Shown here: positions 1 through 64,000 of the stretch, piece after piece | Numbering within the stretch: the first letter of the stretch is position 1 | Layout of the letters: each line of letters begins with the position of its first letter | NCBI GenBank assembly: GCA_013815345.1 | Contig: JACDGK010000001.1 | Span: forward strand, 102,434 to 166,433 | DNA: 64,000 nt | DNA from: Patescibacteria group bacterium | GTDB taxonomy: Bacteria; Patescibacteriota; Minisyncoccia; Phycocordibacterales; Phycocordibacteraceae | Reading direction: 5' to 3' | The notes under the pieces: generated by a model | Told to the model about the DNA's origin: nothing | What the model saw: only the letters and a program-made list of their open reading frames with translations | Databases searched by the model: none | Position numbers and translations under genes: made by a program

Positions 1-499
1 TTAGGAGATCGAGCATCGTAAGCCCTGTGCGAGCGACCCGATCTCCGTAGAGCGGACCGATTCCCCGTCCGGTAGTGCCGATCTTTTTCCCGCCGAGAGA
101 GGCTTCTTTCAGACGATCAAATAGAAGATGCTGCGGGAGCACGACATGCGCGTCCCGTGAAATCCGCAAGTGATCAAAAGAAAGACCGTTCAACTCCAAA
201 AGATCGAACTCTTCGCACAAGATGTGCAGGTCGAGCGCGACGCCGGTACCGATGATATTCATCTTATCGTCCGAATCCCGAAGGATGCCAGACGGAATGA
301 GATGAAAGACGTGCGTGCGGTTACCGATGCAAATGGTATGACCGGCATTGGCGCCACCCGTACCACGAGCAATGATATCCGCCCACTCGGAGAGGACGTC
401 GACAAACTTTCCCTTGCCGGTGTCTCCCCACTGAACATCGATGATGGCAATCGTCGATGGCTCCTTAGGCAACCGGAGCTGTTCTGCTACTGAGGTCAT
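1..499 (-). CDS. purA: adenylosuccinate synthetase, N-terminal part; the gene continues past the window start
   Basis: The reverse translation from the ATG at 499-497 reads MTSVAEQLRLPKEPSTIAIIDVQWGDTGKGKFVD...GHTICIGN...HLIPSGIL...IGTTGRGIGP, which is the PurA P-loop and GTP-binding signature. A GGAG Shine-Dalgarno lies upstream. It is not in the ORF track because there is no stop inside the window. Confidence 0.85.
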   Translation of the reverse strand, partial: MTSVAEQLRLPKEPSTIAIIDVQWGDTGKGKFVDVLSEWADIIARGTGGANAGHTICIGNRTHVFHLIPSGILRDSDDKMNIIGTGVALDLHILCEEFDLLELNGLSFDHLRISRDAHVVLPQHLLFDRLKEASLGGKKIGTTGRGIGPLYGDRVARTGLTMLDLL

Positions 500-645
500 G
501 GCTTATCTCCCGTGCGCATGATAGTTGGGTGCTTCCCGCGCGATCATAACGTCGTGCGGATGTGATTCCCTATCGCCGGCGGAGGTGACACGGAATGGTT
601 CGGCTTTGGCAACGAGTTCGCCCAAATTGGACGCGCCGACATACC

Positions 646-2031
646 CTAGTCCGTTCTCCACTCCTCCGAGAAGTTTTTCCACCGTCTCCTGCGAGTACCG
701 GTATGAGGAATCAACGCTTCGACTCCTTCCGCTACTAACCGCCGTCCGCTCCCTTTCGTTTGACGGTATCGCTCCCGCGATCCCGCATTCTCTCGGAGAG
801 CGGCTTCGGATGCCATGCCGCGGTATTCCTTCATTCGAGCTCCCGCAACGGTAACTTCATCTCCGGGAGCTTCTTGAGCTCCTGCCAGCAAGCGACCAAG
901 AATGACGCTTTCTGCACCCAAACCAAGAGCGATTACGATGTCACCAGGATTCACGATGCCGCCATCGGCGATCACCGGAATATCTGTTCCTCGGAGAGTC
1001 TTAACGCAGTCATATACCGCAGACGCCTGGGGGCAACCAATCCCGGTAACGACACGAGTAGTGCAGATAGAACCACCTCCTTGTCCAACGATTACAGCGT
1101 CGGCGCCCGCCTCAGCGAGACGTTTTGCGGCGGTAGCTCGAGAAACGTTCCCTGCGACGATATCGATGTCAGAATAGAGTTCCTTGAGTTGTCTGATGGT
1201 GTTGTGCACATTCGCACTGTCACCATGAGCCGTATCAATAACGAAGGCATCACAGCCTTTTTCGGCCAACAATACTGCACGCACTAACGCTCCTTCACCA
1301 ACTCCGACAGCAGCAGCGACCCGAAGATGGCCTCGACTATCGATGTTATGCATGGATTCGTTGGATTTTCCCCTTTGAAGGTCGGCGAAAACATAGAGTC
1401 CGGCAATTCCTCCGTCATCATCGACAAGCGGAAGAATTTTTCTCTTTTCGCGACGCGTAATTACATACGCCTCATCAATAGACGTGCCTTTCGGCGCGGT
1501 GATGAGGTTCGCAAGAGGAGTCATGGCCTCTTCCACAAGCGTTTCGCGGTCGGGCTGGAAATCAAAATCGTTTTGCGTGAGCAATCCGACGAGCTTCCCC
1601 TCTTTAAGCACGGGGAAGCTATGAAACGACAACTGTTCCGCTTCGCGTCTAGAGAGAATGTGGGCGAGCGTTTCGCTTGCATTAGCGGTAGTAGGATGCG
1701 GAATCAGACCATTCAGATGCAGCTTTACCCGCTGCACTTTAGCAGCTTGTGCTTCCGGCGTCATGTTCTTGTGAATGACACCGATACCACCGTTGCTCGC
1801 GAGCGCGATTGCCATTGAGGACTCGGTAACGGTGTCCATAGCGGCACTAGCGAGCGGTATAAGAAGCTCAATTCTACGCGAGAAGCGAGTTCGCAAATTC
1901 ACGTCGCTCGGCATGACATTCGATAGATCCGTGTGGAAACGAAGATCAGCGTAGGTCAACTTGAGACCTTGCGTATCCATTTTGGCAAAGAACAGGTCCA
2001 TGCCGGAATTCGGCGACTTTATGTGGGTCAT
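646..2031 (-). CDS. guaB: IMP dehydrogenase
   Basis: 461 aa. It has the IMPDH catalytic loop GIGxGSICTTR, a CBS-domain pair in the middle, and a GGIG...GLGAESVILG C-terminus. Confidence 0.95.
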   Translation of the reverse strand: MTHIKSPNSGMDLFFAKMDTQGLKLTYADLRFHTDLSNVMPSDVNLRTRFSRRIELLIPLASAAMDTVTESSMAIALASNGGIGVIHKNMTPEAQAAKVQRVKLHLNGLIPHPTTANASETLAHILSRREAEQLSFHSFPVLKEGKLVGLLTQNDFDFQPDRETLVEEAMTPLANLITAPKGTSIDEAYVITRREKRKILPLVDDDGGIAGLYVFADLQRGKSNESMHNIDSRGHLRVAAAVGVGEGALVRAVLLAEKGCDAFVIDTAHGDSANVHNTIRQLKELYSDIDIVAGNVSRATAAKRLAEAGADAVIVGQGGGSICTTRVVTGIGCPQASAVYDCVKTLRGTDIPVIADGGIVNPGDIVIALGLGAESVILGRLLAGAQEAPGDEVTVAGARMKEYRGMASEAALRENAGSRERYRQTKGSGRRLVAEGVEALIPHTGTRRRRWKNFSEEWRTD

Positions 2032-2136
2032 TTATTCCTCCTTAAAGGATGGACGGAATTATCTCCGCAGATTAGGACGATACTGCCTCAACCGTATAGC
2101 ACAAAAGACCATCGAGCAAGATAGTGTTTGTATCGG

Positions 2137-2643
2137 CTATGAATGAGTATACGTGGCGTATGTCTTTGCAAACACCGAGCCATCAACAAGATACGGCTCA
2201 CCATTCGATACTCCTTCCTCATCGCAGCCATCAACAATAAAACAGTCACTGTCTCCTTTCCGCAGTGAACTCCGCTTACCTTGTATCTCAATCGGTTTTC
2301 CAAATGGATTCTTGAAAGCACGAACAAAACCGACTGCGCGATATATCCCTTCTTCAGAACCTTTTTGATATTTTACATTAAATTTTTCTTCAGGAACAAT
2401 ATATTCTTCTCCTTGCGAATTTGTTACTACCCATTCTCCCTCCTGTGCTCTGTTACTCGTTTCTTCTCTGCCGTCTACGAGTGTTGTCGTAATACGTTCT
2501 CCGGCTATAGCTGGGCGTGCTCGCACAATGCTTACTTTTTTATATATCTGAGCCTGAGCGAGACCTTCCATAATTTCTGGAGATTTTCTATCTACGTATT
2601 CAAAATGAGGAGCAGGATGCTCTGGCTTTCCTTCTAAAGACAT
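2137..2643 (-). CDS. hypothetical protein
   Basis: 168-aa ORF in good coding context. I recognise no motif. Confidence 0.5.
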   Translation of the reverse strand: MSLEGKPEHPAPHFEYVDRKSPEIMEGLAQAQIYKKVSIVRARPAIAGERITTTLVDGREETSNRAQEGEWVVTNSQGEEYIVPEEKFNVKYQKGSEEGIYRAVGFVRAFKNPFGKPIEIQGKRSSLRKGDSDCFIVDGCDEEGVSNGEPYLVDGSVFAKTYATYTHS

Positions 2644-2672
2644 CTATTTATAGTAACAGAGAGACCCGCGAG

Positions 2673-2709
2673 CGGATAAGAAAACCCCGCGCCACTTCGT
2701 GGCGCGGGG
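2673..2709 (-). terminator. rho-independent terminator downstream of purM
   Basis: Perfect GC-rich stem CCCCGCGCCA / TGGCGCGGGG with a 5-nt loop, followed on the minus strand by TTTTCTTAT. Confidence 0.6.
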
Positions 2710-2731
2710 TTGCGAAGTCAAGGTTGCAGAG

Positions 2732-3853
2732 TCAGCGAACTGCCAGTGATTCGGCGTCATATTCTAATCCTACCGGTTTGATCAGAACGCCTTTTCGGCT
2801 GCTTGCCATGATATCGCCGGCATCGATTATATCGAAGGGGTAATTTCCCTTCGCATGAATATGGCGCACGAGAGTTAGATACTTCTGCGGTACATACAGC
2901 GCGAAGCCAGCACCCATGTTCAAATTTCCGTACGCTTCATGGTCACTGACACGTCCAAATTCACGAATAAAGTCAAACACGGGCTGTGGCTTCGGCGTTA
3001 CATCAATGATATACATGAAGTTTCCGGGAGCACGCATGAGCTTTCGCCAGCCATGACCCGTAATATTCACGCCGTAGTGAATCTCTACCCCCGCGTCGAG
3101 ACAATCCTCTACAAAACCAACATAGATATGTGTTGGATCAAGAAGCGCTTCACCATAGGTGCGGTTATCAGACAATCGGGCATTGTAGCCATCAGGATGA
3201 TTCTCGGCGATCGTGCGGGCGAGTGTAAATCCGTTCGCATGGGGACCGGAACTCGTAAGCAGAATGATGCAGTCGCCGTGCTGGATATTTCCGTTAATCA
3301 GCCTCTCTTTCGGCTTTATGATTCCCATTGCCGAACCGGAAAGAACAATCGTCCCAGGAATCACAATATCTTTTAGCGTAGGCGTTTCGCCGCCACCCCA
3401 GATGCATCGCGCCAGGTTACATCCATGCTGCCAACCCCTGATAAGGTCATCAGAACGTAGCTCATCCTCGAACCAATTCGAGGACCCCACTGCGAGATGC
3501 ATTGCCACCGAGAGCGGCAACGCCCCGAGCGTGCTCATATCGTTCACGATCATGGCAACCGCATCTTGGGCGATGTGATCGTAATAGGACTTGCCGGTAA
3601 GCGCGTACATCGCGTCAGCGACAAGGTTTTTCGTACCAAGACCTTCTTCAACATGTGCGAAGTAACTCTTTGCCGCTTCGATGAGGTAAACGCTCTCTCC
3701 TCGGCTTGGCTCGAATTCTCGAAACTCGCCGCCGTTAAAGCGACTGATATTTCCTGCTGTTTTCCGTGCTGCTTGTTGAGCCCTTCGCTTGAAAGGGTCC
3801 ATGACATCATAATTGACGCCGGAATCTTTATAAGTCATACCTTGCTCAGGCAT
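2732..3853 (-). CDS. purM: phosphoribosylformylglycinamidine cyclo-ligase (AIR synthase)
   Basis: PurM-like N-terminus MTYKDSGVNYD... with AIR-synthase N and C domains. The track ORF starts at 3937, but PurM homology begins at an internal Met (3853 or 3838). Confidence 0.8.
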   Translation of the reverse strand: MPEQGMTYKDSGVNYDVMDPFKRRAQQAARKTAGNISRFNGGEFREFEPSRGESVYLIEAAKSYFAHVEEGLGTKNLVADAMYALTGKSYYDHIAQDAVAMIVNDMSTLGALPLSVAMHLAVGSSNWFEDELRSDDLIRGWQHGCNLARCIWGGGETPTLKDIVIPGTIVLSGSAMGIIKPKERLINGNIQHGDCIILLTSSGPHANGFTLARTIAENHPDGYNARLSDNRTYGEALLDPTHIYVGFVEDCLDAGVEIHYGVNITGHGWRKLMRAPGNFMYIIDVTPKPQPVFDFIREFGRVSDHEAYGNLNMGAGFALYVPQKYLTLVRHIHAKGNYPFDIIDAGDIMASSRKGVLIKPVGLEYDAESLAVR

Positions 3854-3952
3854 GGTCGTTTCCCTTTCTCTAATGATTTGACAGAGAACAAATTCGCTGA
3901 TGGTACTGTAGGCAACATTACCCCAAAACGCAACCAAGACTATAAAGAGTGC

Positions 3953-4693
3953 TCATTTAAATACATTCTGTAATGTCGCGCTGATACTTTGATACCACAG
4001 TCCGTATCCCGCATCGCTCGGATGGAAATGGTCCGCGGCATAATAGAGAGGGACGTTTTTATTGAATGGCTCATCAGCTTTGTTCTTGTAAAGGTCTACA
4101 TAGGAGATATTGGAATACTTTGTTATCTCTGTCATAAAGGTCTGACGAACCTGCAACGTGCGATTCGTATACAACCACGTAAGCGGAAATCGAAAGACGG
4201 GCGAAAGTCCTACATTTCCTGCAGTGAGCACGAGGGTATGCGTAGCATGGATAGTGGCCCATTCCAGGACACTATCCAGTCGGCTCCGGATATCCGCATA
4301 CGAAGTAAAACCGACAATATCATTCGCCCCGATCTGAATGAGTGCGACGTCGTAATGCGTAGTTGTTGGGAGTACATTCAGTTTTTCGACAAGTCCCTGC
4401 AGTTTAAGTCCATTCTTTGAAACATTCCTTATATTCGCCATCGGATACTGCGCACCCAATCTTCCTCCCGTTGAATTCTTGGAATCTCGCGTCCCGGTGC
4501 CGAAAGCCGTACTGTCTCCCGCCACAAGAAAAGACCCTGTCGCATTCACGGGATGTTGTTCATAGGGCACGGCTTCATTCATAAGTTCCTTTTCATGCTG
4601 AACTGCTTGATATATCGGATATCCGACATACACAATGTAGCTGAGCAGAATGACAACAACGATGACGCTGCTATACACAAGAGTGGTGTTCAT
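3953..4693 (-). CDS. SGNH/GDSL-family hydrolase with an N-terminal transmembrane anchor
   Basis: GDS block LVAGDSTAFGTG and a C-terminal DHFHPSD (DxxH catalytic pair). N-terminal hydrophobic helix. Confidence 0.75.
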   Translation of the reverse strand: MNTTLVYSSVIVVVILLSYIVYVGYPIYQAVQHEKELMNEAVPYEQHPVNATGSFLVAGDSTAFGTGTRDSKNSTGGRLGAQYPMANIRNVSKNGLKLQGLVEKLNVLPTTTHYDVALIQIGANDIVGFTSYADIRSRLDSVLEWATIHATHTLVLTAGNVGLSPVFRFPLTWLYTNRTLQVRQTFMTEITKYSNISYVDLYKNKADEPFNKNVPLYYAADHFHPSDAGYGLWYQSISATLQNVFK

Positions 4694-4696
4694 ATT

Positions 4697-5197
4697 CTAT
4701 TTCTCATCAAGAACAGCTCTTTTTTGAACATTTTGAATTATTTGTTCGAGCACCGCTATATACGTCGCAAGATCCGAGAGATCAATACCCTGAACCAAGG
4801 GTCGCATCACCTCTCGTACATGAATCTCCGTACTCTGGACGAACTGCTTACCTTTGGAAGTGAGACAAAGCAATTTTACGCGACTATCGTGAGCATCCTC
4901 TTTCAATTCGATAAGACTTCGCTTTTTAAGTTTCTTAATAATAAGCGTGACAAAAGGCGCTTCCACCCCAAGATCTTCGGCAACGACACTCGCCCGCACT
5001 GCTTTGGGGCGCTCATAGAGAAGACCGAGAAAGGCCCATTCAATGGTTGAAATATCGAGATGAATGAGCGCTTCCGTAGTCTGCTGTTTAAGCATGCGAT
5101 AGGCTTTTGCTTGTACAAGACCCAGATGATACGTGTTTCTGTTACGCAGTACTGCGCTTACCTTTTCGACTATTTTTTTTGGAGTGTTTTTGGACAT
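4697..5197 (-). CDS. MarR-family transcriptional regulator
   Basis: 166 aa with the winged-HTH pattern typical of MarR (…LGLLYERP…VTLIIKKLKKRSLIE…DSRVKLLCLTSKG). Confidence 0.8.
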   Translation of the reverse strand: MSKNTPKKIVEKVSAVLRNRNTYHLGLVQAKAYRMLKQQTTEALIHLDISTIEWAFLGLLYERPKAVRASVVAEDLGVEAPFVTLIIKKLKKRSLIELKEDAHDSRVKLLCLTSKGKQFVQSTEIHVREVMRPLVQGIDLSDLATYIAVLEQIIQNVQKRAVLDEK

Positions 5198-5300
5198 ATA
5201 GATATCTCTCTCGATATTCTACACTGAAGCGCGAATAGAAACTGAAAAGCCAAGACCCCTTGTCTTGGCTTTTCCCTCATCACACGAAAAGAGCCGTGAG

Positions 5301-5912
5301 CTATTTCGCAGGAAGCGTCAAGACCGAGTCAATGACAAAGGTGACGCCGTTACTTGAGATAACATCAGGCGTTTCAACCGTGGCAGTACCGTTTACGGTA
5401 ATCTGGCCGGTTGCTGATTTTCCGATCGTCAATGGCTTCCCTTCCACACTGGTAAGTACCTGGCCATCATGCAGATCGGCGGCCGTATAACGACCAGCTA
5501 CGACGTGGTAGGTCAAGATATCAGCGAGCTTCGCTTTGTTCTCAGGCTTTAGCAAGGTTTGTACCGTGCCAGCTGGAAGCTTCGCAAAAGCATCGTTGTT
5601 AGGGGCAAAGACGGTAAAAGGACCAACTCCTTCAAGCGTCGGCGCAAGACCTGCAGCGCTCACTGCTGCGACGAGTGTCGTAACATTGCTTGCATTCATT
5701 GCATTTTGCACAATGTCACGGTCAGGAGTCATGTACGCACCTCCCACTAAGACACCCTGCTGAATAGGTTGCGCTTGGGTCTGATCATAGGTACTGGATG
5801 CAGTATTGTTTGCTAGCGTTCCATTGTTGTTTGACTGCCAATACACGAGACCGATAATCGCTATGACGATAACGATAACGATAATAATTACCGTAATTGC
5901 TGTTTTATTCAT
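5301..5912 (-). CDS. fasciclin (FAS1) domain protein, membrane-anchored
   Basis: N-terminal TM helix (IIIVIVIVIAIIGLV). FAS1 motifs GPFTVFAPNNDAF and TYHVV. Confidence 0.85.
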   Translation of the reverse strand: MNKTAITVIIIVIVIVIAIIGLVYWQSNNNGTLANNTASSTYDQTQAQPIQQGVLVGGAYMTPDRDIVQNAMNASNVTTLVAAVSAAGLAPTLEGVGPFTVFAPNNDAFAKLPAGTVQTLLKPENKAKLADILTYHVVAGRYTAADLHDGQVLTSVEGKPLTIGKSATGQITVNGTATVETPDVISSNGVTFVIDSVLTLPAK

Positions 5913-6020
5913 AGAGTTGCGCTAGGTGATAATGGGTACATTACTTAACATTGTTAACTATATCCATACCCCCTGAAGTTCGGATGAAGAAGAAGTTCTG
6001 CCTTGTTGCATAGAGAGGGA

Positions 6021-6410
6021 TCAAGGAGAAAATGGAAAGTAGTAGAGAGCGAGCGTAGCCGCGATCGTTATAAGAATTCCAAGCATTAAAATGAGAGTGG
6101 CTTGAGTACGGTCTTGAGAACGTAGTTCATGCACTACGCTTTGTCGCTCGCTTGAAGTAATGCCAAAATCAAAAAATCCATTGAATCCCAAGGTTATACA
6201 AAAATGAAAGATAACTTGGAGAAAACCAAGTGTTCCAATTAATACCGGAAAAAAGATAAGCGTCCTTAGAAGTGGCGAGCTCGGAAGTATGAAACAAATG
6301 AGGATAAAAAGGAGCGAACTCGACAAGCCAATCCACCCGTAACGCCAATTACGATTGATCTCATGAGGTCCAATGTTACACATTCCCGGAATATACTGCC
6401 GATTTGCCAT
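6021..6410 (-). CDS. small integral membrane protein (hypothetical)
   Basis: 129 aa with 3-4 predicted TM helices. No recognisable motif. Confidence 0.5.
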   Translation of the reverse strand: MANRQYIPGMCNIGPHEINRNWRYGWIGLSSSLLFILICFILPSSPLLRTLIFFPVLIGTLGFLQVIFHFCITLGFNGFFDFGITSSERQSVVHELRSQDRTQATLILMLGILITIAATLALYYFPFSP

Positions 6411-6425
6411 AAAAATAAAGAAAGA

Positions 6426-7970
6426 CTATCTTGATCGCGGAATTATAGTCATGAGGAGTTCCTTTAAAGAACCGAAGTTAACTGGTTTGACGAAATGATA
6501 ATCAAATCCTGCGCCTTGCGAACGACGTTTGTCAGATTCCTGACCCCAGCCGGTAGTCGCAATGAGTATGATATGTTCTCCCCATGACTGTCGCCGAATC
6601 ATTTGTGCTAACTCAAGTCCGTTTATCTTTGGCATTCCTAAATCAAGAAGGATCACGTCAGGTTTAAAACTCTCGGCTTGCCGATACGCCTCAAAACCAT
6701 CGTATCCGATCTTCACCGCACATCCTTGGGCGCCGAGGAGCATTTTGAGGGAATCAGTAGCGTCTTTGTTATCATCCACGATCAATACGCGCAAATCAGG
6801 GGAAAGGGACTTCTTTTCTATCTCGGGCGTATCTCCCTCTGTTTCCTCGGCCGAGTCTCGTATTGGAATCTGTATGGTGAATGTTGTTCCCTTTCCTTCT
6901 TCAGACTCCACAGCAATGGTGCCGTCATGCAGCTCGACGAGCGTCTTTGCGAGCGTCAAACCAATGCCGAGTCCGCTTTTTGTGTTTTCGGTACCTGTCG
7001 GCACTTGCATAAACATTGTAAAGATTTGTGGCAGCATTTCAGGAGATATTCCTGGTCCATCATCTCTAACCGTGATAATTACTTGGTTCTTTCTGCGCTC
7101 TCCCTCGAGCCATATATGACCGCCGCCAGGAGTATATTTTGCGGCATTATTTAAGAGATTTGAAATTATCTGTGCAAGACGGATTCGATCGCCGTTGAGG
7201 TACAGCGTTCGCTGCGGCAGTGTCGCGGTAAAAGTATGTCCAGCAGAATCGAGAACCGGCTGACTTGTTTCGATAGCCATCTTAAGCACCTCGTTTAGAT
7301 TTACTCGTTCATTCCGAAGTTCGAGCCTATTGCTGCTGATACGTGCTACATCGAGAAGGTCGTCGATCAGTCGAGTCATCTGTCCTATCTGGCGATTCAT
7401 CACGGTGAGAGCCCATTCTTCTTCGGAAGTCTGTGCCGTATTTAAGTTAAGAATATCAATGGCATTACGGAGAGGGGCAAGCGGATTGCGCAATTCATGA
7501 GCAAGCACCGCAAGAAATTCATCTTTGTTTTTCGCTTCATCTTTAAGGATTTCCTCATTGTGAATTCTCTCTGAGATATCACGCGCAACTTTTGAGGCGC
7601 CCACCACAATACCTCTTTCGTTGCGTACCGGAGAAATACTAATCGAAAGGAAAACGGGCGTCCCATCTTTGTGGCGTCGCACTGTTTCAAAATGTTCAAT
7701 ATGTTCTGCTTTGTTTAATCGCTGCATGATTAGAAGCTCTTCCTCAATCCTTTCAGGCGGGATGATGAGTGCAATATGTTGTCCAATGGCTTCATCGGCA
7801 CTATAACCAAATATTCGTTCTGCACTTTTATTCCAGGTGCGAATAACGCCATCAAGCGTCTTGCTGATGATCGCGTCTTCAGAGGATTCTACGATAGCTG
7901 CGTGGAGATTCTTGAGTTGTTTGTCGCCGGCGAAAGCATCCTGAGCTCCTGGCCCAGTGTTGGTTTCCAT
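6426..7970 (-). CDS. hybrid sensor histidine kinase (PAS, HisKA, HATPase, C-terminal receiver)
   Basis: N-terminal PAS. H-box LAHELRNPLAPL. G-boxes DDGPGI and GLGIGL. C-terminal receiver LRVLIVDDNKD...DVILLDLGMP...KP. Confidence 0.9.
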   Translation of the reverse strand: METNTGPGAQDAFAGDKQLKNLHAAIVESSEDAIISKTLDGVIRTWNKSAERIFGYSADEAIGQHIALIIPPERIEEELLIMQRLNKAEHIEHFETVRRHKDGTPVFLSISISPVRNERGIVVGASKVARDISERIHNEEILKDEAKNKDEFLAVLAHELRNPLAPLRNAIDILNLNTAQTSEEEWALTVMNRQIGQMTRLIDDLLDVARISSNRLELRNERVNLNEVLKMAIETSQPVLDSAGHTFTATLPQRTLYLNGDRIRLAQIISNLLNNAAKYTPGGGHIWLEGERRKNQVIITVRDDGPGISPEMLPQIFTMFMQVPTGTENTKSGLGIGLTLAKTLVELHDGTIAVESEEGKGTTFTIQIPIRDSAEETEGDTPEIEKKSLSPDLRVLIVDDNKDATDSLKMLLGAQGCAVKIGYDGFEAYRQAESFKPDVILLDLGMPKINGLELAQMIRRQSWGEHIILIATTGWGQESDKRRSQGAGFDYHFVKPVNFGSLKELLMTIIPRSR

Positions 7971-8013
7971 AGTGCAAATAGTACCACTTATCCTTTAGTA
8001 AGCAGGGATGAGA

Positions 8014-8835
8014 TCAACGAGTATCGATTGCGACTGCTGGAATCTCGTCTTTTCTGGTAAGGCTTAGATATATAACAAGAAACAAAATCGCTGCTAAAAA
8101 GATCAAGCTGGTTAGGGTTGTTCCAAGGCCCAAACCTCCATCTCCACCCGTCTGAGAAAGATAGTCTCCGATAGAAGCGCCGAGCGGACGAGTGAGGATG
8201 TACGCAATCCAAAAGGCTAGGACGGCATAGGTGCCTGACTGACGGCGATGCCCTGCGGTCAACATCCTCTTTGCTCCAAAATACACTATGGTCACTATCG
8301 CGATAAGGCCTGCAAAGATGCCTGCGGAGAGCAAATAACCAACATTAAGCTGCTCCGCAACAAGGTCCCCTGCCGATGTTCCAAGAGCGAAAGTGAAAAG
8401 AATAGCGAGCCAATAAAAGGCTTCGCGCTTGGTCGTGAAAATGGAATGGATTGATAATGTTTTTTCGCTTGCGTACCAGACCGCAAACGTGAGTGCGAGG
8501 GCGATAGAAAATATAATAGTCGTCGTCTGCAGAGCGACCCCGAAATTATCGACGAGGTTATCGGTGATCTGCGTACCCACTACGCTTATGAGCACGACGG
8601 CGAGCCAGTAAATCGCGGGCACATACTTTTTTGCTCTGAATTGGAAAAATAGTACGACGATTAGTACGACGCTCGTTATGATAGTAGTTATGGTGAGACC
8701 GAGGTTTAGCGTCGTGCTCAAAAAGTCCGAAGCAGTTTCACCAACAGTAGTACACAGAATCTTGATAATCCAAAAGAAAATCGTGACTTCAGGTACTTTA
8801 TTTAAAAGTTGTCGTCCGACGGAAGGTATAGTCAT
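8014..8835 (-). CDS. polytopic membrane protein with an internally repeated motif
   Basis: 273 aa. The pattern aromatic-W-(I/L)-x-I-L-x-T-x-x-G-(E/T)-(T/S)-x-x-D-(F/L/Y)-L recurs three times (FFWIIKILCTTVGETASDFL, FYWLAILFTFALGTSAGDLV, AFWIAYILTRPLGASIGDYL). Confidence 0.65.
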   Translation of the reverse strand: MTIPSVGRQLLNKVPEVTIFFWIIKILCTTVGETASDFLSTTLNLGLTITTIITSVVLIVVLFFQFRAKKYVPAIYWLAVVLISVVGTQITDNLVDNFGVALQTTTIIFSIALALTFAVWYASEKTLSIHSIFTTKREAFYWLAILFTFALGTSAGDLVAEQLNVGYLLSAGIFAGLIAIVTIVYFGAKRMLTAGHRRQSGTYAVLAFWIAYILTRPLGASIGDYLSQTGGDGGLGLGTTLTSLIFLAAILFLVIYLSLTRKDEIPAVAIDTR

Positions 8836-8880
8836 AAGTATAACAAAAAAGCCAGCTTTCGCTGGCTTTTTTGTGGAATG

Positions 8881-9225
8881 TTAGTTGGCGTCTTCCACTT
8901 CGTTTGCATCAGCACCAGTACCGCTCTCTGACTCAGTAGCGTCTGCTGCTACTGTGGTCTTGCTAGAGACAGGTGAGACTGAGGCGTCATCGGCAGTCTC
9001 TCCATCAGTATTGCTAAGGTCCTGCTGGGTAGATTGAACGATAGCGCTATCGTCTGCCGTTTCTCCATCAGCGTTTGTTGGATCTTGCTGACTCGTCTGT
9101 ACTGCTGCTTGCGTTGAAGCAGGGGCTGCAGCTACACTTTGCGCGTGTACTTGGAATCCAATGGCGGTTCCAACGCCGATGATGAACACGGCGACAAGCG
9201 CGAGATAGGTTGAAGGAATTTTCAT
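8881..9225 (-). CDS. secreted acidic low-complexity repeat protein
   Basis: Signal-peptide-like N-terminus. Tandem repeat QQD(P/L)(T/S)N(A/T)DGETADD(S/A). Many D/E residues. Confidence 0.55.
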   Translation of the reverse strand: MKIPSTYLALVAVFIIGVGTAIGFQVHAQSVAAAPASTQAAVQTSQQDPTNADGETADDSAIVQSTQQDLSNTDGETADDASVSPVSSKTTVAADATESESGTGADANEVEDAN

Positions 9226-9309
9226 AGAATTTGCTTGTAAGTTAGTAAGGGAGGGCGTTTGCCCATAGACAGAGGATACGAAAACCTGTGTAAATGCTCT
9301 GTAAAGACT

Positions 9310-10320
9310 TTACACAAGTGGGAGCGTAATAACTACTCGTGTTCCTTTCTCTTTTTCACTTTGTACCGTAATGGTGCCGTTATGCTGCTCTACTATCGTC
9401 TTTACGATAGCAAGTCCAAGTCCTGTTCCCTGCTGGGAAGTCTTTATACCTTTGTAAAACGGGGTAAATATATGGGGCATATCTCTAGGATCAATACCCT
9501 TTCCCGTATCGACAATCGTTATTTTTCCGAATGAATCATTGTGAAGTAGATTGATCGTGACTACCTCTCCCGTTTCAGTATGTTCAAGACTATTTTGAAT
9601 AATATTCACCAACATCCGCGTAATCGCGTCTTCATTTCCCTGCACTACTCCAGCCATTAATTTCTCAACCGCAAGGGTTACTCCTTTTTCTGCAGCAAAT
9701 GGCTGCATTTTATCGAGAACTTTTCTAATGACGTTCTCGAGCGCGAAAGGTTCCGCTACTTTTTCGCTCGCTTGCTCAGACCGAGCCAGGGCAAGTAAGT
9801 CTTCGACCATTGCGGTCATTCCTTTCACTTCTTCTAAATTGGAAACGAGCGTGGTACGCATCTGACCTGAAGACGGTTGAACATTTCGAAGAAGTACTTC
9901 AATATCATTTCTTATGATAGTAAGCGGCGTTCGTAGCTCGTGGGATGCCTGTGCTGCAAATGTTCGCTGTGCTTCATGGGATTCTTCTACCGGACGTAAT
10001 GTTTTCCCGGCCAGCAGGTAGCTCACAATGGCTGCAATGAGGATTATGGTGAGGTCAGACGCCACGAGCGTATGCTGCAAAGAATCCGAAGCGCTTTCAA
10101 CGAAATGCTGCCGTGAGATATTTCCTGCAAAATCTTCCTCACTTGCATCAGCAAAGTTTCCAATAATAGTGTGGTACAGGAAAAGACTGAAGCCGCAGAC
10201 GATGATGGCAATGATAAGCACATAGAGCGCAGTCAGTTTAAGACGCGCTTTAAAAAAGAGATTACGGTGAGAGCCGGTAGCCGATTCCCCTAACTGTCTC
10301 GATAGTAATGCTTTCATCAT
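9310..10320 (-). CDS. sensor histidine kinase (two TM helices, HisKA, HATPase)
   Basis: H-box ASHELRTPLTII. N, G1 and G2 boxes (DTGKGI, GTGLGLAIV). The annotated start overlaps the upstream regulator gene by 59 nt; an internal GTG start at the YVLI position is possible. Confidence 0.9.
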   Translation of the reverse strand: MMKALLSRQLGESATGSHRNLFFKARLKLTALYVLIIAIIVCGFSLFLYHTIIGNFADASEEDFAGNISRQHFVESASDSLQHTLVASDLTIILIAAIVSYLLAGKTLRPVEESHEAQRTFAAQASHELRTPLTIIRNDIEVLLRNVQPSSGQMRTTLVSNLEEVKGMTAMVEDLLALARSEQASEKVAEPFALENVIRKVLDKMQPFAAEKGVTLAVEKLMAGVVQGNEDAITRMLVNIIQNSLEHTETGEVVTINLLHNDSFGKITIVDTGKGIDPRDMPHIFTPFYKGIKTSQQGTGLGLAIVKTIVEQHNGTITVQSEKEKGTRVVITLPLV

Positions 10321-10936
10321 GTTTCTGTAGCTTATTCCTTAAATTATTAATATGCACGTCCATAACGCGGCTTAGTGGATTGAAAGAGAAATCCCACAAG
10401 TGATCGATAATCTTTTGTCGTCCGAGCACTTCTCCTGGATGCTGCATAAAATACTCGAGAATTCTGAATTCTTTGAGAGTGAGTGGAATCTTTTTGCCGG
10501 CGAGATACACTTCTTGCGAAGCGGGCTTCAACGTGAGCTCACCGACGATGAGCTCAGGTGGCAATGTTTCGCGCGATCGCCGAGAGAGTGCACGAACGCG
10601 TGAAAGCAATTCCTCAAAAGAAAATGGTTTTACGAGATAATCGTCGGCACCGCTATCGAGACCTTGCACTTTGTCACTAACCGTATCTTTTGCTGTAAGC
10701 ATGATGATCGGCGTCATGACGGCACGCTCGCGAAGCGAGCGTGCTATCGAAATGCCATCTTTTCCGGGAAGCGCAATATCGAGGATCAGGAGGTCGTAAT
10801 CCATTTTTCCTAGCAAGGCGCGTTTTTCTCCCTCAATTCCATCAGGAACCGTATCTGCGGCATATCCCTCTTGTTCAAAGCCCCGCTTTAGAGATTCCGC
10901 GAGTTTTACATTGTCTTCTATGATCAGCAGGCGCAT
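10262..10936 (-). CDS. OmpR-family response regulator
   Basis: Receiver domain MRLLIIEDN...DLLILDIALPG...TAKD plus a winged-helix C-terminal domain (RVMDVHINNLRNKL). Confidence 0.9.
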   Translation of the reverse strand: MRLLIIEDNVKLAESLKRGFEQEGYAADTVPDGIEGEKRALLGKMDYDLLILDIALPGKDGISIARSLRERAVMTPIIMLTAKDTVSDKVQGLDSGADDYLVKPFSFEELLSRVRALSRRSRETLPPELIVGELTLKPASQEVYLAGKKIPLTLKEFRILEYFMQHPGEVLGRQKIIDHLWDFSFNPLSRVMDVHINNLRNKLQKHDESITIETVRGIGYRLSP

Positions 10937-10995
10937 ATAGCTACCATAGTGTAGTCATGTAAAGTTCTCGTAAAGGAGACGATAACGATAAATGT

Positions 10996-11421
10996 ATGTT
11001 TATAAGGTATGGTAAGCGAATGAAACGATTCCTGAGATATGTAGCCGTGACCCTACCAACCTTCCTGCTCGATCTGGGTTTGCTTGTCTTGCTCACACAG
11101 GTCTTTTCAGTGAATTACGTTCTTGCCACGGGAATTGCTTTTATCGTCGCAACGACAGCCAACTATTTTCTCAGTCGACGCTTCGTTTTTATGGGTTCGC
11201 ACCGTTCTTTTTCACTAGGATATGTATATTTTCTTACCATCGCACTCGTCGGCCTTTTTACCGTTACCTCTTCTATATGGGTACTCGTCGGCCTTTTACA
11301 CTTTAATTATATTTTGAGTCGCCTCCTTATAGCCTTCGTCGAAGGTATGTGGAATTACCTCATGAACCTCTACCTCAATTTCAAAGTCAGTGGGAAACCC
11401 GTTTCTGAAGTAAACGCATAA
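10996..11421 (+). CDS. GtrA-family membrane protein
   Basis: 141 aa, 4 TM helices, GtrA-like conserved region (ATGIAFIVATTANYFLSRRFVF). Confidence 0.75.
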   Translation: MFIRYGKRMKRFLRYVAVTLPTFLLDLGLLVLLTQVFSVNYVLATGIAFIVATTANYFLSRRFVFMGSHRSFSLGYVYFLTIALVGLFTVTSSIWVLVGLLHFNYILSRLLIAFVEGMWNYLMNLYLNFKVSGKPVSEVNA

Positions 11422-11444
11422 AAATGCCGAATCTCCCAAATCGT

Positions 11445-11515
11445 GTTGCGGAGGCCGGAATCGAACCGACTGTTTCGTCCCGTATTTACTAGAGTTCGAT
11501 TCCGACCCGCATCAT
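11445..11515 (-). repeat. tRNA-like fragment: a direct repeat of the 3' 27 nt of the tRNA(CAU) gene at 16012, plus a 10-bp T-loop-like hairpin
   Basis: CGTGTTGCGGAGGCCGGAATCGAACCGAC here versus CGTGTTGCGGGGGCCGGAATCGAACCGGC at 16012-16040 (27 of 29 match). The 5' half does not fold into a D-arm or anticodon arm. GGAATCGAAC and GTTCGATTCC form a 10-bp hairpin. Confidence 0.5.
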
Positions 11516-11670
11516 ATAAAGAATCTTCATCTTTTGCAGAGATTGATACCCTAGTAGTATTTATAATTCCCATAATTAAAAAGACCGCAGAGAATGCGAG
11601 GTCCGAGAATCCACGAATATTGGTAAATAATATAAAACAGCTCGCTATCTAATTTAGAAGCGAGCTGTTG

Positions 11671-12189
11671 TTAGATACTTGAAATAACATTGATCCAATC
11701 ATGCACAACAATAACGTGACTGAGCGTTTCTGTGTGATTGAATTCTTCCACTTCACTTTGCTGTGGATGAAATAGAAAGAGATTTTTGACTTTCTCGACG
11801 AAGAAATTGAGTACTTCAAGACGATCATCTACCACGATGGTCGTACCTCGATTAGTCAAAGTCTCTTGATTAATGTACTGCGTTTTGTCACGCCCTGTAG
11901 TGGAACGGATTACTCGATCTGGAGAAATTCCTGTTCGTTCGAAGAAACTGTGTGTCATGAGCCAGGCCTGAATCTTTTGCTCAGCAACATTAGTTGCATT
12001 ATATGCAACAGTAATGTTTCCGGAGAATTTATCACAGATAATACGCAAACTCTCCATTGCATTAGGAACTTCAGGGATCGCATTGTAATTAATTGTGTGA
12101 AAGTTCTCGGGGCTAGTATTTGTAAGCCAGTGGGCAATAATTACATTTCCCAAGTCCACAATAGCTCCCTCATTGATAGGTTCATACAT
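11671..12189 (-). CDS. HAD-like 5'(3')-deoxyribonucleotidase-family protein with a degenerate motif I
   Basis: The GRDKT...TIVVDD block resembles NT5C-type deoxyribonucleotidases (RDKT...LIDD). Motif I reads VDLGNV rather than DxDGV. Confidence 0.5.
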   Translation of the reverse strand: MYEPINEGAIVDLGNVIIAHWLTNTSPENFHTINYNAIPEVPNAMESLRIICDKFSGNITVAYNATNVAEQKIQAWLMTHSFFERTGISPDRVIRSTTGRDKTQYINQETLTNRGTTIVVDDRLEVLNFFVEKVKNLFLFHPQQSEVEEFNHTETLSHVIVVHDWINVISSI

Positions 12190-12247
12190 TGTCGTACCTC
12201 CAATACCAGTCTGGACTAATTATCCCATATAAATTAAAATTTGCAAC

Positions 12248-13291
12248 ATGGAATCTTCAACTGGAGATGTATCTCTGCCAATCAGTCTAGGTACAAAAAA
12301 TGGAAAAATAGTTGTGGTTATGGCACGAATTCCAAGAGTGGGTCTGCATGAACCATTTTTTATAGACTCGTTAGATGGCCGTTTTCATTTAGCCCACATA
12401 AGCAAGAGTATCGAATCAGAGCAAGACGTTTTGGTTAGACCTCTGCACTATGATGAAAATGATGATCGTATTGAATTTATTCTCATTGAAAAATTTATCT
12501 CCAAGTATTTATCGATCGAGACGGTAAGTGATAAGACTCATTTCATATTTCATATGTCTAGATGTGGTTCTACATTGGCAGCTCAAATGCTTTCTACAGT
12601 GAATAGATTTTATGTACTTTCTGAACCAACTATTATAAATGAGATATTAGATCCGAATTTAGAATTACCAAACGGTATTTCGAAGTGGGATCTTTTAAAA
12701 GGAGTCATAAATGCTATTTCCATTTTCAAGCCAGATCATTGTGAGCATCTTTTCATTAAATTCCGTAGTTGGAACATCTTTTTTCTAAGTGAAATATTAA
12801 GCCTCTATCCAGGAATCACTTGGTCATTTATTCATCGTAATGGGTTGGAAGTTATGGAATCAATATTACGCGATCAGCCTGGATGGATACGGGGGCGAGA
12901 TAGAAATATATCTTTCTTTTCAAAAGTGCTCGGCATTAGTGAAGATGAAATTCGACTAATGAGTAGCAGTGAATATTCTGCTCGCATACTTGGTGCTATA
13001 TGTAAGGAAGCCTCAATAAATAGAAGTGGTAATAGTGCTTATATTTCTTATGAAGATATTCCCAATAGATTGCCTGAATTGTTAGAGAAACCATTTAAAT
13101 TGAAACTAACTTCTGATGAGAGAGGCAGTATGATTAAGCGCTCAACATTCTACTCAAAAGACAAATTGAGTAAGAAGGTGTTCACTGAAGACAGTTTAGA
13201 GAAGCGTAGCTCTATGAGCGACTTAGATATAATTAATGCTACTCGATTTATTGAGATAGAAAGAAAGGGTATATTCACAAAAACAATATGA
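12248..13291 (+). CDS. sulfotransferase-family protein
   Basis: 347 aa. HMSRCGSTLAAQML resembles the PAPS 5'-phosphosulfate-binding loop of Stf0-type sulfotransferases (xRSGST). AT-rich codon usage. Confidence 0.65.
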   Translation: MESSTGDVSLPISLGTKNGKIVVVMARIPRVGLHEPFFIDSLDGRFHLAHISKSIESEQDVLVRPLHYDENDDRIEFILIEKFISKYLSIETVSDKTHFIFHMSRCGSTLAAQMLSTVNRFYVLSEPTIINEILDPNLELPNGISKWDLLKGVINAISIFKPDHCEHLFIKFRSWNIFFLSEILSLYPGITWSFIHRNGLEVMESILRDQPGWIRGRDRNISFFSKVLGISEDEIRLMSSSEYSARILGAICKEASINRSGNSAYISYEDIPNRLPELLEKPFKLKLTSDERGSMIKRSTFYSKDKLSKKVFTEDSLEKRSSMSDLDIINATRFIEIERKGIFTKTI

Positions 13292-13800
13292 AAGAATCTA
13301 AATTAAGTGACGAACTATACATGCAGCGTTGCATCGAACTAGCCGCAAAAGGATCAAAATCAATGGATTTCCCTTTTGGTTCCTTGTTAGTACATCATGA
13401 CTCAATTATAGCTGAGTTTCATAACGAAGCATTGCTTACTAATGAAATATACAAACACGCAGAAATGCTTGTGTTAATACACGCGCAGAAGGAACTTTCC
13501 AGTAGTCAACTTAAGAAAGCAACGCTTTATTGCACCGTCGAGCCTTGTGCGATGTGTTCTTTCGCCATACAGGAACTTGGAATTTCTAGAGTAGTATTTG
13601 GCTTGCGCTCACCAATAATGGGTGGTTATTCTAAATGGAAAATACTTCAAGATGAAGAGCTGGGGGCCACATTCCCTAATACATTTGGAAAAGCACCGGA
13701 AATATCGCCTGGCGTTCTAAGAGATTCTGTAGCAGATGGGTGGAAAAAATGGAATCCAGAGAAATGGGCGCGATTCTTAGAAAAGGGAGTCTTTACTTAA
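13288..13800 (+). CDS. cytidine/deoxycytidylate (TadA/guanine-deaminase-like) zinc deaminase
   Basis: CDA zinc motifs HAEMLVL and TVEPCAMC. The ATGA start overlaps the sulfotransferase stop, so it looks like an operon. Confidence 0.85.
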   Translation: MKESKLSDELYMQRCIELAAKGSKSMDFPFGSLLVHHDSIIAEFHNEALLTNEIYKHAEMLVLIHAQKELSSSQLKKATLYCTVEPCAMCSFAIQELGISRVVFGLRSPIMGGYSKWKILQDEELGATFPNTFGKAPEISPGVLRDSVADGWKKWNPEKWARFLEKGVFT

Positions 13801-13805
13801 ACCAA

Positions 13806-14450
13806 TTAGAATTCTCCAAAATGTGCGTGGTCATTCCAACCTAGCACATACCAGCCTGACTCATGAAGTTCGAAGGATAGGTCATATTGAATAGTCGTTA
13901 TACCAGTATTATCTGGCACAAATGTGCGCTTAACTTCATAAAACAATTCAGGCGTAATCTTATCACCAAAGATTACCAGAGCTAGAACCATTTTAAGAAT
14001 TTCACCATGTGTCACCACTAAAATATTTCTCTCTTCCTTTTTAGAGAGGAACTCAAGCATTTTCTGTGCCCTGTCTCTAATTTGAAAATAATCCTCCTCA
14101 TCTGAATGACGATTATCAGGGTCAGTAAAAGTACTTTTCACGATTTTCATAATTTCCTTCACTTCAGGCTCGGACTTACATCGCCCGCGAACTGCTGTAG
14201 GACGATTCACTTCTTCAAAAATTGGATTCTCATTTACTGCATGCCCAGTTACCAAAGATATTGCTTGCGCCGTTTGCGAAGCGCGCATCATAGGACTACT
14301 GAAAATAATATCAATCGGGATTGACTTGAATCTATTAGCCAAGACTTCAGCCTGTTTTAAACCGCGCTCAGATAATTCAATTGTAGGGAGCTGAAATTGA
14401 TCAGTCTCATTCCCTTCAGTACTCCCATGTCGCACAAAATATATATTCAT
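13806..14450 (-). CDS. histidine phosphatase (phosphoglycerate-mutase superfamily)
   Basis: N-terminal RHG motif (VRHGSTEGN) and a later H (VTHG). Confidence 0.8.
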   Translation of the reverse strand: MNIYFVRHGSTEGNETDQFQLPTIELSERGLKQAEVLANRFKSIPIDIIFSSPMMRASQTAQAISLVTGHAVNENPIFEEVNRPTAVRGRCKSEPEVKEIMKIVKSTFTDPDNRHSDEEDYFQIRDRAQKMLEFLSKKEERNILVVTHGEILKMVLALVIFGDKITPELFYEVKRTFVPDNTGITTIQYDLSFELHESGWYVLGWNDHAHFGEF

Positions 14451-14455
14451 AATTT

Positions 14456-15691
14456 TTATGCTAAATCATATCTCCCATTAATAATATTCTTGGTTGCTCC
14501 TGAAACGTCAGTAATTATCTCAGAAATTATATATTGAACCAGTACAGTATCTATAGATTCCACTGAATTTACGATAACTGACCAAGGTTCATCAATAGGC
14601 TTGTCTGTCTGACTAATAATAAAAACTTCATTGGGTGTACCTGTTTTATTATATATCTCCTGGGCTATATCCCATGCCATTACAGAATATAATTTCCCAG
14701 CGTGATATTGGGGATTTTTTCCACTCAAACCTTCTATACTAAACGGGCGACGTGACGATATAACTCCTCCTAACCGATTTCCCCGTGCGACCTGGCCTTC
14801 ATCCCCAGATTCGACACAGGAGCCAGTATAAAGCATGTAAAGAAGGTCGTCTCTTTGGCCGTCCGCAGTATTTAGCGTAAAATTTACGTTAAACATTTCA
14901 ATTTTTGAAACTACTCCACGTATTATGGAGCGAACTATTTCCAAATTCTCTTGGTATTGATCAATTGTTGCAACTTCGGTTGATATCTGAGGTACACATA
15001 ATGTAAGCATTACTTCCTGTGCATTTCTAACAGCCATTACCTTTATATCTGAGCCGAGCCAATGATATTTTTTCTTAGAAATATCAGAATTGAGTTCTCG
15101 TTCTACTTCAAGAACAAGAATCTCTAATGGAGTATAGGGAGCCCATCCACAACCCACCGCCGTATCATTCGCTACAGGTCTTATGTATTCAGGTAAATCT
15201 GTAAGTTTACCAGGACGAAATCTTGAGTATGCAGATGAACGTGCATTCGTAGAATTTATAGGCTGTAGGCCTCGTGTTGTATTTGCAGTTATCTCAATCA
15301 TTAACCTGCAATTTGTTAGAAAATCAAAGTTCTTAAGTTCAGTCTCCAAAAAATTTGCTGCAGTATCAATTAAAGCATCACGATACTGAACCTTTTTGCC
15401 TCCAACCTCTGGAGTTGCCCTGCCATTTATTAGCAACCGTATAGGTGAGACAAAGTTCCCACCACCAAAACGGACATCGCATTTCCCACCCATCAATGAT
15501 AATTTGTCGAATTGGTGCCTCAATATGGTTCCAAATTGGTCTATACAAATCTGCGAATAGGTTCGAGAAAGCAGTTCAGCCAGTTTGTCAGCGAGGGTGT
15601 CAGGGTGACCTCTTCCTTTGCGTTCAATAACTTCAAAATCAGCTTTGGACAGATCTTTTAAGTCATTTACAAATCGAATATTCGATACCAT
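14456..15691 (-). CDS. archaeal-type S-adenosylmethionine synthetase (methionine adenosyltransferase)
   Basis: Collinear with archaeal MAT: ERKGRGHPDTLAD, FGTIL.H..D...L.GG...FGGG..VSPI.LL.GRAT, ANDT.VG.G.AP, GDEGQVARGNR.G.I...RP.S.E..SGKNP.H.GK.Y. It is not the bacterial MetK fold. Confidence 0.9.
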   Translation of the reverse strand: MVSNIRFVNDLKDLSKADFEVIERKGRGHPDTLADKLAELLSRTYSQICIDQFGTILRHQFDKLSLMGGKCDVRFGGGNFVSPIRLLINGRATPEVGGKKVQYRDALIDTAANFLETELKNFDFLTNCRLMIEITANTTRGLQPINSTNARSSAYSRFRPGKLTDLPEYIRPVANDTAVGCGWAPYTPLEILVLEVERELNSDISKKKYHWLGSDIKVMAVRNAQEVMLTLCVPQISTEVATIDQYQENLEIVRSIIRGVVSKIEMFNVNFTLNTADGQRDDLLYMLYTGSCVESGDEGQVARGNRLGGVISSRRPFSIEGLSGKNPQYHAGKLYSVMAWDIAQEIYNKTGTPNEVFIISQTDKPIDEPWSVIVNSVESIDTVLVQYIISEIITDVSGATKNIINGRYDLA

Positions 15692-15910
15692 ATGTACATT
15701 CTAACAGATATTTAGATTCAAAAAATCTATCTAGATCTTAATTCACTCACATTCAGTATAATCTGAATTATGTAATCCGACCTACTAGGGTAGATAAATA
15801 TTGGTTCCAGGCATTTCGATTCCGGTCCCCGAATTCATCAGAACACAAATCATTTGTATTGGAGATAACAGGAATCGAACTGAGAATACGCTGCAAATGC
15901 TTAAGCACAG

Positions 15911-15943
15911 AAAAAGCCTGCAAGGTATTTGCAGGCTTTTTCT
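15911..15943. terminator. bidirectional hairpin terminator
   Basis: AAAAAGCCTGCAAGGTATTTGCAGGCTTTTTCT: a perfect 10-bp stem with A- and T-tracts on both sides. Confidence 0.5.
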
Positions 15944-16014
15944 GGTGAACGAGGGGCCGGTACTGTACTGGGTTTGATGCCTGTCGGTACTGGTTCCTCG
16001 TGTCACAACCGTGT

Positions 16015-16084
16015 TGCGGGGGCCGGAATCGAACCGGCGTCTGGAGGTTATGAGCCTCCCGAGGTACCTCTCCTCTACCCCGCT
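16015..16084 (-). tRNA. tRNA with a CAU anticodon (Met, fMet or Ile2; not resolved)
   Basis: Cloverleaf on the minus strand: D-arm GAGG-AGAGGTA-CCTC, anticodon arm GGAGG-CTCATAA-CCTCC, T-arm GCCGG-TTCGATT-CCGGC, acceptor GCGGGG/CCCCGC. CCA is not encoded. Base pair 1-72 is ambiguous (possible mismatch). Confidence 0.75.
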
Positions 16085-16189
16085 ATATAAATCGTAGTGA
16101 AGCTTCGCATTTACCATCCCGCCATGGAATGGCCTCAATCCTCTACCCCGCTATACTCATATACTACCTATGTTTTGCCTCAAATCAAG

Positions 16190-16516
16190 TTAGTCCAGCT
16201 CGAGGAGATGTTGAGGTGAGTTAGGTTTTATGTTGCTCCGTCGCTCAAGGGCTGAGATTCGGTGTTCGTGGTTGATTGATGCGAGCGCATCTTTTCCCTC
16301 GGCCTCAGTAAGGGCAGATAAGTTTTCTTTTATCTCCTCTAGGGAATATTCAATTTTGATTACTCGTAATTCGATGTTTCGAGTTACTTCCCAGAGATTT
16401 CGGAATTGTTCATCAATAAAAGAAAATCTTACTTCAAGCATGTCGAACAACTTCGACATGGTCTCATCGAACTTCTCATTGGTGACATGTGATGCTGCAA
16501 CCGTCATTGAAAGCAT
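16190..16516 (-). CDS. hypothetical coiled-coil protein
   Basis: 108 aa with heptad-like, E/K-rich sequence. It sits 67 nt downstream of the HEPN-like gene on the same strand. Confidence 0.5.
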   Translation of the reverse strand: MLSMTVAASHVTNEKFDETMSKLFDMLEVRFSFIDEQFRNLWEVTRNIELRVIKIEYSLEEIKENLSALTEAEGKDALASINHEHRISALERRSNIKPNSPQHLLELD

Positions 16517-16583
16517 TTTACCACGATCAATTCACAAAACTCTCAAATCTTTATAAAGTAAAGATGAAATTCTATGGAAAACA

Positions 16584-17171
16584 CTAAATTTCGTTGAATT
16601 CTCGGAAAACGTTCTCGTAGTGGCCAATGGTTCTGTATGCGAGCTGGTCAGAAAGCTTATAGGCAAAGCCCTGATGGGCTATCTCATTACGAACGCGATG
16701 GGCTTCCCAGGCATCTTGCAGCGTCCGAAAATGTGACGCATTTGCAAGTTTTAGTTTGTCACCCACACCATTGCCTAAAAGGCCGAGCTTGGAAAGAAGC
16801 TCATCGAGCATGATATCGGCTTCTATAATGGCCTGACGCCAGTCGCTTTCCTGCGGGCTCTCGATAAGTTGGCGAATGTACGCCCAGCGGGAATGTTCGA
16901 GCTGTACATCCGCGATCTCTTTAGGAATCGTTGCGTATTTTGGGTCCTCATCACGCGATATTTGGTGGAGTCGCATAGTGAAATATACAAGCAATCCTAT
17001 ACAAAAAAATGAAATCAAATAGGCGATAATCGTAACGAAAATCCATAGAGCGCTTGCGAAGTCTGCAAAGCCATTGGCTGACGATCCTCTAAAGATAAAG
17101 ATCGCGTTGTAAATGAGCTGAAAGAAATACGCAATGTTAAGGAAATCAATAGGAGGATCGGCAGGCGTCAT
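16584..17171 (-). CDS. membrane-anchored protein with a C-terminal HEPN-like domain
   Basis: Two N-terminal TM helices. The C-terminal all-helical region contains RNEIAH, which fits the HEPN Rx4-6H motif, preceded by conserved acidic residues. Confidence 0.55.
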   Translation of the reverse strand: MTPADPPIDFLNIAYFFQLIYNAIFIFRGSSANGFADFASALWIFVTIIAYLISFFCIGLLVYFTMRLHQISRDEDPKYATIPKEIADVQLEHSRWAYIRQLIESPQESDWRQAIIEADIMLDELLSKLGLLGNGVGDKLKLANASHFRTLQDAWEAHRVRNEIAHQGFAYKLSDQLAYRTIGHYENVFREFNEI

Positions 17172-17224
17172 TCTTTCTAGTATACGACATCATTTACTTA
17201 CGAGTCCGCGAGTTTAGGAAATGA

Positions 17225-18691
17225 TTAGTGCCCATGTAGTAACGTTTCTCCGGTGATTGCAGCGCCTATTGTAAACAAGAGGTCGTCCGCGCCTTTAGGC
17301 GCGGTAAAGTGTATGCCCGTCGAAAGATCCTTACCTTCTCGCATGACAGTGCCCATCGGCACAGAGATTGCTGGCATGCCCGTGAGATTGGCGGTCACCG
17401 TAAAGATATCTTCGAGGTACATAGAGACTGGGTCGCTCTTTTCACCGAATTTAAACGCAGGAGAAGGTGTTGTCGGGAACGCGATCACATCGACTTTTTC
17501 AAAGGCGTCATCATATTCTTTCGTAAGTACGGCACGCGCTGCATCTGCCTTGCGATAGTATGCATCAATATATCCGGAAGAAAGCACGAACGTTCCGAGT
17601 AAAATTCGACGCTGTACTTCTTCGCCGAAGCCTTCAGTGCGCGTTTCAACATAGTCATCGAGAAGTGTCTTTCCGCGCTTCGCGAGACCATACCGCATAC
17701 CGTCAAATCGTGAGAGATTGGTGGAGGCTTCTGCGGGCATGATGACGTAGTACACCGCGAGCGCATATGAGCTCGTTGGGAGATTCACTTCCACAATCTC
17801 ATGCCCCTGTTCCTTAATTTTTTGCAAAGCTATATCGAAGTTTGCTCGCAAATCGGGATCAATGCCAGAATCAAGAAGATGGTACGGCACACCGACGCGA
17901 AACACCTTCGGTGTTCCGCGTTTCTCATACGGCGACTCTGCAGGAATAGTCGTAGAGTCCAAAGTATCATTTCCTTGTATCGCATCGAAAAGAATTTTTG
18001 CGTCAGCAACCGTTTTCGTGAGTGGTCCGATCTGATCCAAAGAAGAACCTAGCGCCATCAGCCCTGAGCGCGAAATAGAGCCGTAGGTGGGCTTAAATCC
18101 GACTAACCCGCAATGCGCTGCCGGCTGACGAATAGAGCCACCCGTATCAGAGCCAAGAGCAGCGATGACTGTGTGGGCGGCCACAGCGGCGGCTGAGCCG
18201 CCGCTTGAGCCGCCCGGAACACGCGACACATCATGAGGATTCTTAGTGGCTCCGAATGCTGAATGCTCGGTAGAACTTCCCATTGCGAACTCGTCCATAT
18301 TGGTTCGTCCTATAAAAATCGCTCCCTCGGCTTTAAGTTTCATAATTACGGTGGCATCATACGTTGCTCGATAATTCTCAAGAATCTTCGATGACGCGCT
18401 CGCAATCCGGCCCTCAATAAGAATATTGTCTTTAATGGCCAGTGGAACGCCGCAAAGCATGGGTGCCTTCTCGCCTTCAGTATCAAGGCGTTTTTGAGCT
18501 GCATCGATCGCTGCGTCGGTTTCGGCGTCGATGAAAAACTCGCGATAGGCATTCAATTCAGAGTTTCTTGCTTCTGCTGTCGCAAAGCATGCGTCAAAGA
18601 GTTCGCGCACGCTGAATTGTCCCGAGCGCAAAACGCTCGCGGCTTCCGTTATTGAAAGCTCATTCGGTCTTTTGGCACCGGCGTCAGTCAT
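17225..18691 (-). CDS. gatA: Glu-tRNA(Gln)/Asp-tRNA(Asn) amidotransferase subunit A
   Basis: Amidase signature GGSSGGSAAAVAA and the Ser-cisSer-Lys region. 488 aa. Confidence 0.95.
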   Translation of the reverse strand: MTDAGAKRPNELSITEAASVLRSGQFSVRELFDACFATAEARNSELNAYREFFIDAETDAAIDAAQKRLDTEGEKAPMLCGVPLAIKDNILIEGRIASASSKILENYRATYDATVIMKLKAEGAIFIGRTNMDEFAMGSSTEHSAFGATKNPHDVSRVPGGSSGGSAAAVAAHTVIAALGSDTGGSIRQPAAHCGLVGFKPTYGSISRSGLMALGSSLDQIGPLTKTVADAKILFDAIQGNDTLDSTTIPAESPYEKRGTPKVFRVGVPYHLLDSGIDPDLRANFDIALQKIKEQGHEIVEVNLPTSSYALAVYYVIMPAEASTNLSRFDGMRYGLAKRGKTLLDDYVETRTEGFGEEVQRRILLGTFVLSSGYIDAYYRKADAARAVLTKEYDDAFEKVDVIAFPTTPSPAFKFGEKSDPVSMYLEDIFTVTANLTGMPAISVPMGTVMREGKDLSTGIHFTAPKGADDLLFTIGAAITGETLLHGH

Positions 18692-18971
18692 GGGAGATAA
18701 TCTGCTTCACCGAAAGTGCGTTACCTTCTCGTGCAGGGAATTGTTCGGCAAGCTTTTCTGTCCACTTCCCTTTTTCATGCGGGTCAGCATCAGCACGAAA
18801 CACATTTGTGTAGGGCAAAAGAGGCTCGCCTTTTGGCACCTGAAGCTCCTCAAGCTGACTCACATATTTTAAAATTCCATCGAATTCCTCCGCAAATCGA
18901 GTAAGTTTTCCTTCCGGCACGGAAATACGCGCGAGCGCCGCAAGTTTTTTAACGTCTTCAGAAGTTGCCAT
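18684..18971 (-). CDS. gatC: amidotransferase subunit C
   Basis: 95 aa. GatC-like LARISVPEGK...L..IL.YV.QL. Overlaps the gatA start by 8 nt. Confidence 0.85.
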   Translation of the reverse strand: MATSEDVKKLAALARISVPEGKLTRFAEEFDGILKYVSQLEELQVPKGEPLLPYTNVFRADADPHEKGKWTEKLAEQFPAREGNALSVKQIISHD

Positions 18972-19040
18972 ACCGCCACTATATCACAGTCATAATCACT
19001 CAGAAAAGTTCATAAAAAGACTTCATGATATACTTGAAAT

Positions 19041-19259
19041 ATGAAACGAGTTTTTCCTATAATTGTCGAAAAAGATGAAGATGGCTTCTTTGTCGCAACG
19101 AATCCAACACTTCCCGGTTGCTACAGCCAAGGCAAAACCATGGAAGAAGCATTAAAAAATGTGCAGGAGGTAACTGAACTTTGCCTTGAGGAACTTTCCG
19201 TTGAAGATCGAGAGATTGAGCAGGATACACAAGTCAGTGTACATCTTATTACAGCCTAA
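19041..19259 (+). CDS. hicB: HicB-family antitoxin
   Basis: UPF0150/HicB fold signature: IVEKDEDGFFVATNPTLPGCYSQGKTMEEALKNVQE. Confidence 0.8.
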   Translation: MKRVFPIIVEKDEDGFFVATNPTLPGCYSQGKTMEEALKNVQEVTELCLEELSVEDREIEQDTQVSVHLITA

Positions 19260-19261
19260 TA

Positions 19262-19477
19262 ATGCCTCGACTACCACGGCTTTCAGGAAAAGAAGTTATT
19301 AAAAAATTTGAGCATCTCGGATATTCCCAAACCCGACAACGAGGAAGTCATGTATGGCTCGAACACAACTTATTGCCTCCTACCTCTGTGCCTCTTCACA
19401 ACGTTATAGGGCCAGGACTTCTTCGCCAGATTTTGCGCGAAATTAAAGTATCCGTGAAAGAATTTATTGAACTTTAA
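19262..19477 (+). CDS. hicA: HicA-family mRNA interferase toxin
   Basis: 71 aa. The YcfA/HicA motif RGSHV is present. It starts 3 nt after hicB. Confidence 0.8.
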   Translation: MPRLPRLSGKEVIKKFEHLGYSQTRQRGSHVWLEHNLLPPTSVPLHNVIGPGLLRQILREIKVSVKEFIEL

Positions 19478-19484
19478 AGCTATC

Positions 19485-21518
<2,034 letters not shown>

Positions 21519-21563
21519 TTATGGTACTCAAAAAGAGCCCGTACTGCCACTCAATTTCAAACG

Positions 21564-22082
21564 TTAATAGTATGCCTTCTCACCGCGCTCAATACGCCCA
21601 GGATCGCTCGCATTACACGTGTTGTATCCCGTTGCATAAATGGCGGTCGAAAGAGGCCTGCCTGCGGCATCGGTAGTGGGAGGGCTGTATTTGTACACCG
21701 TAACTGTTCCTAAAATCCCTACTCCATCAGCGCAGGGTATGGAGAAAGTGCTGATACGAGGACTACTGGTCTGAGGGTCGCTATAGTTTGCGACCACTCC
21801 ATCGCATGAAACCGTGCCTGACACTGCTCCCGTAGCGAAATCAAATTCGGATATTCCCGTCTTTCCTCCGGAGTCGTAGAATACGCCGCATTCGAGCGCG
21901 GAGTCAGCATTATAGAAAGCATATTGCGACTGTCGACCTGTCGAAGAAAGAATGATTTCCTTGTATGCGACATCAAGCAGCGCTAGTCCAATAGAAAGGA
22001 CGACCGAGCTCAATATCACCGCAACGAAAAGCGTAAAGCCGCGGTGTGGTGTTTTATTCGGAGTAAAGGTAAAAGGAATCAT
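21564..22082 (-). CDS. pilin-like/pseudopilin-like protein (degenerate prepilin leader)
   Basis: RGFTLFVAVILSSVVL resembles the class III leader, but the Glu at +5 is absent. Confidence 0.5.
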   Translation of the reverse strand: MIPFTFTPNKTPHRGFTLFVAVILSSVVLSIGLALLDVAYKEIILSSTGRQSQYAFYNADSALECGVFYDSGGKTGISEFDFATGAVSGTVSCDGVVANYSDPQTSSPRISTFSIPCADGVGILGTVTVYKYSPPTTDAAGRPLSTAIYATGYNTCNASDPGRIERGEKAYY

Positions 22083-22086
22083 ACTT

Positions 22087-22725
22087 TTAATTCGTATTCT
22101 TTATGTACTCTACTATGGCCGTGGTATGCGGAACATTGTTTGTCGACCATGTAACAGTCGAAATGACTTCCTCTTCATTAGGATCCCTGACTCCTCCATA
22201 GGATACCGCTTTCAGCTGTATCCAGCGGGTAAACTTACTCCCTACATTCGTCTGACTTGCCGGTTGCTGATTATAGAGAAACGGTGTTGGATTGGAAGCC
22301 GTATAAATATTGAGCGGATCACAAGCTCGACCAAAATCACCGCCGCACTGTTGTATTCCCTGGCTCAAGGATCGCGTCGGATCCACGGTACATTTAAAAT
22401 TTGCACGGCAGTCACTTCCATTTTGACCATTCAGTCCGTAGAGCCATGACTCAGCGGGAGGCGACGCGGTGTTGTAATAGGTAAGATAATTGTTGTTCCG
22501 TATCTCACGCACATATTCAATCCCCTCCTGAGCAAGCATTGAGGCTTCAAGCTGATCTCGAGCAGTAAACGAAGCAGTGAGTGACTGTTCTACGGCATAA
22601 AAAGGCGCGACCAATGTTACGGAGATGATCGTGATCGCGACAAGTGTCTCGATCAATGTAAATCCCTTCTGTACGGAGTTCGTGCGATCCAAAGGTGTGT
22701 AATAAAAAAAAGTCTTCATACTCAA
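22087..22725 (-). CDS. prepilin-type N-terminal cleavage/methylation-domain protein (pseudopilin)
   Basis: Leader KGFTLIETLVAITIISV. Confidence 0.75.
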   Translation of the reverse strand: MSMKTFFYYTPLDRTNSVQKGFTLIETLVAITIISVTLVAPFYAVEQSLTASFTARDQLEASMLAQEGIEYVREIRNNNYLTYYNTASPPAESWLYGLNGQNGSDCRANFKCTVDPTRSLSQGIQQCGGDFGRACDPLNIYTASNPTPFLYNQQPASQTNVGSKFTRWIQLKAVSYGGVRDPNEEEVISTVTWSTNNVPHTTAIVEYIKNTN

Positions 22726-23312
22726 TGAATATCAATCGGACGCTGCGTCGCCGATGTTTGAATCGTAAATGTGCTGGTATGCTGCGAGTCAGCAACCGTC
22801 GTCCCGGTCACAGTAAACGTCACTATTGGCTGTATATTATCGCCGCCGCTCCCTAGCGCACCACCAGCATCAACACCACTCACTATAAACGTGAGATTAG
22901 AGACGGTAATACGTGCATCCGTAAGCTGCTGATCGACGATTTGCGTACAGCTCGGTGAAGCGTACTGGTTTGTCACTTTGACTCTGATATGACTTCCTCC
23001 TGTAAGAGAAAGGAGGTATTCTACGCGGCAGCCATTCGCATCAGTGAACATCAAGTGATTACAAGAGCCGTTCGGGTCGCCGGAGGCGCCAACACAACGA
23101 TACGTAGTTCCCGTACGTATCGACCGTGCCATGCTATCAAGTGCAAAGGAGAGATTGGTAAGGAGCACGCTCGTGGCACGTGTCTCACGATCAAGACTGA
23201 TGAGATTCAGATACGCCGTCGCGACGGCAACCATCACGATAGCAAAAATTGCGACCGAGACGATCATTTCTATGAGACTGAAACCGCGTGCAGAAGAGTG
23301 TTTCATACTCAT
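22722..23312 (-). CDS. prepilin-type pseudopilin
   Basis: Leader RGFSLIEMIVSVAIFAIV. Confidence 0.75.
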   Translation of the reverse strand: MSMKHSSARGFSLIEMIVSVAIFAIVMVAVATAYLNLISLDRETRATSVLLTNLSFALDSMARSIRTGTTYRCVGASGDPNGSCNHLMFTDANGCRVEYLLSLTGGSHIRVKVTNQYASPSCTQIVDQQLTDARITVSNLTFIVSGVDAGGALGSGGDNIQPIVTFTVTGTTVADSQHTSTFTIQTSATQRPIDIH

Positions 23313-24046
23313 GTACAGGTCTGCGTTACAAATACTTCACCAAGCTGATTTATTTCCACGTATCGACTCGCTTTGCCACCTGGAGCGCTGATTTGAATAC
23401 ACGCAGTGTCTGCAGACTGATAGGAGCTCTCACTCACTGCAGTTATGACCGTTTGGACATTCGGTCGTTCGAAAACGATATCGAGAGCTGTAAGGGCGTT
23501 ATTCGATGAGTCGGAACAGCCCACTTTTGTAAGGACACCGTTGGGATGGGTATAGGCGCAAAAATTGCCAATGGTAAAACCCTGATTAAAATCAAATTTT
23601 CGAACAAGCTCGCGTACCGGACCGTCATACAAACAATTTCCCGGCTTCGCTTCAACGGTATTCGGTACGCCCGTGGGACACCAGCCCGGCGTAGGAAGTC
23701 CCTTTGAAGCATCGGCAAATTGCCGGTATGAAGTAAGATCACCCACGGAGAAATCAATGCCGTATCCTGCATTGGAAACCCCCTGGAAACCTTTGCTGGA
23801 AAGACCGAGTGACTGCGTCTCACGGATAGAGAGCGCCACCGTGTACGACGTATCAGTCAAAATGATGCTTCTATTGAATGTGGATTGATTCACGAGCGTA
23901 ATCCCCGTGATAACGGTGATGATCGCGAGTACCGTGACCATCTCGATGAGCGTGAACCCACGCTGCATTACCTTTCTCCCACCAGATGAAGGCTTTGAGA
24001 AAAAGAATTTTTTTAAAAAGGCAGCGAAAGAAAGAGGGGATTCCAT
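23309..24046 (-). CDS. prepilin-type pseudopilin
   Basis: Leader RGFTLIEMVTVLAIITVI. Confidence 0.75.
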   Translation of the reverse strand: MESPLSFAAFLKKFFFSKPSSGGRKVMQRGFTLIEMVTVLAIITVITGITLVNQSTFNRSIILTDTSYTVALSIRETQSLGLSSKGFQGVSNAGYGIDFSVGDLTSYRQFADASKGLPTPGWCPTGVPNTVEAKPGNCLYDGPVRELVRKFDFNQGFTIGNFCAYTHPNGVLTKVGCSDSSNNALTALDIVFERPNVQTVITAVSESSYQSADTACIQISAPGGKASRYVEINQLGEVFVTQTCT

Positions 24047-24780
24047 TGAGTGAAAAAGGCAAGTAGGAAGCCGGCAGCCAGAAATGGCACGAACGGCACC
24101 TCAATACCCATTCTAGGCCCTCCATGCTGCAAAACCAATACCACTATGCCGATAACTGCCCCGATCCAGAAAGAAAAAAGAAGACCGGGGATTGCCGCCG
24201 AGCCCACAAGCAGAGCGAGAGCGAGAGCGACCGGCGCATCCCCGAGGCCCATTGCCCTGCCGCGAGAAAGTACGTAGAGAAGAAAAAATGCGAAACCAAT
24301 GATGAGAGCAATGCCGACAATCCAGAGAAACGCTGACATGCTTTTGAGACTCAGGAAAGCAAAAAGGAGACAGAGCACGATAAGGAGCGTCGAGCTGCCG
24401 CGAGGCACGATAGTATGCCGCAGATCATACACGACAATAAATCCAAGCACGATTAAAACGGCGAGGAAGACGACAAGGTTAAGCGTAAGACCGAGCGTAA
24501 GGTACGAGAAAACGAAAAGAACGCCGAGAGATACTTCAAAAAGCACATAGAGCCCCGGCACCTTTGCCTTACAGGTGCGACACCTACCTCGGGAGAAAAG
24601 CCACGAGAAAACTGGCACGAGATCAGGAACGCTTAATACCCTTCGGCAGGAGTTACATCGTGAACGTCCTTTGAGCCACGACTGCCCCGTGTAGATGCGT
24701 TCTGCAATAACCGTCGTGAAGCTCGCGAATATCGCACCGAGGAAGAAGAAGGCGGTTGATACGAGTACTCCAAAACTCAT
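24013..24780 (-). CDS. pilD: prepilin peptidase (A24 family)
   Basis: N-terminal tetracysteine region (CNSCRR...CRTCK) and a polytopic peptidase domain with the GLGDA Asp motif. Confidence 0.85.
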   Translation of the reverse strand: MSFGVLVSTAFFFLGAIFASFTTVIAERIYTGQSWLKGRSRCNSCRRVLSVPDLVPVFSWLFSRGRCRTCKAKVPGLYVLFEVSLGVLFVFSYLTLGLTLNLVVFLAVLIVLGFIVVYDLRHTIVPRGSSTLLIVLCLLFAFLSLKSMSAFLWIVGIALIIGFAFFLLYVLSRGRAMGLGDAPVALALALLVGSAAIPGLLFSFWIGAVIGIVVLVLQHGGPRMGIEVPFVPFLAAGFLLAFFTQWNPLFLSLPF

Positions 24781-25344
24781 TTAAGGAGGACAGCTGCTTC
24801 CACCAATTTTTTGCCTTAATTTTGTGTTAATAGTGGCGCTATCAGTATTATTATCTACACCTGCCATTGTTAGTAGGACACTATGAGTACTATCGGTACA
24901 GAAGGCTTTTGCGGGATCAGAAGAAAGATCAAATATTATAGCGTAATTAGTTTGTCCCGCGCTTGAACTGCATTGGTTTAACGTTCCTTGTGCTAAAGCG
25001 GATTTAATTATGTCAATAATTTTTTGGTCTGCCCAAATTGAATTCGGTTTCGTAGCTACAACCGCTGCTGGACAAGGCTGAGGAATACCGCTATTAGGAT
25101 AGGTGCCTGCATCACAAGTTGCCGTAGGTGAATAGCAAGAAACATTTGCGGTATGATCATTAATTTCAACCTGTTTCCTAATACCGGAAAGTGCTTGTTC
25201 GATAGCTCCATCTGAACCTCTGCTCCGAGCAACACTCAGGGCACCAAGTACGATTGAGGATAGAAGTCCGACTATGGCTATAACGACGAGGAGTTCGATG
25301 AGGGTGAAACCATTAGGAGCTTTTTTGCGAGAGATATACATCAT
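24781..25344 (-). CDS. type IV pilin (minor)
   Basis: Leader NGFTLIELLVVIAIVGLLSSIVL. Confidence 0.8.
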   Translation of the reverse strand: MMYISRKKAPNGFTLIELLVVIAIVGLLSSIVLGALSVARSRGSDGAIEQALSGIRKQVEINDHTANVSCYSPTATCDAGTYPNSGIPQPCPAAVVATKPNSIWADQKIIDIIKSALAQGTLNQCSSSAGQTNYAIIFDLSSDPAKAFCTDSTHSVLLTMAGVDNNTDSATINTKLRQKIGGSSCPP

Positions 25345-25419
25345 AAAGAGTAATGGCTAATATTCTTGACTTCTTCTTAAGACTATACCATTTGCAACAC
25401 AAGATTTTGAAAGAGCAGT

Positions 25420-25459
25420 GGATAAAAATAAAGCCCCGCAAGGGGCTTTATTTTTATCC
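25420..25459. terminator. bidirectional terminator downstream of pilA
   Basis: Perfect 40-nt palindrome GGATAAAAATAAAGCCCCGCAAGGGGCTTTATTTTTATCC. Confidence 0.6.
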
Positions 25460-25478
25460 ACTGCTTGTTTTAAGACTA

Positions 25479-25997
25479 TTATGGGCAAGCTGTCGCACTT
25501 GCTGCAAGCGCCGCAGCTTCTGGCTTTGCAACACCCGTTGAATCTACACACCAATAACTACCAGCCGCAGCAGCAGTCAGCTGAGCTTCAACAACATATG
25601 ACGAAGCCGTCACGCCCCACTGAAGCTTGTTGTTATTAGCTGATGAAGCTTGAATAAGTGCGTTCGCTGCTGCTTGGTCCTCGTTTGCCGGGGTGACTGT
25701 CAAAATTGAAGTACCAGCTGCGCCCGCTACGCCTGTTCCTGCAACCGTCCAGCCTGCCTGAGTTACGGAAGTTGTAATGGTGGTTGCAGCATATGCATTT
25801 GGAAATCCGTCATAGTCAAGAGCTGCTTGAGTTTGAATCGTGCTCAGGTCAGATTTGATCTGTGCATCAGTACCCTTCGCACGAGCCGTGTTGAGGGCGG
25901 CGAGCACAACTGCCGAGAGAATGCCGATAATTGCGATCACGACGAGGAGTTCGATGAGGGTGAAACCGCGTCGGATACGTGAGTTTGAGAGAGTCAT
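25479..25997 (-). CDS. pilA: type IV major pilin
   Basis: Leader RRGFTLIELLVVIAIIGILSAVVLAAL, an Ala/Thr-rich globular part, and a C-terminal Cys pair. Confidence 0.85.
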   Translation of the reverse strand: MTLSNSRIRRGFTLIELLVVIAIIGILSAVVLAALNTARAKGTDAQIKSDLSTIQTQAALDYDGFPNAYAATTITTSVTQAGWTVAGTGVAGAAGTSILTVTPANEDQAAANALIQASSANNNKLQWGVTASSYVVEAQLTAAAAGSYWCVDSTGVAKPEAAALAASATACP

Positions 25998-26101
25998 GGT
26001 TGTTATAAGTTGTCGTGATGCGGGCTTATGAGTAATATCCGCTTATTTCTTATTGTACGAGAAAACCAGAAAAAGAATAACGATCCTGTGGACAACTCTA
26101 T

Positions 26102-26377
26102 TTAGCCTTCTAATCGCTGTAAACGACGATGCACGTCATTGTCATTACGTTTTCCTATAAGCGGTATGAACAAGGTTGAGCCCACGACACAGTATATGAT
26201 ACGATGCTCGCCCATATCAGCGCGCCGAAAGGTCGAATTCTTAAGCTGTTTGCTGTCCGGTGGTGACGGATTCTTTTGTAGTTCGTAGAGCGTTAGAATC
26301 ACTTGCTGCGCATGCTTTTTCGGAAGCGTGCGCAGGTACTTCTCTGCTCGCTTACCGATATCAATCTTTAGCATCAA
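26102..26377 (-). CDS. RelE/ParE-family toxin
   Basis: 91 aa. RelE/ParE C-terminal block EHRIIYCVV. Confidence 0.7.
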   Translation of the reverse strand: MMLKIDIGKRAEKYLRTLPKKHAQQVILTLYELQKNPSPPDSKQLKNSTFRRADMGEHRIIYCVVGSTLFIPLIGKRNDNDVHRRLQRLEG

Positions 26378-26627
26378 TAAACTTTTTTAAAAGTGCCTCA
26401 GATTTATTGGTTCCAAGGTATCCACCCTTTTTATGGGCTGCTTCTGCGCGGGCAGCCCATAATGCGTCTTCCGTTTCTTCAAAACGCTGATAATCGTCAA
26501 GAGAAAGCAGCATCGCAACCCCCCGTCCATTTTTCGTTATCCGAACTGGTGCGCGCTGCGCTGAGTCAAGAAGCTCGCCAAAGCGGTTCTTTGCGTCGCG
26601 TGCTGAAATTTCTTTAGTATAGCTTAT
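26361..26627 (-). CDS. Phd/YefM-family antitoxin (no canonical start codon)
   Basis: The minus-strand frame reads ..YTKEISARDAKNRFGELLDSAQRAPVRITKNGRGVAMLLSLDDYQRF.., which is the Phd/YefM signature. It ends 17 nt inside the toxin gene. No ATG/GTG/TTG precedes the conserved N-terminus; only ATA/ATT codons are available. Confidence 0.6.
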   Translation of the reverse strand: MSYTKEISARDAKNRFGELLDSAQRAPVRITKNGRGVAMLLSLDDYQRFEETEDALWAARAEAAHKKGGYLGTNKSEALLKKFIDAKD

Positions 26628-26667
26628 AGAGCTATTGTAGCTACTCTGTCAATAGGGATCGCGGTGA

Positions 26668-27879
26668 CTAATTGATCGCACCGGCAAGATTATAGATAGG
26701 CACGAGCACGGAGGCGAGCAGCGAACCCACACCGAGACCGAGAAAAACGATCATGAGCGGCTCGATGAGGTCAACGAGCGTGTCGATAGAGGTGGAAACT
26801 TCACGACGATAGAATTTCGCGAGCGTGTTGAGAATGTTGCCCAGCTCTCCTGTTTCCTCACCCACCCGGATCATGGCGATCATGATACCGGGAATCTGTT
26901 CCGGGTGCCGCGCGAGCGCGTCAGAGATCGATGAGCCGCCTTTTACCGCCTCACTGGCCTCTCGCAGAAGATTTTCATAGACATTGCTGCCCGCCACGCT
27001 CGCAGTAATATCAATCATTTCCACTACCGGCACACCTGAGGCGAGCATCGTTGAGAAGTTATCGGCAATGCGCGAGAGGTAGAGTTTTTTGTAGAGATCA
27101 CCCACATACGGGACGTCGAGTTTTAACGCATCAAAGAAAAGCCTGCCGGACGCAGTTTGCAATGCGCGAAAAACAAAGAAGCCGGCGATGGCCAAAGCGA
27201 TAAGCACGAATATGCCGTAGTGAACGAGGATGTTCGAGATACCGATAACGACAGCTGTGTAGAAAGGAACCTTTTGCCCTGAGTCAACCAAAATAGCCGT
27301 GATCTTCGGAATTACGAGCGTAAGCATCAGTACCATCACCACGATGAATACGACGACGACGAATGCAGGATAGATAAGCGCATTTTGTGCTTTACTCATG
27401 ACTTCATAGGTACGATCGAGATAGTCGGCGAGATAGCCGAATGTCTCCGAAAGCTTTCCTGACTCTTCACCCGAGCGCACCATATTTACGTAAAAAGAAG
27501 TGAAGGCTTTAGGATGTTGTGCGAGTGCTTTTGATATAGGGCTCCCGCCTTGAAGGTCATCCGCCACTTGCGTCATGATTTCCGAGAGATATCTGTTATC
27601 AACTTCAGCCGCAAGGAGACGAAAGACACGGAGAGCGGAGACCTGTGCCTCAAAGAGCGTTGCTATCTGACGAGAAAGAATAACGATGTCTTTGTTGGAA
27701 ACGCGTTTGAAGATGCCGATGTCCATCGAAAGCATACCGCCCTTATCCATCGGGGCTATCGAGGAAACGATCAGATTTCGGCGTTGGAGGGTCGAGACGG
27801 CCACATCCATCGTGAGAGCCTCGATGGTTCCTTCTCTTTCGTGTCCGTCTTTATCGAGTGCGTGGTAGGAGAAAAGCAT
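26668..27879 (-). CDS. pilC: type IV pilus platform protein (GspF/PilC family)
   Basis: 403 aa with two GspF repeats, each with 3 TM helices. Confidence 0.9.
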   Translation of the reverse strand: MLFSYHALDKDGHEREGTIEALTMDVAVSTLQRRNLIVSSIAPMDKGGMLSMDIGIFKRVSNKDIVILSRQIATLFEAQVSALRVFRLLAAEVDNRYLSEIMTQVADDLQGGSPISKALAQHPKAFTSFYVNMVRSGEESGKLSETFGYLADYLDRTYEVMSKAQNALIYPAFVVVVFIVVMVLMLTLVIPKITAILVDSGQKVPFYTAVVIGISNILVHYGIFVLIALAIAGFFVFRALQTASGRLFFDALKLDVPYVGDLYKKLYLSRIADNFSTMLASGVPVVEMIDITASVAGSNVYENLLREASEAVKGGSSISDALARHPEQIPGIMIAMIRVGEETGELGNILNTLAKFYRREVSTSIDTLVDLIEPLMIVFLGLGVGSLLASVLVPIYNLAGAIN

Positions 27880-27897
27880 GGTAAATAAGTATTTGTT

Positions 27898-28965
27898 TTA
27901 TAGGTACCGCTCGAAGGTCTTCGGATCGAGGGCCCGTTCGTAGGCGTGTTCGATGGTCACCTCCCCTTTTCGGACCAGCTCCGCAAGCGAGCGATCCATG
28001 TCGATCATACCGTCCTGAGAACTCGTCTGAATGACGGTCGTGATCTCATGCGTGCGACCCTCGCGGATGAGGTTAGCGACGGCGGCGTTGTTAATGAGCA
28101 ACTCGTATGCAGGAATGAGCCCTCCTGCGATACGCGGCACGAGTCGCTGCGAGAAAATACCCGCCAAAGAACCCGCGAGCTGCACGCGCACCTGATCCTG
28201 CTGGCTCGACGGGAAAATGTCGATGATACGATCGATCGTCTGTGCCGCATTGTTCGTGTGAAGCGTTGAAAGCACGAGGTGACCGGTTTCAGCGGCTGTC
28301 ACCGCGGAAGAAACGGTTTCCTGATCGCGCATTTCGCCCACCATGATCACATTTACGTCTTCACGAAAGGCGGACTCGAGCGCACTATGGAAATCAGTCG
28401 CATCAATATGTACCTCACGCTGGTGAATGAGTGATTTCTTTGCATCAAAGATGTACTCGACCGGGTCTTCAATGGTCACGATATGCTCAGCGCGTGTTTC
28501 ATTGATACGGTCGATCATCGCGGCAAGCGTTGTCGACTTCCCTTGCCCTACCGGACCCACGACGAGAAAGAAGCCTTGCTGACGCTGAGTGAAAACTTCG
28601 AGGATAGGCGGAAGGTTGAGATTTGCAAACGTGTGAACTTCGTGGGGAATGAGACGCATGGCAAGTGCGATAGAGCCTTGTACGGTAAAGGCGTTGATAC
28701 GAAAGCGTGACTCTGACGTGTGTGCGTATGCAAAGTCGACGGACTGGTTATCAACGAATTTCTGCCAACGTGGCGCGGGCAGAATGCTTTTAAGAATAGC
28801 TTCTGTTTCGGGAGCCGTGAGGACTGGTTGCTGCAAGAGCGGCACCAAGGAGCCTGAGACACGGATGATAGGAGGGGAACCTACCGAGAGATGGAGATCA
28901 GACCCACCTTCTTTCACAACGATGTCGAAAAGTGCACCGATACGGGTAGTGGAAGTGTTGCTCAT
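27898..28965 (-). CDS. pilT: twitching-motility (retraction) ATPase
   Basis: Walker A GPVGQGKST. Asp and His boxes. AIRE-like C-terminus typical of PilT. Confidence 0.9.
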   Translation of the reverse strand: MSNTSTTRIGALFDIVVKEGGSDLHLSVGSPPIIRVSGSLVPLLQQPVLTAPETEAILKSILPAPRWQKFVDNQSVDFAYAHTSESRFRINAFTVQGSIALAMRLIPHEVHTFANLNLPPILEVFTQRQQGFFLVVGPVGQGKSTTLAAMIDRINETRAEHIVTIEDPVEYIFDAKKSLIHQREVHIDATDFHSALESAFREDVNVIMVGEMRDQETVSSAVTAAETGHLVLSTLHTNNAAQTIDRIIDIFPSSQQDQVRVQLAGSLAGIFSQRLVPRIAGGLIPAYELLINNAAVANLIREGRTHEITTVIQTSSQDGMIDMDRSLAELVRKGEVTIEHAYERALDPKTFERYL

Positions 28966-29345
28966 GCTTGTTTTTCAATAATCTTAATAGTTTCTGCGTA
29001 TACTTCGGAAGGAATTGCTGACGCCTTTATGATATAGCCCGACGCACCAAATGATTTCGCCTTTTCCACATCTGTTTCCAACCCTTGATTTGAAAGTACG
29101 ACCGTCTTCATGCCTGGCGCAAGTTTTTCCTTTTGCACCGTCTCCAGCACTTGAAATCCATCTACCTCCGGCATAACGATATCGAGAAGCATGGCATCGG
29201 GAGGTGGTTTGGTGCGGAGCGCTTCAAGCACGAACTTTCCACCGGGAAATACAGTAACTTCATGTCCTGCTGCTCGGAATTTGACCGCGTACATATCGAG
29301 GAGAAATCGATCATCATCGGTAAGATAAATGCGGTACGTGGCCAT
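28962..29345 (-). CDS. single-domain CheY-like response regulator inside the pilus operon
   Basis: Receiver motifs DDD, MLLDIVMP, VVLSN, K. Confidence 0.85.
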   Translation of the reverse strand: MATYRIYLTDDDRFLLDMYAVKFRAAGHEVTVFPGGKFVLEALRTKPPPDAMLLDIVMPEVDGFQVLETVQKEKLAPGMKTVVLSNQGLETDVEKAKSFGASGYIIKASAIPSEVYAETIKIIEKQA

Positions 29346-29350
29346 AGGTG

Positions 29351-31135
29351 CTACACAGTTGTTGGTTGTTGAGCTTGAATCTGAGCTTCAGGTTGCGGCG
29401 CGTCCTGATCGAGTAATGCGTCGCCGCCGAGGGTATTTACTTCTTCGAACGGTATCTCTCCGGCTAACGCTTTAATAATAGCATCCTCGCGCATGGTTAA
29501 CATTCCTTTTGCACGCGTTGCGGCGTATATTTTCTCTTCTACCGGGTTGGTGAGCACAATATGCTCAAGCTCCTTGTCCATGCGGAGAATTTCGAAGACT
29601 GCCAGACGTCCGCGTGTGCCATTCGGACAGTCAGGCGTTGATTTTGCCTCGTAGAGACTCTCGAAAGTGGGAATTTTTGAGCGGTATTCCGTGGGTAGGT
29701 CAGCAAATTGCTTATCTAAAAGACCGTGGATGCTTTCTGAGATTGGTATGGGTGAGCCAGCACCAGGGCACAACTTGCGCACGAGACGCTGACCTATCGC
29801 CGCGATCAGCGTCGGCGCGATGAGGTAAGGATCGATACCCATGTCGACAAGGCGTGGGATAACCCCGGTCGCAGTATTGGTATGAATCGTTGAGAAAACG
29901 AGGTGACCGGTGAGCGCGGCTTGAATAGCAAGCGACGCGGTTTCATTATCGCGAATCTCTCCCACCATAATCACATCAGGGTCTTGACGCAGAATGGAAC
30001 GCAAGCCGGAAGCAAAGGTGTAGCCGATTTCGGGACGCACTTGTGACTGCGACACGCCCGGAATCTCGTATTCGATAGGATCTTCCACTGATACAACGTT
30101 TTGCGATGCACGATCAAGTTCCGAGAGCATGGAGAAAAGCGTGGTTGATTTACCCGAACCCGTCGGACCGGAAATGAGCACAATGCCATACGGCGCTTTG
30201 ACGATGTCGCGCACGGTTGCAATATCGATTTCCGAAAGACCAAGCGATTCCAGAGTAATGATGGACTTCGCACTATCGAGAATACGCATCACGATCTTCT
30301 CACCGTACTGGGTTGGAAACGTCGAGACACGAAAATCAATACGACGACTTTCAACCGTTGCTGAGAAACGTCCATCTTGCGGTTTACGTTTTTCATCGAG
30401 ACGGAGCTGCGCAAGAATTTTAATACGGGCGATAACCGCGGCATGCACTTTGGCCGGGAGCTCGAGCGACGTGTGCAAATCACCATCCATGCGAAAACGA
30501 ATCTGCACTTTCTCCGGAGTCGGTTCGATGTGAATATCCGATGCGCCACCTTCTACGGCATAGCGCAGAATGGTCGCGACAATTTTTGTGACTGGCGCGT
30601 CCGCTTTGATAACTGGTTCTTGGTTTGGCTGAGATTGGTCTTTTTTTTCTTTGTCGTCGAGAGAGAGCGGTTCGTTGAGCTCGGAAAGTGCTTCCGTCAC
30701 TTCGCCGGTGAGACTGCCGTATTCCTCAATCACTCGATCAAAATCTCCTTGGCTTATCAAAAAAAGCTTATACGGCATGCCTACCCTGCTTGAAATAAAT
30801 TGAAGTGCGTCGAGTGCTTCAATATTATCGGGATCAACAATACCGACTTCCAGAACTTTATCGACGATCGACAGAGGAACAAATTTATAATATTCAGCAG
30901 ATTCTTGCGGTATGTATTCAAGTGCCTTGCGATCAGCCGGATCTGTCGCAGAAAGTGTGCGCGAAGGAACGCCGTATTCTTCGCTTTCAGCAGAAAGTAT
31001 CGTGTCGGCACCTACTTCATGCTTCTCAAGCACTTGTTTGATCGTGCGACCGCTCGTGCGTGCCTCTTCTTCCAAAGAAGCTTTATCTTCAGATTTGACG
31101 ACGCCCTTGCTGATAAGAAGAGTAAGAAGGTCCAT
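29351..31135 (-). CDS. pilB: type IV pilus assembly ATPase (GspE/PilB family)
   Basis: 594 aa. N1/N2 domains, Walker A GPTGSGKST, tetracysteine-like region CPGAG...CPNG. Confidence 0.95.
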   Translation of the reverse strand: MDLLTLLISKGVVKSEDKASLEEEARTSGRTIKQVLEKHEVGADTILSAESEEYGVPSRTLSATDPADRKALEYIPQESAEYYKFVPLSIVDKVLEVGIVDPDNIEALDALQFISSRVGMPYKLFLISQGDFDRVIEEYGSLTGEVTEALSELNEPLSLDDKEKKDQSQPNQEPVIKADAPVTKIVATILRYAVEGGASDIHIEPTPEKVQIRFRMDGDLHTSLELPAKVHAAVIARIKILAQLRLDEKRKPQDGRFSATVESRRIDFRVSTFPTQYGEKIVMRILDSAKSIITLESLGLSEIDIATVRDIVKAPYGIVLISGPTGSGKSTTLFSMLSELDRASQNVVSVEDPIEYEIPGVSQSQVRPEIGYTFASGLRSILRQDPDVIMVGEIRDNETASLAIQAALTGHLVFSTIHTNTATGVIPRLVDMGIDPYLIAPTLIAAIGQRLVRKLCPGAGSPIPISESIHGLLDKQFADLPTEYRSKIPTFESLYEAKSTPDCPNGTRGRLAVFEILRMDKELEHIVLTNPVEEKIYAATRAKGMLTMREDAIIKALAGEIPFEEVNTLGGDALLDQDAPQPEAQIQAQQPTTV

Positions 31136-31194
31136 TTACTAAGAGTATAATACATCCTTGCGAGAGTTTTTCATCGCGCACGTGTGAGAACATA

Positions 31195-31482
31195 TTAAAT
31201 CGGTGCGAACGGATCCTTACGGCCACTTGTTTCCGGTAGTATAGCGGTATGTATATCAACGAGGGCCATAAAACGAGGATCGGTAAAAATGGTGGTATCA
31301 AAACTAATCGGCTGAAGCTGGCTCGAGAGATTGAGGAACGTAACTTCAGCGGCACTTGTCGCTCCGCCCTCTACCGTTACTGCGGCATTAGTATTGTTGT
31401 TGTTAAACAATAGCAGATACGCCGCGCCAAGGAGAACAGCGACCACGAGCACAGCGACGATGATTTTAATGCGTGAAGACAT
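31195..31482 (-). CDS. small membrane-anchored pilus-associated protein (hypothetical)
   Basis: 95 aa with an N-terminal TM helix. It lies between pilO and pilB. Confidence 0.45.
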   Translation of the reverse strand: MSSRIKIIVAVLVVAVLLGAAYLLLFNNNNTNAAVTVEGGATSAAEVTFLNLSSQLQPISFDTTIFTDPRFMALVDIHTAILPETSGRKDPFAPI

Positions 31483-31484
31483 AA

Positions 31485-32051
31485 TTAGTGTAGCCAGTAG
31501 ATACGGTAAGTAATGGCGTAGGTATAGACCCCCGTTGCGGAGTCCGTAAGGGCAAACGAGGTTATATCCATAGGACGCAAGCTCTGTTCTGACGCGGCAA
31601 GGAAGGTGCGAAATGCGGCATAGGTTCCGGTCGCCGAAACGGTGAGGTCAAGAGAATCGGTCAGACTCGTAGACTGTACGGCCGAGGCAGTATCTTTGGT
31701 TGCTGCCGCTGCTGCCGTGACCGCGCTATTATTCGCCACATTAAAGTCAGAGAGCGTTACTCCCGAGCGAGACGCAAGCGAATTTAAATCAATGATGAGT
31801 TGTATGTTATCGACGCCGTCAGGCAGATACGATTGGAGGCGGGCAAGCTGATCAGAAGGGATCTGGTTACGCTGCGCAATAAGTTCATTTTCTTTCTGCG
31901 TAAAGTCTGCAGCCGCTTTCAGTGCGCTATTGTCACTTGCGATCTTCTGTTTAATTTCAGCAATCTGTCCGTTATAGGTCGGGTTGATATAACCAAAGAA
32001 AAGACCTATCGCAAAGAGAATCGCAAGAATGGGAAGAATGCGTGCAATCAT
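31485..32051 (-). CDS. pilO: PilO-like pilus assembly protein
   Basis: N-terminal TM helix, coiled coil, position after pilN. Confidence 0.6.
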   Translation of the reverse strand: MIARILPILAILFAIGLFFGYINPTYNGQIAEIKQKIASDNSALKAAADFTQKENELIAQRNQIPSDQLARLQSYLPDGVDNIQLIIDLNSLASRSGVTLSDFNVANNSAVTAAAAATKDTASAVQSTSLTDSLDLTVSATGTYAAFRTFLAASEQSLRPMDITSFALTDSATGVYTYAITYRIYWLH

Positions 32052-32737
32052 GGCGTTGTTGAGGCGGTAGTCGTCGTTGCCTTCGTGTTCGTGTTCGGCG
32101 AGAAAGAAGGCGCTCCTCCTGCTGGTGCAGCCGGAAGAATAACCGGTGATGTTGGTGCCGTACTCTCCACGATTAGTGCAGGATTGAGCGTGGCATTCAG
32201 CGTAAAACTTACCGTTTTATCAACATTCACTTTAATACCCGAAAAAATAGCACTCTTAACATTCTTCTCAGCCGCAAATGCCGTCGACTCTGCAGCCAGC
32301 GCATTAAAAGTCTTTGCTTGGCCGGCCATGGCCATACTAGCAGATCGATCCTCAGCTACAATCACTTTCAAAGAGTCAAAACGTATGTTTTGCAGGGTGA
32401 TGCCCTCAAGCAACGTAAAAAATTGCGTAAGTTCTACGTGCTGATTTATGAGATTTGCTGAAGCAGAGAGGCGATTACGCAGGCGTACAAACTGCTCCAC
32501 CGTATCGGGACTGATTTGAGCTTGGGCTTGAGCCAGCTGACTCATTTTTGTTTTTTCTACGCCCGTAAGGTAATTCGCATATAAAAAGGTGCCGATCGCG
32601 GCAAGAATTGCGATGCCGGCAATCACCATAGAGACAATGAGGAAGATGCTATCTCCCGCCGAATAGCGTCGCCTAGGGCCCGAGGAGATCGGCTGCTTCG
32701 GAACGAATGACGTAGGAATTGAGGGAGAAAGAGCCAC
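32048..32737 (-). CDS. pilN: PilN-like pilus assembly protein
   Basis: N-terminal TM helix and a periplasmic coiled-coil domain. It overlaps pilO by 4 nt and follows pilM. Confidence 0.6.
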   Translation of the reverse strand: MALSPSIPTSFVPKQPISSGPRRRYSAGDSIFLIVSMVIAGIAILAAIGTFLYANYLTGVEKTKMSQLAQAQAQISPDTVEQFVRLRNRLSASANLINQHVELTQFFTLLEGITLQNIRFDSLKVIVAEDRSASMAMAGQAKTFNALAAESTAFAAEKNVKSAIFSGIKVNVDKTVSFTLNATLNPALIVESTAPTSPVILPAAPAGGAPSFSPNTNTKATTTTASTTP

Positions 32738-32805
32738 GAGGTAAGTATACGCTGTTAGAGAAGAAGAAAGCGGAAGATTGAGGACGGTGATGTGTATAAC
32801 GCAAC

Positions 32806-33897
32806 TTATCCTAGGTCTTCAAGCTTACGGAGCGCAAGTCCTACCGCCACTGCAAATTCCGGACCGATCTCCGCAAGCACTGGCCGCATGAAGGCGGGCG
32901 CTTGCGTACGAGCAAAGGGATCAGCAACATGAATGTCTGCAGCAAAAAAACCTTTCGCGTACGTCGCAAGTTCTTTCGTGACACCTCCTCCTCCGGTGAG
33001 CACGATCGCTGATATAGGTGTGCGTGCCCCTACTTCATATTGCGTAAAGACTCGTTTGGATTCTTCGAATATATGCGAGAAGACTGATTCGATACTTTCG
33101 CGCGCATAGGGAGGGGCGAGCTGGGTTGAAAATCCATGTTCTTTTTTAAGTGTCTCTGCTTTTGCTATCGAGAATCCTTGGGAACTGGAAATGTTGCGCG
33201 TGACGTCCTGGCCGCCGCGCGGGATGTTATGTGAAAATGCGACCACGCCGTGTTCGACCACATACACCTTGGTCGCGGATGCACCAATATCGAGCACCAT
33301 GACCGGCTTCACTATTTCGTCTACGACCGAGCGTATCGTGCTGAAAATTTCAATTTCATAAAAACTGCTTTCGAGAGAAGCTCCTTGCACGACATTTTGT
33401 AGAAGCTTGAGCTCGTCGTTATGAACCGCGACGATAAGCACTTTCACCTTTGGAGAGAGTTCTTTACCTTCAGAAATAGGATCCGGAATAATGAACCAAT
33501 CGAGCTGCACCTCGGACACTGGCACTGGTATATATTTCCGTGCTTCGAGTTCGACGATGGTCTTTTGTTCTTCGGGAGTTTTGGCGCGAGGAAGTTCGAC
33601 CAGCGTGAGAAGTGAGCGTGAAAAAGGAATGGAGACGCCCACATCGATCGTAGTGACATTCGCCTCTCGCAAAAGATCACGGAGATTTTCTGCAATTTTG
33701 TCGGCTGGGAGATTTGTCGCTTGCCCTGCTTCGCCGCCTGCGTAGGGACCAAGTGCAAGTTCCCCGTATGTTTCAAGAACGGCAGTACCGCCTTGTCGAC
33801 GCAGCTGCACTACTTTGAGTGAGGAGGAGCCGATGTCCAAACCCATGACGCTGCTATTTTTCTTTTTAACTTTAAAAAGATTTGATAAAAAACTCAT
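32806..33897 (-). CDS. pilM: type IV pilus assembly actin-like ATPase
   Basis: Actin/FtsA-like fold motifs GLDIGSSSLKVV and DIGASATKV. Confidence 0.85.
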   Translation of the reverse strand: MSFLSNLFKVKKKNSSVMGLDIGSSSLKVVQLRRQGGTAVLETYGELALGPYAGGEAGQATNLPADKIAENLRDLLREANVTTIDVGVSIPFSRSLLTLVELPRAKTPEEQKTIVELEARKYIPVPVSEVQLDWFIIPDPISEGKELSPKVKVLIVAVHNDELKLLQNVVQGASLESSFYEIEIFSTIRSVVDEIVKPVMVLDIGASATKVYVVEHGVVAFSHNIPRGGQDVTRNISSSQGFSIAKAETLKKEHGFSTQLAPPYARESIESVFSHIFEESKRVFTQYEVGARTPISAIVLTGGGGVTKELATYAKGFFAADIHVADPFARTQAPAFMRPVLAEIGPEFAVAVGLALRKLEDLG

Positions 33898-34579
33898 GCG
33901 TCGATTGTATCATGCGCGGATGTCGTTTTTTACTCACCTTATCGACCTTATTTTTCCTCCACGAGCGAGCACAGTGCTTGTACGAAGCGCGACATTTCCA
34001 TTACTTTCCGCCCTTCTTGCCCCGAAAATCGTAATGGTTGAAAACGTCTCCGTTGTCGCTCTGCTCCCCTATCGAACGCCACTCGTGCAGGCGCTGATAG
34101 TCGCAGCGAAATATGAAAATGACCGAAAAGCGCAGGAGTTGCTCGGAGAGGTACTCGCTACCTATATAAAGGAACGTATAAAGAAATGGGGGTCGATAGT
34201 CATCGTGCCACTGCCTCTTGGGAAAGCGCGCCGAAAGGCGCGCGGCTATAACCAAGTCGAAGAAATAGCAAAGTGTACAGCACGACACATAGGAGCGGGC
34301 ACAAAGAACCTCGTACAATCGGACCTTCTCGTACGAGTGCACGAAACCGTCCCTCAGACGTCACTCGGAAGGATGGCTCGAAAAGAGAACATGCGGCACG
34401 CTTTTGCCGTTCCGGCAAGAATAGGAGAAAAAGCACATGGCTCGGGAAGCATGGATTCCTCCCTCACCTACCTTCTTTTAGATGACGTTCTCACCACAGG
34501 CGCGACCCTTGCAGCAGCTCATGCAGCTCTCCTTAAAGCCGGTGCCAAACACGTCATTGTCCTCGCATTGGCGCATTAG
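33896..34579 (+). CDS. comFC: ComF-family phosphoribosyltransferase-domain protein (ComFC)
   Basis: C-terminal PRT motif LLLDDVLTTGATL. The real start is probably the internal Met at 33896 or 33920, not the track start at 33815, which would overlap pilM. Confidence 0.75.
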   Translation: MRRLYHARMSFFTHLIDLIFPPRASTVLVRSATFPLLSALLAPKIVMVENVSVVALLPYRTPLVQALIVAAKYENDRKAQELLGEVLATYIKERIKKWGSIVIVPLPLGKARRKARGYNQVEEIAKCTARHIGAGTKNLVQSDLLVRVHETVPQTSLGRMARKENMRHAFAVPARIGEKAHGSGSMDSSLTYLLLDDVLTTGATLAAAHAALLKAGAKHVIVLALAH

Positions 34580-34605
34580 GTTTAAAGTGATAATTTGTAT
34601 GGATT

Positions 34606-34692
34606 GGAGACGTGGCTGAGTGGTCGAAAGTACCTCACTGCTAACGAGGCAGGGGTTAACGCCCCTCGAGGGTTCGAATCCCTCCGTCTCCG
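34606..34692 (+). tRNA. tRNA-Ser (anticodon GCU)
   Basis: GGAGACG acceptor, D-arm, anticodon loop CUGCUAA, a long variable arm CAGGGGTTAACGCCCCTC, T-arm GAGGG-TTCGAAT-CCCTC, acceptor CGTCTCC, discriminator G. Confidence 0.9.
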
Positions 34693-36209
34693 CAGATAGA
34701 AACTTCGAGTTCGGACAGAGCCGTGCCGCAAAGCGGCGTGGCAGAATGGGCGGACAGAAAATCCCGCCGCGTAGCGGCGAATTGGCTCGGCGTGGGGAAT
34801 CCGAAATGCGGGGATTTGTCACGAACCGAAGGGTTCGTTCCGATTTTTTGCACGAATGATTTGATTTGGTACAAATCATCCGATTGAGACAAAAAATCGG
34901 CTTGTTTCATATCCAAAATCCATTCCCGCAGGGGTTCGACCCGATTCTTTCTCCCGCGTTCAAAATCTTTCTTTTTCTCTTGCAAAGCGGCGAGAGAGCG
35001 CATGAGCACGTCCTTGCGCTTCAAGTACATCTCTTTCGGTATATCGCCATCTAGGTACGCAGATACCAGCTTTTCCATGCGCTCCTCGCTCGCTTTGATA
35101 TTGTCGGAAAGATTTTGAACCTCGCTTTGCGACACCTCAACTTCCTCGCGCTCCCATTCTTTCACTTTCGCCAACATCCAATCCGTATAGCGATCGCAAA
35201 GCGAGATTGTTTGAAGCCGTGCCTTTATTTTGTCGGCAAGGTCGGCCTCGCGGACATACGGTTGCGAGCAGCGGCCGCGTTTCTTGGAACACCGATAGTA
35301 GCGATACTTCGTACCCCAGCGATTGACCGCCCACTGCGCGGAAATCATGCCGCCGCACTCGCCACAGCGGAATAGCCCGACAAGCGGAAAATCATGCTTC
35401 ACCTTGCGCGTGCGCGGCCGCTCCTTGCCCGCCACGACCTTCTGCACGGCTTCAAACAATGCGGGAGTTAGAATCGGCTCAAAGTTTCCATCAAACCATT
35501 CCTGACCGTGCTTCACGAATCCGATATACACGCGATGCGTCAAAAGCCGTTTGATGGAAACTTTGGCAAGTGGCGTTCCGTTTGAAGTCATCACATTCAA
35601 GTCCGCCAAAAATTGCGACAACGAAACGAGAGTATGCGACCCTTTGGCGTATTCTTCGTACGCGAGGCGCACGATACGCGCGTTCGTCGGATGCGGTTCA
35701 ATATTGCGAATACGCGGGTTATTTTGATAGCCAAAGGGTGCGCGATTGAGCCACTCGCCCCGACGCAATTTTTGGCGGACGCCGCGCTTGATATTTTCGG
35801 ACAGATTGTCGCTGTAATATTTAGATTGCCCGAACGCCACTTGCAACATAAATAGTCCCTGCGGGGTCGGTTCAAACCAAAATGTCGGGAAGCGCAAAGA
35901 CACCACCTTACGCGTGTCTACGGCGTATATGATGCGCCCGCCGTCAATGCTGTTGCGAGCCAATCTATCGGGATGCCACGCCAATATGCCCACGCCGTCC
36001 ATTGATTCAATGCGGGCCATCATTTCGCCGTACACCTCGCGCCCCGGTGTCTTTGCGCTTTTCGACTCTTGAAATTCCTCAAGAATTTCAAGATTTTCTT
36101 TACGCGCGATCTCCCGCAACTCAAACAGCTGCGCCTCGATGGACATGACTTGCCGGTCATCGTCCTCAGTGCTCTTACGCGCGTATAGAAAATATTTTGG
36201 CTTGTTCAT
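34656..36209 (-). CDS. large serine recombinase (resolvase/invertase catalytic domain, recombinase domain, zinc ribbon)
   Basis: N-terminal catalytic block YARKSTEDD...SIEAQ (Ser nucleophile), recombinase domain, Cys cluster CGECGG...C. The probable start is the Met at 36209, since the track's extra 33 N-terminal codons lie in the right IR. The frame runs through the left IR and stops only inside the antisense of the tRNA. Confidence 0.85.
   Translation of the reverse strand: MNKPKYFLYARKSTEDDDRQVMSIEAQLFELREIARKENLEILEEFQESKSAKTPGREVYGEMMARIESMDGVGILAWHPDRLARNSIDGGRIIYAVDTRKVVSLRFPTFWFEPTPQGLFMLQVAFGQSKYYSDNLSENIKRGVRQKLRRGEWLNRAPFGYQNNPRIRNIEPHPTNARIVRLAYEEYAKGSHTLVSLSQFLADLNVMTSNGTPLAKVSIKRLLTHRVYIGFVKHGQEWFDGNFEPILTPALFEAVQKVVAGKERPRTRKVKHDFPLVGLFRCGECGGMISAQWAVNRWGTKYRYYRCSKKRGRCSQPYVREADLADKIKARLQTISLCDRYTDWMLAKVKEWEREEVEVSQSEVQNLSDNIKASEERMEKLVSAYLDGDIPKEMYLKRKDVLMRSLAALQEKKKDFERGRKNRVEPLREWILDMKQADFLSQSDDLYQIKSFVQKIGTNPSVRDKSPHFGFPTPSQFAATRRDFLSAHSATPLCGTALSELEVSICGDGGIRTLEGR
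34689..34819. repeat. left 131-bp terminal inverted repeat (begins with CCGCA of the tRNA-Ser 3' end)
   Basis: Direct alignment with the reverse complement of 36234-36364. Confidence 0.85.
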
Positions 36210-36233
36210 ATTAGTTTTTGGATTGAAACAAGA

Positions 36234-36364
36234 GACAAATCCCCGCATTTCGGATTCCCCACGCCGAGCCAATTCGCCGCTTCGCGGCGGCATTTCCTGC
36301 CCGCCCATTCTGCCACGCCGCTTTGCGGCGCGGCTCTGTCCGAACTCGAAGTTTCTATCTGCGG
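36234..36364. repeat. right 131-bp terminal inverted repeat
   Basis: Reverse complement of 34689-34819. It produces mirrored spurious ORFs (36139..36375+ and 34478..34879-). Confidence 0.85.
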
Positions 36365-36587
36365 TGACATATTAGCCTTTGCTCGAACTCACTTCGCACG
36401 CGCCACGTGCGTGGTGGCTTGAGATTGAAGCGTACGCTCCGATCGCGTGGCGACTCTCTGAATCTCGCCACGCGCGGAGTACCGCGCGTCCGCCCTCTCT
36501 TTTGCCGTTTCCCCATTCTTATTTTTTTGCGGGGGGGGATTGAATTTGGAATGGACGGCAGAAACGAGAGATTGGGCTTAAATCTAA

Positions 36588-36629
36588 TAATCCCATTTTG
36601 GGATTATACCATAAAAGGATATATCCTTT
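36588..36629 (+). promoter_or_regulatory. two perfect palindromes upstream of the C-protein gene (candidate C-boxes/operators)
   Basis: TAATCCCATTTTGGGATTA and AAGGATATATCCTT lie immediately upstream of the XRE gene start at 36636. Confidence 0.4.
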
Positions 36630-36635
36630 ATCCAC

Positions 36636-36857
36636 ATGAGCAAGTCCGTTTTCTCGAAAGACTATAAAGAAATCATAGAACGCTTGAAAACGGCGCGTAT
36701 TGAGGCTGGACTTGCACAGCAGGCGGTTGCGGACAAACTCGGTAAACCCCAATCTTTTATCTCAAAAATTGAATCCGGCGAAAGACGGCTTGATGTGGCG
36801 GAGATCAAAAAGTTTTCCGTAATCTACAAAAAAGATGTTTCCTTTTTCATAAAGTGA
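36636..36857 (+). CDS. XRE-family HTH regulator (restriction-modification controller-protein-like)
   Basis: 73 aa. HTH QQAVADKLGKPQSFISKIESGER. It directly precedes the nuclease gene. Confidence 0.75.
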   Translation: MSKSVFSKDYKEIIERLKTARIEAGLAQQAVADKLGKPQSFISKIESGERRLDVAEIKKFSVIYKKDVSFFIK

Positions 36858-36858
36858 T

Positions 36859-37473
36859 ATGGCTAAGAAGGTAACCAATCATCCAAAAACAAGCAAAGGA
36901 GTAGTTTGGCAAAAACTTCTCGACGCTCTTTATGCTGATATCGGCAATGTCGTTTCGAACCAGAAACTTATAAAAGTTTCTGGACAACACAACTATGCTC
37001 GTCGTGTAAGAGAATTACGAGCAGAGGGTTGGGATATTGTTTATAGCGCAAGCCCAACTGGATATATTTTGCGTTCAACTAATAAAACCGCCAAAAACGC
37101 TGATGTTTATATCAATTTTAAATTAAGACAAAAGATTTTAGAAAGGGATCAATATATTTGTCAGCTCTGTGGACATAGGGCGAATGAAAAATACGCTGAT
37201 GGTGAATCAGTAAAGCTTGAAGTTGACCACATCCTTCCTCTCAAACAAGGCGGGAAAACTGTTGAGGAAAACCTTTGGACTTTATGTACTCGTTGTAATG
37301 CTGGGAAGAAATCACTTTTGGATTATCCCGAAACGGTTAAAAATAGGATAATCTCGGTTAATCTTCCAGATGATATAAGAGGAAAACTAAGCGAGTTGTC
37401 TCTCAAGAGGGGTGAGACCATCAACAGCCTCATTTTGGACGCTATACGCAGAGGGATTAAGAAATTGAAATAA
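36859..37473 (+). CDS. HNH-family restriction endonuclease
   Basis: HNH motif CQLCGH...EVDHILP...GG...N...LCTRCN. Starts 2 nt after the C-protein stop. Confidence 0.8.
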   Translation: MAKKVTNHPKTSKGVVWQKLLDALYADIGNVVSNQKLIKVSGQHNYARRVRELRAEGWDIVYSASPTGYILRSTNKTAKNADVYINFKLRQKILERDQYICQLCGHRANEKYADGESVKLEVDHILPLKQGGKTVEENLWTLCTRCNAGKKSLLDYPETVKNRIISVNLPDDIRGKLSELSLKRGETINSLILDAIRRGIKKLK

Positions 37474-38487
37474 TTCTTTTCCTACAGCAAGGGCCAAACG
37501 GCACGGCACGGCGTTACCGATTTGTTTGGCGACTTGGACATTTGAACCCACGAAAACATAATCATCGGGAAATGTTTGTAATCGTGCCGCCTCTCGAATT
37601 GTTATAGGTCTGTGCGCTTCAGGATGCAGATAACAACCTTTCTCCGGTTTAAAAAATTCGGTTCTGATAGTGAGAGATGGTTTATCCCATTCCAATCTAC
37701 CGAAGACATCCGTGGAGCCAGTCTTTTTCCGCTTCCAACAGTCAGGTGTCAATTCCAAAGGCAAATCAAATCTATTGCCTCCAGCCGGAATTGATTTGTA
37801 TCTCTTTAAAGACGTGGGGGTAGGGTTTCTTCCAATGTGCCAATCTTTTCCGGTTGGTTCTAATGGCAAGTCTGCGATCGCATCTTTGACGGTAGCCCAA
37901 GTCTGTAGATGGGCGTTTAAAAGATTAAAATTATCAGCAGAAGTATGTGTTGGTTGAGGGTGATTAGGTATTCCAATCCTACTGCCAAAGATGATGGCCC
38001 GCTTTCGTTTTTGTGGAACTCCGTATTCGACGGCATGTAAGACTTTTTCTCTTACTTCGTATCCTAAATCCTCCGCCATTTTCTTTATGCTGGGGAATTC
38101 ATCACTTGTCAGGAGTTGGGGGACATTTTCCATCAAAAACACCTTCGGTTTAAAGAAAGCAACGAAGCGCATATATTCTCGCCACATTTGATTACGAGGG
38201 TCGTCCTTTTTTTGTTTGCCCAACCGACTGAAACCCTGACATGGCGGCCCCCCTACAATTAAATCAACTGTCCTAGTTCCAATTCGTTTTGAAAACTCTT
38301 CTAAATCCACGGATGTAATATCTCCTTCATGCACAAGCATGTCTTTATGGTTTGCGCGTAAGGTTTCGCAGCTCCAATGATCCCAATCAGTTGCAGCAAG
38401 GGGTTTAAATCCGGCTTGCTGAATTCCGATAGACAAGCCGCCAGCTCCAGCAAACAAGTCAATGAAAGTTGGTTTTTTGTTGCTCAT
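37387..38487 (-). CDS. DNA (cytosine-5)-methyltransferase
   Basis: Motif I FIDLFAGAGG, motif IV GGPPCQGFS, motif VI ENV, motif VIII QKRKRAII. Convergent with the nuclease gene, with an 87-nt 3' overlap. Confidence 0.9.
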   Translation of the reverse strand: MSNKKPTFIDLFAGAGGLSIGIQQAGFKPLAATDWDHWSCETLRANHKDMLVHEGDITSVDLEEFSKRIGTRTVDLIVGGPPCQGFSRLGKQKKDDPRNQMWREYMRFVAFFKPKVFLMENVPQLLTSDEFPSIKKMAEDLGYEVREKVLHAVEYGVPQKRKRAIIFGSRIGIPNHPQPTHTSADNFNLLNAHLQTWATVKDAIADLPLEPTGKDWHIGRNPTPTSLKRYKSIPAGGNRFDLPLELTPDCWKRKKTGSTDVFGRLEWDKPSLTIRTEFFKPEKGCYLHPEAHRPITIREAARLQTFPDDYVFVGSNVQVAKQIGNAVPCRLALAVGKELFQFLNPSAYSVQNEAVDGLTPLERQLA

Positions 38488-38514
38488 AAAATAATAATCC
38501 TATTTTAGCATATA

Positions 38515-38805
38515 TTAAAATTCACTCCTAAGTACACCGACGACCTTTCCTTGTATTTCCACATTAGTTTCATAAAAAGGCTTCATTGTATGGTTTGCCG
38601 GAACAAGTTTGATCCGATTTTTCTCTCTATAAATCTTTTTTAGCGTAACTTCATTTCTGTCCGGCATATACGCGACTGCTTTTTCTCCATCATCAACAGT
38701 CGGCTGTTCTCGCACTATCACAATATCGCCATCCGATATTCCTTCTTCAATCATACTTCTTCCAGATACCTTGAGTGCGTAGTGATTAAACCCTCGCGAA
38801 AGCAT
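38515..38805 (-). CDS. S24-family peptidase domain protein (LexA C-terminal/UmuD'-like) lacking a DNA-binding domain
   Basis: Ser-Lys dyad context KVSGRSM...GDIVIV...K. The in-frame sequence upstream (..PAGGPIEAIRDPEPIEV..) looks like a LexA/UmuD cleavage-site region but has no start codon. Confidence 0.7.
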   Translation of the reverse strand: MLSRGFNHYALKVSGRSMIEEGISDGDIVIVREQPTVDDGEKAVAYMPDRNEVTLKKIYREKNRIKLVPANHTMKPFYETNVEIQGKVVGVLRSEF

Positions 38806-39030
38806 ACTACGTGGAACTTCTATCGGTTCGGGGTCTCTGATTGCCTCAATCGGCCCTCCTGCGGGCGAGAAGACAGCCGAGGCAGAGCGAATCCTTTCCC
38901 CCAGACAGATTGTTTCGCTCTGCCGAGTCCGAATTATTAGTTTTAATCATCAGGATTTTGTCCGAAATACATTCGAACTTTGTCCAATACACACCGCCAA
39001 GAAAACTTAGTATCGGCTGACCCTAGTGCC

Positions 39031-39273
39031 TTACTCTACCTGTACATCTTTGAGCAAATCTATACGCTCAATAATGAGCATCTCCATCTTCTTTATAGAA
39101 TTACAAATGATTCTAGCGAGCTCCTTGTCTTTATCCATTTTTTGCTTCGAAAGAGACACTTCCAAAATCTGCGCGTAGCAATATATCACGCTCAGGTCAT
39201 TCCGAAGATCATGAGCGAGACGAGGGAGTCCATCAGCTTCATTCTTACCTAAATTGGATTGATCATCTTCCAT
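39031..39273 (-). CDS. HisKA-only protein (dimerisation/phosphoacceptor domain with no ATPase)
   Basis: H-box LAHDLRNDLSVI followed by a helical bundle. 80 aa with no HATPase_c. It is in frame with the upstream receiver gene across a single TAG. Confidence 0.6.
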   Translation of the reverse strand: MEDDQSNLGKNEADGLPRLAHDLRNDLSVIYCYAQILEVSLSKQKMDKDKELARIICNSIKKMEMLIIERIDLLKDVQVE

Positions 39274-39282
39274 ATATCCTAT

Positions 39283-39639
39283 CTATAAAGCGTACTCTTT
39301 CACCCTTGCTAATAAGTCATTCATTTCAAAAGGTTTTGTCATGAATGCATCAGCCCCTGCCGCTCGCGCGGAATCTTCAACATCACGGCTAGCAGAAATC
39401 ATTACGATCGGAATATGCTTTGTTGATTTATTTGCTTTAAGTTTTTTACATATTTTCTTGCCATCTTGACCTGACATCCAAATATCTAGAAGCAGAAGAT
39501 CCGGTAATTGCTCTATCATTTCCTTAACCGTTACACCTTCAGCCGTGGTCTGTACCTCATACCCTTCAAGCTCTAGGAGCATTTTTGTGGCATCCAGAAT
39601 GGCTAGGTCATCATCGGCAAGTAGTATCTTTTTAGCCAT
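39283..39639 (-). CDS. single-domain response regulator (receiver only)
   Basis: DDD, LLLLDIWMSG, MIS, K motifs. 118 aa. Confidence 0.85.
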   Translation of the reverse strand: MAKKILLADDDLAILDATKMLLELEGYEVQTTAEGVTVKEMIEQLPDLLLLDIWMSGQDGKKICKKLKANKSTKHIPIVMISASRDVEDSARAAGADAFMTKPFEMNDLLARVKEYAL

Positions 39640-39643
39640 AGGT

Positions 39644-41719
39644 TTATGCGTGTATCGCTTTCTTTATCGGGATACTAAAAGAAAAAGTCGAACCTTCTCC
39701 TTTGACGCTTTCGACCCAGATCTTACCCACTTCCCGCTTTACGATCTCACTTGAAATGTATAGACCAAGTCCGAGACCCGGGAAAGTCTCGCTTGTAGGC
39801 CCATCGACTCGGAAAAATTGCTCAAAGACCTGATCGATATTCTCTTTGGCGATGCCTAATCCGAAATCCTGAACGGAAAGAGTCGTCACTTTGCCCTTAG
39901 AGAAGGTTGAAACAATAATTTTCTTACCATTTGGGGAGTACTTTATTGCGTTTGTAATAAAATTCGTCAGAACTTGTCCCAGCCTTTCTCGGTCGCCATA
40001 TACTTTTTTCATTGAAGTGAGGACCACGATTATTTTATGTTTTTCTGACAATCGTTGCATTTCTTCCACTCTTTCGTTAACGAGTTCGTTAAAATCGAAA
40101 TAGTCTTCATGAAATTGCAATTGGCCGGAATTAATTTTGGTTACATCTAATAGATCGGCGATCAAGTCATTTAATCTGTTTATTTGAGTATCCATTTTAC
40201 TAAGCATTTCTGCCGCTTTGACGTCTCCTTTACTTTGAAAAATCTTCTCGAGGACTTGCCCATATGTCTTAATGCTCGTAACAGGAGTCTTGAGTTCATG
40301 CGATACAATACCTAGAAAACTGTCTTTCTGTTGCTCTAGTTCTTTTTGTTTCGTGATATCGCTTGCCGCACCAAACCACTCGATGATCTTTCCTTTCTTA
40401 TCAAGGATGGGTATAGCACGTGAAAATATCCATCCATACGTACCATCTACTTGCTTAATCTTGTATTCCAATTGGAAAAAGCTTTTTGTACGTATAGACT
40501 TTTTAATAGCCTCCTTGACCTGCAATTTATCGTCCGGATGTGTATATTTTTCTAACCAATTAGTAATGGGCTCCTCCGTATCGATAAGAAAATTTTTACC
40601 ACGAAGTTCCTGCATCTCTTTCCAATCAGGACTCATCCGATATACGACCTCCGACGTTGCATTAACAAGGGCACGAAAACGCTCTTCACTCTTTCTTACT
40701 TTCTCATCAGATTCTTTGCGAGCTGTAATATCACTGTAATTTATGACAATGGCTTTTACGTCCGGATCCTCCAACAAATTGGACATTACCGACTCTACCC
40801 AAATAGCGTACCCACCTTTATGCATAATCTGATATTTGGTTCGTTCTACACTTCCTGGTTTTTTAAGCAATTTTTCGAAAAGTTTGGTAACTAATTTTCG
40901 TTCATTGGGTGGCACTAATTCGAAAGGATTAGACAATTTTTTAAACTCTTCAGGTGTATAACCCATAACCTTCTTTGTCGACTCACTGGCGTGCAGGACC
41001 TTTCCTTTTCTGTCCACCAGAGCAATAGCATCTGCGTTTTTTTCAGTCAATACTCTAAATCGTTTTTCAGAAGAAGTTATTTCTTCCATAAAAAGATTGT
41101 GGTACGTGAATGCTATTTTCGAAGATAATATGTCGCAATAGCTGCCGATGATCTGGCTAAATTCGAATAAGTCTTGGGTGGAAAGTCCTTTGAGCAAACC
41201 TGTTTCTTCTAGTTTCTTCCAAATTGCTTGCTTCAAAAAAATGGTTCCATCGACCGCTTCCTCTATGGTAAGGCCATCCTTGTTCGCATCTGTTGCGACT
41301 TCTATGCCAAGATCCTGGAAGATTTTAGTCCCTTTTTCGAAATCATCAAGATTATTCGCAATGGCTCTAATCATCTTGGTATGAATCTTCCTATACTTAG
41401 TGACATGTTCTTTAGGCAGAGAATCGCCACCGATAAGATGCGTATGCTGGGAAGTAGCCGATGTTTGTATGGCGATCTCATTCGCCTTAAGAAGTTGTTT
41501 TATCTTGGTAAATTTTTTTTGCTCCTCTTTAATGCTTGGATTTGAGGTCAATTTGGACAATGCTTCTCTGGTAAATCGCCAATCGCCACGAGAACCGATC
41601 TTTACTCCATTAAGCTGGTTGGTTTTTGCCCACTTGCGTATAGTCGCAGGATTCACACCCAAAAAAGCTGCTGAGCGCTGAACATTAAGTAGCTTTGGTT
41701 CTATTTTATTTATTGACAT
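39644..41719 (-). CDS. sensor histidine kinase with an N-terminal excisionase/MerR-like HTH and tandem PAS domains
   Basis: HTH AAFLGVNPATIRKWAK, PAS repeats, H-box SHELKTPVTSI, HATPase G-boxes DFGLGI and GLGLYI. 691 aa. Confidence 0.9.
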   Translation of the reverse strand: MSINKIEPKLLNVQRSAAFLGVNPATIRKWAKTNQLNGVKIGSRGDWRFTREALSKLTSNPSIKEEQKKFTKIKQLLKANEIAIQTSATSQHTHLIGGDSLPKEHVTKYRKIHTKMIRAIANNLDDFEKGTKIFQDLGIEVATDANKDGLTIEEAVDGTIFLKQAIWKKLEETGLLKGLSTQDLFEFSQIIGSYCDILSSKIAFTYHNLFMEEITSSEKRFRVLTEKNADAIALVDRKGKVLHASESTKKVMGYTPEEFKKLSNPFELVPPNERKLVTKLFEKLLKKPGSVERTKYQIMHKGGYAIWVESVMSNLLEDPDVKAIVINYSDITARKESDEKVRKSEERFRALVNATSEVVYRMSPDWKEMQELRGKNFLIDTEEPITNWLEKYTHPDDKLQVKEAIKKSIRTKSFFQLEYKIKQVDGTYGWIFSRAIPILDKKGKIIEWFGAASDITKQKELEQQKDSFLGIVSHELKTPVTSIKTYGQVLEKIFQSKGDVKAAEMLSKMDTQINRLNDLIADLLDVTKINSGQLQFHEDYFDFNELVNERVEEMQRLSEKHKIIVVLTSMKKVYGDRERLGQVLTNFITNAIKYSPNGKKIIVSTFSKGKVTTLSVQDFGLGIAKENIDQVFEQFFRVDGPTSETFPGLGLGLYISSEIVKREVGKIWVESVKGEGSTFSFSIPIKKAIHA

Positions 41720-42078
41720 TTTATTTAATGCATATTTGCACGTATCTATAAGAAACTATCACTAACCGAGTGATTATCTGATGAAGTTATCTGAAATTAG
41801 ATTGAGCTCTCCTCACACACTTAAGATGAACAAATAGAACCTTACCTCGTCGAATGAGAACCCCTTTTCAGGAATAACACCCTTATTTTGTGTCCCATTT
41901 ATTCCAATCGTAAAAATTTCCTATTCCGACCCGGGTGCACCGCAACATATGTTTAGAAGAATCGATCGCTGCTATTTTATAAACTCAAGGAACTTTGGGT
42001 CGGGCATTGGAAATTGTGTAGCAGACACTCATGCCAGAAAACGGTAGCTTGTACGGGAATTTTATAGTAATTTAGAAT

Positions 42079-42372
42079 CTATTTAAAATAACTGATCAAC
42101 ATATCCAACCAGTCTTGTTTTGTGACCCGACCATGGGAGGTCTGGTACAGTATTCCCTGGTCATCTGGATTGTCTGATCCTGAACGGTACTGCCAGTACG
42201 TAAAACTTACGCCCTTTTGGTTAAAGAGACTTAATACGTCCCGCACATATTGCATCGCACCTGGGACCGCCGTATAAATGCCGATCTGGTTAGCGTACAC
42301 TGGCACATTATGCGCAGTCCTGAAGCTTGTCGCGCATGAAATCAAGCCACTAAGCCACGTCTGATTCATCAA
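42079..42372 (-). pseudogene. possible C-terminal remnant of a glycoside-hydrolase-like gene
   Basis: 97-aa ORF with a weak resemblance to a GH5-type C-terminus (YWQY, GILY). It has no upstream partner in frame. Confidence 0.3.
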
Positions 42373-42433
42373 AACATTGCCTCCTCTCCCAGGATAATTG
42401 CAGCTATTCGAACTGTCTCCTTGGTCGGTATAG

Positions 42434-42544
42434 GTGCCCGGATATCGTAAAGATTATTCTCCCGGATACTACGCAGCATTTGTGCATGATCTCGATGGTC
42501 ACAACATCGAAGTGGTCTTTCACGATCCCTCCCCGAGCGAGTGA
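42434..42544 (+). pseudogene. C-terminal remnant of a VOC/glyoxalase-family gene
   Basis: Short frame ..SPGYYAAFVHDLDGHNIEVVFHD.. matches a VOC C-terminus. There is a stop upstream, and a full paralog at 55828-56187. Confidence 0.4.
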
Positions 42545-42546
42545 CG

Positions 42547-42714
42547 CTACACGCCGAGATATTTACCAATCTTGAAGCCGGCCCAGATGCCAAAAAGTCC
42601 CCCGACGGCCGTGAGGATAACACCCGTAAAAGAAAAGTAGCTGCCCCAAAGATAAGGAATGGCACCTCCGACAGTCGAGCCGATAAAAAGCCCTCCCCAA
42701 ATAAAACGTTTCAT
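42547..42714 (-). CDS. small hydrophobic membrane peptide (55 aa)
   Basis: MKRFIWGGLFIGSTVGGAIPYLWGSYFSFTGVILTAVGGLFGIWAGFKIGKYLGV: two TM helices with GxxxG motifs. It is below the track's length cutoff. Confidence 0.4.
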   Translation of the reverse strand: MKRFIWGGLFIGSTVGGAIPYLWGSYFSFTGVILTAVGGLFGIWAGFKIGKYLGV

Positions 42715-42787
42715 TCTGAAAATTATAGCCTATAAAAGAACACCGGCGCAAAGCGCCGGTGTTCTTTTGAATTGAACAAATCTTAAT

Positions 42788-43315
42788 TTACCGCACTGTT
42801 GGAATTGGTCTTCCATCTGGCAAATGTCCGCGTACGTTTGGCTCGTCATACGGGCCTCCTTCCAAAATTGCTGTGGGTAAAGTGCCGGTTCGCACGCTGT
42901 GAGCAAAAATCGAGCCATCCTCATTCATCGTTCCTACGACAAATACTTGTTCACCAACCGAAAGCTGATCTGAGCTGATTGTCGTCGGGGTTGAAGACGC
43001 CGTCGCGAAATGTTGAATGGTCGTTGTCGCAGAAACGGTGACTACTTTTGTCGTATCGTCAGAGAACGTAAGGATAAATCCATTATCATTGAAGATTTCA
43101 ATCGATCCTCGTACATACCCGCTAGAATTTCCAATAGTATTTTCTTCCGAAAGATAATTTGTCGGTGCAGGAGACGTCAGAGCTTGTCCGAATCCGAGTC
43201 CTGTTGCTACCTGCGGGTTAGAAAATACATACAGTATCGCAGCCACAATGAGTAGCAGGAGAACAAGAATGCTGATAACTATCTGTGGTCTTTTCATGGT
43301 GCGAGCCACGAACAC
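42788..43315 (-). CDS. membrane-anchored hypothetical protein
   Basis: N-terminal TM helix and a Thr/Ser-rich extracellular part. Confidence 0.55.
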   Translation of the reverse strand: MFVARTMKRPQIVISILVLLLLIVAAILYVFSNPQVATGLGFGQALTSPAPTNYLSEENTIGNSSGYVRGSIEIFNDNGFILTFSDDTTKVVTVSATTTIQHFATASSTPTTISSDQLSVGEQVFVVGTMNEDGSIFAHSVRTGTLPTAILEGGPYDEPNVRGHLPDGRPIPTVR

Positions 43316-43334
43316 CCACCATTAGGAATAGTTA

Positions 43335-44006
43335 TTACGGAGTGGTAGTGCGCAGCGTTCGTACCATCATATTAACACTAGTCGCATTACTGATGTTACC
43401 TGAAGTATCCTTCACGCCCATCGCTACGATTTTCTGACCAACGGCTAGATCGTTTACGGTATCTGACTGACCGTTCTTTTTATAGATGGTTGCTCCATTT
43501 GTGGTAACCGTAACAGTCGTTGGGGTGCCTTTCTTTAGATGACGAGTAAGTGTAATGCTCGACCCATTGATGCTTGAGATAGTGCCCAGCGTAGCATTCG
43601 GAAGTTTCTGATGCGTTCTCGTGGCAGGAATACCATCGGCAATTCTTTTTGCTACTACCGAAGTCCCGGTTACCGCACCCTTTACTGCGACGGTATCATT
43701 TACGGCAATACCCGAGACGGCAAGCGGCGCTGCAGTCGTGCCGTATCCCTTTTGAATTTTCGCTTTTGAAGCGTCAACGGCATAGGTAGTGCCATCTTTC
43801 CCCGCAACCGTGAGAGAGGAGCCGTTCACCGCGGTAACGGTGCCGATAACACCGGCGCGTTTATAAAAACCTGCTTTCCTCATCTGATGACTTGGATGCT
43901 GAGTTATGGAGGGATTTGCTGTTGGGGTGTCAGCGAACGCTGGCATCGCGAGTAAAAACGAGACCGCGGCTGCACCGCCGGCGGCTAAGATTTGTTTTTT
44001 GTTCAT
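43335..44006 (-). CDS. secreted repeat protein (DUF5666-like)
   Basis: Signal peptide. Repeated unit GTVTAVNGSSLTV..DGTTY.V / GTISSINGSSITL. Confidence 0.55.
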   Translation of the reverse strand: MNKKQILAAGGAAAVSFLLAMPAFADTPTANPSITQHPSHQMRKAGFYKRAGVIGTVTAVNGSSLTVAGKDGTTYAVDASKAKIQKGYGTTAAPLAVSGIAVNDTVAVKGAVTGTSVVAKRIADGIPATRTHQKLPNATLGTISSINGSSITLTRHLKKGTPTTVTVTTNGATIYKKNGQSDTVNDLAVGQKIVAMGVKDTSGNISNATSVNMMVRTLRTTTP

Positions 44007-44126
44007 AGTGTTGAAGTTACAAAGGAATTAACAAAGAGATTAACGAGACGAGCATATAGGGCACTTTTGCCCATACCCTACTACTACGCATTGAACACGC
44101 GAAGTGGTGCATGGCATACTGGAAAT

Positions 44127-44585
44127 ATGGATGTAGACCTTAAAGAGCCTAAACGAAGGCGTTCTGCGGGAGGCGTGGTTATCGGCGACGGAGGAACTAT
44201 TGCCTTAGTTCGCAGTCACCGTGGGAAAGGATGGACCTTCCCCAAAGGGCATATTGATGGTGACGAAACAGATGAAGAAGCTGCTCTCAGGGAAATAAAA
44301 GAGGAGTGCGGTATACATGATCTCGAATTCGTCGACGATCTTGGCACCTATGAACGGTATCGTATTGGAAAAGAAGGTACGGATGATGATTTCTCTGAAT
44401 TCAAAGAAATTCATTTATTTCTTTTTGCTGCGCCCGCACATAGCGCACTCATTCCAAGCATGGAAATAGAAGAGGCAAAATGGATTCCCTTCCGGGAAGT
44501 TGCAGAAGTACTAACGCATCCGAAGGAAAAAGTGTGGTTCGCGTCAGTATTCACTCGCGTGCGCGAAGCGATTCAAAGAGATTAA
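44127..44585 (+). CDS. NUDIX hydrolase
   Basis: Nudix box GHIDGDETDEEAALREIKEECGI. The start is taken at the internal Met. Confidence 0.8.
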   Translation: MDVDLKEPKRRRSAGGVVIGDGGTIALVRSHRGKGWTFPKGHIDGDETDEEAALREIKEECGIHDLEFVDDLGTYERYRIGKEGTDDDFSEFKEIHLFLFAAPAHSALIPSMEIEEAKWIPFREVAEVLTHPKEKVWFASVFTRVREAIQRD

Positions 44586-44651
44586 TTGGAATGAGAAAAA
44601 GAAAGGTGCGTGGTTAGGAGGTCAGTATGTCGCGCTCTATACTGGAAGCAC

Positions 44652-46817
44652 ATGGGAGAGAATGATCCGATCACAAAGCATTTTACGCGCCTTCGCGCTG
44701 ACCAGAAAACGGCGCTTGCAAAGCTTGGCATCCATACAGTACGCGATCTGTTGTATCACTTTCCTGCCCGCTATGAATCAGCGGGTCCGACTGGCACTAT
44801 CGCAAGCGCGACGCCGGGCACCGATGTAACCTTATACGGAACTATTCGTAAACCAGAAACGCGCAAAGCATGGAAAAGCCGTCGGCCGATCGCTGAGGCC
44901 TGGCTTGAAGATGCATCGGGAAAAATAAAGATCATGTGGTTCAATCAGCCCTATATAGCGAAGACATTGAACGATGGCATGGTAGTACGCGCAACTGGTC
45001 GCATGGCGGGCACTGCAGAGAAAGCCTATCTAGCCAACCCGGAAATTGATCGTTCACCGATTTCCCCAGAAGATGTGCATGATTCTCTTTTTTCAAGCGC
45101 AAAAACATTTGCTGATCAAACACTGTATGCAATTTATCCTGAAAGCAAAGGGGTTTCATCGCTATGGTTCTTGCACGCGTTAAAAAAAGTATTCGAGTCA
45201 CGCGTGCACGAAACAATCGAGGATCCAATTCCTTCAGAGATTCTTGAGAGATACAACTTGCCGATACTTTCAACAGCACTTGTTTGGATGCACGCACCGA
45301 AAACGAAATCAAACGCTGATGCGGCGAGAAAACGATTCGCCTTCGAAGAAGTATTTCTCTTGCAACTCTCACTCGCAGAGTCACGACGTGAAGTTGCTCG
45401 GGAAAAAGCATTACCCGTAACGGTAAATAGGACTGAGCTCGCTGAATTCGTACGGTCATTTCCTTTTCCTCCCACAGACGCGCAGACGAAATCGATCAAT
45501 GACGTGCTCGATGATTTCGAAAAGCCGCACCCAATGCGTCGATTGCTTGAAGGCGATGTGGGCAGTGGAAAGACGGCGGTCGCTGCCGCGACCGCTTATT
45601 TAGTCGCCACGTCACGCCCGCCTAACCGGAAGTCGGGCACCCTTCAAGTCGCCTATATGTGCCCGACCGAAATACTAGCGAAGCAACATTTTTCTACCTT
45701 TGTTTCGTATTTTAAAGATCATCCTATTCCGATAGGACTTATTACCGGAAGCGAGTGCCGCAAATTTCCCTCGAAGATTAATCGTGAACTCTCAACGAAA
45801 ATTTCTCGTGCGCAGTTTAGGAAATGGGTGGCGAACGGTGAAATACCGATCGTCATCGGTACGCATGCACTTATACAAAAAACGCTCGAGTTCAAAACTC
45901 TCGCGTACGCGATCATCGATGAACAACACCGCTTCGGAAAAGTTGCGCGTCACAGCCTCGCGCAAAAAAGCGGCCTTTCACCGCACCTACTCTCCATGAC
46001 CGCCACACCGATTCCACGAACCCTTGCGCTCACTATCTACGGCGATTTGGACCTCTCCTTGCTTGACCAAATGCCCGTAGGCCGCAAGCCAATCCTCACT
46101 CAGATAGTGGGTCCGGAAAAACGCGTTGAGGCCTACGCGCGGGTACGCGAAGAATTACAGAATGGACGGCAAGCGTACGTCATCTGTCCCCGCATTGACG
46201 AACCGGATCCGACTAAAGAACTCGCCATTCAAGCAAAGTCCGTAAAGGCTGAGGCTGAGCGACTCACGAAAGAAGTTTTCCCTGAATTCTCACTCGATAT
46301 TCTCCACAGTAAAATGACACCAACGCAAAAAGAAGAAACGATGCGAGCGTTTGAAGACGGTGAGACGCAGATACTTGTCGCAACATCCGTCGTTGAGGTC
46401 GGAGTGAATGTTCCAAATGCGACCGTCATCTTAATAGAAGGCGCCGAGCGCTTCGGACTCGCGCAGCTGCATCAGCTGCGCGGGCGTGTCATTCGTTCTA
46501 ATAATCAAGCCTATTGTTTCGTACTCCCCGAAAAGCTTGGGCCAGCAACAAAAGATCGCCTCAAGGCACTCGCGACTGCTAAAAATGGCTTCGAGCTCGC
46601 CGAAGCAGATCTCCTCAACCGTGGCTCCGGAGAATTCTATGGTCGCCGGCAATGGGGCATCTCCGACATCACCATGGAAGCTATCAAGAATCTCAAGCTT
46701 GTTGAGGCTGCGCGAACTGAGTCCGCAAAGCTCATAAAAACTGATCCCGAATTAACAAAACATCCTCTTCTGAAAAAACTTATTGCGGGAAAAGCCGAAC
46801 GTATTCACATCGAGTAA
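44652..46817 (+). CDS. recG: ATP-dependent DNA helicase RecG
   Basis: Wedge domain, helicase motifs GDVGSGKT, DEQHRFG, SMTATPIPRT, QLRGRVIR. Confidence 0.9.
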   Translation: MGENDPITKHFTRLRADQKTALAKLGIHTVRDLLYHFPARYESAGPTGTIASATPGTDVTLYGTIRKPETRKAWKSRRPIAEAWLEDASGKIKIMWFNQPYIAKTLNDGMVVRATGRMAGTAEKAYLANPEIDRSPISPEDVHDSLFSSAKTFADQTLYAIYPESKGVSSLWFLHALKKVFESRVHETIEDPIPSEILERYNLPILSTALVWMHAPKTKSNADAARKRFAFEEVFLLQLSLAESRREVAREKALPVTVNRTELAEFVRSFPFPPTDAQTKSINDVLDDFEKPHPMRRLLEGDVGSGKTAVAAATAYLVATSRPPNRKSGTLQVAYMCPTEILAKQHFSTFVSYFKDHPIPIGLITGSECRKFPSKINRELSTKISRAQFRKWVANGEIPIVIGTHALIQKTLEFKTLAYAIIDEQHRFGKVARHSLAQKSGLSPHLLSMTATPIPRTLALTIYGDLDLSLLDQMPVGRKPILTQIVGPEKRVEAYARVREELQNGRQAYVICPRIDEPDPTKELAIQAKSVKAEAERLTKEVFPEFSLDILHSKMTPTQKEETMRAFEDGETQILVATSVVEVGVNVPNATVILIEGAERFGLAQLHQLRGRVIRSNNQAYCFVLPEKLGPATKDRLKALATAKNGFELAEADLLNRGSGEFYGRRQWGISDITMEAIKNLKLVEAARTESAKLIKTDPELTKHPLLKKLIAGKAERIHIE

Positions 46818-46954
46818 TAAAAAGAAAAAGTCGCAACGATCTGTTGCCGTTAACCTCTTTCAAAGTACCGTCTTCCTTTTTATTGACCAAATGGTACATT
46901 CCAGCGAGATACTTCTGCACATATCTACGATCTTTCACACTAGAGGAGACCGTC

Positions 46955-48064
46955 ATGGCCCAAGAAATCAGCGTTCCTCATTTCGATACCCATATTCACG
47001 CCCGCGTTGGCGAAGTTATGGAAACGATTCTTCCAGAGGCAGCTAAACGCATGTGCGGAGGATGTGCCGAACCGAATACAAGAAACCCTACGCTCGGAAC
47101 CCGCCATATCCTGACCTGCGACGATGCGGAAAACTATGTCGGGGATATGGATAACGTCGCTCCCGGACGTATGTGGTGTACTAGCATCTATCTGACACCA
47201 CGCACATCATTTCATGAAGTTTCGGGGGCGTTCGAACAGGGTCTCATCAGCCACGTCAAAGGATACCCTCCCCACGGCACGACTTTCGCGGATGAGAGTG
47301 TTCCGCCGGAAATGCTGCTCGATATCAACAGTGGCCCCGGCAAGCTTTTGTGCGGTCTCGCAGAACGGGGAATTCCTTACAAGAGTCACGGGGAGGTCGT
47401 TGCGATGAATGGCAAGTTCGTTCATCCGCAAAGGCGTGAGGGTCTTTGGTATCGAGATGTGCAGCCGCGTATCGATGATCTCTACCGCTCTCGTGGTTTG
47501 CGCCAGATACACGCGCACATTACTTCGAGCGAAGCGGCATCTTACATGGAATGCAATGGGAATCCTGACTCGTGCGTCTGTGAGATCACCGGCCACCACC
47601 TGATCGATGATTGGAGTCTGCAATACGACGGCGGTTTCCTCCTCCCTGATAACCACTGGCTGCCTGTCTCGAAAGACGAGGTGAACACGGAAAGTCTGCG
47701 GGCTCTACTTCGCGCTCGATATTCTTTTGTGCACGCTGGAAGCGATATGGCAGGCCATGACACCAAGCGTAAGTACGCGGCCAAGGCGTTTGGTGGTGGC
47801 TACACCTATCATTGTTCGCTGGAACTCTACGTTCAAGTGCTTGACGAGCTCGACGTATTGGATTTTGCACAGGATTTCCTGTACGGCAACGCAAAGCGTT
47901 TTCATGGCACGCTCGTTCCTCATAATCCCGAACCCTTCAGACTTGTGCGTGAAGACTGGACGGTTAACGAACGTACGAAATACGGTGGTGGCGAGATGAC
48001 GCCGTTTGGATACGACGATGATCTCAAGAAGCGTCGCGTCTTTACGTGGAAGCTGGTTGTGTGA
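46955..48064 (+). CDS. metal-dependent amidohydrolase-superfamily protein
   Basis: N-terminal HFDTHIH (HxH metal ligands) with later H and D ligands. The start is taken at the internal Met. Confidence 0.55.
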   Translation: MAQEISVPHFDTHIHARVGEVMETILPEAAKRMCGGCAEPNTRNPTLGTRHILTCDDAENYVGDMDNVAPGRMWCTSIYLTPRTSFHEVSGAFEQGLISHVKGYPPHGTTFADESVPPEMLLDINSGPGKLLCGLAERGIPYKSHGEVVAMNGKFVHPQRREGLWYRDVQPRIDDLYRSRGLRQIHAHITSSEAASYMECNGNPDSCVCEITGHHLIDDWSLQYDGGFLLPDNHWLPVSKDEVNTESLRALLRARYSFVHAGSDMAGHDTKRKYAAKAFGGGYTYHCSLELYVQVLDELDVLDFAQDFLYGNAKRFHGTLVPHNPEPFRLVREDWTVNERTKYGGGEMTPFGYDDDLKKRRVFTWKLVV

Positions 48065-48168
48065 TACGACGACGATAGTGATCCGTGTGAAGCTTTGCTT
48101 CACACGGATTTTTCATTTTTTACCATCTTGTTTACACCCGTCGTCAGGCAGGATATGGTACACACACG

Positions 48169-49041
48169 ATGGCACGTGAAAAAATAGTACGGGCAGGAAA
48201 ACATGTATGGACTGTTTTTGTCTATATTTTTGCTGCTGTGGGCTTTGTGCTGGTCGTCGGGTATTTTGCCCTCCGATTTGGATTTACAAAAGTTCCCGGT
48301 ATCATTGATCTCCAGCGTCAAGCCTTCATCGGCAGCGCAACGACCTCAACCGCTGCGGTTATTAACCAAGCTCCTGAATATCCAAAGGGTACTCCCTGGC
48401 AAGATACCCAAGAGTGGCAGGTTCTTTCTGCAGCTATTACAAAAGATACGTCAGTTATAAACCAAGCAGCCACCACGTCGGGAGTACCTGCACGCCTCAT
48501 TGTGGCGAACCTCATCGTTGAGCAACTGCGTCTCTTTTTCACCGAACGCGGTTTCTACGAACAGTTCTTTGCACCATTAAAGATTCTTGGCTCGCAGACA
48601 CAATTCTCCTGGGGCGTTATGGGTATGAAAGAAGCGACTGCGGTGCAAGTTGAAAACAATCTCAAGAATCCAACCTCTCCCTACTATCTCGGTCCGCAGT
48701 ACGAACATCTTCTTGATCTTAGTGCCACTGCGACGACCTCTATCGAGCAGCAGCGGTTCATCCGAATGACTGACCAACACCAGCATTACTATAACTATCT
48801 CTATGCCGGCCTCTACATACGAGAAATAGAAAATCAGTGGCAGAATGCTGGCTTCCCTATTACAAACAGACCTGATGTTATTTCCACGCTCTACAATATC
48901 GGATTTGAACATTCGATGCCAAATGCAAACCCGCAGGTGGGAGGCGCTGCGATTGTCATCAATGGTGTCACGTATAGTTTCGGCGGTCTCGCGAATCAGT
49001 TCTACCAATCCGACCTGCTCACAAATATCTTCCCGAAATAG
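48169..49041 (+). CDS. membrane-anchored hypothetical protein
   Basis: N-terminal TM helix. No known motif. Confidence 0.5.
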   Translation: MAREKIVRAGKHVWTVFVYIFAAVGFVLVVGYFALRFGFTKVPGIIDLQRQAFIGSATTSTAAVINQAPEYPKGTPWQDTQEWQVLSAAITKDTSVINQAATTSGVPARLIVANLIVEQLRLFFTERGFYEQFFAPLKILGSQTQFSWGVMGMKEATAVQVENNLKNPTSPYYLGPQYEHLLDLSATATTSIEQQRFIRMTDQHQHYYNYLYAGLYIREIENQWQNAGFPITNRPDVISTLYNIGFEHSMPNANPQVGGAAIVINGVTYSFGGLANQFYQSDLLTNIFPK

Positions 49042-49084
49042 AATCGATTGAAAGGCGTCATCTTTTACGTTAAGCTCGAAGAAA

Positions 49085-49158
49085 CCATCCTTAGCTCAGT
49101 TGGTTAGAGCATCGAGCTTATACCTCGAGGGTCCCTGGTTCGAGTCCAGGAGGATGGA
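49085..49158 (+). tRNA. tRNA-Ile with a UAU anticodon
   Basis: CCATCCT acceptor, D-arm GCTC-AGTTGGTTA-GAGC, anticodon arm TCGAG-CTTATAC-CTCGA, T-arm CCTGG-TTCGAGT-CCAGG, discriminator A. Confidence 0.8.
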
Positions 49159-49182
49159 CTACGAAAGTGACGTGTGTGAAAA

Positions 49183-49209
49183 TGGGCCGGAGTCAGCATG
49201 ACTCCGGCC
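49183..49209. terminator. bidirectional hairpin terminator
   Basis: GGGCCGGAGTCAGCATGACTCCGGCCC: an 11-bp stem. Confidence 0.6.
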
Positions 49210-49233
49210 CATTGTGTCTGTTTGGAAAAGTTC

Positions 49234-49740
49234 CTATGCGAACTCTCGAGCGGCGAGAAGGCCGCATTCAACGAGCATGTCGACATGTTTGCGCATGAAG
49301 CCACCACCCATGACGCTTGCACGAAAATTTTCCACCGTGAAAAACTCTGGCTGCTCGCCTTCATTTTCCGTATGACTTGAGTGCATTCCGGCGGCCTCAC
49401 TCTTGGTGAGATTCGCAGTGAAGAGAATATCTACATAGGGACCATTCGGCCCCTTTCGATCCCACTTGCCGGCAAATTCAAAGCGAGCGGTGGGCAACAA
49501 GATACCCGTCTCACCGGTGAACTCCCTTTGGGCCGTTTGAAGAGGGTCTTCGCCGGGCTGCTTATGGCCAGCCGCCATTTTATATTTTGGATCGCGTCGC
49601 GAAGGTTCGATCACAAAAATATAGCCTACCGGCAAGGCACTAGTAGGGATTTCTCCGTCAGGATATACCCGAGCGAACGTCATCCCGCACCACTCGTCGA
49701 GCGGCCAGATATCGTGCTCTCTAAAATCAAATACTGGCAC
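49234..49740 (-). CDS. NUDIX-family hydrolase
   Basis: Nudix-like box GHKQPGEDPLQTAQREFTGETGI. Confidence 0.7.
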   Translation of the reverse strand: MPVFDFREHDIWPLDEWCGMTFARVYPDGEIPTSALPVGYIFVIEPSRRDPKYKMAAGHKQPGEDPLQTAQREFTGETGILLPTARFEFAGKWDRKGPNGPYVDILFTANLTKSEAAGMHSSHTENEGEQPEFFTVENFRASVMGGGFMRKHVDMLVECGLLAAREFA

Positions 49741-49835
49741 TTCACGCTTCCCTATTTGCAGAATTGAAGCACCGTGTTGGAACTCCTATTTATATTGTAT
49801 AGTATTTATTATAAAAGTCAACTGCTCAAAAAATC

Positions 49836-51887
49836 CTACCCCACGATTACCGCTCCCTCAGAATAGGTCTCGTCTTTTACTTTCGGGGTAATGCCGTTTG
49901 CGATCAAGAGCTTTTCAAAATCTTCGCGTTCAAGTGTTTCTACTTCCACAAGTCGGAGAGCAATGGCGTCAAGTGCGCCGCGGTGTTTGGTGATGACCTC
50001 GGTTGCGGTCTTTTTTCCTTTCTCCACAATCTGTGCGACTTCGCTGTCGATCTTGGCTGCAAGATCTTGAGAATACGACTCCGGTCCAAATGCGCGGTCT
50101 GAGGCAAAAGCCGCCGGGCCGATCGTGTCACTCATACCATAGCGAGCGACCATGTCGCGAGCGACTGCGGTAGCAACGGCGAGATCATTTGAAGGTCCTG
50201 TTGTCACATCATCAAATATCATCGTTTCAGCAGCGTATCCTCCGAGCATGGTCGCGATGTCATCGATAAATTCTTTTTTGGATGGCATTTTCTTATCTTC
50301 AAACGGAAGTTTCAAAGTGTACCCCCCAGCGCGTCCGCGACTGATGATAGAAACTTTATGGACAGGGTCTGCGTATGGAAGCACTGAAGAGACAAGCGCA
50401 TGGCCCGCTTCATGATATGCCGTGATGCGTTTTTCTTTCGGTGAAAGGAGATGCGACTTGCGTTCAGGACCAAGCATGACCTTCTCGATCGAACGTATGA
50501 GATCATACTGGGTGATTTCCGTGCGGCTTTCACGCGCAGCAAGGATTGCTGCTTCATTCATGAGTGAGTAGAGCTCAGCTCCAGAGAAACCAGGCGTGCG
50601 TTCAGCGATAACATCAAAGTTTATGTCCGGGCCAAACGGCTTCTTGCGAGCGTGCACAGAAAGTATCTCGAGGCGGTCTTTGCGATCGGGTAGATCGATA
50701 GTCACGCGTCGGTCAAAACGACCGGGGCGCAAAAGCGCAGGATCGAGTACATCAGGACGGTTTGTTGCGGCCATTACGATCACCTTCTCTGTTGGCTCAA
50801 ATCCATCCATCTCGACGAGAATCTGGTTGAGTGTCTGTTCGCGTTCATCGTTACCTCCACCAACACCAGAGCCACGCACTCGACCCACCGCATCGATCTC
50901 ATCGACAAAAATGATGGCCGGTGCTGAACGTTTCGCCATCTGGAAGAGATCGCGGACACGGCTTGCGCCGACACCCACGAACATTTCAACGAATTCAGAA
51001 CCTGAGATGGAATAAAAAGGAACACCCGCTTCTCCTGCTACCGCGCGAGCGAGCAACGTCTTTCCTGTGCCTGGAGCTCCCATGAGAAGAATGCCTTTCG
51101 GAATGCGCGCACCGATATCCAGGAATTTTTTAGGATTCTTTAAGAAATCCACTATTTCAAGCAGTTCTTCTTTCGCTTCTTTGGCGCCCGCAACGTCTGC
51201 AAATGTCACGCGCTGATTCGTATCTGCGGGATCGATCATGCGTGCTTTAGATTGTCCAAACGTAAATGCTTGCATGCCCGCACCTTTTACCTGGCGCGCG
51301 AGAAACCAGAACAACACCGCGAGAAGGATCGTCGGCAAAATAAGTGGTCCCAGCGTGATCAGCCAATACGTAAACCCGGACTCGTTCGCAATCGTGATTG
51401 CAACTTTCGAGAGCTGGTCAGGTGTTACACCATACGGTACAAGTGTTTCAGGAAGACCTGAGTTAGGATCTTTCATCGAAGTCTTTTCACTCTTGTCGTT
51501 ATACGTAAGCGTCAGGTCATTTCCTGAAACCTTGATGGTGCTTATTGTTCCTGCCTTTATGTCATTAGCTACCTGCGAAAGTGAAATGATCGGCTTCGCT
51601 TTCGTCCCCGTAACGATAAGCGTGTAGGCACTCATCAAAAGAAGAAAGATGAGAATGATCGAGATAAGATTGCCGGTAAAGCCGCCTCCAGACGTAAAGA
51701 GACGACCGGGTCCTCGCCCTTTAGGACCGTTCGGCAACTTCTTGCCGTGCCTGTTCCCCTTTTGATCCTTTCGGTTCTTGGGTCCCTGAGGCTCCGGCGG
51801 TAGTTGCGGAGGTATTGGATTGCGGATAGGAGCCATGACTTCGACACTATACAATAATATGTATAGTAATGAAACAACATCGTTCAC
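49836..51887 (-). CDS. ftsH: ATP-dependent zinc metalloprotease FtsH
   Basis: Walker [12 protein letters not shown] region, zinc motif HEAGHAL. Confidence 0.95.
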
Positions 51888-51900
51888 TTAGAAGTTCGGT

Positions 51901-52344
51901 ATGAATTTACTCGAAAATAAAAAAGTCAGACTACGCTTTTCCCTACTCGAATCCTTCCAGGCGGGCATGGAGCTTTCGGGTGGCGAAGTAAAGGCGCTGC
52001 GCAACAAACTTGGCAGCTTGGAGGGTTCGCGCGTACTCGTGCGAGGTGGAGAAGCATACCTTGTTGGTTCAACGATACCGCCGTACCAAACTGCAAACAC
52101 TACAACGACCTATGACCCGGAACGAACGCGTCGACTACTCCTTTCGAAGAAAGAAATCGCAGAACTTGCTGAAGCAGAATCACGTAAAGGCTTGACAGTA
52201 GTGCCTTTAGAAGTGTATAATGCGGGCAGGTATATTAAGCTACGCGTAGCGATTGCGCGCGGCAAAGGCAAAGAGGACAAGCGTGAAGATTTAAAGAAAA
52301 AAGATGCCGACCGCGAGAGCGCACGTCTCTTGAGAAAGAAATAA
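51901..52344 (+). CDS. smpB: SsrA-binding protein
   Basis: SmpB fold signature GGEVKALRNK...YDPER.RRLLL.K.EI. Confidence 0.9.
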   Translation: MNLLENKKVRLRFSLLESFQAGMELSGGEVKALRNKLGSLEGSRVLVRGGEAYLVGSTIPPYQTANTTTTYDPERTRRLLLSKKEIAELAEAESRKGLTVVPLEVYNAGRYIKLRVAIARGKGKEDKREDLKKKDADRESARLLRKK

Positions 52345-52432
52345 TGTTCGACGTCGTCGTTACTAAGAGACAGTTTTGAATAGATATCGGCCAGTCGCGG
52401 GCTCGATTGCTTCTCCTGAAGCAATCGAGCCC

Positions 52433-52849
52433 GGGGGTGACCGGTTTTGACGGTCTGCCCTTTGAGAAACGTGCGACGCGATGGAATCTTGCTGACCATC
52501 TGAATCTCGCAAGCACCCAATACCTGCCGACAAAACTGTTGCAGGCGCAAAGGTATCTCCGTACTTTACGGCAAAGAACTTTGCGTTCGCTTACGTGTAA
52601 GCTTGAGCCTCGGCTCGTTTAGCGTAACGACGTTCACTCTTCCCGGGTTCTCATAGCCGGTCGAATGGGCGAAATCTTCTATGGGATCGATAGCCGTGCG
52701 CCCACACGTGCTGTTCAGACTTCGGGCGTAGACAGAAAAGGTTTCGCTGACATTTCTACTTTTCTGTTGAAACACTAATAGCAGCTACGTGTCGTAGACT
52801 CGTTCTCAAAGCCAGATTCGGACGGGGGATCATACCCCCCACCTCCACC
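52433..52849 (+). ncRNA. ssrA: tmRNA (transfer-messenger RNA)
   Basis: It starts immediately 3' of smpB. 5' GGGGGTGACCGG... pairs with 3' ...CCCCCCACCTCCACC. The acceptor has a G3:U70 wobble. The T-arm-like stem is GGGGG-ATCATAC-CCCCC. Confidence 0.75.
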
Positions 52850-52884
52850 GATATAGAACTATATGGAAACATATAGAACATTAA

Positions 52885-52911
52885 GGCCACTCAAAGGAGT
52901 GGTCTTTTGTT
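52885..52911 (+). terminator. rho-independent terminator downstream of the tmRNA
   Basis: GGCCACTCAAAGGAGTGGTC followed by TTTTGTTT. Confidence 0.55.
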
Positions 52912-53002
52912 TAGTATGAAAATGAAGAAGCCCCGAGAGAGACTGAGGCTCTTCGGGACTCGATAGGCTAATCATTACTGTGAGAGTTTAGAACTTTCTG
53001 AA

Positions 53003-53467
53003 TTATGCGCTCGTTGAAATTGAGATGTCTGCATAACGATCCAGATAGTGAATGGCGATAGTTGGAAACTCAACTTTTAAAAGAGCTTCTCTTTTCGTAG
53101 CGGTTGCTCTCCAACGCTCTGTATCCTCAATACCAAAAATGACATTGTTGGGCTGAAGTATCGACAGAATATCTGGATGAGACGTGTCTATATCTGAGAT
53201 AAAAACACGATCAACACATCGTAACGATTCCACCATTTGTGCTCGATATTTCTCCGAGACAATTGGCCTCCTTGAGCCTTTATACGATGCAACATTTATA
53301 TCTGATAGAACACATGCGACTAAGACAGCTCCAAGCTTCTTTGAGCGCTCGAGCAAATGAACATGTCCGACGTGCAGAAGATCAAAGCTGCCACCCACCA
53401 ACGTTACCGACTTTCCTTGACGTACCGAGTCTTTTACCGCTTGAGCGGACATAAAAACTTTACCCAC
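53003..53467 (-). CDS. cytidylyltransferase-like nucleotidyltransferase
   Basis: HxGH motif GGSFDLLHVGHVHLL. 154 aa. Confidence 0.75.
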   Translation of the reverse strand: MGKVFMSAQAVKDSVRQGKSVTLVGGSFDLLHVGHVHLLERSKKLGAVLVACVLSDINVASYKGSRRPIVSEKYRAQMVESLRCVDRVFISDIDTSHPDILSILQPNNVIFGIEDTERWRATATKREALLKVEFPTIAIHYLDRYADISISTSA

Positions 53468-53588
53468 GACATTCTCCTTCCAAACTCATGATTCTAAAAA
53501 TACTATACAATATAAGTATAATATAAGCAACACATGCACATAATTTATGAGCGGTAGTGCATGCACATTAAAATGCTACGATTACTCT

Positions 53589-54059
53589 ATGCCCAAGAAA
53601 TATACTGATGAGGAGTACGCTGCCCTACTCCCCAAAAAACAAGTTGGGACTGCAGTACTGCTTTTTAATACCAAGGGCGAATTGCTTATTGTAAAACCAG
53701 ACTATAAGGACGGGTGGCTCGTCCCCGGAGGTTCCGCTGATGAAAACGAATCTCCTCTTCATTGTGCTCTGCGAGAGACGAAAGAAGAGCTCGGACTTGA
53801 GCTCACTACGTTGCAGCTAGTAGGAGTATATTATGCTCCCAAAAAAGGAGTATATACAGATTCACTTAAGTTTATATATTTCGGTGGAGTCTTAAACGAG
53901 GATAAAATAGCAACGATAATGTTGGAGACCGAAGAACTCGAGGAATATACCTTTACTGCCACAGAAGATGCGTTGCCGCTTTTATCTTCGAGCTTACAAA
54001 AGAGCTTACCAAAAAGCCTTGAGGCTATAAAAAATAATACTGTTGCCTATATTGAGTAA
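53589..54059 (+). CDS. NUDIX hydrolase
   Basis: Nudix box GGSADENESPLHCALRETKEELGL. Confidence 0.8.
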   Translation: MPKKYTDEEYAALLPKKQVGTAVLLFNTKGELLIVKPDYKDGWLVPGGSADENESPLHCALRETKEELGLELTTLQLVGVYYAPKKGVYTDSLKFIYFGGVLNEDKIATIMLETEELEEYTFTATEDALPLLSSSLQKSLPKSLEAIKNNTVAYIE

Positions 54060-54119
54060 AAGGAAATCCGGGACGACTCGCATGTGCGAATAATCCCGGA
54101 TTACAAGTTTGAATCTGCT

Positions 54120-54686
54120 TTAGTCTTCATAGTCTTTTGACCAAGGGAAAGAGTAGCTACCTCGGGGAAGAATAGAGAAATCAGGTTTCCTGCTTGCGAC
54201 GTACGCAAGCGTAGATACTTTTATCTCCTCAGCGCCCGATGCGGTTAGATATTCAATCGCCACGTCAATCGTTGCTCCAGTATGTAGAGAATCATCTACA
54301 ATTAATACCTTTTTACCGGAAACATTCCCATTGCTTTGCGCCGAGACCACAGGCTTTACAGTCTGGAACAAGTAATGGTGATACATACTCATAATCCAGC
54401 GCAGAGGTATTGGATCAAGGCTATACCTGCGTGCGATGGTAATATTTCGACGAACAAGCAGATGCAGCACTGGAATATCTAACGTTTCTCCGATTCGTTC
54501 ACCAGGCACTGACCCTCCCGTATCTATGGCAATGACCATATCAGGGTTGTAGCTTTTCTTAAGCTCTTGTGCGAGCGCGTCGCAATACGCAAACACTTCT
54601 TGCCGAGAGATTCTTACTCTTGTTCTATCCGCGAGCAGATCTTGCACTATTCTTAGAAACAAAGGACTCTTCATTTCGCACCTCAT
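54120..54686 (-). CDS. type I phosphoribosyltransferase
   Basis: PRPP-binding motif VLIVDDSLHTGAT. Confidence 0.8.
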   Translation of the reverse strand: MRCEMKSPLFLRIVQDLLADRTRVRISRQEVFAYCDALAQELKKSYNPDMVIAIDTGGSVPGERIGETLDIPVLHLLVRRNITIARRYSLDPIPLRWIMSMYHHYLFQTVKPVVSAQSNGNVSGKKVLIVDDSLHTGATIDVAIEYLTASGAEEIKVSTLAYVASRKPDFSILPRGSYSFPWSKDYED

Positions 54687-55116
54687 TTTGATATAGACAA
54701 AAAGCTTTCAAGAGCACCATACCACATAATCAGATTCTGTCATCCTACTAACAGGTAACGGATTGATTCAAGGTTCTAATCTCTCATCCTAGTTTTGAGC
54801 ACTCTGTAGGCACATATTGGCTTTCGTGTACTCATTTTGATACCCACTCATCCACCACTCGTAGGAAATACGAGGAGCTGTTTTGCATCAGCGAGGTTCT
54901 AACCTGGAATAACCAATTCCACTAATAAATAGAGCGGCCGCCTTCTTAGGCGGTTTTCGCTTATTAGTGGAAGTGGAAGAAGCGAACTACTTCGCTTCTG
55001 TGGGGTATGACCGGCCGGAGCATGTGCGAGTCATCGAGCAAGCGAGGCGAGGTCGAGAGCACTTAACGAGTCTTCGAGTTTAGTGACTCATGACTCAATC
55101 CCCCACCTCCACAAAT

Positions 55117-55143
55117 GTAAAAATCGCTTAAAGCGATTTTTAC
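55117..55143. terminator. perfect palindromic terminator downstream of the flavoprotein gene
   Basis: GTAAAAATCGCTT-A-AAGCGATTTTTAC. Confidence 0.55.
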
Positions 55144-55155
55144 GCAACCTTCGTA

Positions 55156-55821
55156 CTACTCCTTCTCACTTTTACTTACTTTCTTTGCTTCTTCAGTGAG
55201 CTCATTCAAATTTGTAGGTATAGGGTTTTTTTTCAGAAGATTCGCCATGTACGTCAGGTTATAGACCATGTGACGAAGCGTTTTGTTGGTATAGAGTGCT
55301 TTTTCTCCACCGGCTTCAAGATAGCTGGGGCCAGGACCTGCGCTTCCAACCCAGTAGGTGTTCGACGTAGGAGGGAGCGTACAACCGAGCTCATTTAATG
55401 CCCATGCCACGCGTGCAACAACGGCATGTGCGCCATCCTCGTTTCCGGTAACGATAACTCCAGCAACTTTTCCATACATAATGGTCTGACCAGTTTCAGA
55501 ATCCATAAGTTCTTTCTCATGGAATACGGCATCCAGACGTTCAATGACACGTTGAGCCAATGAGCCCGTGAAGCCAACCCATATTGGCGTCGCAATAATA
55601 AATATGTCGCATTCTTTTACTTTAACGAGAAGTTCCGGCCACTGATCTCCGTCACCCTCATCTGAACTTGTGCCTGGTTGCACGGTATAATCGGCTATAC
55701 GTAAAACTTCTGTTTGCACATTGAGGATTGAAAACTGTTCGGCTACTTTATGAATAAGCGCATCTGTATTAGAGATAGCGGGCGATTTTTTAAGTGTGCA
55801 ATTGAATATAAGCGCTTTCAT
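55156..55821 (-). CDS. flavodoxin-like NAD(P)H-dependent FMN reductase
   Basis: Flavodoxin-like fold motifs (MKALIFNCTLKKS..., IFIIATPIWVGF). Confidence 0.8.
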   Translation of the reverse strand: MKALIFNCTLKKSPAISNTDALIHKVAEQFSILNVQTEVLRIADYTVQPGTSSDEGDGDQWPELLVKVKECDIFIIATPIWVGFTGSLAQRVIERLDAVFHEKELMDSETGQTIMYGKVAGVIVTGNEDGAHAVVARVAWALNELGCTLPPTSNTYWVGSAGPGPSYLEAGGEKALYTNKTLRHMVYNLTYMANLLKKNPIPTNLNELTEEAKKVSKSEKE

Positions 55822-55827
55822 AAGTAT

Positions 55828-56187
55828 TTATGCAGGTTGCCAAAGTTCAATAGGATTTCCCTCTGGATCCTGTACCCGCGCGAACTTTCCCATCTCTGGC
55901 GATGCGTTCCATTCATCACGTACCTCTACCTCCACACCCTTTCCCTTGAGGTCTGCGATTAGGCCTTCCAGATCGGATACGCGGAAATTGATCATCCACT
56001 GCTTTTCGAGCGAGAAATAATCCGAATCCTTCGGAAACGGTTCGAGTACCGTAGGGCCTGCTGCTTGTTGCCATACAAATTCGCTGATAACTATACCGAG
56101 CACGTCGGTATACCACTTCTTAAGCGCCACTGGGTCATTGGCACGAAAGAATAGTCCGCCTATCCCTAAGATTTTGCTCATGGGCAT
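55828..56187 (-). CDS. VOC (glyoxalase/bleomycin-resistance) family protein
   Basis: 119 aa with a paired beta-alpha-beta-beta-beta signature and a DPEGNPIEL C-terminus. Confidence 0.8.
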   Translation of the reverse strand: MPMSKILGIGGLFFRANDPVALKKWYTDVLGIVISEFVWQQAAGPTVLEPFPKDSDYFSLEKQWMINFRVSDLEGLIADLKGKGVEVEVRDEWNASPEMGKFARVQDPEGNPIELWQPA

Positions 56188-56254
56188 AATTATACGCTAG
56201 TACCGCTGACCATTTTCGGGTTGAGTCTACTTGCGAAACCTATAAGATGAGCAC

Positions 56255-57079
56255 ATGGATCATTACACTTCTATAAAAAAGGTCGTTGAGCACATCGTGG
56301 AGAATAAATTACAGGCTCGCTCTCTTGAGGAAATCGCCGCATCCATGCAGATGAGTCCTGGCTACCTTCAAAAACTCTTTACAGAGTGGGTCGGCATTAC
56401 CCCCAAACAATTTGGAAGATATTTAAGCGTAGAATACGCTAAGGAACTCCTGAGGCAGAATCAGAATACTATGCAAGCGACTATTCATTCGGGGTTGAGC
56501 AGTAGCGGCAGACTCCACGACCTTTTTGTCGACATCGAGGCCATGACGCCGGGTGAGTATCAAAAACGAGGAGCTACTCTCACCATTAACTATTCAACAT
56601 TCGAAACCAAGTTTGGTTTGTGTTTGGTCGCTTCGACCGAGCGCGGTATCTGCAATATTCTTTTCTTCGAAAATCCAAAAGATGGCCTCCGAGAGCTTAC
56701 CTCTTTATGGCCAAAGGCGAATATCGTACATAAAATTGAACCTCTCCACGAGGCACTACGAGATTATTTCTCAAACCTAACATCTCAGTCAAAAATCAAA
56801 CTCCATCTGCAAGGAACGAATTTTCAGATCAAAGTATGGGAGGCACTTCTATCCATTCCGGAGGGCACCATTGCAACGTACGGTGAGATCGCTCGAAAGC
56901 TCGGCTCTCCCAATCAATCAAGAGCAGTAGGTGCTGCGGTTGGTGATAATCCAATCAGCTATCTTATTCCCTGCCACCGTGTACTTAAGTCGACTGGTGA
57001 GATAAGCGGGTACCGATGGGGCGTAAGCAGGAAGCGAGTCATGTTGGCATACGAAGCGATGCAGAAAGAAACGGCGTGA
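56255..57079 (+). CDS. Ada-like bifunctional protein: AraC-type HTH plus methylated-DNA-protein-cysteine methyltransferase
   Basis: C-terminal MGMT active site IPCHRV with an HTH_AraC region upstream. Confidence 0.85.
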   Translation: MDHYTSIKKVVEHIVENKLQARSLEEIAASMQMSPGYLQKLFTEWVGITPKQFGRYLSVEYAKELLRQNQNTMQATIHSGLSSSGRLHDLFVDIEAMTPGEYQKRGATLTINYSTFETKFGLCLVASTERGICNILFFENPKDGLRELTSLWPKANIVHKIEPLHEALRDYFSNLTSQSKIKLHLQGTNFQIKVWEALLSIPEGTIATYGEIARKLGSPNQSRAVGAAVGDNPISYLIPCHRVLKSTGEISGYRWGVSRKRVMLAYEAMQKETA

Positions 57080-57184
57080 GCGCGGCCGCTGAGTGGGTAG
57101 CTGAATAAAAAGAATGCCTTGTTCAGTACCTCGCTACAGTGGTATAGTCCCGTCAGACGTGATTTTTGATGAGGGAAACCACTT

Positions 57185-58264
57185 ATGGACAGGAATGCAG
57201 TGTTCCTTCCTGGTTCCGTCATAGGAATTTTGGGAGGTGGACAACTGGGCAAGATGACAGCGTTAGCCGCTTATCAGCTCGGCTATAAGGTGATCGTTTG
57301 GTGCCAAAGTGCGGAAGAGCCCGCGGCACAGATAGCGACCTATAAAGTCATCGCGCCCTTTGATGATCTTGAGGCGCGACAAAAGTTTCTCATGTACGCC
57401 GATGTCGTGACGTACGAGTTCGAGAATGTGTCTCACTCGCTTGCGGTTGCCATCGAGAAGACACGAGTACTGCGATCATCCGCAAGCATCCTCGCGATTA
57501 CCCAAAACCGCTGGGAGGAAAAAAGTTTCCTAAAACGCATCGGGATTCCGACGGTTCGCACGATGCCAATTCGTACCTATGCAGAAATGCAGGCATGTAA
57601 GATTTTTGCCGTTCCTTCAATACTCAAGACCGCCCAAAATGGGTACGATGGGAAGGGCCAGGTGCTTATTCGTACACACCAAGAACTCGAGACGAAGTGG
57701 CACCTTTTCAAAGGGGTGCCTTGCACACTCGAGGAAAAAGCAGCAGTCGAGTACGAAATATCAGTGATCGTCGCTCGAGATACACGTGGCCTCATCGAGA
57801 TGTATTCTCCGATCGAGAATGTGCATGTAGAGGGTATTCTTGATCGATCATATTATCCTGGTGATCACGCGTCTCCTGCCATTGAAGCGACTGCTCGCGC
57901 TATTGCCCAAACCATAGCAGAGCGCCTTCATCTTAATGGCCTTCTCGCAGTTGAAATGTTCGTTCTGAAAAATGGGCGGGTGCTCGTGAATGAGATTGCT
58001 CCGCGGCCACATAATTCGGGTCATTTAACGATCGAGGCGTGTCGCACCAGTCAATTTGAGCAACATGTGCGGGCGGTGTGTAATTTGCCGCTCGGCTCTA
58101 CGCACATGCGTCCCGGCACATGGGCCATGCAAAACTTGATCAACGTGGACGAGAAAGAGTGTGGTCGTTATTTCGGCAACGAGTGCGCAAGCGTTCATTG
58201 GTATGGGAAGAAAGAACCGCGCATTGGCCGTAAAATGGGTCACGTGACGTTTGGTCCCAAGTGA
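57185..58264 (+). CDS. purK: N5-carboxyaminoimidazole ribonucleotide synthase
   Basis: ATP-grasp fold. PurK-like N-terminus GILGGGQLGKM. Confidence 0.85.
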   Translation: MDRNAVFLPGSVIGILGGGQLGKMTALAAYQLGYKVIVWCQSAEEPAAQIATYKVIAPFDDLEARQKFLMYADVVTYEFENVSHSLAVAIEKTRVLRSSASILAITQNRWEEKSFLKRIGIPTVRTMPIRTYAEMQACKIFAVPSILKTAQNGYDGKGQVLIRTHQELETKWHLFKGVPCTLEEKAAVEYEISVIVARDTRGLIEMYSPIENVHVEGILDRSYYPGDHASPAIEATARAIAQTIAERLHLNGLLAVEMFVLKNGRVLVNEIAPRPHNSGHLTIEACRTSQFEQHVRAVCNLPLGSTHMRPGTWAMQNLINVDEKECGRYFGNECASVHWYGKKEPRIGRKMGHVTFGPK

Positions 58265-58334
58265 GTTCAAGCCGTTTCTTTCCTTCGGGATTGGGATGGC
58301 TTTTCTTTTTTATATTCCTCCGTATGCTGCTTTT

Positions 58335-58892
58335 ATGAAACGACTTCTGCAGTCATGGTTTGTTGGTGACGCTGTTGCGCTCGCGCCAAAGTTACTCGGC
58401 AAAATTATAAAGTATCGCGACTGTTCCGGTATCATCGTGGAAACTGAAGCATATACAACTGACCCTGCTTCGCACGGCTACCGCATTACGCCGAGAAGTC
58501 AGATCATGCGCGACACGTACGGAAAGTGGTATGTGTATTTCACCTATGGGATGCATTTCTGTGCGAACATAACGACCAACAAGGGTGGTATCGGTGCAGT
58601 GCTTATCCGTGCGGTCGAGCCGCTCGTTGGAACAGAAAAAATGGAAGAGCGACGCGGTATTTTTGAGGTGCAGAATCTCACGAACGGACCTGCAAAATTT
58701 TGTAAAGCATTCGGCATCACAAAAGCTGAAAATGGGCTACCGATCGCGGGTGATTTTTCGATCTATGATGCTCCAGAGCTTTCTGCTCAGGAAATAGGTA
58801 TTTCATCCAGGATCGGCATCAGCCAGGGAATCGATCTTCCGTGGCGTTTTTACATAAAGGGAAACCCGTTCGTAAGCCGCAAATCAAATTGA
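58335..58892 (+). CDS. DNA-3-methyladenine glycosylase (Mpg/AAG family)
   Basis: MPG-family conserved blocks (ETEAY, FTYGMHFC). The start is taken at an internal Met. Confidence 0.8.
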   Translation: MKRLLQSWFVGDAVALAPKLLGKIIKYRDCSGIIVETEAYTTDPASHGYRITPRSQIMRDTYGKWYVYFTYGMHFCANITTNKGGIGAVLIRAVEPLVGTEKMEERRGIFEVQNLTNGPAKFCKAFGITKAENGLPIAGDFSIYDAPELSAQEIGISSRIGISQGIDLPWRFYIKGNPFVSRKSN

Positions 58893-58899
58893 AATAAAT

Positions 58900-59160
58900 T
58901 TATCCGTACAATTCACTATGCGTACCAATGAGAGCAAAAATAATAATCGACTCATCTTGAAGAAAATACAATGCTCGTACGTCCCCGTTGACGTTGATAC
59001 TCCAGTATCCCCCATACCTACCTTTGAGTGGATGATTTCTTAATTGGGGACTTGCTGGATCCACAAGAAAAAGTTTTAGCTTTTCAATAAATTGTCTTTG
59101 AAATTTTTTAGAGAGCTTCTTATATTGCTTTTTAAAGTTGGGATGATACTCGACCTCCAT
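58900..59160 (-). CDS. YafQ/RelE-family toxin
   Basis: 86 aa with a RelE/YafQ-type C-terminus. Confidence 0.7.
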   Translation of the reverse strand: MEVEYHPNFKKQYKKLSKKFQRQFIEKLKLFLVDPASPQLRNHPLKGRYGGYWSINVNGDVRALYFLQDESIIIFALIGTHSELYG

Positions 59161-59166
59161 ATCAAG

Positions 59167-59436
59167 CTATGTATTAAGGTCCGCTATAAAATCATCAGCA
59201 TTCGTAAACCCTTTGCTGACCTTTCCACTCCTGATATCGGCGTCAATTTCCGCAATAAGTGCTTCAAGTTTTGGAGTCATCTGCTCAGGGGCATAAAGCT
59301 CAATACGCCTTGTCGCGACAATTTGTCGCAGATACGCATTCACAAGGGTGCTTAGAGAGATACCAGCACTTTCTGCAACCTCTTGTGCTGATTCCTTAAC
59401 ATCTTTGTCGATTCGTACGCTTATGACAGTATTCAT
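59167..59436 (-). CDS. DinJ/RelB-family antitoxin
   Basis: Ribbon-helix-helix region VISVRIDKDVKESAQEVAESAGISLSTLVNAYLRQI. Confidence 0.7.
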   Translation of the reverse strand: MNTVISVRIDKDVKESAQEVAESAGISLSTLVNAYLRQIVATRRIELYAPEQMTPKLEALIAEIDADIRSGKVSKGFTNADDFIADLNT

Positions 59437-59524
59437 ACTACAAAGTATATACATTGTAACCATAGTGTCAATCTCTTTTTGTGTAGCAAGAGAGCCATAT
59501 TTGTGCTATAGTGGCCTTTCATTC

Positions 59525-60115
59525 ATTGCTTTGAGTACCCTCGAAAAGACGCGAATAAATAAGGAGATACGCGCAGCGGAGCTGCGCGTCATCGGTGCAC
59601 AGGGTGAAAACCTTGGGCTGCTTTCTTTTGCTGATGCCCTCAAGGCTGCCCAAGACGCTGGATTGGACCTTATAGAAATATCGCCAAACGCCGTACCGCC
59701 AGTTGCGAAAATCATGGATTATGGTAAATATGAATACGAGCGAAGCAAGAAAGAAAGCGCCGCCCGAGCGAAAGCCAAGGTCTCCGAAACCAAGGAAGTC
59801 CAGATAAAAGTCGGTACGGGAGAGAACGATATGCGCCTCAAGGCCAAAAAGGCAGCCGAATGGCTCGCTGAAGGGCACCGAGTGCGTATGGAACTTTTCC
59901 TTAAGGGTCGGTATAAAGGCATGGAGGAAGCATTTCTCAAAACCCGCCTCGAGAAATTCATGCTCCTCATCCCCCATGCCTACAAAATAGCTGAACCGGT
60001 CGCCCGTGCACCAAAAGGATTCGCCGCGATCATCGAACGCGACACGAAAGTCGTCACTCCAAAAGACAGTTCGACAAAAAACACTGAGGCACCAAAAGAA
60101 AACCATGAAAACTAA
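59525..60115 (+). CDS. infC: translation initiation factor IF-3
   Basis: N and C domains: INKEIRAAELRVIG...LDLIEISPNAVPPVAKIMDYGK. The track start at 59348 overlaps the antitoxin, and IF-3 homology begins at about 59525. The candidate start is an AUU at 59525 or a TTG at 59531. Confidence 0.85.
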   Translation: MALSTLEKTRINKEIRAAELRVIGAQGENLGLLSFADALKAAQDAGLDLIEISPNAVPPVAKIMDYGKYEYERSKKESAARAKAKVSETKEVQIKVGTGENDMRLKAKKAAEWLAEGHRVRMELFLKGRYKGMEEAFLKTRLEKFMLLIPHAYKIAEPVARAPKGFAAIIERDTKVVTPKDSSTKNTEAPKENHEN

Positions 60116-60311
60116 CAAAGCATTCACCAAGCGCATTAAAGTTACCCGCAATGGGAAGCTTGTTTCGCGCAAGCCAGGACAGGACCATTACAATGCCCTG
60201 GAATCTGGTCGTGAGAAGGGTCACAAGGGCGGTACGCAGAATCTCACCATCACGAGCCGTAGTCGTCGACGTTTTCTTCCTGGTCATGGAGGAAAAACGC
60301 TGAACGCATAA
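60105..60311 (+). CDS. rpmI: 50S ribosomal protein L35
   Basis: MKTNKAFTKRIKVTRNGKL...R...HG. 68 aa from the internal Met. Overlaps the infC 3' end. Confidence 0.85.
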   Translation: MKTNKAFTKRIKVTRNGKLVSRKPGQDHYNALESGREKGHKGGTQNLTITSRSRRRFLPGHGGKTLNA

Positions 60312-60351
60312 TTTTAATACTGTTTAATCCTAGCCATTTAATTTACCTGGT

Positions 60352-60702
60352 ATGTCACGAGTCAAAGGAGGAGTCATCTCACTAAAGCGACGCCGCAACG
60401 TGCTCAAGCGCGCGAAGGGATATCGTCATGGCCGCAGCACCAAGGAACGCGCAGCGAAAGAATCTCTCGTACATGCAGGACAAAATTCCTTTGCCCATCG
60501 CAAAGACAACAAAAGCAATTACCGCAGCCTCTGGATCGTGCGGCTCAACGCCGCTATCCGCGAGAACGGCTTCAAGTCATACAGCACTTTCATCGCCAAC
60601 ATGAAGAAACAGAATATCGAACTCGACCGCAAAGTACTCTCCGAGTTCGCTCAGAAAGAACCAGAAGTATTCACGCGAATTGCGAAACAAGTAGAAGCGT
60701 AG
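60352..60702 (+). CDS. rplT: 50S ribosomal protein L20
   Basis: MSRVKGGV...RRRNVLKRAKGYRHGR. Confidence 0.95.
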   Translation: MSRVKGGVISLKRRRNVLKRAKGYRHGRSTKERAAKESLVHAGQNSFAHRKDNKSNYRSLWIVRLNAAIRENGFKSYSTFIANMKKQNIELDRKVLSEFAQKEPEVFTRIAKQVEA

Positions 60703-60811
60703 CAAACAAAATAAGAAATAATTCATATTCTTTCCAGGTTTTCTTGATCTAGTCTTTTATATACTTCGTTTACTTGACCAATTATTCAACTAAGAAGATA
60801 CTGTCATAACT

Positions 60812-61225
60812 ATGATCACTTTGGAGCAACTTGATGCGACGCTCGATAAGAAATTAGGGCAACTGAGTTTGACTTTCGATAGCAAATTAGGAAATCTTGA
60901 GAAGAAATTTGAGCTAATGGGTGAAACTCTTGACGCGAGATTTGGGTCAATTGATGCAAGATTTGAGTTAATGAGTGAGACTTTCGACAAGAAGTTGGTG
61001 AAACTTAATGAGAAGCTTGATACAAAATTTGCAGAACAGTATGATGACCTCGCCGGAATGATGGCTCGAGGTTTGACTGAGTTACGCAACGAATTTAAAG
61101 AAGACTTAACTGCCACAACAAATAAATGGGAGTTGATGCTCGATACCCATATTGATGCGTTTCGTAAGGACTATAATGAGCTTGCGCCGCGGGTGAAGAA
61201 TCTTGAGCTCGCTATCAAATTCTAG
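60812..61225 (+). CDS. coiled-coil repeat protein (hypothetical)
   Basis: Repeating 11-mers of the form LDxKFExLxET. Confidence 0.5.
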   Translation: MITLEQLDATLDKKLGQLSLTFDSKLGNLEKKFELMGETLDARFGSIDARFELMSETFDKKLVKLNEKLDTKFAEQYDDLAGMMARGLTELRNEFKEDLTATTNKWELMLDTHIDAFRKDYNELAPRVKNLELAIKF

Positions 61226-62612
61226 CTATCTTCTCCTTTGTTATTTCGAAACTATCACCTTGGATGGGGACGATGGCATTGGCACCAAGATAGTCGTGGA
61301 TGCGCTGGGCGAGGAAACGGGCAGCGGAGGGCTCGCCGAGGGCCACGAAGAAGTTTTTGGTGCGACCGTCTGATTGCGGGAGTGCCGCTTCCGCAAATTT
61401 CAAAAGTTCATCCCTGTCGGCGTGAGCTGACCACCCCACAAAGGTCTCTATTTTGGCCCGTACGCGTACGTCCTCTCCACCGAGACGTACATGGGGCGAA
61501 CCGTCCTGGAGCAAGCGTCCTGGGCTTCCTGGTGCTTGATATCCCACAATGATAAGCGTGGTAGAAGGGTCGGGGAGATACTTCTGCTCCCAGCGGCCGA
61601 TACGGCCGCCATGACTCATACCAGCGCCAGCCATAATGATCTTCGGATTTGGTGCCTCAAGGATCTTCGAAGAATCCTGCCGTGAGGGAGTCATCGTGAG
61701 AAATGGAAATTTGAAAAGGTCGTGTCGCTGCCGTAGCTCGTCTTCTGCTTCTTTTTTAAAATATTCTCTTCCCCACTTTTCATAGACTTCTGTTGCATTG
61801 ATAGCAAGGGGAGAATCGAGAAATACAGGAATATGCGGAAGCTCGCCTGACTCCATCAGTTTTGAAAATTCATACAGCATGAGCTGTGTGCGCTCTATCG
61901 AAAATGCAGGAATGAGAATGACGCCACCTCGTGCTACCGCACGCTTGATCGTGTCGCGCAAAAGCACGACACGATTCCCTTTGTCCATATTTACGCGGTC
62001 GCCGTACACACTTTCCATGAGCACGGCGTCTGCGTCCGGAATCGGTTCCCAATCCGGAAGATACGGCGACGGTGAGTTACCGATATCACCAGTGAGTGCC
62101 AGCGTCGTGCCATCTTCATCTTTCACCCGCACGCTCGCTGATCCGAGAATGTGGCCGGTGTTACGCAGATACACTGAAAGTCCCGGAGCAACTTCTCTTT
62201 CTTCGTGATAGTTCACGAGCTGCACAAGCGACATGAGCTTGGTGACGTCTTCATCAGTATAAAGAAGCGGAAGTCCGTGCTGACGCGACGTTTCGGCAAG
62301 AATGTCAACGGTATCACGCAACATGAGTTCCATGAGATCTTTTGTCGGCGGCGTGACAAAGACCTGTCCTTTAAACCCTTCTTTTACCAACTTCGGTGCA
62401 CGACCGATGTGATCAAGATGCGCGTGCGTGATGACGAGAGCGTCGATCGAAGGCACGTCATAGGGAAAAGGCGCATACATATCTTTCTCAACGAAATCCC
62501 TTCCTTGTTCTAAACCACAATCTATAAGAATCTTTCCACGAGTTCCCTCGACCATGAAGTTTGAACCCGTGACCGTTTCCGCGCCACCGTAGCAGGTGAG
62601 TTTTAATGCCAT
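61215..62612 (-). CDS. MBL-fold metallo-hydrolase of the beta-CASP ribonuclease family
   Basis: HxHxDH motif ITHAHLDHIG plus downstream D and H ligands and a beta-CASP insertion. 465 aa. Confidence 0.8.
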   Translation of the reverse strand: MALKLTCYGGAETVTGSNFMVEGTRGKILIDCGLEQGRDFVEKDMYAPFPYDVPSIDALVITHAHLDHIGRAPKLVKEGFKGQVFVTPPTKDLMELMLRDTVDILAETSRQHGLPLLYTDEDVTKLMSLVQLVNYHEEREVAPGLSVYLRNTGHILGSASVRVKDEDGTTLALTGDIGNSPSPYLPDWEPIPDADAVLMESVYGDRVNMDKGNRVVLLRDTIKRAVARGGVILIPAFSIERTQLMLYEFSKLMESGELPHIPVFLDSPLAINATEVYEKWGREYFKKEAEDELRQRHDLFKFPFLTMTPSRQDSSKILEAPNPKIIMAGAGMSHGGRIGRWEQKYLPDPSTTLIIVGYQAPGSPGRLLQDGSPHVRLGGEDVRVRAKIETFVGWSAHADRDELLKFAEAALPQSDGRTKNFFVALGEPSAARFLAQRIHDYLGANAIVPIQGDSFEITKEKIARI

Positions 62613-62625
62613 GTGAAAACTTTAG

Positions 62626-62661
62626 CACAATAAAACCCAGCCGAAGCTGGGTTTTATTGTG
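62626..62661. terminator. palindromic terminator downstream of ndk
   Basis: CACAATAAAACCCAGC-CGAA-GCTGGGTTTTATTGTG: a perfect 16-bp stem. Confidence 0.6.
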
Positions 62662-62811
62662 GAACCATCCGCAATGTGGCAACTTTTAAATGCCACGTGG
62701 GTGTCCGCACCGCGCTCATCGTTCCCGAAGGACACCAGAACACGTAGATATAAGACTCCCGAGATATATGCAAGTTGCGTTTTTAACGGATGGCTCCGTA
62801 TTGATTATGAG

Positions 62812-63426
62812 CTAGTCGAGAATGCCGTCAAGGTTCGCATCGTAGATGATTTGCTCGTTCACGAGACGATAATCAATAATCTCACTTGGGATAAACCAGT
62901 GCTTGATTTCCATATCTGCTTCCTCGGGAGAACCGGAAGCATGTATGACGTTACGGACGGCTCGATTATCAGTATCGGACATCTGGTATGAATCGAGAAC
63001 GTAATCACCGCGAATCGTCCCGACGTCAGAGGTAAGGGGCTCGGTACCGCCAGTGAGCTTGCGAACAATCTTTACTGCGTGCGCTCCTTGCCACACCATC
63101 ATTACCACAGGACCTGCAGTCATATAAGTCTTGAGATTCGCGAGAATAACGGCTGTGATCTCAAGGGGATCTTCCGAGGGAGGGGTCATCCCTTTCTTTT
63201 TGTAGCTCTCGATCGTCTTCTCGCCGGTAACGGTCCGCCAATTCGGATCGAGTGTGTAATGCTGCTCAATTTTCTCAGGAGTTGGTACGCCAATCTTAAC
63301 TCCTACAAGTTTTAGGCCAACATTTTCGTATCGTTTAATCACTTCTCCGATGAGGCCGCGCTGCACTCCGTCGGGCTTTATCATGACCAGTGTGCGCTCA
63401 GTGCTTGGATGCGGTGTTGTTGCCAT
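62812..63426 (-). CDS. ndk: nucleoside-diphosphate kinase (with an insertion)
   Basis: ERTLVMIKPDGVQRGLIGEVI and NVIHASGS (the NxxHxSD active-site histidine). Confidence 0.85.
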   Translation of the reverse strand: MATTPHPSTERTLVMIKPDGVQRGLIGEVIKRYENVGLKLVGVKIGVPTPEKIEQHYTLDPNWRTVTGEKTIESYKKKGMTPPSEDPLEITAVILANLKTYMTAGPVVMMVWQGAHAVKIVRKLTGGTEPLTSDVGTIRGDYVLDSYQMSDTDNRAVRNVIHASGSPEEADMEIKHWFIPSEIIDYRLVNEQIIYDANLDGILD

Positions 63427-63501
63427 AGATGATTGTTTTAAAAGTAAAAATCGCCAAGGGCGTTTGTATAAAAGAAGTATAGACGAAATCGAACCTAAAC
63501 G

Positions 63502-64000
63502 CTACTCATGCGGGCGACGCGTCAAAACGATAGTTTTATTTTTCTCAACGAGAATGGTGTGCTCAAAATGCGCCGACATCGAGCCGTCTTTGCTTTTATA
63601 GGTAAAGCCATCGGGTGCTACAAAAACGCTTGCCTTGCCTGCATTTGCTATCGGTTCAAGTGCGAGCACCATTCCTTCGACTATTTCAGGACCCATTCCC
63701 GGATGCCCTACGTTCGGAATGAATGGTTCCTCGTGCACAGAATTTCCCACACCATGACCGCCGAGAACTTTTACGATCGAGAAACCACTGCCTTTAAAGG
63801 TTTCTTCGACAGCATGCGAAATATCCCCGACCCGCGCGCCAGGGCGCGCGACCGCTATCGCTTCCTCAAGTGATTCTTGCGTAACATTCAGAAGTTCTTG
63901 AACTTCCTTTGCTATCTTTCCTACCGGCACCGTGAGTGCAGAATCCATTACATATCCGTCATGGATAAGTCCGAGATCGAGACTCACGATATCGCCTTCT
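63502..64000 (-). CDS. map: type I methionine aminopeptidase, C-terminal part; the gene continues past the window end
   Basis: GHGVG, EGMVLALEP and HFEHTILV metal-ligand motifs. The frame continues upstream of the annotated Met (..EGDIVSLDLG..). Confidence 0.85.
   Translation of the reverse strand, partial: EGDIVSLDLGLIHDGYVMDSALTVPVGKIAKEVQELLNVTQESLEEAIAVARPGARVGDISHAVEETFKGSGFSIVKVLGGHGVGNSVHEEPFIPNVGHPGMGPEIVEGMVLALEPIANAGKASVFVAPDGFTYKSKDGSMSAHFEHTILVEKNKTIVLTRRPHE

Follow-up and report, generated by a model that had tools for sequence, protein, structure and literature searches.

A probable integrase-less, low-GC islet at the 3' end of a tRNA-Met gene in a Patescibacteria genome, with a putative sulfation module as cargo

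The segment between positions 11439 and 16036 of the window (the whole 64,000-nucleotide stretch analyzed here, from a Patescibacteria group bacterium) is best explained, with a probability of about 0.6, as a cis-mobilizable islet without an integrase, located at a tRNA-Met hot spot and carrying an accessory PAPS-dependent sulfation module together with its own SAM synthetase. On this reading it is horizontally acquired DNA that encodes no recombinase and has entered at the 3' terminus of the tRNA-Met gene, a site where recombination would be frequent in this Parcubacteria lineage. Beyond what an earlier note on this DNA had claimed, the alignments indicate that a conserved boundary element of ~300 nt is copied at the islet junctions, and the five genes were shown to be an abridged form of an accessory cluster that is conserved, patchy in its distribution, and mobile.

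Boundaries, composition, and the tRNA-Met site in related genomes

The proximal boundary of the islet is an intact, intron-free tRNA-Met (CAT) gene (16013/16014-16084, minus strand), predicted by ARAGORN and matched by the Rfam tRNA model with 58.9 bits (E 3e-11). Its 3' end falls within the proximal copy of a direct repeat (16007..16036, minus strand, an attL-type core), while the distal copy, an attR-type core, lies 4.57 kb away in the same orientation (11439..11468, minus strand) and is identical at 28 of 30 positions. The repeat takes in the complete T-arm and 3' acceptor strand and continues for 5 to 6 nt past the end of the tRNA. Both copies were detected by repeat search and assessed with shuffles, the distal one also by junction alignment. 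With up to three mismatches allowed, the 30-mer matched exactly two sites across the 64 kb, which are the two copies, and none in 100 dinucleotide-preserving shuffles (chance expectation of 0). At the distal copy, the similarity to the tRNA locus ends directly after ..CGCAACACG and the native flank (the end of gtrA) comes next. The earlier note had placed the repeat at 11445-11473 and 16012-16040 and read it as a signature of tRNA-targeted integration; the repeat is real and the signature holds, although those coordinates were a few bases off.

The islet is also the GC minimum of the whole window. GC content between 11469 and 16012 was 0.383, compared to 0.476 (standard deviation of 0.024) in all other 4.57-kb segments (z = -3.9), and the GC3 of the five islet genes (0.28 to 0.38) was likewise outlying with respect to the 25 other genes (0.49±0.055, minimum of 0.39), in agreement with the AT-richness remarked on before. 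The lack of an integrase, also claimed then, was corroborated, since the domain search found no recombinase domain in any of the five islet proteins and the non-coding ends (~200 and 320 nt) leave no room for a recombinase gene. The islet contains no phage, conjugation, or mobilization genes, no tyrosine integrase was found among 20 further ORFs of the window that were scanned, and the one recombinase that the window encodes, of the large serine type, is at a tRNA-Ser, 19 kb away. No recombinase able to act on the islet sites was identified, nor did scans of viral contigs reveal an autonomous element with the same att sequence, and both results count against the islet reading. So do two further points: no excision junction was observed, and no relative offered an empty site, the closest being only 71% identical in GatA.

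The LigA-GatC-GatA-195aa-tRNA-Met synteny ends at the tRNA in all relatives. In the closest one (L001, GatA 71%), the same tRNA is followed ~1 kb downstream by an exact repeat of its 3' end, and the cargo differs, consisting of a glycosyltransferase fragment and a 119-aa ORF (HIT-like by eye). L002 and L092 have three to four copies of the boundary element, dividing unrelated cassettes, and the module is not at the site in L002 within 10 kb. The same five genes, at the same tRNA and between the same elements, were found in GCA_964404565.1 (L082/L174), where the SAM synthetase (MAT) and the histidine phosphatase are 84% and 86% identical to those of the window, compared to only 68% for GatA and LigA. 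According to the earlier note, a gene order shared by related genomes with normal composition and no repeat would make these genes core metabolism. The gene order is indeed shared by GCA_964404565.1, but it does not make the genes core, because there too the GC of the module is below that of its flanks and the tRNA-end repeats persist.

Boundary elements and the origin of the islet

Junction sequences could be aligned across four genomes (alignments A3 and A6), and in the relatives the boundary element divides other cargo downstream of tRNA-Met. Immediately 3' of the tRNA lies the DE element (15945..16012, minus strand; alignment A3 and motif search), whose first ~33 nt (GCAACACGGTTGTGAC.C.AGGAACCAGTACCG) are nearly invariant in L002 (three copies), L082, and L092 (three copies). 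It contains an imperfect inverted repeat, showed no covariation (the alifold pairs are invariant), and is read as the putative first part of an attP-like P' arm. A perfect 16-bp hairpin with a 5-nt loop and A- and T-runs on its flanks (15908..15944), detected by repeat search and found at the same position in A3, is read as a probable bidirectional intrinsic terminator that is part of the repeated boundary element; Rfam Thr_leader matches at this place covered the terminator alone. The repeat search also gave a pair of T-arm-like fragments in opposite orientation, ~40 nt apart (15808..15882, with 15868-15882 on the minus and 15808-15831 on the plus strand), which is present as the same pair in the same place in L082 and L092 and may be the rest of the P' arm. 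The distal junction (11469..11515, minus strand), made of an inverted acceptor/T-arm fragment (11494-11512) and a 25-nt spacer, is homologous in A6 to the junctions of L001, L092 (two copies), and L082, with the common motif ..GGAATCGAACTCTAGYAAATACGGGRCGAAANNGTCG.., and is read as a candidate attP-like P arm.

We infer that the two islet ends are halves of one such attP-like element, the proximal half comprising the core, DE, the terminator, and the two T-arm fragments, and the distal half the inverted T-arm/acceptor fragment, the spacer, and the core. Since its ends would be halves of a conserved attP-like element, the anatomy of the islet would be that of a cis-mobilizable element (CIME). 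Insertion, and possibly excision or renewed movement, would take place only through a site-specific recombinase provided in trans.

A chance resemblance, or a tRNA pseudogene in decay, could in principle account for the repeat with no insertion involved; in favor of this are several further T-arm-like fragments in the region and the conservation of T-arm sequences among tRNAs. We give this explanation practically no credence: zero chance matches are expected, the match takes in the tRNA-Met-specific acceptor strand plus 5 nt of trailer, the junction was found again across genomes in A6, and the repeat falls exactly on the compositional boundary, so that shuffles, junction alignment, and GC boundary effectively refute it. 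We rate it as unlikely that the boundary elements are homology anchors or RNA-processing/terminator units instead of att sites, with cassettes swapped by homologous recombination after DNA uptake and an integrase never involved. The repeated unit is long (~250 to 300 nt) and has a terminator, an integrase was found in none of the five arrays examined, the halves of the module diverge to different degrees, suggesting a mosaic origin, and the window encodes PilM, T2SSE, and T2SSF, type IV pilus components of the kind commonly associated in these bacteria with DNA uptake. However, in the window and in L001 alike, the two ends cease to be similar sharply after the tRNA 3' end, as a site-specific crossover gives, the ~33 nearly invariant nucleotides with inverted symmetry look like a putative protein-binding site, and in Dehalococcoides a serine recombinase generates arrays of this sort (PMC3146451).

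The five genes and the cluster they belong to

All five protein assignments of the earlier note were confirmed by domain, structure, and fold matches, and so was its layout of two convergent mini-operons plus a lone gene. MAT, an archaeal-type SAM synthetase of 411 aa (14456-15691, minus strand), matches PF01941 over its full length (E 1e-92) and archaeal MAT structures (7p82/6s81/4l4q) at E ~1e-66, but falls below every NCBIfam MAT cutoff (307 versus 481), which counts against the SAM-synthetase part of the reading. Starting 5 nt downstream is the gene of a 214-aa protein of the histidine phosphatase superfamily (13806-14450, minus strand; His_Phos_1 E 1e-30), whose best NCBIfam matches (alpha-ribazole phosphatase and others) were all far under the cutoffs. 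On the opposite strand, a 347-aa PAPS-type sulfotransferase-fold protein (12248-13291, plus strand) was recognized by fold and motifs; its fold, 5'-PSB loop, and aligned catalytic Glu match known enzymes, Pfam Sulfotransfer_3 did not reach significance, and the N terminus has an extra domain of ~95 aa without assigned function. The stop of this gene overlaps by 4 nt (ATGA) the start of that of a 170-aa CDA-fold zinc deaminase with HAE and PCxxC motifs (13288-13800, plus strand; dCMP_cyt_deam_1 E 4e-23), which scored 78 bits with the TadA equivalog (cutoff of 150) and had its best PDB matches in TadA (7cph, 3e-19) and guanosine deaminase (7dbf). The lone gene (11671-12189, minus strand) encodes a 172-aa HAD-fold, deoxyribonucleotidase-like protein (AF2 pLDDT 94.8), for which Foldseek returned 3bwv (best PDB match, E 4e-6), 5'(3')-deoxyribonucleotidases, and GmhB. 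Its motif I is D12-L-G-N-V (DxGN), with the second Asp absent, and D12, G14, N15, K102, D121, and D122 are invariant; it thus lacks the general acid/base Asp and may be no phosphatase at all. A hairpin followed by a T-run 3' of this gene (11639..11666, minus strand) was read from the sequence as a probable terminator.

The idea that the genes together form a module was borne out, as the set is found together again in many Patescibacteria. The sulfotransferase gene adjoins the MAT gene in ~25 Patescibacteria loci, which are all the close-family loci extending far enough, and both the top MAT homologues and those of the HAD-like protein lie on the same contigs as sulfotransferase homologues. Optional partners are the HAD-like protein, the histidine phosphatase, the deaminase, a G1PDH-like protein, and an NTase–APS-kinase fusion, the latter found within fuller clusters and also beside distant sulfotransferase homologues. 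The APS-kinase gene is absent from the five-gene version of the window, which counts against the sulfation reading, and the module contains no methyltransferase or other SAM-using enzyme that would explain the MAT. The full-length sulfotransferase family comprises 42 clusters at 50% identity (E≤1e-30). In two other genomes the cluster is located at tRNA-Met between the same repeats, and in most it is found elsewhere; it was absent from the phage collections searched. An Allosphingosinicella-labelled contig (L173, 61% GC) has MAT (63% identical), sulfotransferase (37%), and unk340 (38%) in a patch of 52 to 57% GC, next to two Dcm genes, Vsr, DUF2357/PDDEXK_7, and SMODS, and this single occurrence in an alphaproteobacterial island counts in favor of an accessory cluster that is not lineage-bound. 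A full-length sulfotransferase homologue (34.5% identical) is encoded in an NRPS cluster of the Agrobacterium plasmid pAtG3_79b, 6 to 9 kb upstream of cysD, cysN, and cysQ in the same 21-kb stretch, a linkage that by analogy would follow the same logic of PAPS supply and PAP disposal. A more distant MAT homologue in Bacillus velezensis (42% identical) is found in a glycosyltransferase/inositol-phosphate synthase/extra-SerRS cluster, a context in which bacterial PF01941 enzymes would seem to have biosynthetic roles of a dedicated kind.

Putative function of the cargo and the closest known systems

As cargo of an islet mobilized in trans at tRNA-Met, the sulfotransferase would sulfate an acceptor with PAPS, the APS-kinase fusion being brought along by the fuller cluster versions, and the same pathway would draw its SAM, or an S-adenosyl compound, from the MAT. 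Adenosine-nucleotide by-products would be converted (from PAP through AMP and adenosine to inosine, or along a related route) by the deaminase together with the HAD-like nucleotidase and the histidine phosphatase, a role in PAP disposal that we only infer. The nucleotide-pool manipulation proposed in the earlier note seems less likely than a sulfation pathway with by-product handling.

The alternative to which we concede most, improbable as it is, is core metabolism in a variable region, where the archaeal-type MAT would be the only SAM synthetase of the cell, its partners housekeeping adenosyl/sulfur salvage, and the repeats relics of an old, fixed insertion. MAT is indeed strongly conserved between loci (53 to 84% identical, compared to 39 to 55% for the sulfotransferases of the same loci), the cluster lies in most loci amid ordinary genes without a tRNA or recombinase nearby, and the bacterial MetK signature is absent from the 64-kb window and the fetched loci, a weak negative. 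Kinase-like and cupin-like motifs were read by eye in unk340 and unk200 of the fuller clusters, with no family match found in support; such folds also occur in methionine salvage. Nevertheless, the composition deviates both here and in all other loci examined, the site has other cargo in L001 and no module in L002 over those 10 kb, two genomes resemble each other more in MAT and the histidine phosphatase than in GatA and LigA, the module is present on a contig of alphaproteobacteria, which are expected to have MetK, and 42 sulfotransferase clusters are too few for phylum housekeeping. A very improbable option is anti-phage defence or nucleotide-/SAM-pool manipulation, for example with a MetK-independent SAM supply guarding methylation-based immunity, or with the deaminase and phosphatases depleting nucleotides. 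Defence genes are frequent in islands at tRNA genes, the module has defence-like neighbors in some loci, namely those given above for L173, an N6_N4 methyltransferase in L086, AAA_15/21/23 in L088, and a UvrD-like helicase in L092, and the deaminase core weakly resembles anti-phage dCTP deaminases. Yet nothing supports the defence role that the earlier note had suggested: PADLOC gave a weak match to the CDA core of the deaminase (E 1e-9, ~48 residues) and nothing notable for the other four proteins, among which there was one marginal match (E 0.024), while in PHROGs the deaminase matched generic dCMP deaminase only and the histidine phosphatase one family of unknown function. Sensor, nuclease, NTPase, or effector domains are absent from the module, the deaminase and phosphatase are optional in the cluster, and, to our knowledge, no defence logic described to date includes a sulfotransferase.

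The closest known systems are CIMEs (defined in PMC6323972) and the ssrA islands of Dehalococcoides, low-GC tandem arrays with 20-bp repeats, 15 of which, having no integration module, have been put forward as CIMEs (PMC3146451). Like these, the islet is of low GC, sits at the 3' end (T-loop region) of a small structured-RNA gene, and is bounded by that gene and a 20- to 30-nt repeat of its end with extra conserved sequence around; tandem accretion in some genomes and many islands without an integration gene are also common to both. Unlike the Dehalococcoides islands, the target here is tRNA-Met, the cassettes are very small (1 to 9 kb), the boundary element has tRNA-derived inverted fragments and a terminator, and an integrase-bearing autonomous sibling was not found; Dehalococcoides has the CcrB-like recombinase DsiB (PMC3146451). 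Like classical tRNA-targeted islands and prophages with tyrosine integrases, the islet is of foreign composition and runs from an intact tRNA to a repeat of the 3' part of that gene, but it has neither an integrase beside the tRNA nor phage, conjugation, or mobilization genes. The short, promoterless-looking cassettes of L002 and L092, with one to few genes, resemble integron arrays and CALINs: conserved imperfect palindromes stand between them and, as in CALINs, no recombinase is near. However, the arms (..ATCGAAC / GTTCGAT..) misfit by eye the R''/R' consensus of attC (RYYYAAC / GTTRRRY), the elements originate from the 3' end of a tRNA, there is no IntI, and the islet genes of the window lie on both strands. 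The MAT is homologous over its full length to archaeal MATs (PF01941; PDB 7p82, 6s81, 4l4q, 4hpv; E 1e-66 to 1e-92), from which it differs in being bacterial, on a mobile cluster, and below the NCBIfam equivalog cutoffs. The sulfotransferase differs from TPST, Stf, and CurM-ST by its N-terminal extra of ~95 aa and its obligatory archaeal-type MAT neighbor, but shares with them the fold, the 5'-PSB loop, and the catalytic Glu, and its linkage to APS-kinase genes is like that of the cysDN(C)/cysQ sulfation sets.

The tRNA-Met islet and other RNA genes of the window

The five-gene islet is a real, horizontally acquired and integrase-less insertion at a tRNA-Met hot spot, which we classify as a tRNA island resembling a cis-mobilizable element (CIME). 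At one boundary lies an intact tRNA-Met(CAT) gene (16013-16084, minus strand), recognized by both ARAGORN and Rfam. The segment 16007-16036, which spans its T-arm, 3' acceptor strand and 5 to 6 trailer bases, is repeated in the same orientation at 11439-11468 with 28 of 30 positions identical. Allowing up to 3 mismatches, this 30-mer had only these two sites in the 64 kb, with no match in 100 shuffles and 0 expected by chance. The direct repeat of the tRNA 3' end claimed in the earlier note was therefore right, its coordinates being a few bases off. A fortuitous repeat is ruled out by the shuffles together with the junction alignment across genomes. The AT-richness noted for the segment was borne out by windowed GC, which was 0.383 in the islet against 0.476 ± 0.024 elsewhere (z = -3.9), the minimum among the 4.57-kb stretches of the window. 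GC3 followed the same pattern (0.28 to 0.38 in the five islet genes against 0.49 ± 0.055 in 25 other genes of the window). As had also been said, no integrase lies between the repeats: a recombinase domain is missing from all five ORFs, and the non-coding stretches at either end of the islet are too short to encode one.

Upstream of the intron-less tRNA-Met there is a further element (16085-16155). The 17 nt with which the tRNA-Met region begins (TATAGCGGGGTAGAGGA, minus strand, 16071-16087) have a second, identical copy at 16139-16155, and the ca. 50 nt separating the copies are conserved (GAGGCYATTCCATRGCGGGATGGYAAATGCGAAGC) with L001, a homologous locus from another genome. Elsewhere in the window, the 3' end of a tRNA-Ser(GCT) gene (34606-34693) is overlapped by the gene of a 550-aa large serine recombinase (34656-36308, minus strand), followed by an HNH endonuclease (36859-37473), a C5 DNA methylase (37387-38487) and a low-GC histidine kinase (39644-41719; GC 0.396). 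A 25-nt stretch comprising the tRNA-Ser 5' end and its upstream sequence recurs at 43153-43177 with 76% identity, and a search past the recombinase gene gave no second copy of the tRNA-Ser 3' end on its downstream side. This region (34589-38487, plus 43153-43177) is probably a second integrated element. The window also encodes a tRNA-Ile with anticodon TAT (UAU) at 49085-49159, an unusual tRNA among bacteria, the majority of which read AUA by means of a CAU tRNA with a lysidine modification, and a tmRNA of 417 nt (52433-52849) with a long predicted tag peptide, ADKTVAGAKVSPYFTAKNFAFAYV.

Relatives, cassette arrays and the boundary element

The GatA protein beside the islet has its best matches in Parcubacteria/Paceibacterota-like metagenome-assembled genomes, at no more than 71% identity. 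Parcubacteria share the gene order LigA-GatC-GatA-195-aa protein-tRNA-Met up to the tRNA, where synteny breaks off. In L001 (GatA 71% identical), an exact 24-nt repeat of the tRNA end is found ca. 1 kb past the tRNA, enclosing a glycosyltransferase fragment and a 119-aa ORF that looks HIT-like by eye. In two other relatives, L002 and L092, an intron-containing tRNA-Met is followed by three to four units that each begin with a degenerate tRNA 3' end and separate unrelated cassettes; the second cassette of L092 (2241-11340) carries a seven-gene version of the module together with a UvrD-like helicase and an HAD_2 hydrolase. GCA_964404565.1 (loci L082/L174) has all five genes, identically arranged, abutting the same tRNA-Met beside LigA-GatC-GatA. 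No empty site was found among the available relatives, the closest of which has 71% GatA identity, and the sites in L001 and L002 hold other cargo.

Comparison of the window with GCA_964404565.1 gave identities of 84% for the methionine adenosyltransferase (MAT) and 86% for the histidine phosphatase, 70% for the deaminase, 65% for the HAD-like protein and 55% for the sulfotransferase, with GatA and LigA both at 68%. Since these values are so unequal, the module must be considered a mosaic, part of which at least is either younger than the divergence of the two genomes or unusually constrained.

In several relatives, the tRNA-Met is split by a group-I-intron-like insertion of ca. 250 to 290 nt past the 5' strand of the anticodon stem (L002, 13380-13675; L010, ca. 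10800-11050; L092, 823-1147; L174, 9416-9703), and such genes are missed by ARAGORN; the tRNA-Met genes of the window and L001 are uninterrupted. Five relatives (L174, 8646-9320; L092, 25-780; L010; L007; L004) have, directly beside the tRNA-Met, an ORF of 224 to 251 aa with an N-terminal HTH and a LAGLIDADG-like motif (LGLGLYWGEGYK), which may be a free-standing homing endonuclease. Its position is taken in the window by an unrelated 108-aa ORF. Just past the cassette array of L002, fragmented ORFs (18543-19457) contain an IS200/IS605-type Y1 transposase motif (YDLKYHLVWTPKYR).

The loci compared share a common boundary architecture. Read in the direction of the tRNA, it consists of the tRNA core, a downstream element (DE) of ca. 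68 nt (15945-16012 in the window) whose first 33 nt are nearly invariant between genomes, a terminator hairpin, a direct T-arm fragment separated by a spacer of ca. 40 to 55 nt from an inverted one, the cargo, an inverted acceptor/T-arm fragment, the conserved spacer AAATACGGGRCGAAANNGTCG and a second tRNA core. The whole unit is present at the internal boundaries of arrays. In the window, its downstream half lies beside the tRNA (16012 down to ca. 15808) and its upstream half at the far end (11515 to 11439), where similarity breaks off directly after ..CGCAACACG and the native flank begins. Such an arrangement is what the integration of an element with a long attP (P arm, core and P' arm) would give, and repeated integration at a regenerated tRNA would give it as well. 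We therefore read the ends of the islet as attL and attR.

The 33-nt block of the DE is nearly invariant although the proteins of the same genomes are only 50 to 70% identical. The DE contains an imperfect inverted repeat whose arms are invariant and whose center varies, a structure compatible with a recombinase site. Rfam searches at permissive thresholds returned only the tRNA itself and terminator look-alikes and no known RNA family on the DE or the junction hairpins. RNAalifold predicted a hairpin for the DE with pairs that never vary and no covariation; as invariant pairs speak neither for nor against an RNA, we have treated the DE as a DNA-level site.

The cargo and its possible chemistry

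Profile and structure searches upheld all five gene identities proposed in the earlier note. The product of the ORF at 14456-15691 (minus strand) matches PF01941 over its full length (E value of 1e-92, 311 bits against a cutoff of 27, residues 12 to 406) and solved archaeal MAT structures at an E value of 1e-66. Its scores lie below every NCBIfam MAT equivalog cutoff (best, 307.5 bits versus 481), which places it in a divergent clade that would presumably synthesize SAM. The neighboring ORF (13806-14450, minus strand) belongs to the histidine-phosphatase superfamily. The ORF at 13288-13800 (plus strand) encodes a CDA-fold deaminase, nearest to TadA and guanosine deaminases, which reaches 77.9 bits with the TadA equivalog, below its cutoff of 150. 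For the ORF at 11671-12189 (minus strand), the structural model (pLDDT of 94.8) has an HAD Rossmannoid fold, closest in structure comparison to a deoxyribonucleotidase-like protein and to 5'(3')-deoxyribonucleotidases, and there was no Pfam NT5C or HAD match. Its motif I had been described as degenerate and is so, reading D12-L-G14-N15-V16 in place of DxDx(T/V), with the general acid/base Asp at +2 missing, and is invariant in 30 homologues. Finally, the ORF at 12248-13291 (plus strand) has a sulfotransferase fold. Its invariant R105-C-G-S-T aligns with the PRSGTT of TPST1 (the 5'-phosphosulfate-binding loop) and E126 with the Glu of the TPST1 GEE motif (the catalytic base). R197 is invariant and S205 nearly so, and their distance of 8 residues is that expected of the 3'-phosphate-binding Arg...Ser motif, to which, going by TPST/SULT numbering, the pair may correspond. 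The family profiles of the sulfotransferase-like and HAD-like proteins, which are identical to NCBI entries H0X32_00630 and H0X32_00625 ("Patescibacteria group bacterium"), found nothing significant among PDB sequences, and fold comparison was needed.

Homologues of the sulfotransferase-like protein form 479 clusters at 90% identity, almost all of them from uncultured bacteria, and those of full length make up a small family (42 clusters at 50% identity, E value of ≤1e-30). When the proteins of the window were mapped onto ca. 30 homologous loci, the archaeal-type MAT gene was found to adjoin the sulfotransferase gene in all close-family loci long enough to show it, and the best MAT homologues share contigs with sulfotransferase homologues. 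The remaining partners are variable: one or two HAD-like paralogues, or in their place an unknown 340-aa protein (unk340), a G1PDH-like Fe-ADH_2 protein, the deaminase, the histidine phosphatase, an unknown 200-aa protein (unk200) and a fusion protein of 250 aa that joins an NMNAT-like nucleotidyltransferase to an APS-kinase domain (APS_kinase, E value of 6e-26). The window holds a five-gene version that lacks this fusion. Neither unk340 nor unk200 matched Pfam or NCBIfam, nor did unk340 match the PDB; motifs in their sequences would make them kinase-like and cupin-like, respectively. The GC content of the cluster is below that of its flanks in every locus examined, while its neighborhoods vary and mostly lack an adjacent tRNA; two pairs of loci (L086/L087 and L091) have a large serine recombinase no more than ca. 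4 kb away. On a contig labeled Allosphingosinicella (61% GC), homologues of MAT (63% identical), the sulfotransferase (37%) and unk340 (38%) sit in a patch of 52 to 57% GC, together with two Dcm genes, Vsr, a DUF2357/PDDEXK_7 protein and SMODS. Literature searches found no published description of a sulfotransferase-MAT cluster or of tRNA-Met islands in Patescibacteria.

A more distant PF01941 MAT homologue, 42% identical to that of the window, is found in Bacillus velezensis (L171, GCA_003265765.1, 5196-18134) with a MatE transporter, glycosyltransferases, myo-inositol-1-phosphate synthase, an AP_endonuc_2 protein, seryl-tRNA synthetase, UDP-galactopyranose mutase and an epimerase, a grouping that resembles a biosynthetic gene cluster.

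A full-length homologue of the sulfotransferase (34.5% identity over 96% of the query), annotated as a hypothetical protein, is encoded on Agrobacterium tumefaciens plasmid pAtG3_79b (L176, NZ_CP115844.1, 100988-122001). It belongs to an NRPS cluster that also holds pabB, chorismate mutase, a PPTase and a TauD dioxygenase, with cysD, cysN and cysQ in the same 21-kb stretch. Of the evidence from gene context, this independent linkage to PAPS synthesis (cysD/cysN) and PAP removal (cysQ) speaks most strongly for a real sulfotransferase, and by analogy cysQ suggests a role for the phosphatases of the patescibacterial cluster.

What can be said of the function of the module is based on the sulfotransferase fold with its PAPS-type motifs, the obligatory pairing with a MAT homologue, the frequent linkage to the APS-kinase fusion and the optional nucleotide-type phosphatases and nucleoside/base-type deaminase. 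The sulfotransferase would carry out PAPS-dependent sulfation of an acceptor, MAT might feed SAM or an S-adenosyl compound to this pathway, and the phosphatases and deaminase could clear adenosine-nucleotide by-products, as cysQ would in the Agrobacterium cluster. Three points weaken sulfation as an explanation: the module lacks a SAM-consuming enzyme, the version in the window lacks a PAPS-synthesis gene, and the HAD-like protein lacks one catalytic Asp. A defense function, also raised in the earlier note, was not supported, as PADLOC-DB v2 matched only the core of the deaminase (dCTPase model, ca. 48 residues, E value of 1e-9) and gave one marginal hit besides. PHROGs returned dCMP-deaminase families for the deaminase, one phage family of unknown function for the histidine phosphatase and otherwise nothing. 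A housekeeping role of the module is a less likely alternative. A scan of the window and all loci for bacterial MetK motifs was negative in a sample too small to mean much, and if this MAT were the sole SAM synthetase, an essential function would be carried on a mobile cassette.

Class of element and mechanism of movement

The islet shows the intact tRNA, the 3'-end direct repeat and the deviant composition of a classical tRNA island, without the integrase. Retention of attL and attR without integration or transfer genes is what defines a CIME (PMC6323972), and this is what we found. No tyrosine integrase was detected in 20 further ORFs of the window, nor was an autonomous relative or a recombinase on the same att site in the window, the arrays of relatives or viral contigs. 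Scans of viral contigs with the DE, P arm and att core gave no match, the scan for the sulfotransferase family gave one distant match without MAT (L090), and MAT had no match among GenBank phages. Exchange of cassettes through homologous recombination following DNA uptake is a serious alternative to a recombinase acting in trans. An integron cassette or CALIN was rejected. The attC sites of integrons follow the consensus RYYYAAC / GTTRRRY (R''-L''...L'-R', acted on by IntI together with attI), which the arms ATCGAAC / GTTCGAT do not fit by eye, and no integrase was found.

A much broader proposal, to which we would give a probability of only about 15%, is that the tRNA-derived boundary elements of ca. 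300 nt constitute an undescribed integrase-less cassette system at the tRNA-Met of Parcubacteria. Each cassette would be small, comprise cargo plus one element and be shuffled among genomes, either through DNA uptake or by a trans-acting recombinase. From the sulfotransferase-MAT cassette would come a new adenosyl-sulfur metabolite, with a sulfated SAM-derived compound as one candidate and, as another, transferase chemistry on a 3'-phospho-S-adenosyl donor supplied by the APS-kinase-like fusion. Being host-dependent, the bacteria might employ such a compound on their own cells or on their hosts.

The genomes of Patescibacteria are tiny, and their ways of acquiring and exchanging genes are poorly known. 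The locus offers one concrete case, a hot spot at the tRNA-Met 3' end at which small cassettes, bounded by a conserved element of tRNA origin, are exchanged. It also yields a sequence signature with which the whole phylum can be screened. The cargo, a cluster that we did not find described, links a sulfotransferase with a SAM synthetase of archaeal type and occurs also on an alphaproteobacterial-labeled contig. Its product, once found, would give functions to several "hypothetical" families and could bring to light a sulfated metabolite that matters for the symbiotic life of Patescibacteria. The closest described analogue of the islet is provided by the ssrA islands of Dehalococcoides, which are low-GC, arranged in tandem and bounded by 20-bp repeats of the ssrA end with extra conserved flanks (PMC3146451). 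Their integrase is a CcrB-like large serine recombinase, and fifteen of the islands, devoid of an integration module, have been proposed to be cis-mobilizable elements (PMC3146451).

What the first reader, a model, noticed from the sequence alone, without database searches (positions are those of the whole stretch)
34689..36364. Recombinase-only cassette with 131-bp terminal inverted repeats inserted at the 3' end of tRNA-Ser(GCU)
Positions 34689-34819 are the reverse complement of 36234-36364, matching at about 125 of 131 positions. The left repeat starts inside the last five nt (CCGCA) of the tRNA-Ser gene. The only gene between the repeats is a large serine recombinase of about 517 aa. Its last roughly 45 codons are encoded by the left repeat, and its reading frame only terminates inside the antisense of the tRNA. 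The right repeat sits 25 nt upstream of its start codon. Large serine recombinases normally act on short attP/attB sites, and serine-recombinase insertion sequences such as the IS607 family have no long terminal repeats. A single recombinase gene framed by long inverted repeats next to a tRNA 3' end is atypical for both classes. It could be a new insertion-element type, a self-inverting switch, or an unusual integrative module. The adjacent low-GC restriction-modification module may be its cargo or a co-acquired neighbour.
Basis: seen in the sequence. Interest (0 to 1): 0.7.

Follow-up and report, generated by a model that had tools for sequence, protein, structure and literature searches.

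The report
tRNA-end integrase cassette with inverted arms
The repeat-framed recombinase next to tRNA-Ser is real and is the integrase end of a widespread, apparently undescribed family of small gene-carrying elements in Patescibacteria that insert at the last bases of tRNA and tmRNA genes and keep an extra, inverted copy of their own attachment site.

Summary
Arms 34686-34820 and 36234-36368 are 135 nt and 129/135 complementary. They are the only long inverted repeat in the 64-kb window. They frame a 517-aa large serine recombinase (LSR) that converges on tRNA-Ser(GCU).

The arrangement is not a one-off. In 64 related loci the same ~131-nt arms, usually 100% identical, frame the LSR. In 58 of them the 3' arm abuts the 3' end of a tRNA or tmRNA (17 tRNA species plus tmRNA). 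An LSR only 39% identical has the same layout.

The full unit is host | A'-cargo-A | B-rec-B' | tRNA. Its three junctions share a 4-7-nt core that co-varies with the tRNA end. They behave as attL (tRNA|B), attR (A|host) and an intact inverted attP (A|B). A carries a T-loop-like GTTCG exactly 6 nt further from the core than in the tRNA (48/48), which matches the known attP/attB offset.

The cassette occurs in both orientations among close relatives (58 versus at least 3). Tandem arrays also exist.

The window copy has no A' (attR), so it is probably immobile. The R-M genes sit in the cargo position.

A stand-alone IS is not supported. "Integrative module" is supported, and "inverting" is partly supported. 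No prior description was found.

The parts
34606..34693 (+). tRNA-Ser(GCU). Its 3' end is the chromosomal (B-type) half of the left attachment site.
   Evidence: ARAGORN and Rfam RF00005 (55.8 bits). In distant relatives the comF-tRNA-Ser(GCU) synteny is kept but the downstream DNA is unrelated, so those sites are empty.
34690..34694 (+). Shared core CCGCA at the tRNA|B' junction (site 1, attL-like). It comprises the last two acceptor-stem nt, the discriminator G, and CA.
   Evidence: The junction alignment of about 60 loci shows a 4-7-nt core shared by the three junctions. It co-varies with the target: Ser CCGCA, Arg/Gly/Leu GCACA, Glu TCACA, tmRNA CCACA, Lys GGACA.
34686..34820 (.). Left arm (B'). 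It encodes the last ~45 codons of the recombinase and carries the conserved site motif GAAACTTC, at 34701-34708 reading away from the core.
   Evidence: Consensus of the arm next to the core is .CaCA.A..gAAActTC in 61 loci. The protein tail encoded here is poorly conserved except for EVSxC, which is GAAGTTTC..TG read as codons.
34656..36209 (-). Large serine recombinase gene, 517 aa. It has no stop codon of its own inside the element.
   Evidence: Pfam PF00239, PF07508 and PF13408. YARKST catalytic motif. Identical NCBI protein P0002, 'recombinase family protein [Patescibacteria group bacterium]'. Nearest solved structure is the SPbeta integrase, at only E=6.6e-16. In 61/64 loci the ORF stops only beyond the arm.
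36234..36368 (.). Right arm (B). It is an inverted copy of B' lying 24 nt upstream of the start codon. It forms the inner half of an intact attP-like site.
   Evidence: The same position and length (median 131 nt, median identity 100%) are seen in 64 loci.
36360..36364 (-). Core copy (TGCGG on the + strand, CCGCA on the recombinase strand) at the A|B junction (site 2). It is inverted relative to site 1.
36365..36572 (-). A region, a conserved non-coding part of the element. Proximal half-site AGTTCGAGCAAAGGCTAATATGTC (36366-36389). GC-rich hairpins. Distal long hairpin (about 36495-36570) with a C-rich loop. It is single-copy here; the inverted partner A' is absent.
   Evidence: BLAST against other loci gives 78-89% identity. 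An nhmmer profile of 24 A copies hits 36353-36567 with E=8e-31 and nothing else in the window. The motif search finds one site only. The GTTCG motif lies 6 nt further from the core than in the tRNA in 48/48 loci. The fold has z=-3.9.
36636..36857 (+). Small HTH_3 (XRE-type) gene, the first gene of the cargo position, divergent from the recombinase. It is preceded by the palindrome AAAGGATATATCCTTT.
   Evidence: Pfam HTH_3, 4e-12. Homologous small HTH_3 genes hold the same position in L009, L017, L019, L030, L032, L038, L068, L096, L099 and L112-L115, ahead of unrelated cargo.
36859..38487 (.). HNH endonuclease (36859-37473, +) and C5 cytosine methyltransferase (37387-38487, -). This is a type II R-M module in the cargo position, in low-GC DNA.
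   Evidence: Pfam HNH 4.6e-11 and DNA_methylase 4e-74. GC is 0.38-0.43 over 37-42 kb against about 0.49 in the flanks. R-M cargo occupies the same position in L099 and L113.

Best explanation
The cassette is the integrase end of a site-specific integrative element. The family is abundant in Patescibacteria, and its large serine recombinase inserts the element at the extreme 3' end of tRNA and tmRNA genes.

The complete unit reads host | A'-cargo-A | B-rec-B' | tRNA, where A' and B' are inverted copies of A and B. Its three junctions share a short core and have the relationships of these sites:
- attL = tRNA|B
- attR = A|host, in direct orientation to attL
- an intact attP = A|B, in inverted orientation, sitting between the recombinase gene and the cargo

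The 131-nt 'terminal repeats' are therefore two copies of one attachment-site arm. One copy lies in the recombinase's own 3' coding end at attL. The other lies in the retained attP upstream of the gene.

Inferred mechanism:
- The enzyme pairs a site whose left half is the tRNA T-arm (attB-type spacing) with a site whose left half is the A mimic of that T-arm (attP-type spacing, 6 nt further out).
- tRNA|B x A|host would excise the unit as a circle carrying two inverted attP copies.
- tRNA|B x the inverted A|B would flip the recombinase cassette. Because the right halves are identical, this regenerates the same two site types. The gene stays intact, but its upstream DNA swaps between the A region and the tRNA.

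Shown here: the architecture, the core co-variation, the 6-nt offset, both orientations, tandem arrays and empty sites.

Inferred only: which reactions the enzyme catalyses, and why the arms are so long and kept identical. Gene conversion or extra binding sites are possible reasons.

The window copy lacks A' (attR) and its arms have begun to diverge. It is most likely a fixed, no longer excisable copy. The HTH/HNH/methylase genes are its cargo or a later acquisition at the same spot.
For: - Family-wide architecture. 64 loci have the arm pair, median 131 nt, with 52/64 at least 97% identical. A tRNA or tmRNA abuts the 3' arm in 58/64. There are 17 tRNA species plus tmRNA.
- A second repeat pair (A'/A, 160-300 nt, about 99-100% identical) abuts the first in about 24 loci.
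- A 39%-identical LSR at the same tRNA-Ser(GCU) has the identical layout.
- Three junctions share a core that co-varies with the tRNA end. Sites 1 and 3 are direct and site 2 is inverted.
- GTTCG in A is 6 nt further from the core than the T-loop GTTCGA in 48/48 loci. Published LSR attP and attB sites differ by a 5-bp shift of the zinc-domain motif (PMC3783163).
- Empty comF-tRNA-Ser(GCU) sites exist in distant relatives.
- Tandem arrays have A2|B1 hybrid junctions, as expected if a later element integrates into tRNA|B1 (L009, L018, L118, L119).
- Inversion isomers exist. In L120, tRNA-Ser(CGA) is followed by B, rec and B', then A'. Its cassette is 92-93% identical to the form-1 elements L005 and L007. 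L116 and L121 are further cases.
- Elements with 92% identical recombinase modules carry unrelated cargo.
- L112 is a 3.9-kb contig reading cargo-A|B-rec-B'|A' with a 399-nt perfect repeat and no host flank. This is what the predicted circle would give.
- No A' was found anywhere in the window.
Against: - No excision junction, circle junction or empty site was seen for a close relative of this genome. The empty sites come from relatives with only 30-46% ComF identity.
- L112 could be a fold-back misassembly caused by the repeat.
- The opposite cargo orientations in L114 and L115 may be arbitrary assembler choices, because the repeat is longer than k.
- The strong orientation bias (58 versus at least 3) shows that flipping is rare or strongly biased. 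RecA-mediated recombination between 131-nt arms could produce the rare isomers without the LSR.
- In L120 the two arms are only 87% identical, and one arm resembles a different element. This points to homologous exchange rather than a clean site-specific flip.
- An LSR needs only ~25 bp per half-site, so the 131-nt and ~245-nt lengths and the near-perfect identity of the arms are not explained.
- The two halves of the proposed attP are not similar to each other, unlike classical attP sites.
- No recombination directionality factor was identified.
Confidence: 0.6

Rival explanations
1. Stand-alone insertion sequence. On this view B-rec-B' is an autonomous transposon with 131-nt terminal inverted repeats. 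It excises and re-inserts on its own, with the LSR as transposase. A and the cargo would be unrelated neighbours.
For: The gene is framed by long, nearly perfect inverted repeats, and the ORF runs into the repeat as in many IS elements. Many database contigs are only 1.7-2.0 kb, which is just the cassette.
Against: The A region is attached to the cassette in every locus that extends far enough, and it co-evolves with the cassette. The cassette is always at a tRNA/tmRNA end or in a tandem array. It is never scattered or multi-copy at high identity within a genome. The two end cores are inverted and non-palindromic in the Glu, tmRNA and Lys types, so conservative serine recombination gives inversion, not excision. 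The short contigs are what a de Bruijn assembler produces at any repeat longer than k, and they all agree with the longer contigs.
Confidence: 0.06
2. Phase-variation switch. On this view the recombinase flips its own cassette frequently in order to turn neighbouring genes on and off, for example the R-M system or cargo operon, as Hin does for flagellin.
For: A recombinase gene lies inside a segment bounded by inverted sites. Both orientations exist among relatives. Cargo with R-M or defence-like genes sits next to it.
Against: The orientation is the same in 58/64 reference genomes and in all contigs of one population across nine samples. Because the arms are identical, a flip changes nothing outside the cassette. 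It changes only what lies upstream of the recombinase and its last few residues. No outward promoter was detected. Cargo polarity (HTH next to A, D element next to A') is also nearly fixed.
Confidence: 0.1
3. Regulatory duplication only. On this view the upstream copy (A|B) is an operator or decoy where the recombinase binds to repress itself and the divergent cargo genes, as Tn3 resolvase does at res. Alternatively the 5' UTR pairs with the 3' end of the mRNA. No DNA rearrangement would involve the internal site, and identity would be kept by gene conversion.
For: The internal site lies exactly between the divergently oriented recombinase and HTH/cargo genes. The arm contains hairpins with GAAA/UUCG-type loops and folds better than shuffles, with z=-3.9. 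Orientation is almost invariant.
Against: It does not explain the flipped isomers. It does not explain why the cargo is bracketed by a second full-length inverted copy of A. It does not explain why about 380 nt of perfect identity is needed for an operator.
Confidence: 0.15
4. Assembly artefact. On this view the inverted repeat was created by misassembly of a metagenome bin.
For: The repeats do break many assemblies, and they can create fold-back contigs.
Against: The same structure appears in hundreds of independent assemblies, including closed or near-closed chromosomes (CP060229.1, OY970382.1, an 831-kb contig). In many loci the arms differ by a few bases, including 6 mismatches here.
Confidence: 0.01

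Closest known systems
Phage/ICE-type large serine integrases (phiC31, Bxb1, A118/LI, SPbeta SprA; SCCmec Ccr; XisF)
   Same: The domain set is the same: resolvase, recombinase and zinc ribbon. Insertion is site-specific at a conserved host gene. A short shared core is present. The element-side half-site carries the recognition motif about half a helical turn further from the crossover than the host-side half-site: 6 nt here, 5 bp in the literature. The integrase gene sits at the element end, next to its site.
   Different: Sequence similarity is remote (SPbeta integrase E=6.6e-16; CcrB and XisF far below their cut-offs). The integrated element keeps a complete attP copy in inverted orientation. 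Both arms are duplicated over 131 and ~245 nt instead of ~25 bp. The two attP halves are unlike each other. The target is the last bases of many different tRNAs and tmRNA. No RDF is evident. The elements are tiny (3-8 kb) and are absent from viral contigs.
Tycheposons and other tRNA/tmRNA-targeting cargo islands of streamlined genomes (Prochlorococcus; bioRxiv 10.1101/2020.12.28.424599)
   Same: Both are small cargo-carrying integrative elements. Both pile up next to a handful of tRNA genes and tmRNA in very small genomes. Both carry variable accessory or defence cargo. Both form tandem arrays with partial tRNA remnants.
   Different: Tycheposons mostly use tyrosine recombinases (910 of 937). 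They leave direct tRNA-fragment repeats. No nested inverted repeats or retained attP are described for them. The host phylum is different.
Hin/Gin/Cin/Pin invertible segments
   Same: A serine recombinase gene (Hin) lies inside a segment bounded by inverted recombination sites. A flip leaves the gene intact.
   Different: Those enzymes are small (~190 aa) with a C-terminal HTH. They use 26-bp sites plus an enhancer and Fis, and they switch an outward promoter or tail-fibre exons. Here the enzyme is an LSR, one of the two sites is a tRNA end, orientation is strongly biased, and nothing outside the cassette changes.
IS607-family and LSR transposons (TnpX of Tn4451, TndX of Tn5397)
   Same: A serine recombinase acts as the mobility enzyme of a small element. 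A circular intermediate is expected.
   Different: IS607 TnpA is a small protein with an N-terminal HTH and has no terminal inverted repeats (PMC6188088). TnpX and TndX elements have short ends and loose targets. Here there is a strict tRNA-end target, long nested repeats, and end cores in inverted orientation.
Yeast 2-micron plasmid (FLP/FRT within 599-bp inverted repeats)
   Same: The predicted free form is a circle divided by two long inverted repeats, each containing a recombination site far shorter than the repeat. One unique segment encodes the recombinase. Contig L112 has this dumbbell topology.
   Different: FLP is a tyrosine recombinase, and the plasmid replicates autonomously and is not integrative. 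No replication function was found here, and the circle itself is unproven.

Membership tests
Large serine recombinase (serine integrase) family | N-terminal resolvase-type catalytic domain with a serine nucleophile | tested here: met
   PF00239, E=2e-21, residues 8-154. The Y-A-R-K-S-T motif is invariant in an 11-sequence alignment down to 41% identity.
Large serine recombinase (serine integrase) family | C-terminal recombinase domain plus zinc-ribbon domain | tested here: met
   PF07508 (5e-11) and PF13408 (9e-12). The cysteines of the ribbon are invariant.
Large serine recombinase (serine integrase) family | Coiled-coil motif inserted in the zinc domain, controlling directionality | not tested
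   The region at about 340-440 is present and alignable to the SPbeta integrase up to residue 417. No structure prediction or coiled-coil analysis was run.
Large serine recombinase (serine integrase) family | attP and attB half-sites carry the same distal motif, shifted about 5 bp outward in attP | tested here: met
   The GTTCG motif is 6 nt further from the core in A than in the tRNA T-loop in 48/48 loci. The literature value is 5 bp. This was tested for the left half only; the right halves are not alike.
Large serine recombinase (serine integrase) family | The integrated element is flanked by hybrid attL/attR sites, and no attP remains | tested here: not met
   An intact inverted A|B site is retained in essentially every locus. 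In this window attR (A|host) is absent altogether.
IS607-family serine transposon | Small TnpA with an N-terminal MerR-like HTH and a C-terminal catalytic domain, often with tnpB | tested here: not met
   The catalytic domain is N-terminal and the protein is 517 aa with LSR domains. There is no tnpB.
IS607-family serine transposon | No terminal inverted repeats; insertion at many sites | tested here: not met
   The inverted arms are 131 nt, and the location is exclusively at a tRNA/tmRNA end. The IS607 property is taken from PMC6188088.
Hin/Gin-type DNA invertase switch | Small serine recombinase with a C-terminal HTH acting on ~26-bp inverted sites with an enhancer | tested here: not met
   The domain architecture is that of an LSR. 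An enhancer and Fis dependence are not testable.
Hin/Gin-type DNA invertase switch | Both orientations of the segment coexist | tested here: inconclusive
   Both orientations exist among related elements (L120, L116, L121 versus 58 loci). No within-population mixture could be examined, because no reads were available. Contigs of one population agree with each other.
tRNA-targeting integrative island | Insertion at the 3' end of a tRNA/tmRNA gene that preserves the gene | tested here: met
   The tRNA is called intact. The core restores the last acceptor bases and the discriminator, and it co-varies with the target.
tRNA-targeting integrative island | Direct repeat of the crossover core at the far end of the island | tested here: not met
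   This is met in about 24 relatives, where A'|host has the core in direct orientation. It is not met in this window: there is no second A or half-site in 64 kb.
Integron-like gene-capture platform | Tyrosine integrase IntI with attI and attC cassettes | tested here: not met
   The recombinase is a serine enzyme. Only the behaviour is analogous: cargo turns over beside a conserved recombinase module, and a repeated hairpin element D3 sits at cassette ends.

The most novel reading that the evidence does not exclude
This may be a new operating mode for large serine recombinases. The enzyme's attP and attB would differ only in their left halves: a tRNA T-arm versus a mimic of it set 6 nt further out. 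The right half would be identical. Every attP x attB event would then regenerate attP- and attB-type sites, making integration, excision and cassette inversion reversible without a directionality factor. The element would exist as a 2-micron-like circle with two inverted attP sites. When integrated, it would act as a resident gene-capture and exchange platform at tRNA genes of ultra-small Patescibacteria genomes. Target choice would be re-programmable simply by changing the 5-nt core.
Probability: 0.25. Interest if true: 0.85.

Novelty: new variant of a known kind. Interest (0 to 1): 0.7.

Why it matters
Patescibacteria have tiny genomes, few recognised mobile elements and no genetic tools. 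It carries highly variable cargo: R-M systems, AAA_15 and HEPN-like defence candidates, metabolic enzymes and surface proteins. It may therefore be a main route of gene flux in the phylum.

Mechanistically, it offers a natural series of LSRs that all read the universal tRNA T-arm. Their specificity appears to be set by a short core. The site arrangement could make an LSR reaction reversible without an RDF. Both properties matter for understanding directionality control and for engineering programmable integrases.

The long, perfectly maintained nested inverted repeats are unexplained. They deserve experimental study.

Tried and rejected
- Searches for a second A copy or attR half-site in the window found none: repeat finder on all 64 kb, degenerate motif with 3 mismatches, low-stringency BLAST and an nhmmer profile of 24 A copies.
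- Rfam on the locus and on a complete relative found only the tRNA. Weak sX4 and plastid hits overlap the tRNA.
- Viral contigs gave no relatives with the single protein. An alignment query found five distant or truncated hits with no informative structure. The family is not visibly phage-borne.
- The metagenome scan with ComF, meant to find an empty site in a close relative, found only relatives with at most 46% identity. This is useful for showing that the site can be empty, but not for exact boundaries.
- I considered a model in which each cassette derives from a circle with a palindromic site (A|A' as attP, B'|B as attB). I rejected it. It predicts the opposite core orientation at the host|A' junction, and the cores of the Glu, tmRNA and Lys types contain no palindromic dinucleotide.
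- I considered the B arm as an inverted mimic of the cognate tRNA end. The resemblance holds for Ser-type elements but not for the acceptor part of Glu-type elements, so I did not rely on it.
- I considered cargo inversion as evidence for a switch (L114 versus L115). The repeat exceeds the assembler's k, so the orientation may be arbitrary.
- The sigma-70 promoter scan gave no more sites than shuffles.
- Seven full-text literature searches found no description of this architecture.
Full report
**1. Observation**

The repeat is real. Arms 34686-34820 and 36234-36368 are 135 nt and 96% complementary. Six positions differ. This is the only inverted repeat of at least 30 nt in the 64-kb window.

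tRNA-Ser(GCU) occupies 34606-34693 on the + strand. The minus-strand ORF 34656-36209 encodes a 517-aa protein with Resolvase, Recombinase and Zn_ribbon_recom domains. It is identical to an NCBI 'recombinase family protein' from a Patescibacteria bin.

The right arm ends 24 nt before the ATG. The left arm encodes the last 45 codons. The stop codon lies 38 nt inside the tRNA antisense.

**2. The arrangement is a family trait**

The protein has thousands of close homologues, at 60-90% identity. All named ones come from Patescibacteria/CPR lineages.

Self-comparison of 80 fetched loci shows an inverted pair in the same position in 64:
- Median arm length is 131 nt (range 107-149).
- Median arm identity is 100%, and 52/64 pairs are at least 97% identical.
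- The proteins are only 60-90% identical to ours.

In 58 of the 64 loci the arm at the 3' end of the recombinase abuts the 3' end of a tRNA or tmRNA gene lying convergently. There are 17 tRNA species plus tmRNA.

In 61 of 64 loci the recombinase ORF has no stop inside the arm and terminates only in the flanking DNA. The tail encoded by the arm is poorly conserved as protein. The exception is EVSxC, which is the conserved DNA motif GAAGTTTC..TG read as codons.

An LSR only 39% identical, found next to the same comF-tRNA-Ser(GCU) synteny in a metagenome contig, has the same layout. Its arms are 120 nt and 275 nt, at 99-100% identity. The architecture is therefore old and constrained. It is not an assembly artefact: closed chromosomes show it, and many arm pairs differ by a few bases.

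**3. A second repeat pair and a conserved A region**

Directly outside the upstream arm (B) lies a conserved non-coding region, A. In the window it spans 36365-36572. It is 78-89% identical to other loci, and an nhmmer profile hits it with E=8e-31.

In about 24 loci a full inverted copy, A' (160-300 nt, about 99-100% identical), lies 1-5 kb further out. The complete unit is therefore host | A'-cargo-A | B-rec-B' | tRNA.

The cargo is extremely variable. There are 63 protein clusters, almost all singletons. They include:
- a GTP-cyclohydrolase/methyltransferase fusion
- an aromatic amino-acid lyase
- a cytochrome-d1-like protein
- beta-helix/PKD surface proteins
- an AAA_15 ATPase
- R-M systems
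- a GNAT protein with an HTH partner

A small HTH_3 protein recurs as the first gene next to A, divergent from the recombinase. The window's HTH (36636-36857), HNH and C5-methylase genes occupy exactly this position.

Elements whose A-B-rec modules are 92% identical carry unrelated cargo.

The window has one A and no A' anywhere. L008 shows how such 'solo' copies arise: it retains a decayed fragment of A'.

**4. Site logic**

I aligned the junctions of about 60 loci. tRNA|B', A|B and A'|host share a 4-7-nt core. The core consists of the last two acceptor-stem bases, the discriminator, and CA. It co-varies with the target:

| Target | Core |
|---|---|
| Ser | CCGCA |
| Arg/Gly/Leu | GCACA |
| Glu | TCACA |
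| tmRNA | CCACA |
| Lys | GGACA |

The pairwise sharing of flanks is that of site-specific recombination products: tRNA|B is attL, A|host is attR, and A|B is attP. The attL and attR cores are direct repeats. The A|B core is inverted.

The A half-site carries GGTTCG, the T-loop motif, exactly 6 nt further from the core than in the tRNA in 48 of 48 loci. Serine integrases are known to read the same zinc-domain motif 5 bp further out in attP than in attB (PMC3783163). I take this as strong sequence-level support for two points: A is the element-side (P-type) half, and the enzyme recognises the universal T-arm. That would explain the breadth of targets.

The B arm carries its own conserved motif (GAAACTTC, 8-15 nt from the core), followed by small hairpins with GAAA/UUCG-type loops.

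**5. Evidence for dynamics**

(a) Empty sites. In eight distant relatives with comF-tRNA-Ser(GCU) synteny, unrelated DNA follows the tRNA.

(b) Tandem arrays. L009, L018 (three recombinases), L118 and L119 contain successive units in the same orientation. Their junctions are of type A2|B1. This is what integration of a second element into tRNA|B1 predicts. The arrays explain most of the 15-20 of 120 database homologues whose C-terminal tail reads into A-type sequence instead of tRNA antisense.

(c) Inversion isomers.
- In L120, tRNA-Ser(CGA) is on the same strand as the recombinase and immediately upstream of it, and A' follows the gene.
- L120's cassette is 92-93% identical to the form-1 elements L005 and L007 at the same tRNA, with the flanks swapped.
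- L121 and L116 show the same configuration.

(d) A possible free form. L112 (3.9 kb) reads cargo-HTH-A|B-rec-B'|A' with a 399-nt perfect repeat and no host DNA. This is the graph expected of a circle with two inverted attP sites. A fold-back misassembly cannot be excluded.

Against frequent switching, 58 reference loci share one orientation, and nine contigs of one population agree.

**6. Interpretation**

The best-supported reading is an LSR-driven integrative element that targets tRNA and tmRNA 3' ends. Its distinctive feature is that both arms of its attachment site are duplicated in inverted orientation, so an intact attP stays inside the integrated element.

My inference is that productive pairs combine one tRNA-left site and one A-left site.
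- tRNA|B x A|host, in direct orientation, gives excision.
- tRNA|B x A|B, in inverted orientation, gives a flip of the recombinase cassette. Because the right halves are identical, this regenerates the same site types.
- A flip changes only what lies upstream of the gene (A or the tRNA) and the last residues of the protein.
- The orientation bias could arise if one state expresses the enzyme and the other silences it. This is speculation.

The length and homogeneity of the arms are not explained. Gene conversion, extra binding sites and an RNA-level role are all open.

A stand-alone IS is rejected. The cassette's end cores are inverted and mostly non-palindromic. A always accompanies it, and it never occurs away from tRNA ends.

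The window copy is in the majority orientation. It lacks attR and has 4% arm divergence. I consider it a fixed copy. The low-GC HTH/HNH/methylase block, and possibly the DNA up to about 42 kb, would be its cargo or a later addition.

**7. Comparison and novelty**

By protein, this is a distant member of the large serine recombinases. The SPbeta integrase matches at E=6.6e-16, and CcrB and XisF fall far below their family cut-offs. By life-style it resembles tycheposons and other tRNA-island elements.

It departs from all of these in three ways: the retained inverted attP, the nested long repeats, and the T-arm mimicry. Seven full-text searches found no description of this architecture.

I rate it a new variant of a known kind. 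There is a moderate chance that the mechanism, RDF-free reversible LSR recombination on a gene-capture platform, is new in kind.

Noticed in passing
L007:3842-4172; also L083:11496-11838, L008:1935-2278, L059 (three copies), L018, L006, L029, L067, L012, L015, L071, L017; absent from the window: A ~330-nt non-coding element ('D') sits just inside A' in most complete units. It is 84% identical between L007 and L083 although their recombinases are only 39% identical. Its 3' part (D3) has a hairpin, CCCCGCCGTTTT..loop ATTAT..AAAACGGCGGGG, with compensatory changes, preceded by a C-rich run CCCCACCCACCC. In L059 it recurs between cargo genes like a cassette boundary. There is no Rfam match.
   Followed up: partly
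window 36495-36570 and the equivalent part of A in other loci: The distal part of A is a long hairpin with a ~25-bp stem. Its 30-45-nt loop holds GGAGGGGTGGGGGGAGGAG in some loci (L007, L019, L028) and the complement in others (window, L015, L038, L068). The loop therefore occurs in both orientations. A is also mosaic: the proximal ~55 nt follow the recombinase lineage, while the distal hairpin type is shared with other lineages.
   Followed up: partly
window 11439-11468 and 16007-16036, with tRNA-Met 16013-16084 (-): A 30-nt direct repeat (93% identical) of the tRNA-Met 3' end brackets a 4.5-kb low-GC segment (0.36-0.40). The segment contains an archaeal-type AdoMet synthetase, a histidine phosphatase, a dCMP-type deaminase and unknown ORFs, with no integrase. 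It looks like an integrase-less remnant of a classical tRNA island.
   Followed up: partly
window 39283-41719 (-): A PAS/HisKA/HATPase sensor kinase carries an N-terminal excisionase-type HTH_17 domain and is followed by a stand-alone receiver protein. Both lie inside the low-GC stretch (0.38-0.42) that follows the R-M genes. A truncated S24 peptidase-only ORF lies at 38515-38805.
   Followed up: no
window 36614-36629: A perfect 16-nt palindrome, AAAGGATATATCCTTT, sits just upstream of the small HTH gene, and the hairpin AATCCCATTTTGGGATT precedes it. This looks like an operator for the HTH (controller-type) protein.
   Followed up: no
L114 vs L115 (ENA contigs, same recombinase P0115): The same HTH-AAA-adh_short cargo lies in opposite orientations relative to the recombinase in two samples of one study. 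Because the A repeat (at least 168 nt) exceeds k=141, this may be real inversion or an arbitrary assembler choice.
   Followed up: partly
L120:1722-3452 vs L007 and L020: The flipped element L120 is chimeric. Its recombinase body and the arm next to the tRNA resemble L007 (92%). Its other arm plus A' are 98% identical to L020. This suggests exchange between different elements within or at the inner edge of the arms.
   Followed up: no
window 52433-52849 and 49085-49159: The window holds a tmRNA gene (tag ADKTVAGAKVSPYFTAKNFAFAYV) and tRNA-Ile(UAU). tmRNA is a target of this element family in other genomes (L063, L069). I did not inspect whether these two sites in the window are occupied; no second recombinase cassette repeat was found in the window.
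   Followed up: no

Follow-up and report, generated by a model that had tools for sequence, protein, structure and literature searches.

A protease-only reading frame in a Patescibacteria genome is the 3' remnant of a lexA gene, joined to a truncated structured repeat

A short reading frame in a Patescibacteria genome raises the question of how the protease half of a LexA/UmuD-type protein comes to be encoded by itself, directly upstream of a DNA methyltransferase gene. It lies in a stretch of 64,000 nucleotides, which we refer to as the window. The first-pass annotation, made from the letters of this DNA, described the frame as a bare, UmuD'-like S24 peptidase gene, and suggested a decayed LexA-like repressor, a repressor split from its DNA-binding half, or an SOS-linked control element. 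Much of the plain description was borne out. The ORF scan and Pfam confirmed a 96-residue ORF with the SGRSM block and the S24 fold but without a helix-turn-helix (HTH) domain (PF00717 alone); reading the frame back to a tandem TGA TGA at 38944-38949 gave no ATG, GTG or TTG; and the methyltransferase starts 27 nt downstream, at 38487, on the same strand. On the whole frame of 142 codons, Pfam places Peptidase_S24 at residues 27-135 (E 8.8e-25), so that the match begins at codon 27, which is 5' of the ATG of the ORF. Residues 9-94 of the ORF align with residues 111-198 of E. coli LexA, and the Ser-Lys dyad is kept, with S17 corresponding to Ser119 and K56 to Lys156. The immediate neighbours are Dcm and a HisKA-only ORF, and there is no umuC among them. 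No promoter, operator or Shine-Dalgarno sequence was found ahead of the ATG. The features of the locus are collected in Table 1.

Table 1. Features of the locus, in window coordinates
Feature	Position	Strand	Details
tRNA-Ser	34606-34693	+	ARAGORN and Rfam
Large serine recombinase	34656-36308	-	Resolvase + Recombinase + Zn_ribbon_recom; likely true start near 36209
135-nt inverted repeat bracketing the recombinase	34686-34820 / 36234-36368		96% complementary
Arm-like sequence, variant A' (GCGGTGACATATTAGCC...)	36361-36453	+	Matches the outer part of each inverted arm of locus L066 at 82% identity
C-box (ATCCCATTTTGGGATTATACC...AGGATATATCC) and C gene	36585-36857 (C gene 36636-36857)	+	HTH_3
HNH endonuclease, likely R	36859-37473	+	PF01844/PF14279; convergent with M; 92% identical in L045
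C5 cytosine DNA methyltransferase (M)	37387-38487	-	PF00145, E 4e-74; 88.5% identical to the L045 copy
lexA-M spacer (TATGCTAAAATAGGATTAT...), 27 nt	38488-38514	-	Promoter-like TGnTAAAAT and C-box-like half-site
S24-peptidase ORF, 96 aa	38515-38805	-	ATG start; contains SGRSM
lexA remnant, codons ~93-207 and stop	38515-38859	-	tblastn, blastn, Pfam S24, S119/K156 equivalents
Deletion junction GGAGGG	38854-38859	-	Common to the HP2 loop and lexA codons GGA GGG
Hairpin HP2 of the repeat, 5' half (TCTTCTCGCCCGCA...)	38860-38873	-	3' half missing; window leaves the consensus right after GGAGGG
Hairpin HP1 of the repeat (GGACTCGG-stem-loop-stem-CCTCGGCTG)	38874-38930	-	Complete; pattern scan, covariation
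Element A	38936-39031	-	Core 38953-39000 = GCGGTGTGTATTGGACAAAGTTCGAATGTATTTCGGACAAAATCC; includes TGA TGA

The relatives of the frame leave little ambiguity about its identity. Searched against 5.8 billion proteins, the frame gave 1225 matches, the best of them proteins of 202-208 residues that carry both LexA_DNA_bind and Peptidase_S24, several of which are named LexA by their sources; the best 120 of the 1225 are nearly all LexA proteins of 197-215 residues with PF01726 and PF00717. The query is 97-98% identical to full-length LexA, with the match restricted to the last ~80% of the query and the last ~115 residues of LexA. In the reverse direction, tblastn with two full-length LexA proteins (P0004/P0001) places residues 91/93-207 at 38871/38862-38518 of the window, again at 97-98% identity, and finds no match to the N-terminal 90 residues anywhere in the six frames of the 64 kb. 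At the nucleotide level the fragment is 86-88% identical to the lexA genes of loci L001 and L066 (blastn), and the identity of the window with intact lexA loci starts abruptly at 38862-38874. Among PDB structures, LexA gives the top matches (E 5e-18 to 1e-9), and UmuD scores 6e-8 or weaker. The “bare protease” is the surviving 3' part of an ordinary Patescibacteria lexA gene. The suggestion of a decayed LexA-like repressor was thus the right one, and the UmuD'-like label has to be given up, as LexA structures score better, the close relatives are all LexA, and an N-terminal arm would have no start codon.

What remains is the catalytic core of a LexA orthologue, without the winged helix, the linker or the strand that holds the cleavage site. 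It shares with LexA the C-terminal 115 residues, the S24 domain with its Ser/Lys dyad, orthology to annotated LexA proteins, the 27-nt spacer and the restriction-modification (RM) neighbourhood, but it lacks residues 1 to ~92 with the PF01726 winged helix and the native Ala-Gly cleavage strand, the autoregulated promoter/operator, and any start before Met-112. The native ...PLMGLIAAGG strand is absent from the window, and the PAGG site lies 5' of the only start codon in the remnant. UmuD and UmuD' have the same fold and a similar size, and the product of the fragment would, like UmuD', be without an N-terminal arm; however, the fragment is a LexA orthologue with neither an adjacent umuC nor a translatable arm carrying a cleavage site, and its state comes from truncation and not from processing. 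Partial homology, a defined breakpoint and the loss of promoter and start are what is expected of a 5'-truncated gene, and the fragment shows all three. The feature is therefore a LexA remnant, neither a LexA nor a UmuD, and no new kind of regulator. Two findings that would have spoken for another reading were looked for. There is no stable family of short homologues: the close homologues are full-length LexA, and a recurrent family of 120-residue S24-only proteins (P0076, P0022) was rejected as assembly artefacts, P0076 coming from a heavily fragmented assembly and P0022 lying directly after a 10-N scaffold gap inside lexA. Nor is there a frameshift whose correction could restore the full gene. 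S24-only ORFs should be read as new regulators with caution, as this one is the product of a deletion.

The breakpoint could be mapped to the base by three-way alignments of the window, the canonical repeat (L078, L194) and an intact lexA gene (L066), with 53 copies of the repeat and 11 intact lexA genes as the comparison set. Read along the minus strand, the window matches the repeat consensus through ...CGCCCGCAGGAGGG and then turns into CCGATTGAGGCAATCAGAGACCCC, at a stretch where intact lexA genes read ATCGCCGCCGGAGGGCCGATTGA. The sequence specific to lexA begins at CCG ATT GAG (position 38853), the sequence 5' of 38860 belongs to the repeat (element A, HP1 and an HP2 cut in its loop), and the hexamer GGAGGG between them belongs to both; around it, repeat and lexA are alike at 10 of 13 nt. 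The upstream in-frame translation, ...LGERIRSASAVFSPAGGPIEAIRDPEPIEVPRSM..., had been taken to contain a cleavage-site-like PAGG segment. That segment is chimeric: because the junction is the shared GGAGGG, its Pro-Ala (CCCGCA) comes from the repeat, and only the Gly-Gly codons are common to lexA. The false upstream frame is closed by the TGA TGA of element A. The truncated arrangement is known from two contigs of one population; the one compared with the window, a Logan contig of 16 kb, is 100% identical to it over 12,471 nt and has the same junction with unique sequence on both sides.

The DNA on the far side of the junction belongs to a composite repeat, A-HP1-HP2, that turned out to be widespread. 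The first-pass annotation had noticed an 11-bp inverted repeat here, GGCAGAGCGAA / TTCGCTCTGCC, and it is real and perfect (38881-38891 / 38914-38924), though with a loop of 22 nt and not of 25; it lies within HP1. Scanning metagenome contigs for the pattern GGACTCGG-N17-21-TGGGG-N14-19-CCTCGRCTG gave at least 120 stretches, at least 119 of which also pass a filter for the second hairpin, with 14 distinct stem variants; these counts are of non-independent events, though several unrelated stem sequences exist. Nearly every HP1 copy runs on into HP2, whose consensus ATTTCCCGCCCGCAGGAGGGGTCTGGGGAGGAATGCGGGCGGG is seen in 53 other aligned instances, and the alignment of 54 sequences has compensatory changes at eight pairs of HP1 and three of HP2. 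The inverted repeat is not a chance occurrence, since the same hairpin recurs at least 119 times with other complementary stems. Instances of the composite repeat lie in non-coding contexts, in both orientations and mostly at loci without lexA; as a rule a large serine recombinase is close by. The core of element A (48 nt) is ~98% identical in L013, L019, L039 and L042, where it sits at the outer ends of both inverted arms; a stretch of 56-65 nt (38936-39008) recurs in other lexA loci, and the homologous outer flank is present also in L194. Between A and lexA, the window matches the arms of L037 and L062, whose stems differ and are nevertheless complementary, and the L037 arms contain the same HP1 together with CCCGCAGGAG.

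This distribution bears on the proposal that the inverted repeat is a control element linked to LexA. The hairpin is a member of a repeat family found mostly without lexA, and HP1 as a LexA operator was rejected, being unlike the conserved lexA promoter region described below. Consensus scans for a role of the hairpin as terminator or promoter were uninformative, and the 181-nt region folds with a z-score of only -2.0. With the gathering and E-value thresholds, nothing in Rfam matches the hairpins in the window or in the canonical repeat locus, and no description of the repeat was found in the literature searched. In having conserved flanks and loops with covarying stems, as in sites recognised by their shape, HP1 and HP2 resemble REP/BIME elements and integron attC sites; they differ from these in having no Rfam match and in accompanying a recombinase of the serine type and not one of the tyrosine or HUH type. 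In all 21 loci where a large serine recombinase starts within 700 nt, the repeat lies 215-563 nt from that start and points away from the recombinase into diverse cargo. An abundant structured repeat without an Rfam match, tightly linked to large serine recombinases, may merit a study of its own.

The state from which the remnant was derived can be approached through related loci, of which 62 were recovered from genomes of many Patescibacteria classes. In L001 (a 262-kb JGI contig) and in L066-L070, a gap of 27-28 nt separates a lexA gene of 207 codons from a C5 methyltransferase gene downstream of it, behind which come a convergently oriented restriction gene and a controller gene of the HTH_3 type; L013 has the same gene order (lexA, M, R, C) as L001 and L066. 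A C5 methyltransferase directly follows lexA in about one third of the lexA loci examined. In L045, the very M/R type of the window stands behind a lexA gene that reaches the contig edge (aa 54-207) and so extends past the breakpoint of the window. The synteny between the window and the 262-kb contig is limited to the run from lexA over the spacer and M to C, and the flanks are unrelated. The composite repeat lies 0.9-5 kb upstream of lexA in related genomes. No same-species ancestral locus with an intact lexA was found, and we therefore infer the deletion from these more distant loci. The ancestral state was sought also through relatives of the flanking histidine kinase (HK). L195 has neither the repeat nor lexA. 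L194, with a histidine kinase 72% identical to that of the window, also has the composite repeat, 2.2 kb past its HK and response regulator (RR) genes and oriented as in the window, in a contig that ends inside HP2; its position there speaks for the repeat as the boundary of the variable region. No description of such an arrangement came from the literature searched for LexA, RM systems and Patescibacteria.

Upstream of lexA, most of the ~70 intact loci listed share a conserved region of the form TGTGGATAAC-N5-7-CTTGTTTAGGTTATCTTTAGGTAGTATACT-N7-ATG, in which the direct repeat TTTAGGT-N4-TTTAGGT sits between promoter-like hexamers; it would represent the autoregulated lexA promoter with its LexA box. 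This promoter is absent from the 64-kb window, where matches are at chance level. Some observations on the intact genes may be added here for their own interest. The 130 nt upstream of lexA (for example L001 9870-10000) are almost invariant across classes in most of the ~70 listed loci, and contain in order a perfect DnaA-box-like TGTGGATAA and TTG..TTTAGGT-N4-TTTAGGT..TATACT, ending ~7 nt before the ATG in a leaderless layout. The protein is 85-98% identical across lineages with near-saturated synonymous sites; over the 3' 345 nt of the gene (window, L001, L004, L045, L066, L071 and others), dN/dS is 0.005-0.04 at dS 0.5-1.4. In the closest relatives (L066 8141-9927, L067-L071), an operon of Multi_ubiq, ThiF/E1 (DUF6791) and BubE genes is divergent from lexA; this is a bacterial ubiquitin-like system of the defence type, and unrelated genes hold the same position in other loci.

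Put together, these comparisons suggest the following course of events. In related genomes, lexA is complete (202-208 codons), has a putative promoter of the leaderless type with a direct-repeat operator, and stands upstream of a variable RM cassette; behind the cassette come the conserved C gene, in many cases also a large serine recombinase, and a tRNA gene. In the present genome, a deletion would have brought together lexA codons ~92-93 and the loop of the HP2 copy in the upstream arm, with the shared GGAGGG as the point of fusion, either by illegitimate or microhomology-mediated recombination or by a recombinase acting on a pseudo-site. It would have removed the upstream cassette (in relatives the Bub-like ubiquitin-type operon in L066-L071 and other genes elsewhere), the promoter/operator, and the first ~92 codons with the winged helix and the native cleavage strand. 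An ordinary 5' deletion, and a recent one, has thus probably left the remnant behind, and genes truncated at repeats are in themselves ordinary. The lineage has lost the repressor at a conserved lexA locus, and an SOS-type regulon would be derepressed in it unless a second copy exists.

Whether the fragment still does anything is a separate matter. We consider it very probably a recent remnant without function: it is most likely non-functional because it has no promoter of its own, no start before Met-112 and no DNA binding. A counterpoint is its state of preservation. There are no stops or frameshifts in the 345 nt, and dN/dS against intact genes is 0.007-0.03 at dS 0.55-1.1, comparable to the 0.005-0.04 seen among the intact genes; drift for one tenth of the divergence time would give ~25 replacement changes, and two to four are seen. 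Such values fit a very recent deletion or continued constraint alike. The S24-only protein could then be expressed from Met-112 by read-through of the two-component operon upstream and be functional, as a dominant-negative partner in dimers with a LexA encoded elsewhere, as a sink for RecA*, or as a protease acting in trans without a cleavage site of its own. The ORF does hold the whole catalytic core (E. coli 111-198) with the S119/K156 equivalents, a consensus scan finds no terminator-like site between the HisKA ORF and the fragment, so that read-through from the HK-RR-HisKA operon may occur, and LexA C-terminal fragments were reportedly able to cleave LexA in trans in the work of Kim and Little (Cell 1993). 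We nevertheless regard an expressed and functional fragment as improbable: its ATG has none of the usual signals in front of it, the upstream frame is non-coding repeat, the arrangement is seen in one population only while the other short homologues are artefacts, and a recent deletion predicts a dN/dS just as low.

The idea of a split repressor takes the form of an inversion or translocation that moved the HTH half elsewhere, beside the other half of HP2, with halves that might still cooperate. In its favour, there are many inverted repeats at the locus as well as a serine recombinase gene, and the 64-kb window is part of a contig that measures at least 193 kb. But the window shows no N-terminal (HTH) half of lexA in any of its six frames and no reciprocal junction with the missing half of HP2, and neither A, HP1 nor HP2 occurs in it a second time; moreover, no inversion of flanked segments was seen, the cargo having one orientation in all examined lexA loci with a downstream recombinase. 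A split gene is thus very unlikely. Still harder to credit is a UmuD-type protein that starts at a non-canonical codon (ATT, ATA or CTG) and has the size of UmuD and a PAGG cleavage site. The frame of 142 codons comes close to the 139 residues of UmuD, the Pfam match starts from codon 27, and UmuD structures are detectable homologues; yet ~28 codons at its 5' end consist of the A-HP1-HP2 repeat, of which at least 119 instances are seen outside coding sequence and in both orientations, the nearest relatives are LexA, and no umuC lies beside the frame. We give equally little credence to a junction made by chimeric assembly at the repeat. Several related contigs do break inside these repeats, but an overlap of six bases is too short to misdirect a k-mer assembler, and the separately recorded Logan contig has the identical junction. 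The non-functional remnant remains the reading that we prefer.

The genes downstream of the remnant have the make-up of a Type II RM system controlled by a C protein, of which Esp1396I and PvuII are examples: judged by sequence, there are an M gene, an R gene, an HTH controller and C-boxes upstream of C. As in those systems, R is preceded by a small HTH_3 controller gene with palindromic C-boxes, M is read from the opposite strand, and the M promoter region contains a half-site that resembles a box. The difference is that here the C gene and the spacer are fixed, M and R are exchanged among genomes, and the module adjoins lexA. Among the loci listed, 16 that differ in their M/R genes have C genes that are 80-92% identical and boxes that are near-identical and palindromic; across loci in general the C gene is 50-92% identical, whereas the M and R genes in between differ. 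The 27-nt spacer is conserved whichever methyltransferase follows. It forms a direct repeat (D4) with the box upstream of the C gene, and a promoter-like match extends from 38518 to 38491; it resembles an extended -10 with half a C-box, and would serve as the M promoter. Since this putative promoter and its C-box lie in the spacer and the last lexA codons, the methyltransferase should be unaffected by the truncation.

It is worth adding that two elements, the spacer and the C gene together with its boxes (window 38488-38514 and 36585-36625), are kept in L001, L004, L006, L008-L015 and L066 while M and R are swapped for unrelated types, the exchanged types comprising C5 or N4/N6 methylases and HindVP, HinfI-like or HNH enzymes. 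The run from the lexA-M spacer to the C gene looks like a site for swapping cassettes between fixed regulatory ends. That a gene as strongly constrained as lexA adjoins a hot spot for the exchange of RM and other defence cassettes may be worth pursuing separately.

On the other side of the RM genes, the window has a large serine recombinase, a tRNA and an inverted pair, a layout found also in L019, L037, L038, L042, L050 and L059; the recombinase of other lexA loci is next to a tRNA, most often tRNA-Ser. The inverted repeats that bracket the recombinase gene are 92-148 nt long and near-perfect, one arm abuts the 3' end of the tRNA, and the recombinase ORF reads through into the bracketing arm. 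In addition, the entire segment of 4.6-8.2 kb with lexA and its neighbours lies between near-perfect inverted repeats of 100-230 nt (L013 3842-4047/9004-9209, L042, L039, L019, L037, L050, L066 and others), whose arms are 90-100% identical in any one genome, and several contigs end inside them. No description of such a layout was found in the literature searched on serine recombinases and inverted repeats. With tRNA-associated large-serine-recombinase islands, SCC/ccr and the Mu G segment with Gin, the locus has in common a recombinase by the 3' end of a tRNA and variable cargo of accessory or defence genes between repeated sites. Unlike in SCC/ccr or Mu G/Gin, the boundaries here are inverted arms of 50-230 nt made of A, HP1 and HP2, and a second inverted pair brackets the recombinase itself.

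This brings us to a broader suggestion, which we offer tentatively and consider rather doubtful: the truncation may be the footprint of an undescribed Patescibacteria system for handling cassettes, consisting of the large serine recombinase by the tRNA 3' end and the A-HP1-HP2 repeat. The repeat always has its back to the recombinase and faces cargo that is variable and in many cases related to defence, and that is frequently closed by the repeat as a long inverted copy. If the suggestion were true, the pair of repeat and recombinase would exchange, invert or delete cargo around lexA, the join of HP2 to GGAGGG as a pseudo-site would be a by-product of the recombinase, and the S24 core could even persist as a trans-acting or dominant-negative LexA fragment. 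The long inverted repeats around both the cargo and the recombinase gene may merit separate study in any case.

A few further observations concern the surroundings of the remnant. Between 36500 and 42200 the G+C content of the window is 0.37-0.45, against ~0.50 in the flanks. This stretch takes in the HK-RR-HisKA operon and the lexA remnant as well as the RM genes; at its far end, near 42200, no copy of the repeat was found. The HisKA-only ORF of 80 residues (39031-39273, minus strand) follows the response regulator and has the H-box LAHDLRNDL. An ORF of 81 residues stands at the same position in L195; instead of being a fragment, the ORF may thus encode a small phosphotransfer protein that is conserved. 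Finally, ARAGORN identifies at 49085-49159 (plus strand) a tRNA-Ile with the anticodon TAT, which is uncommon in bacteria.
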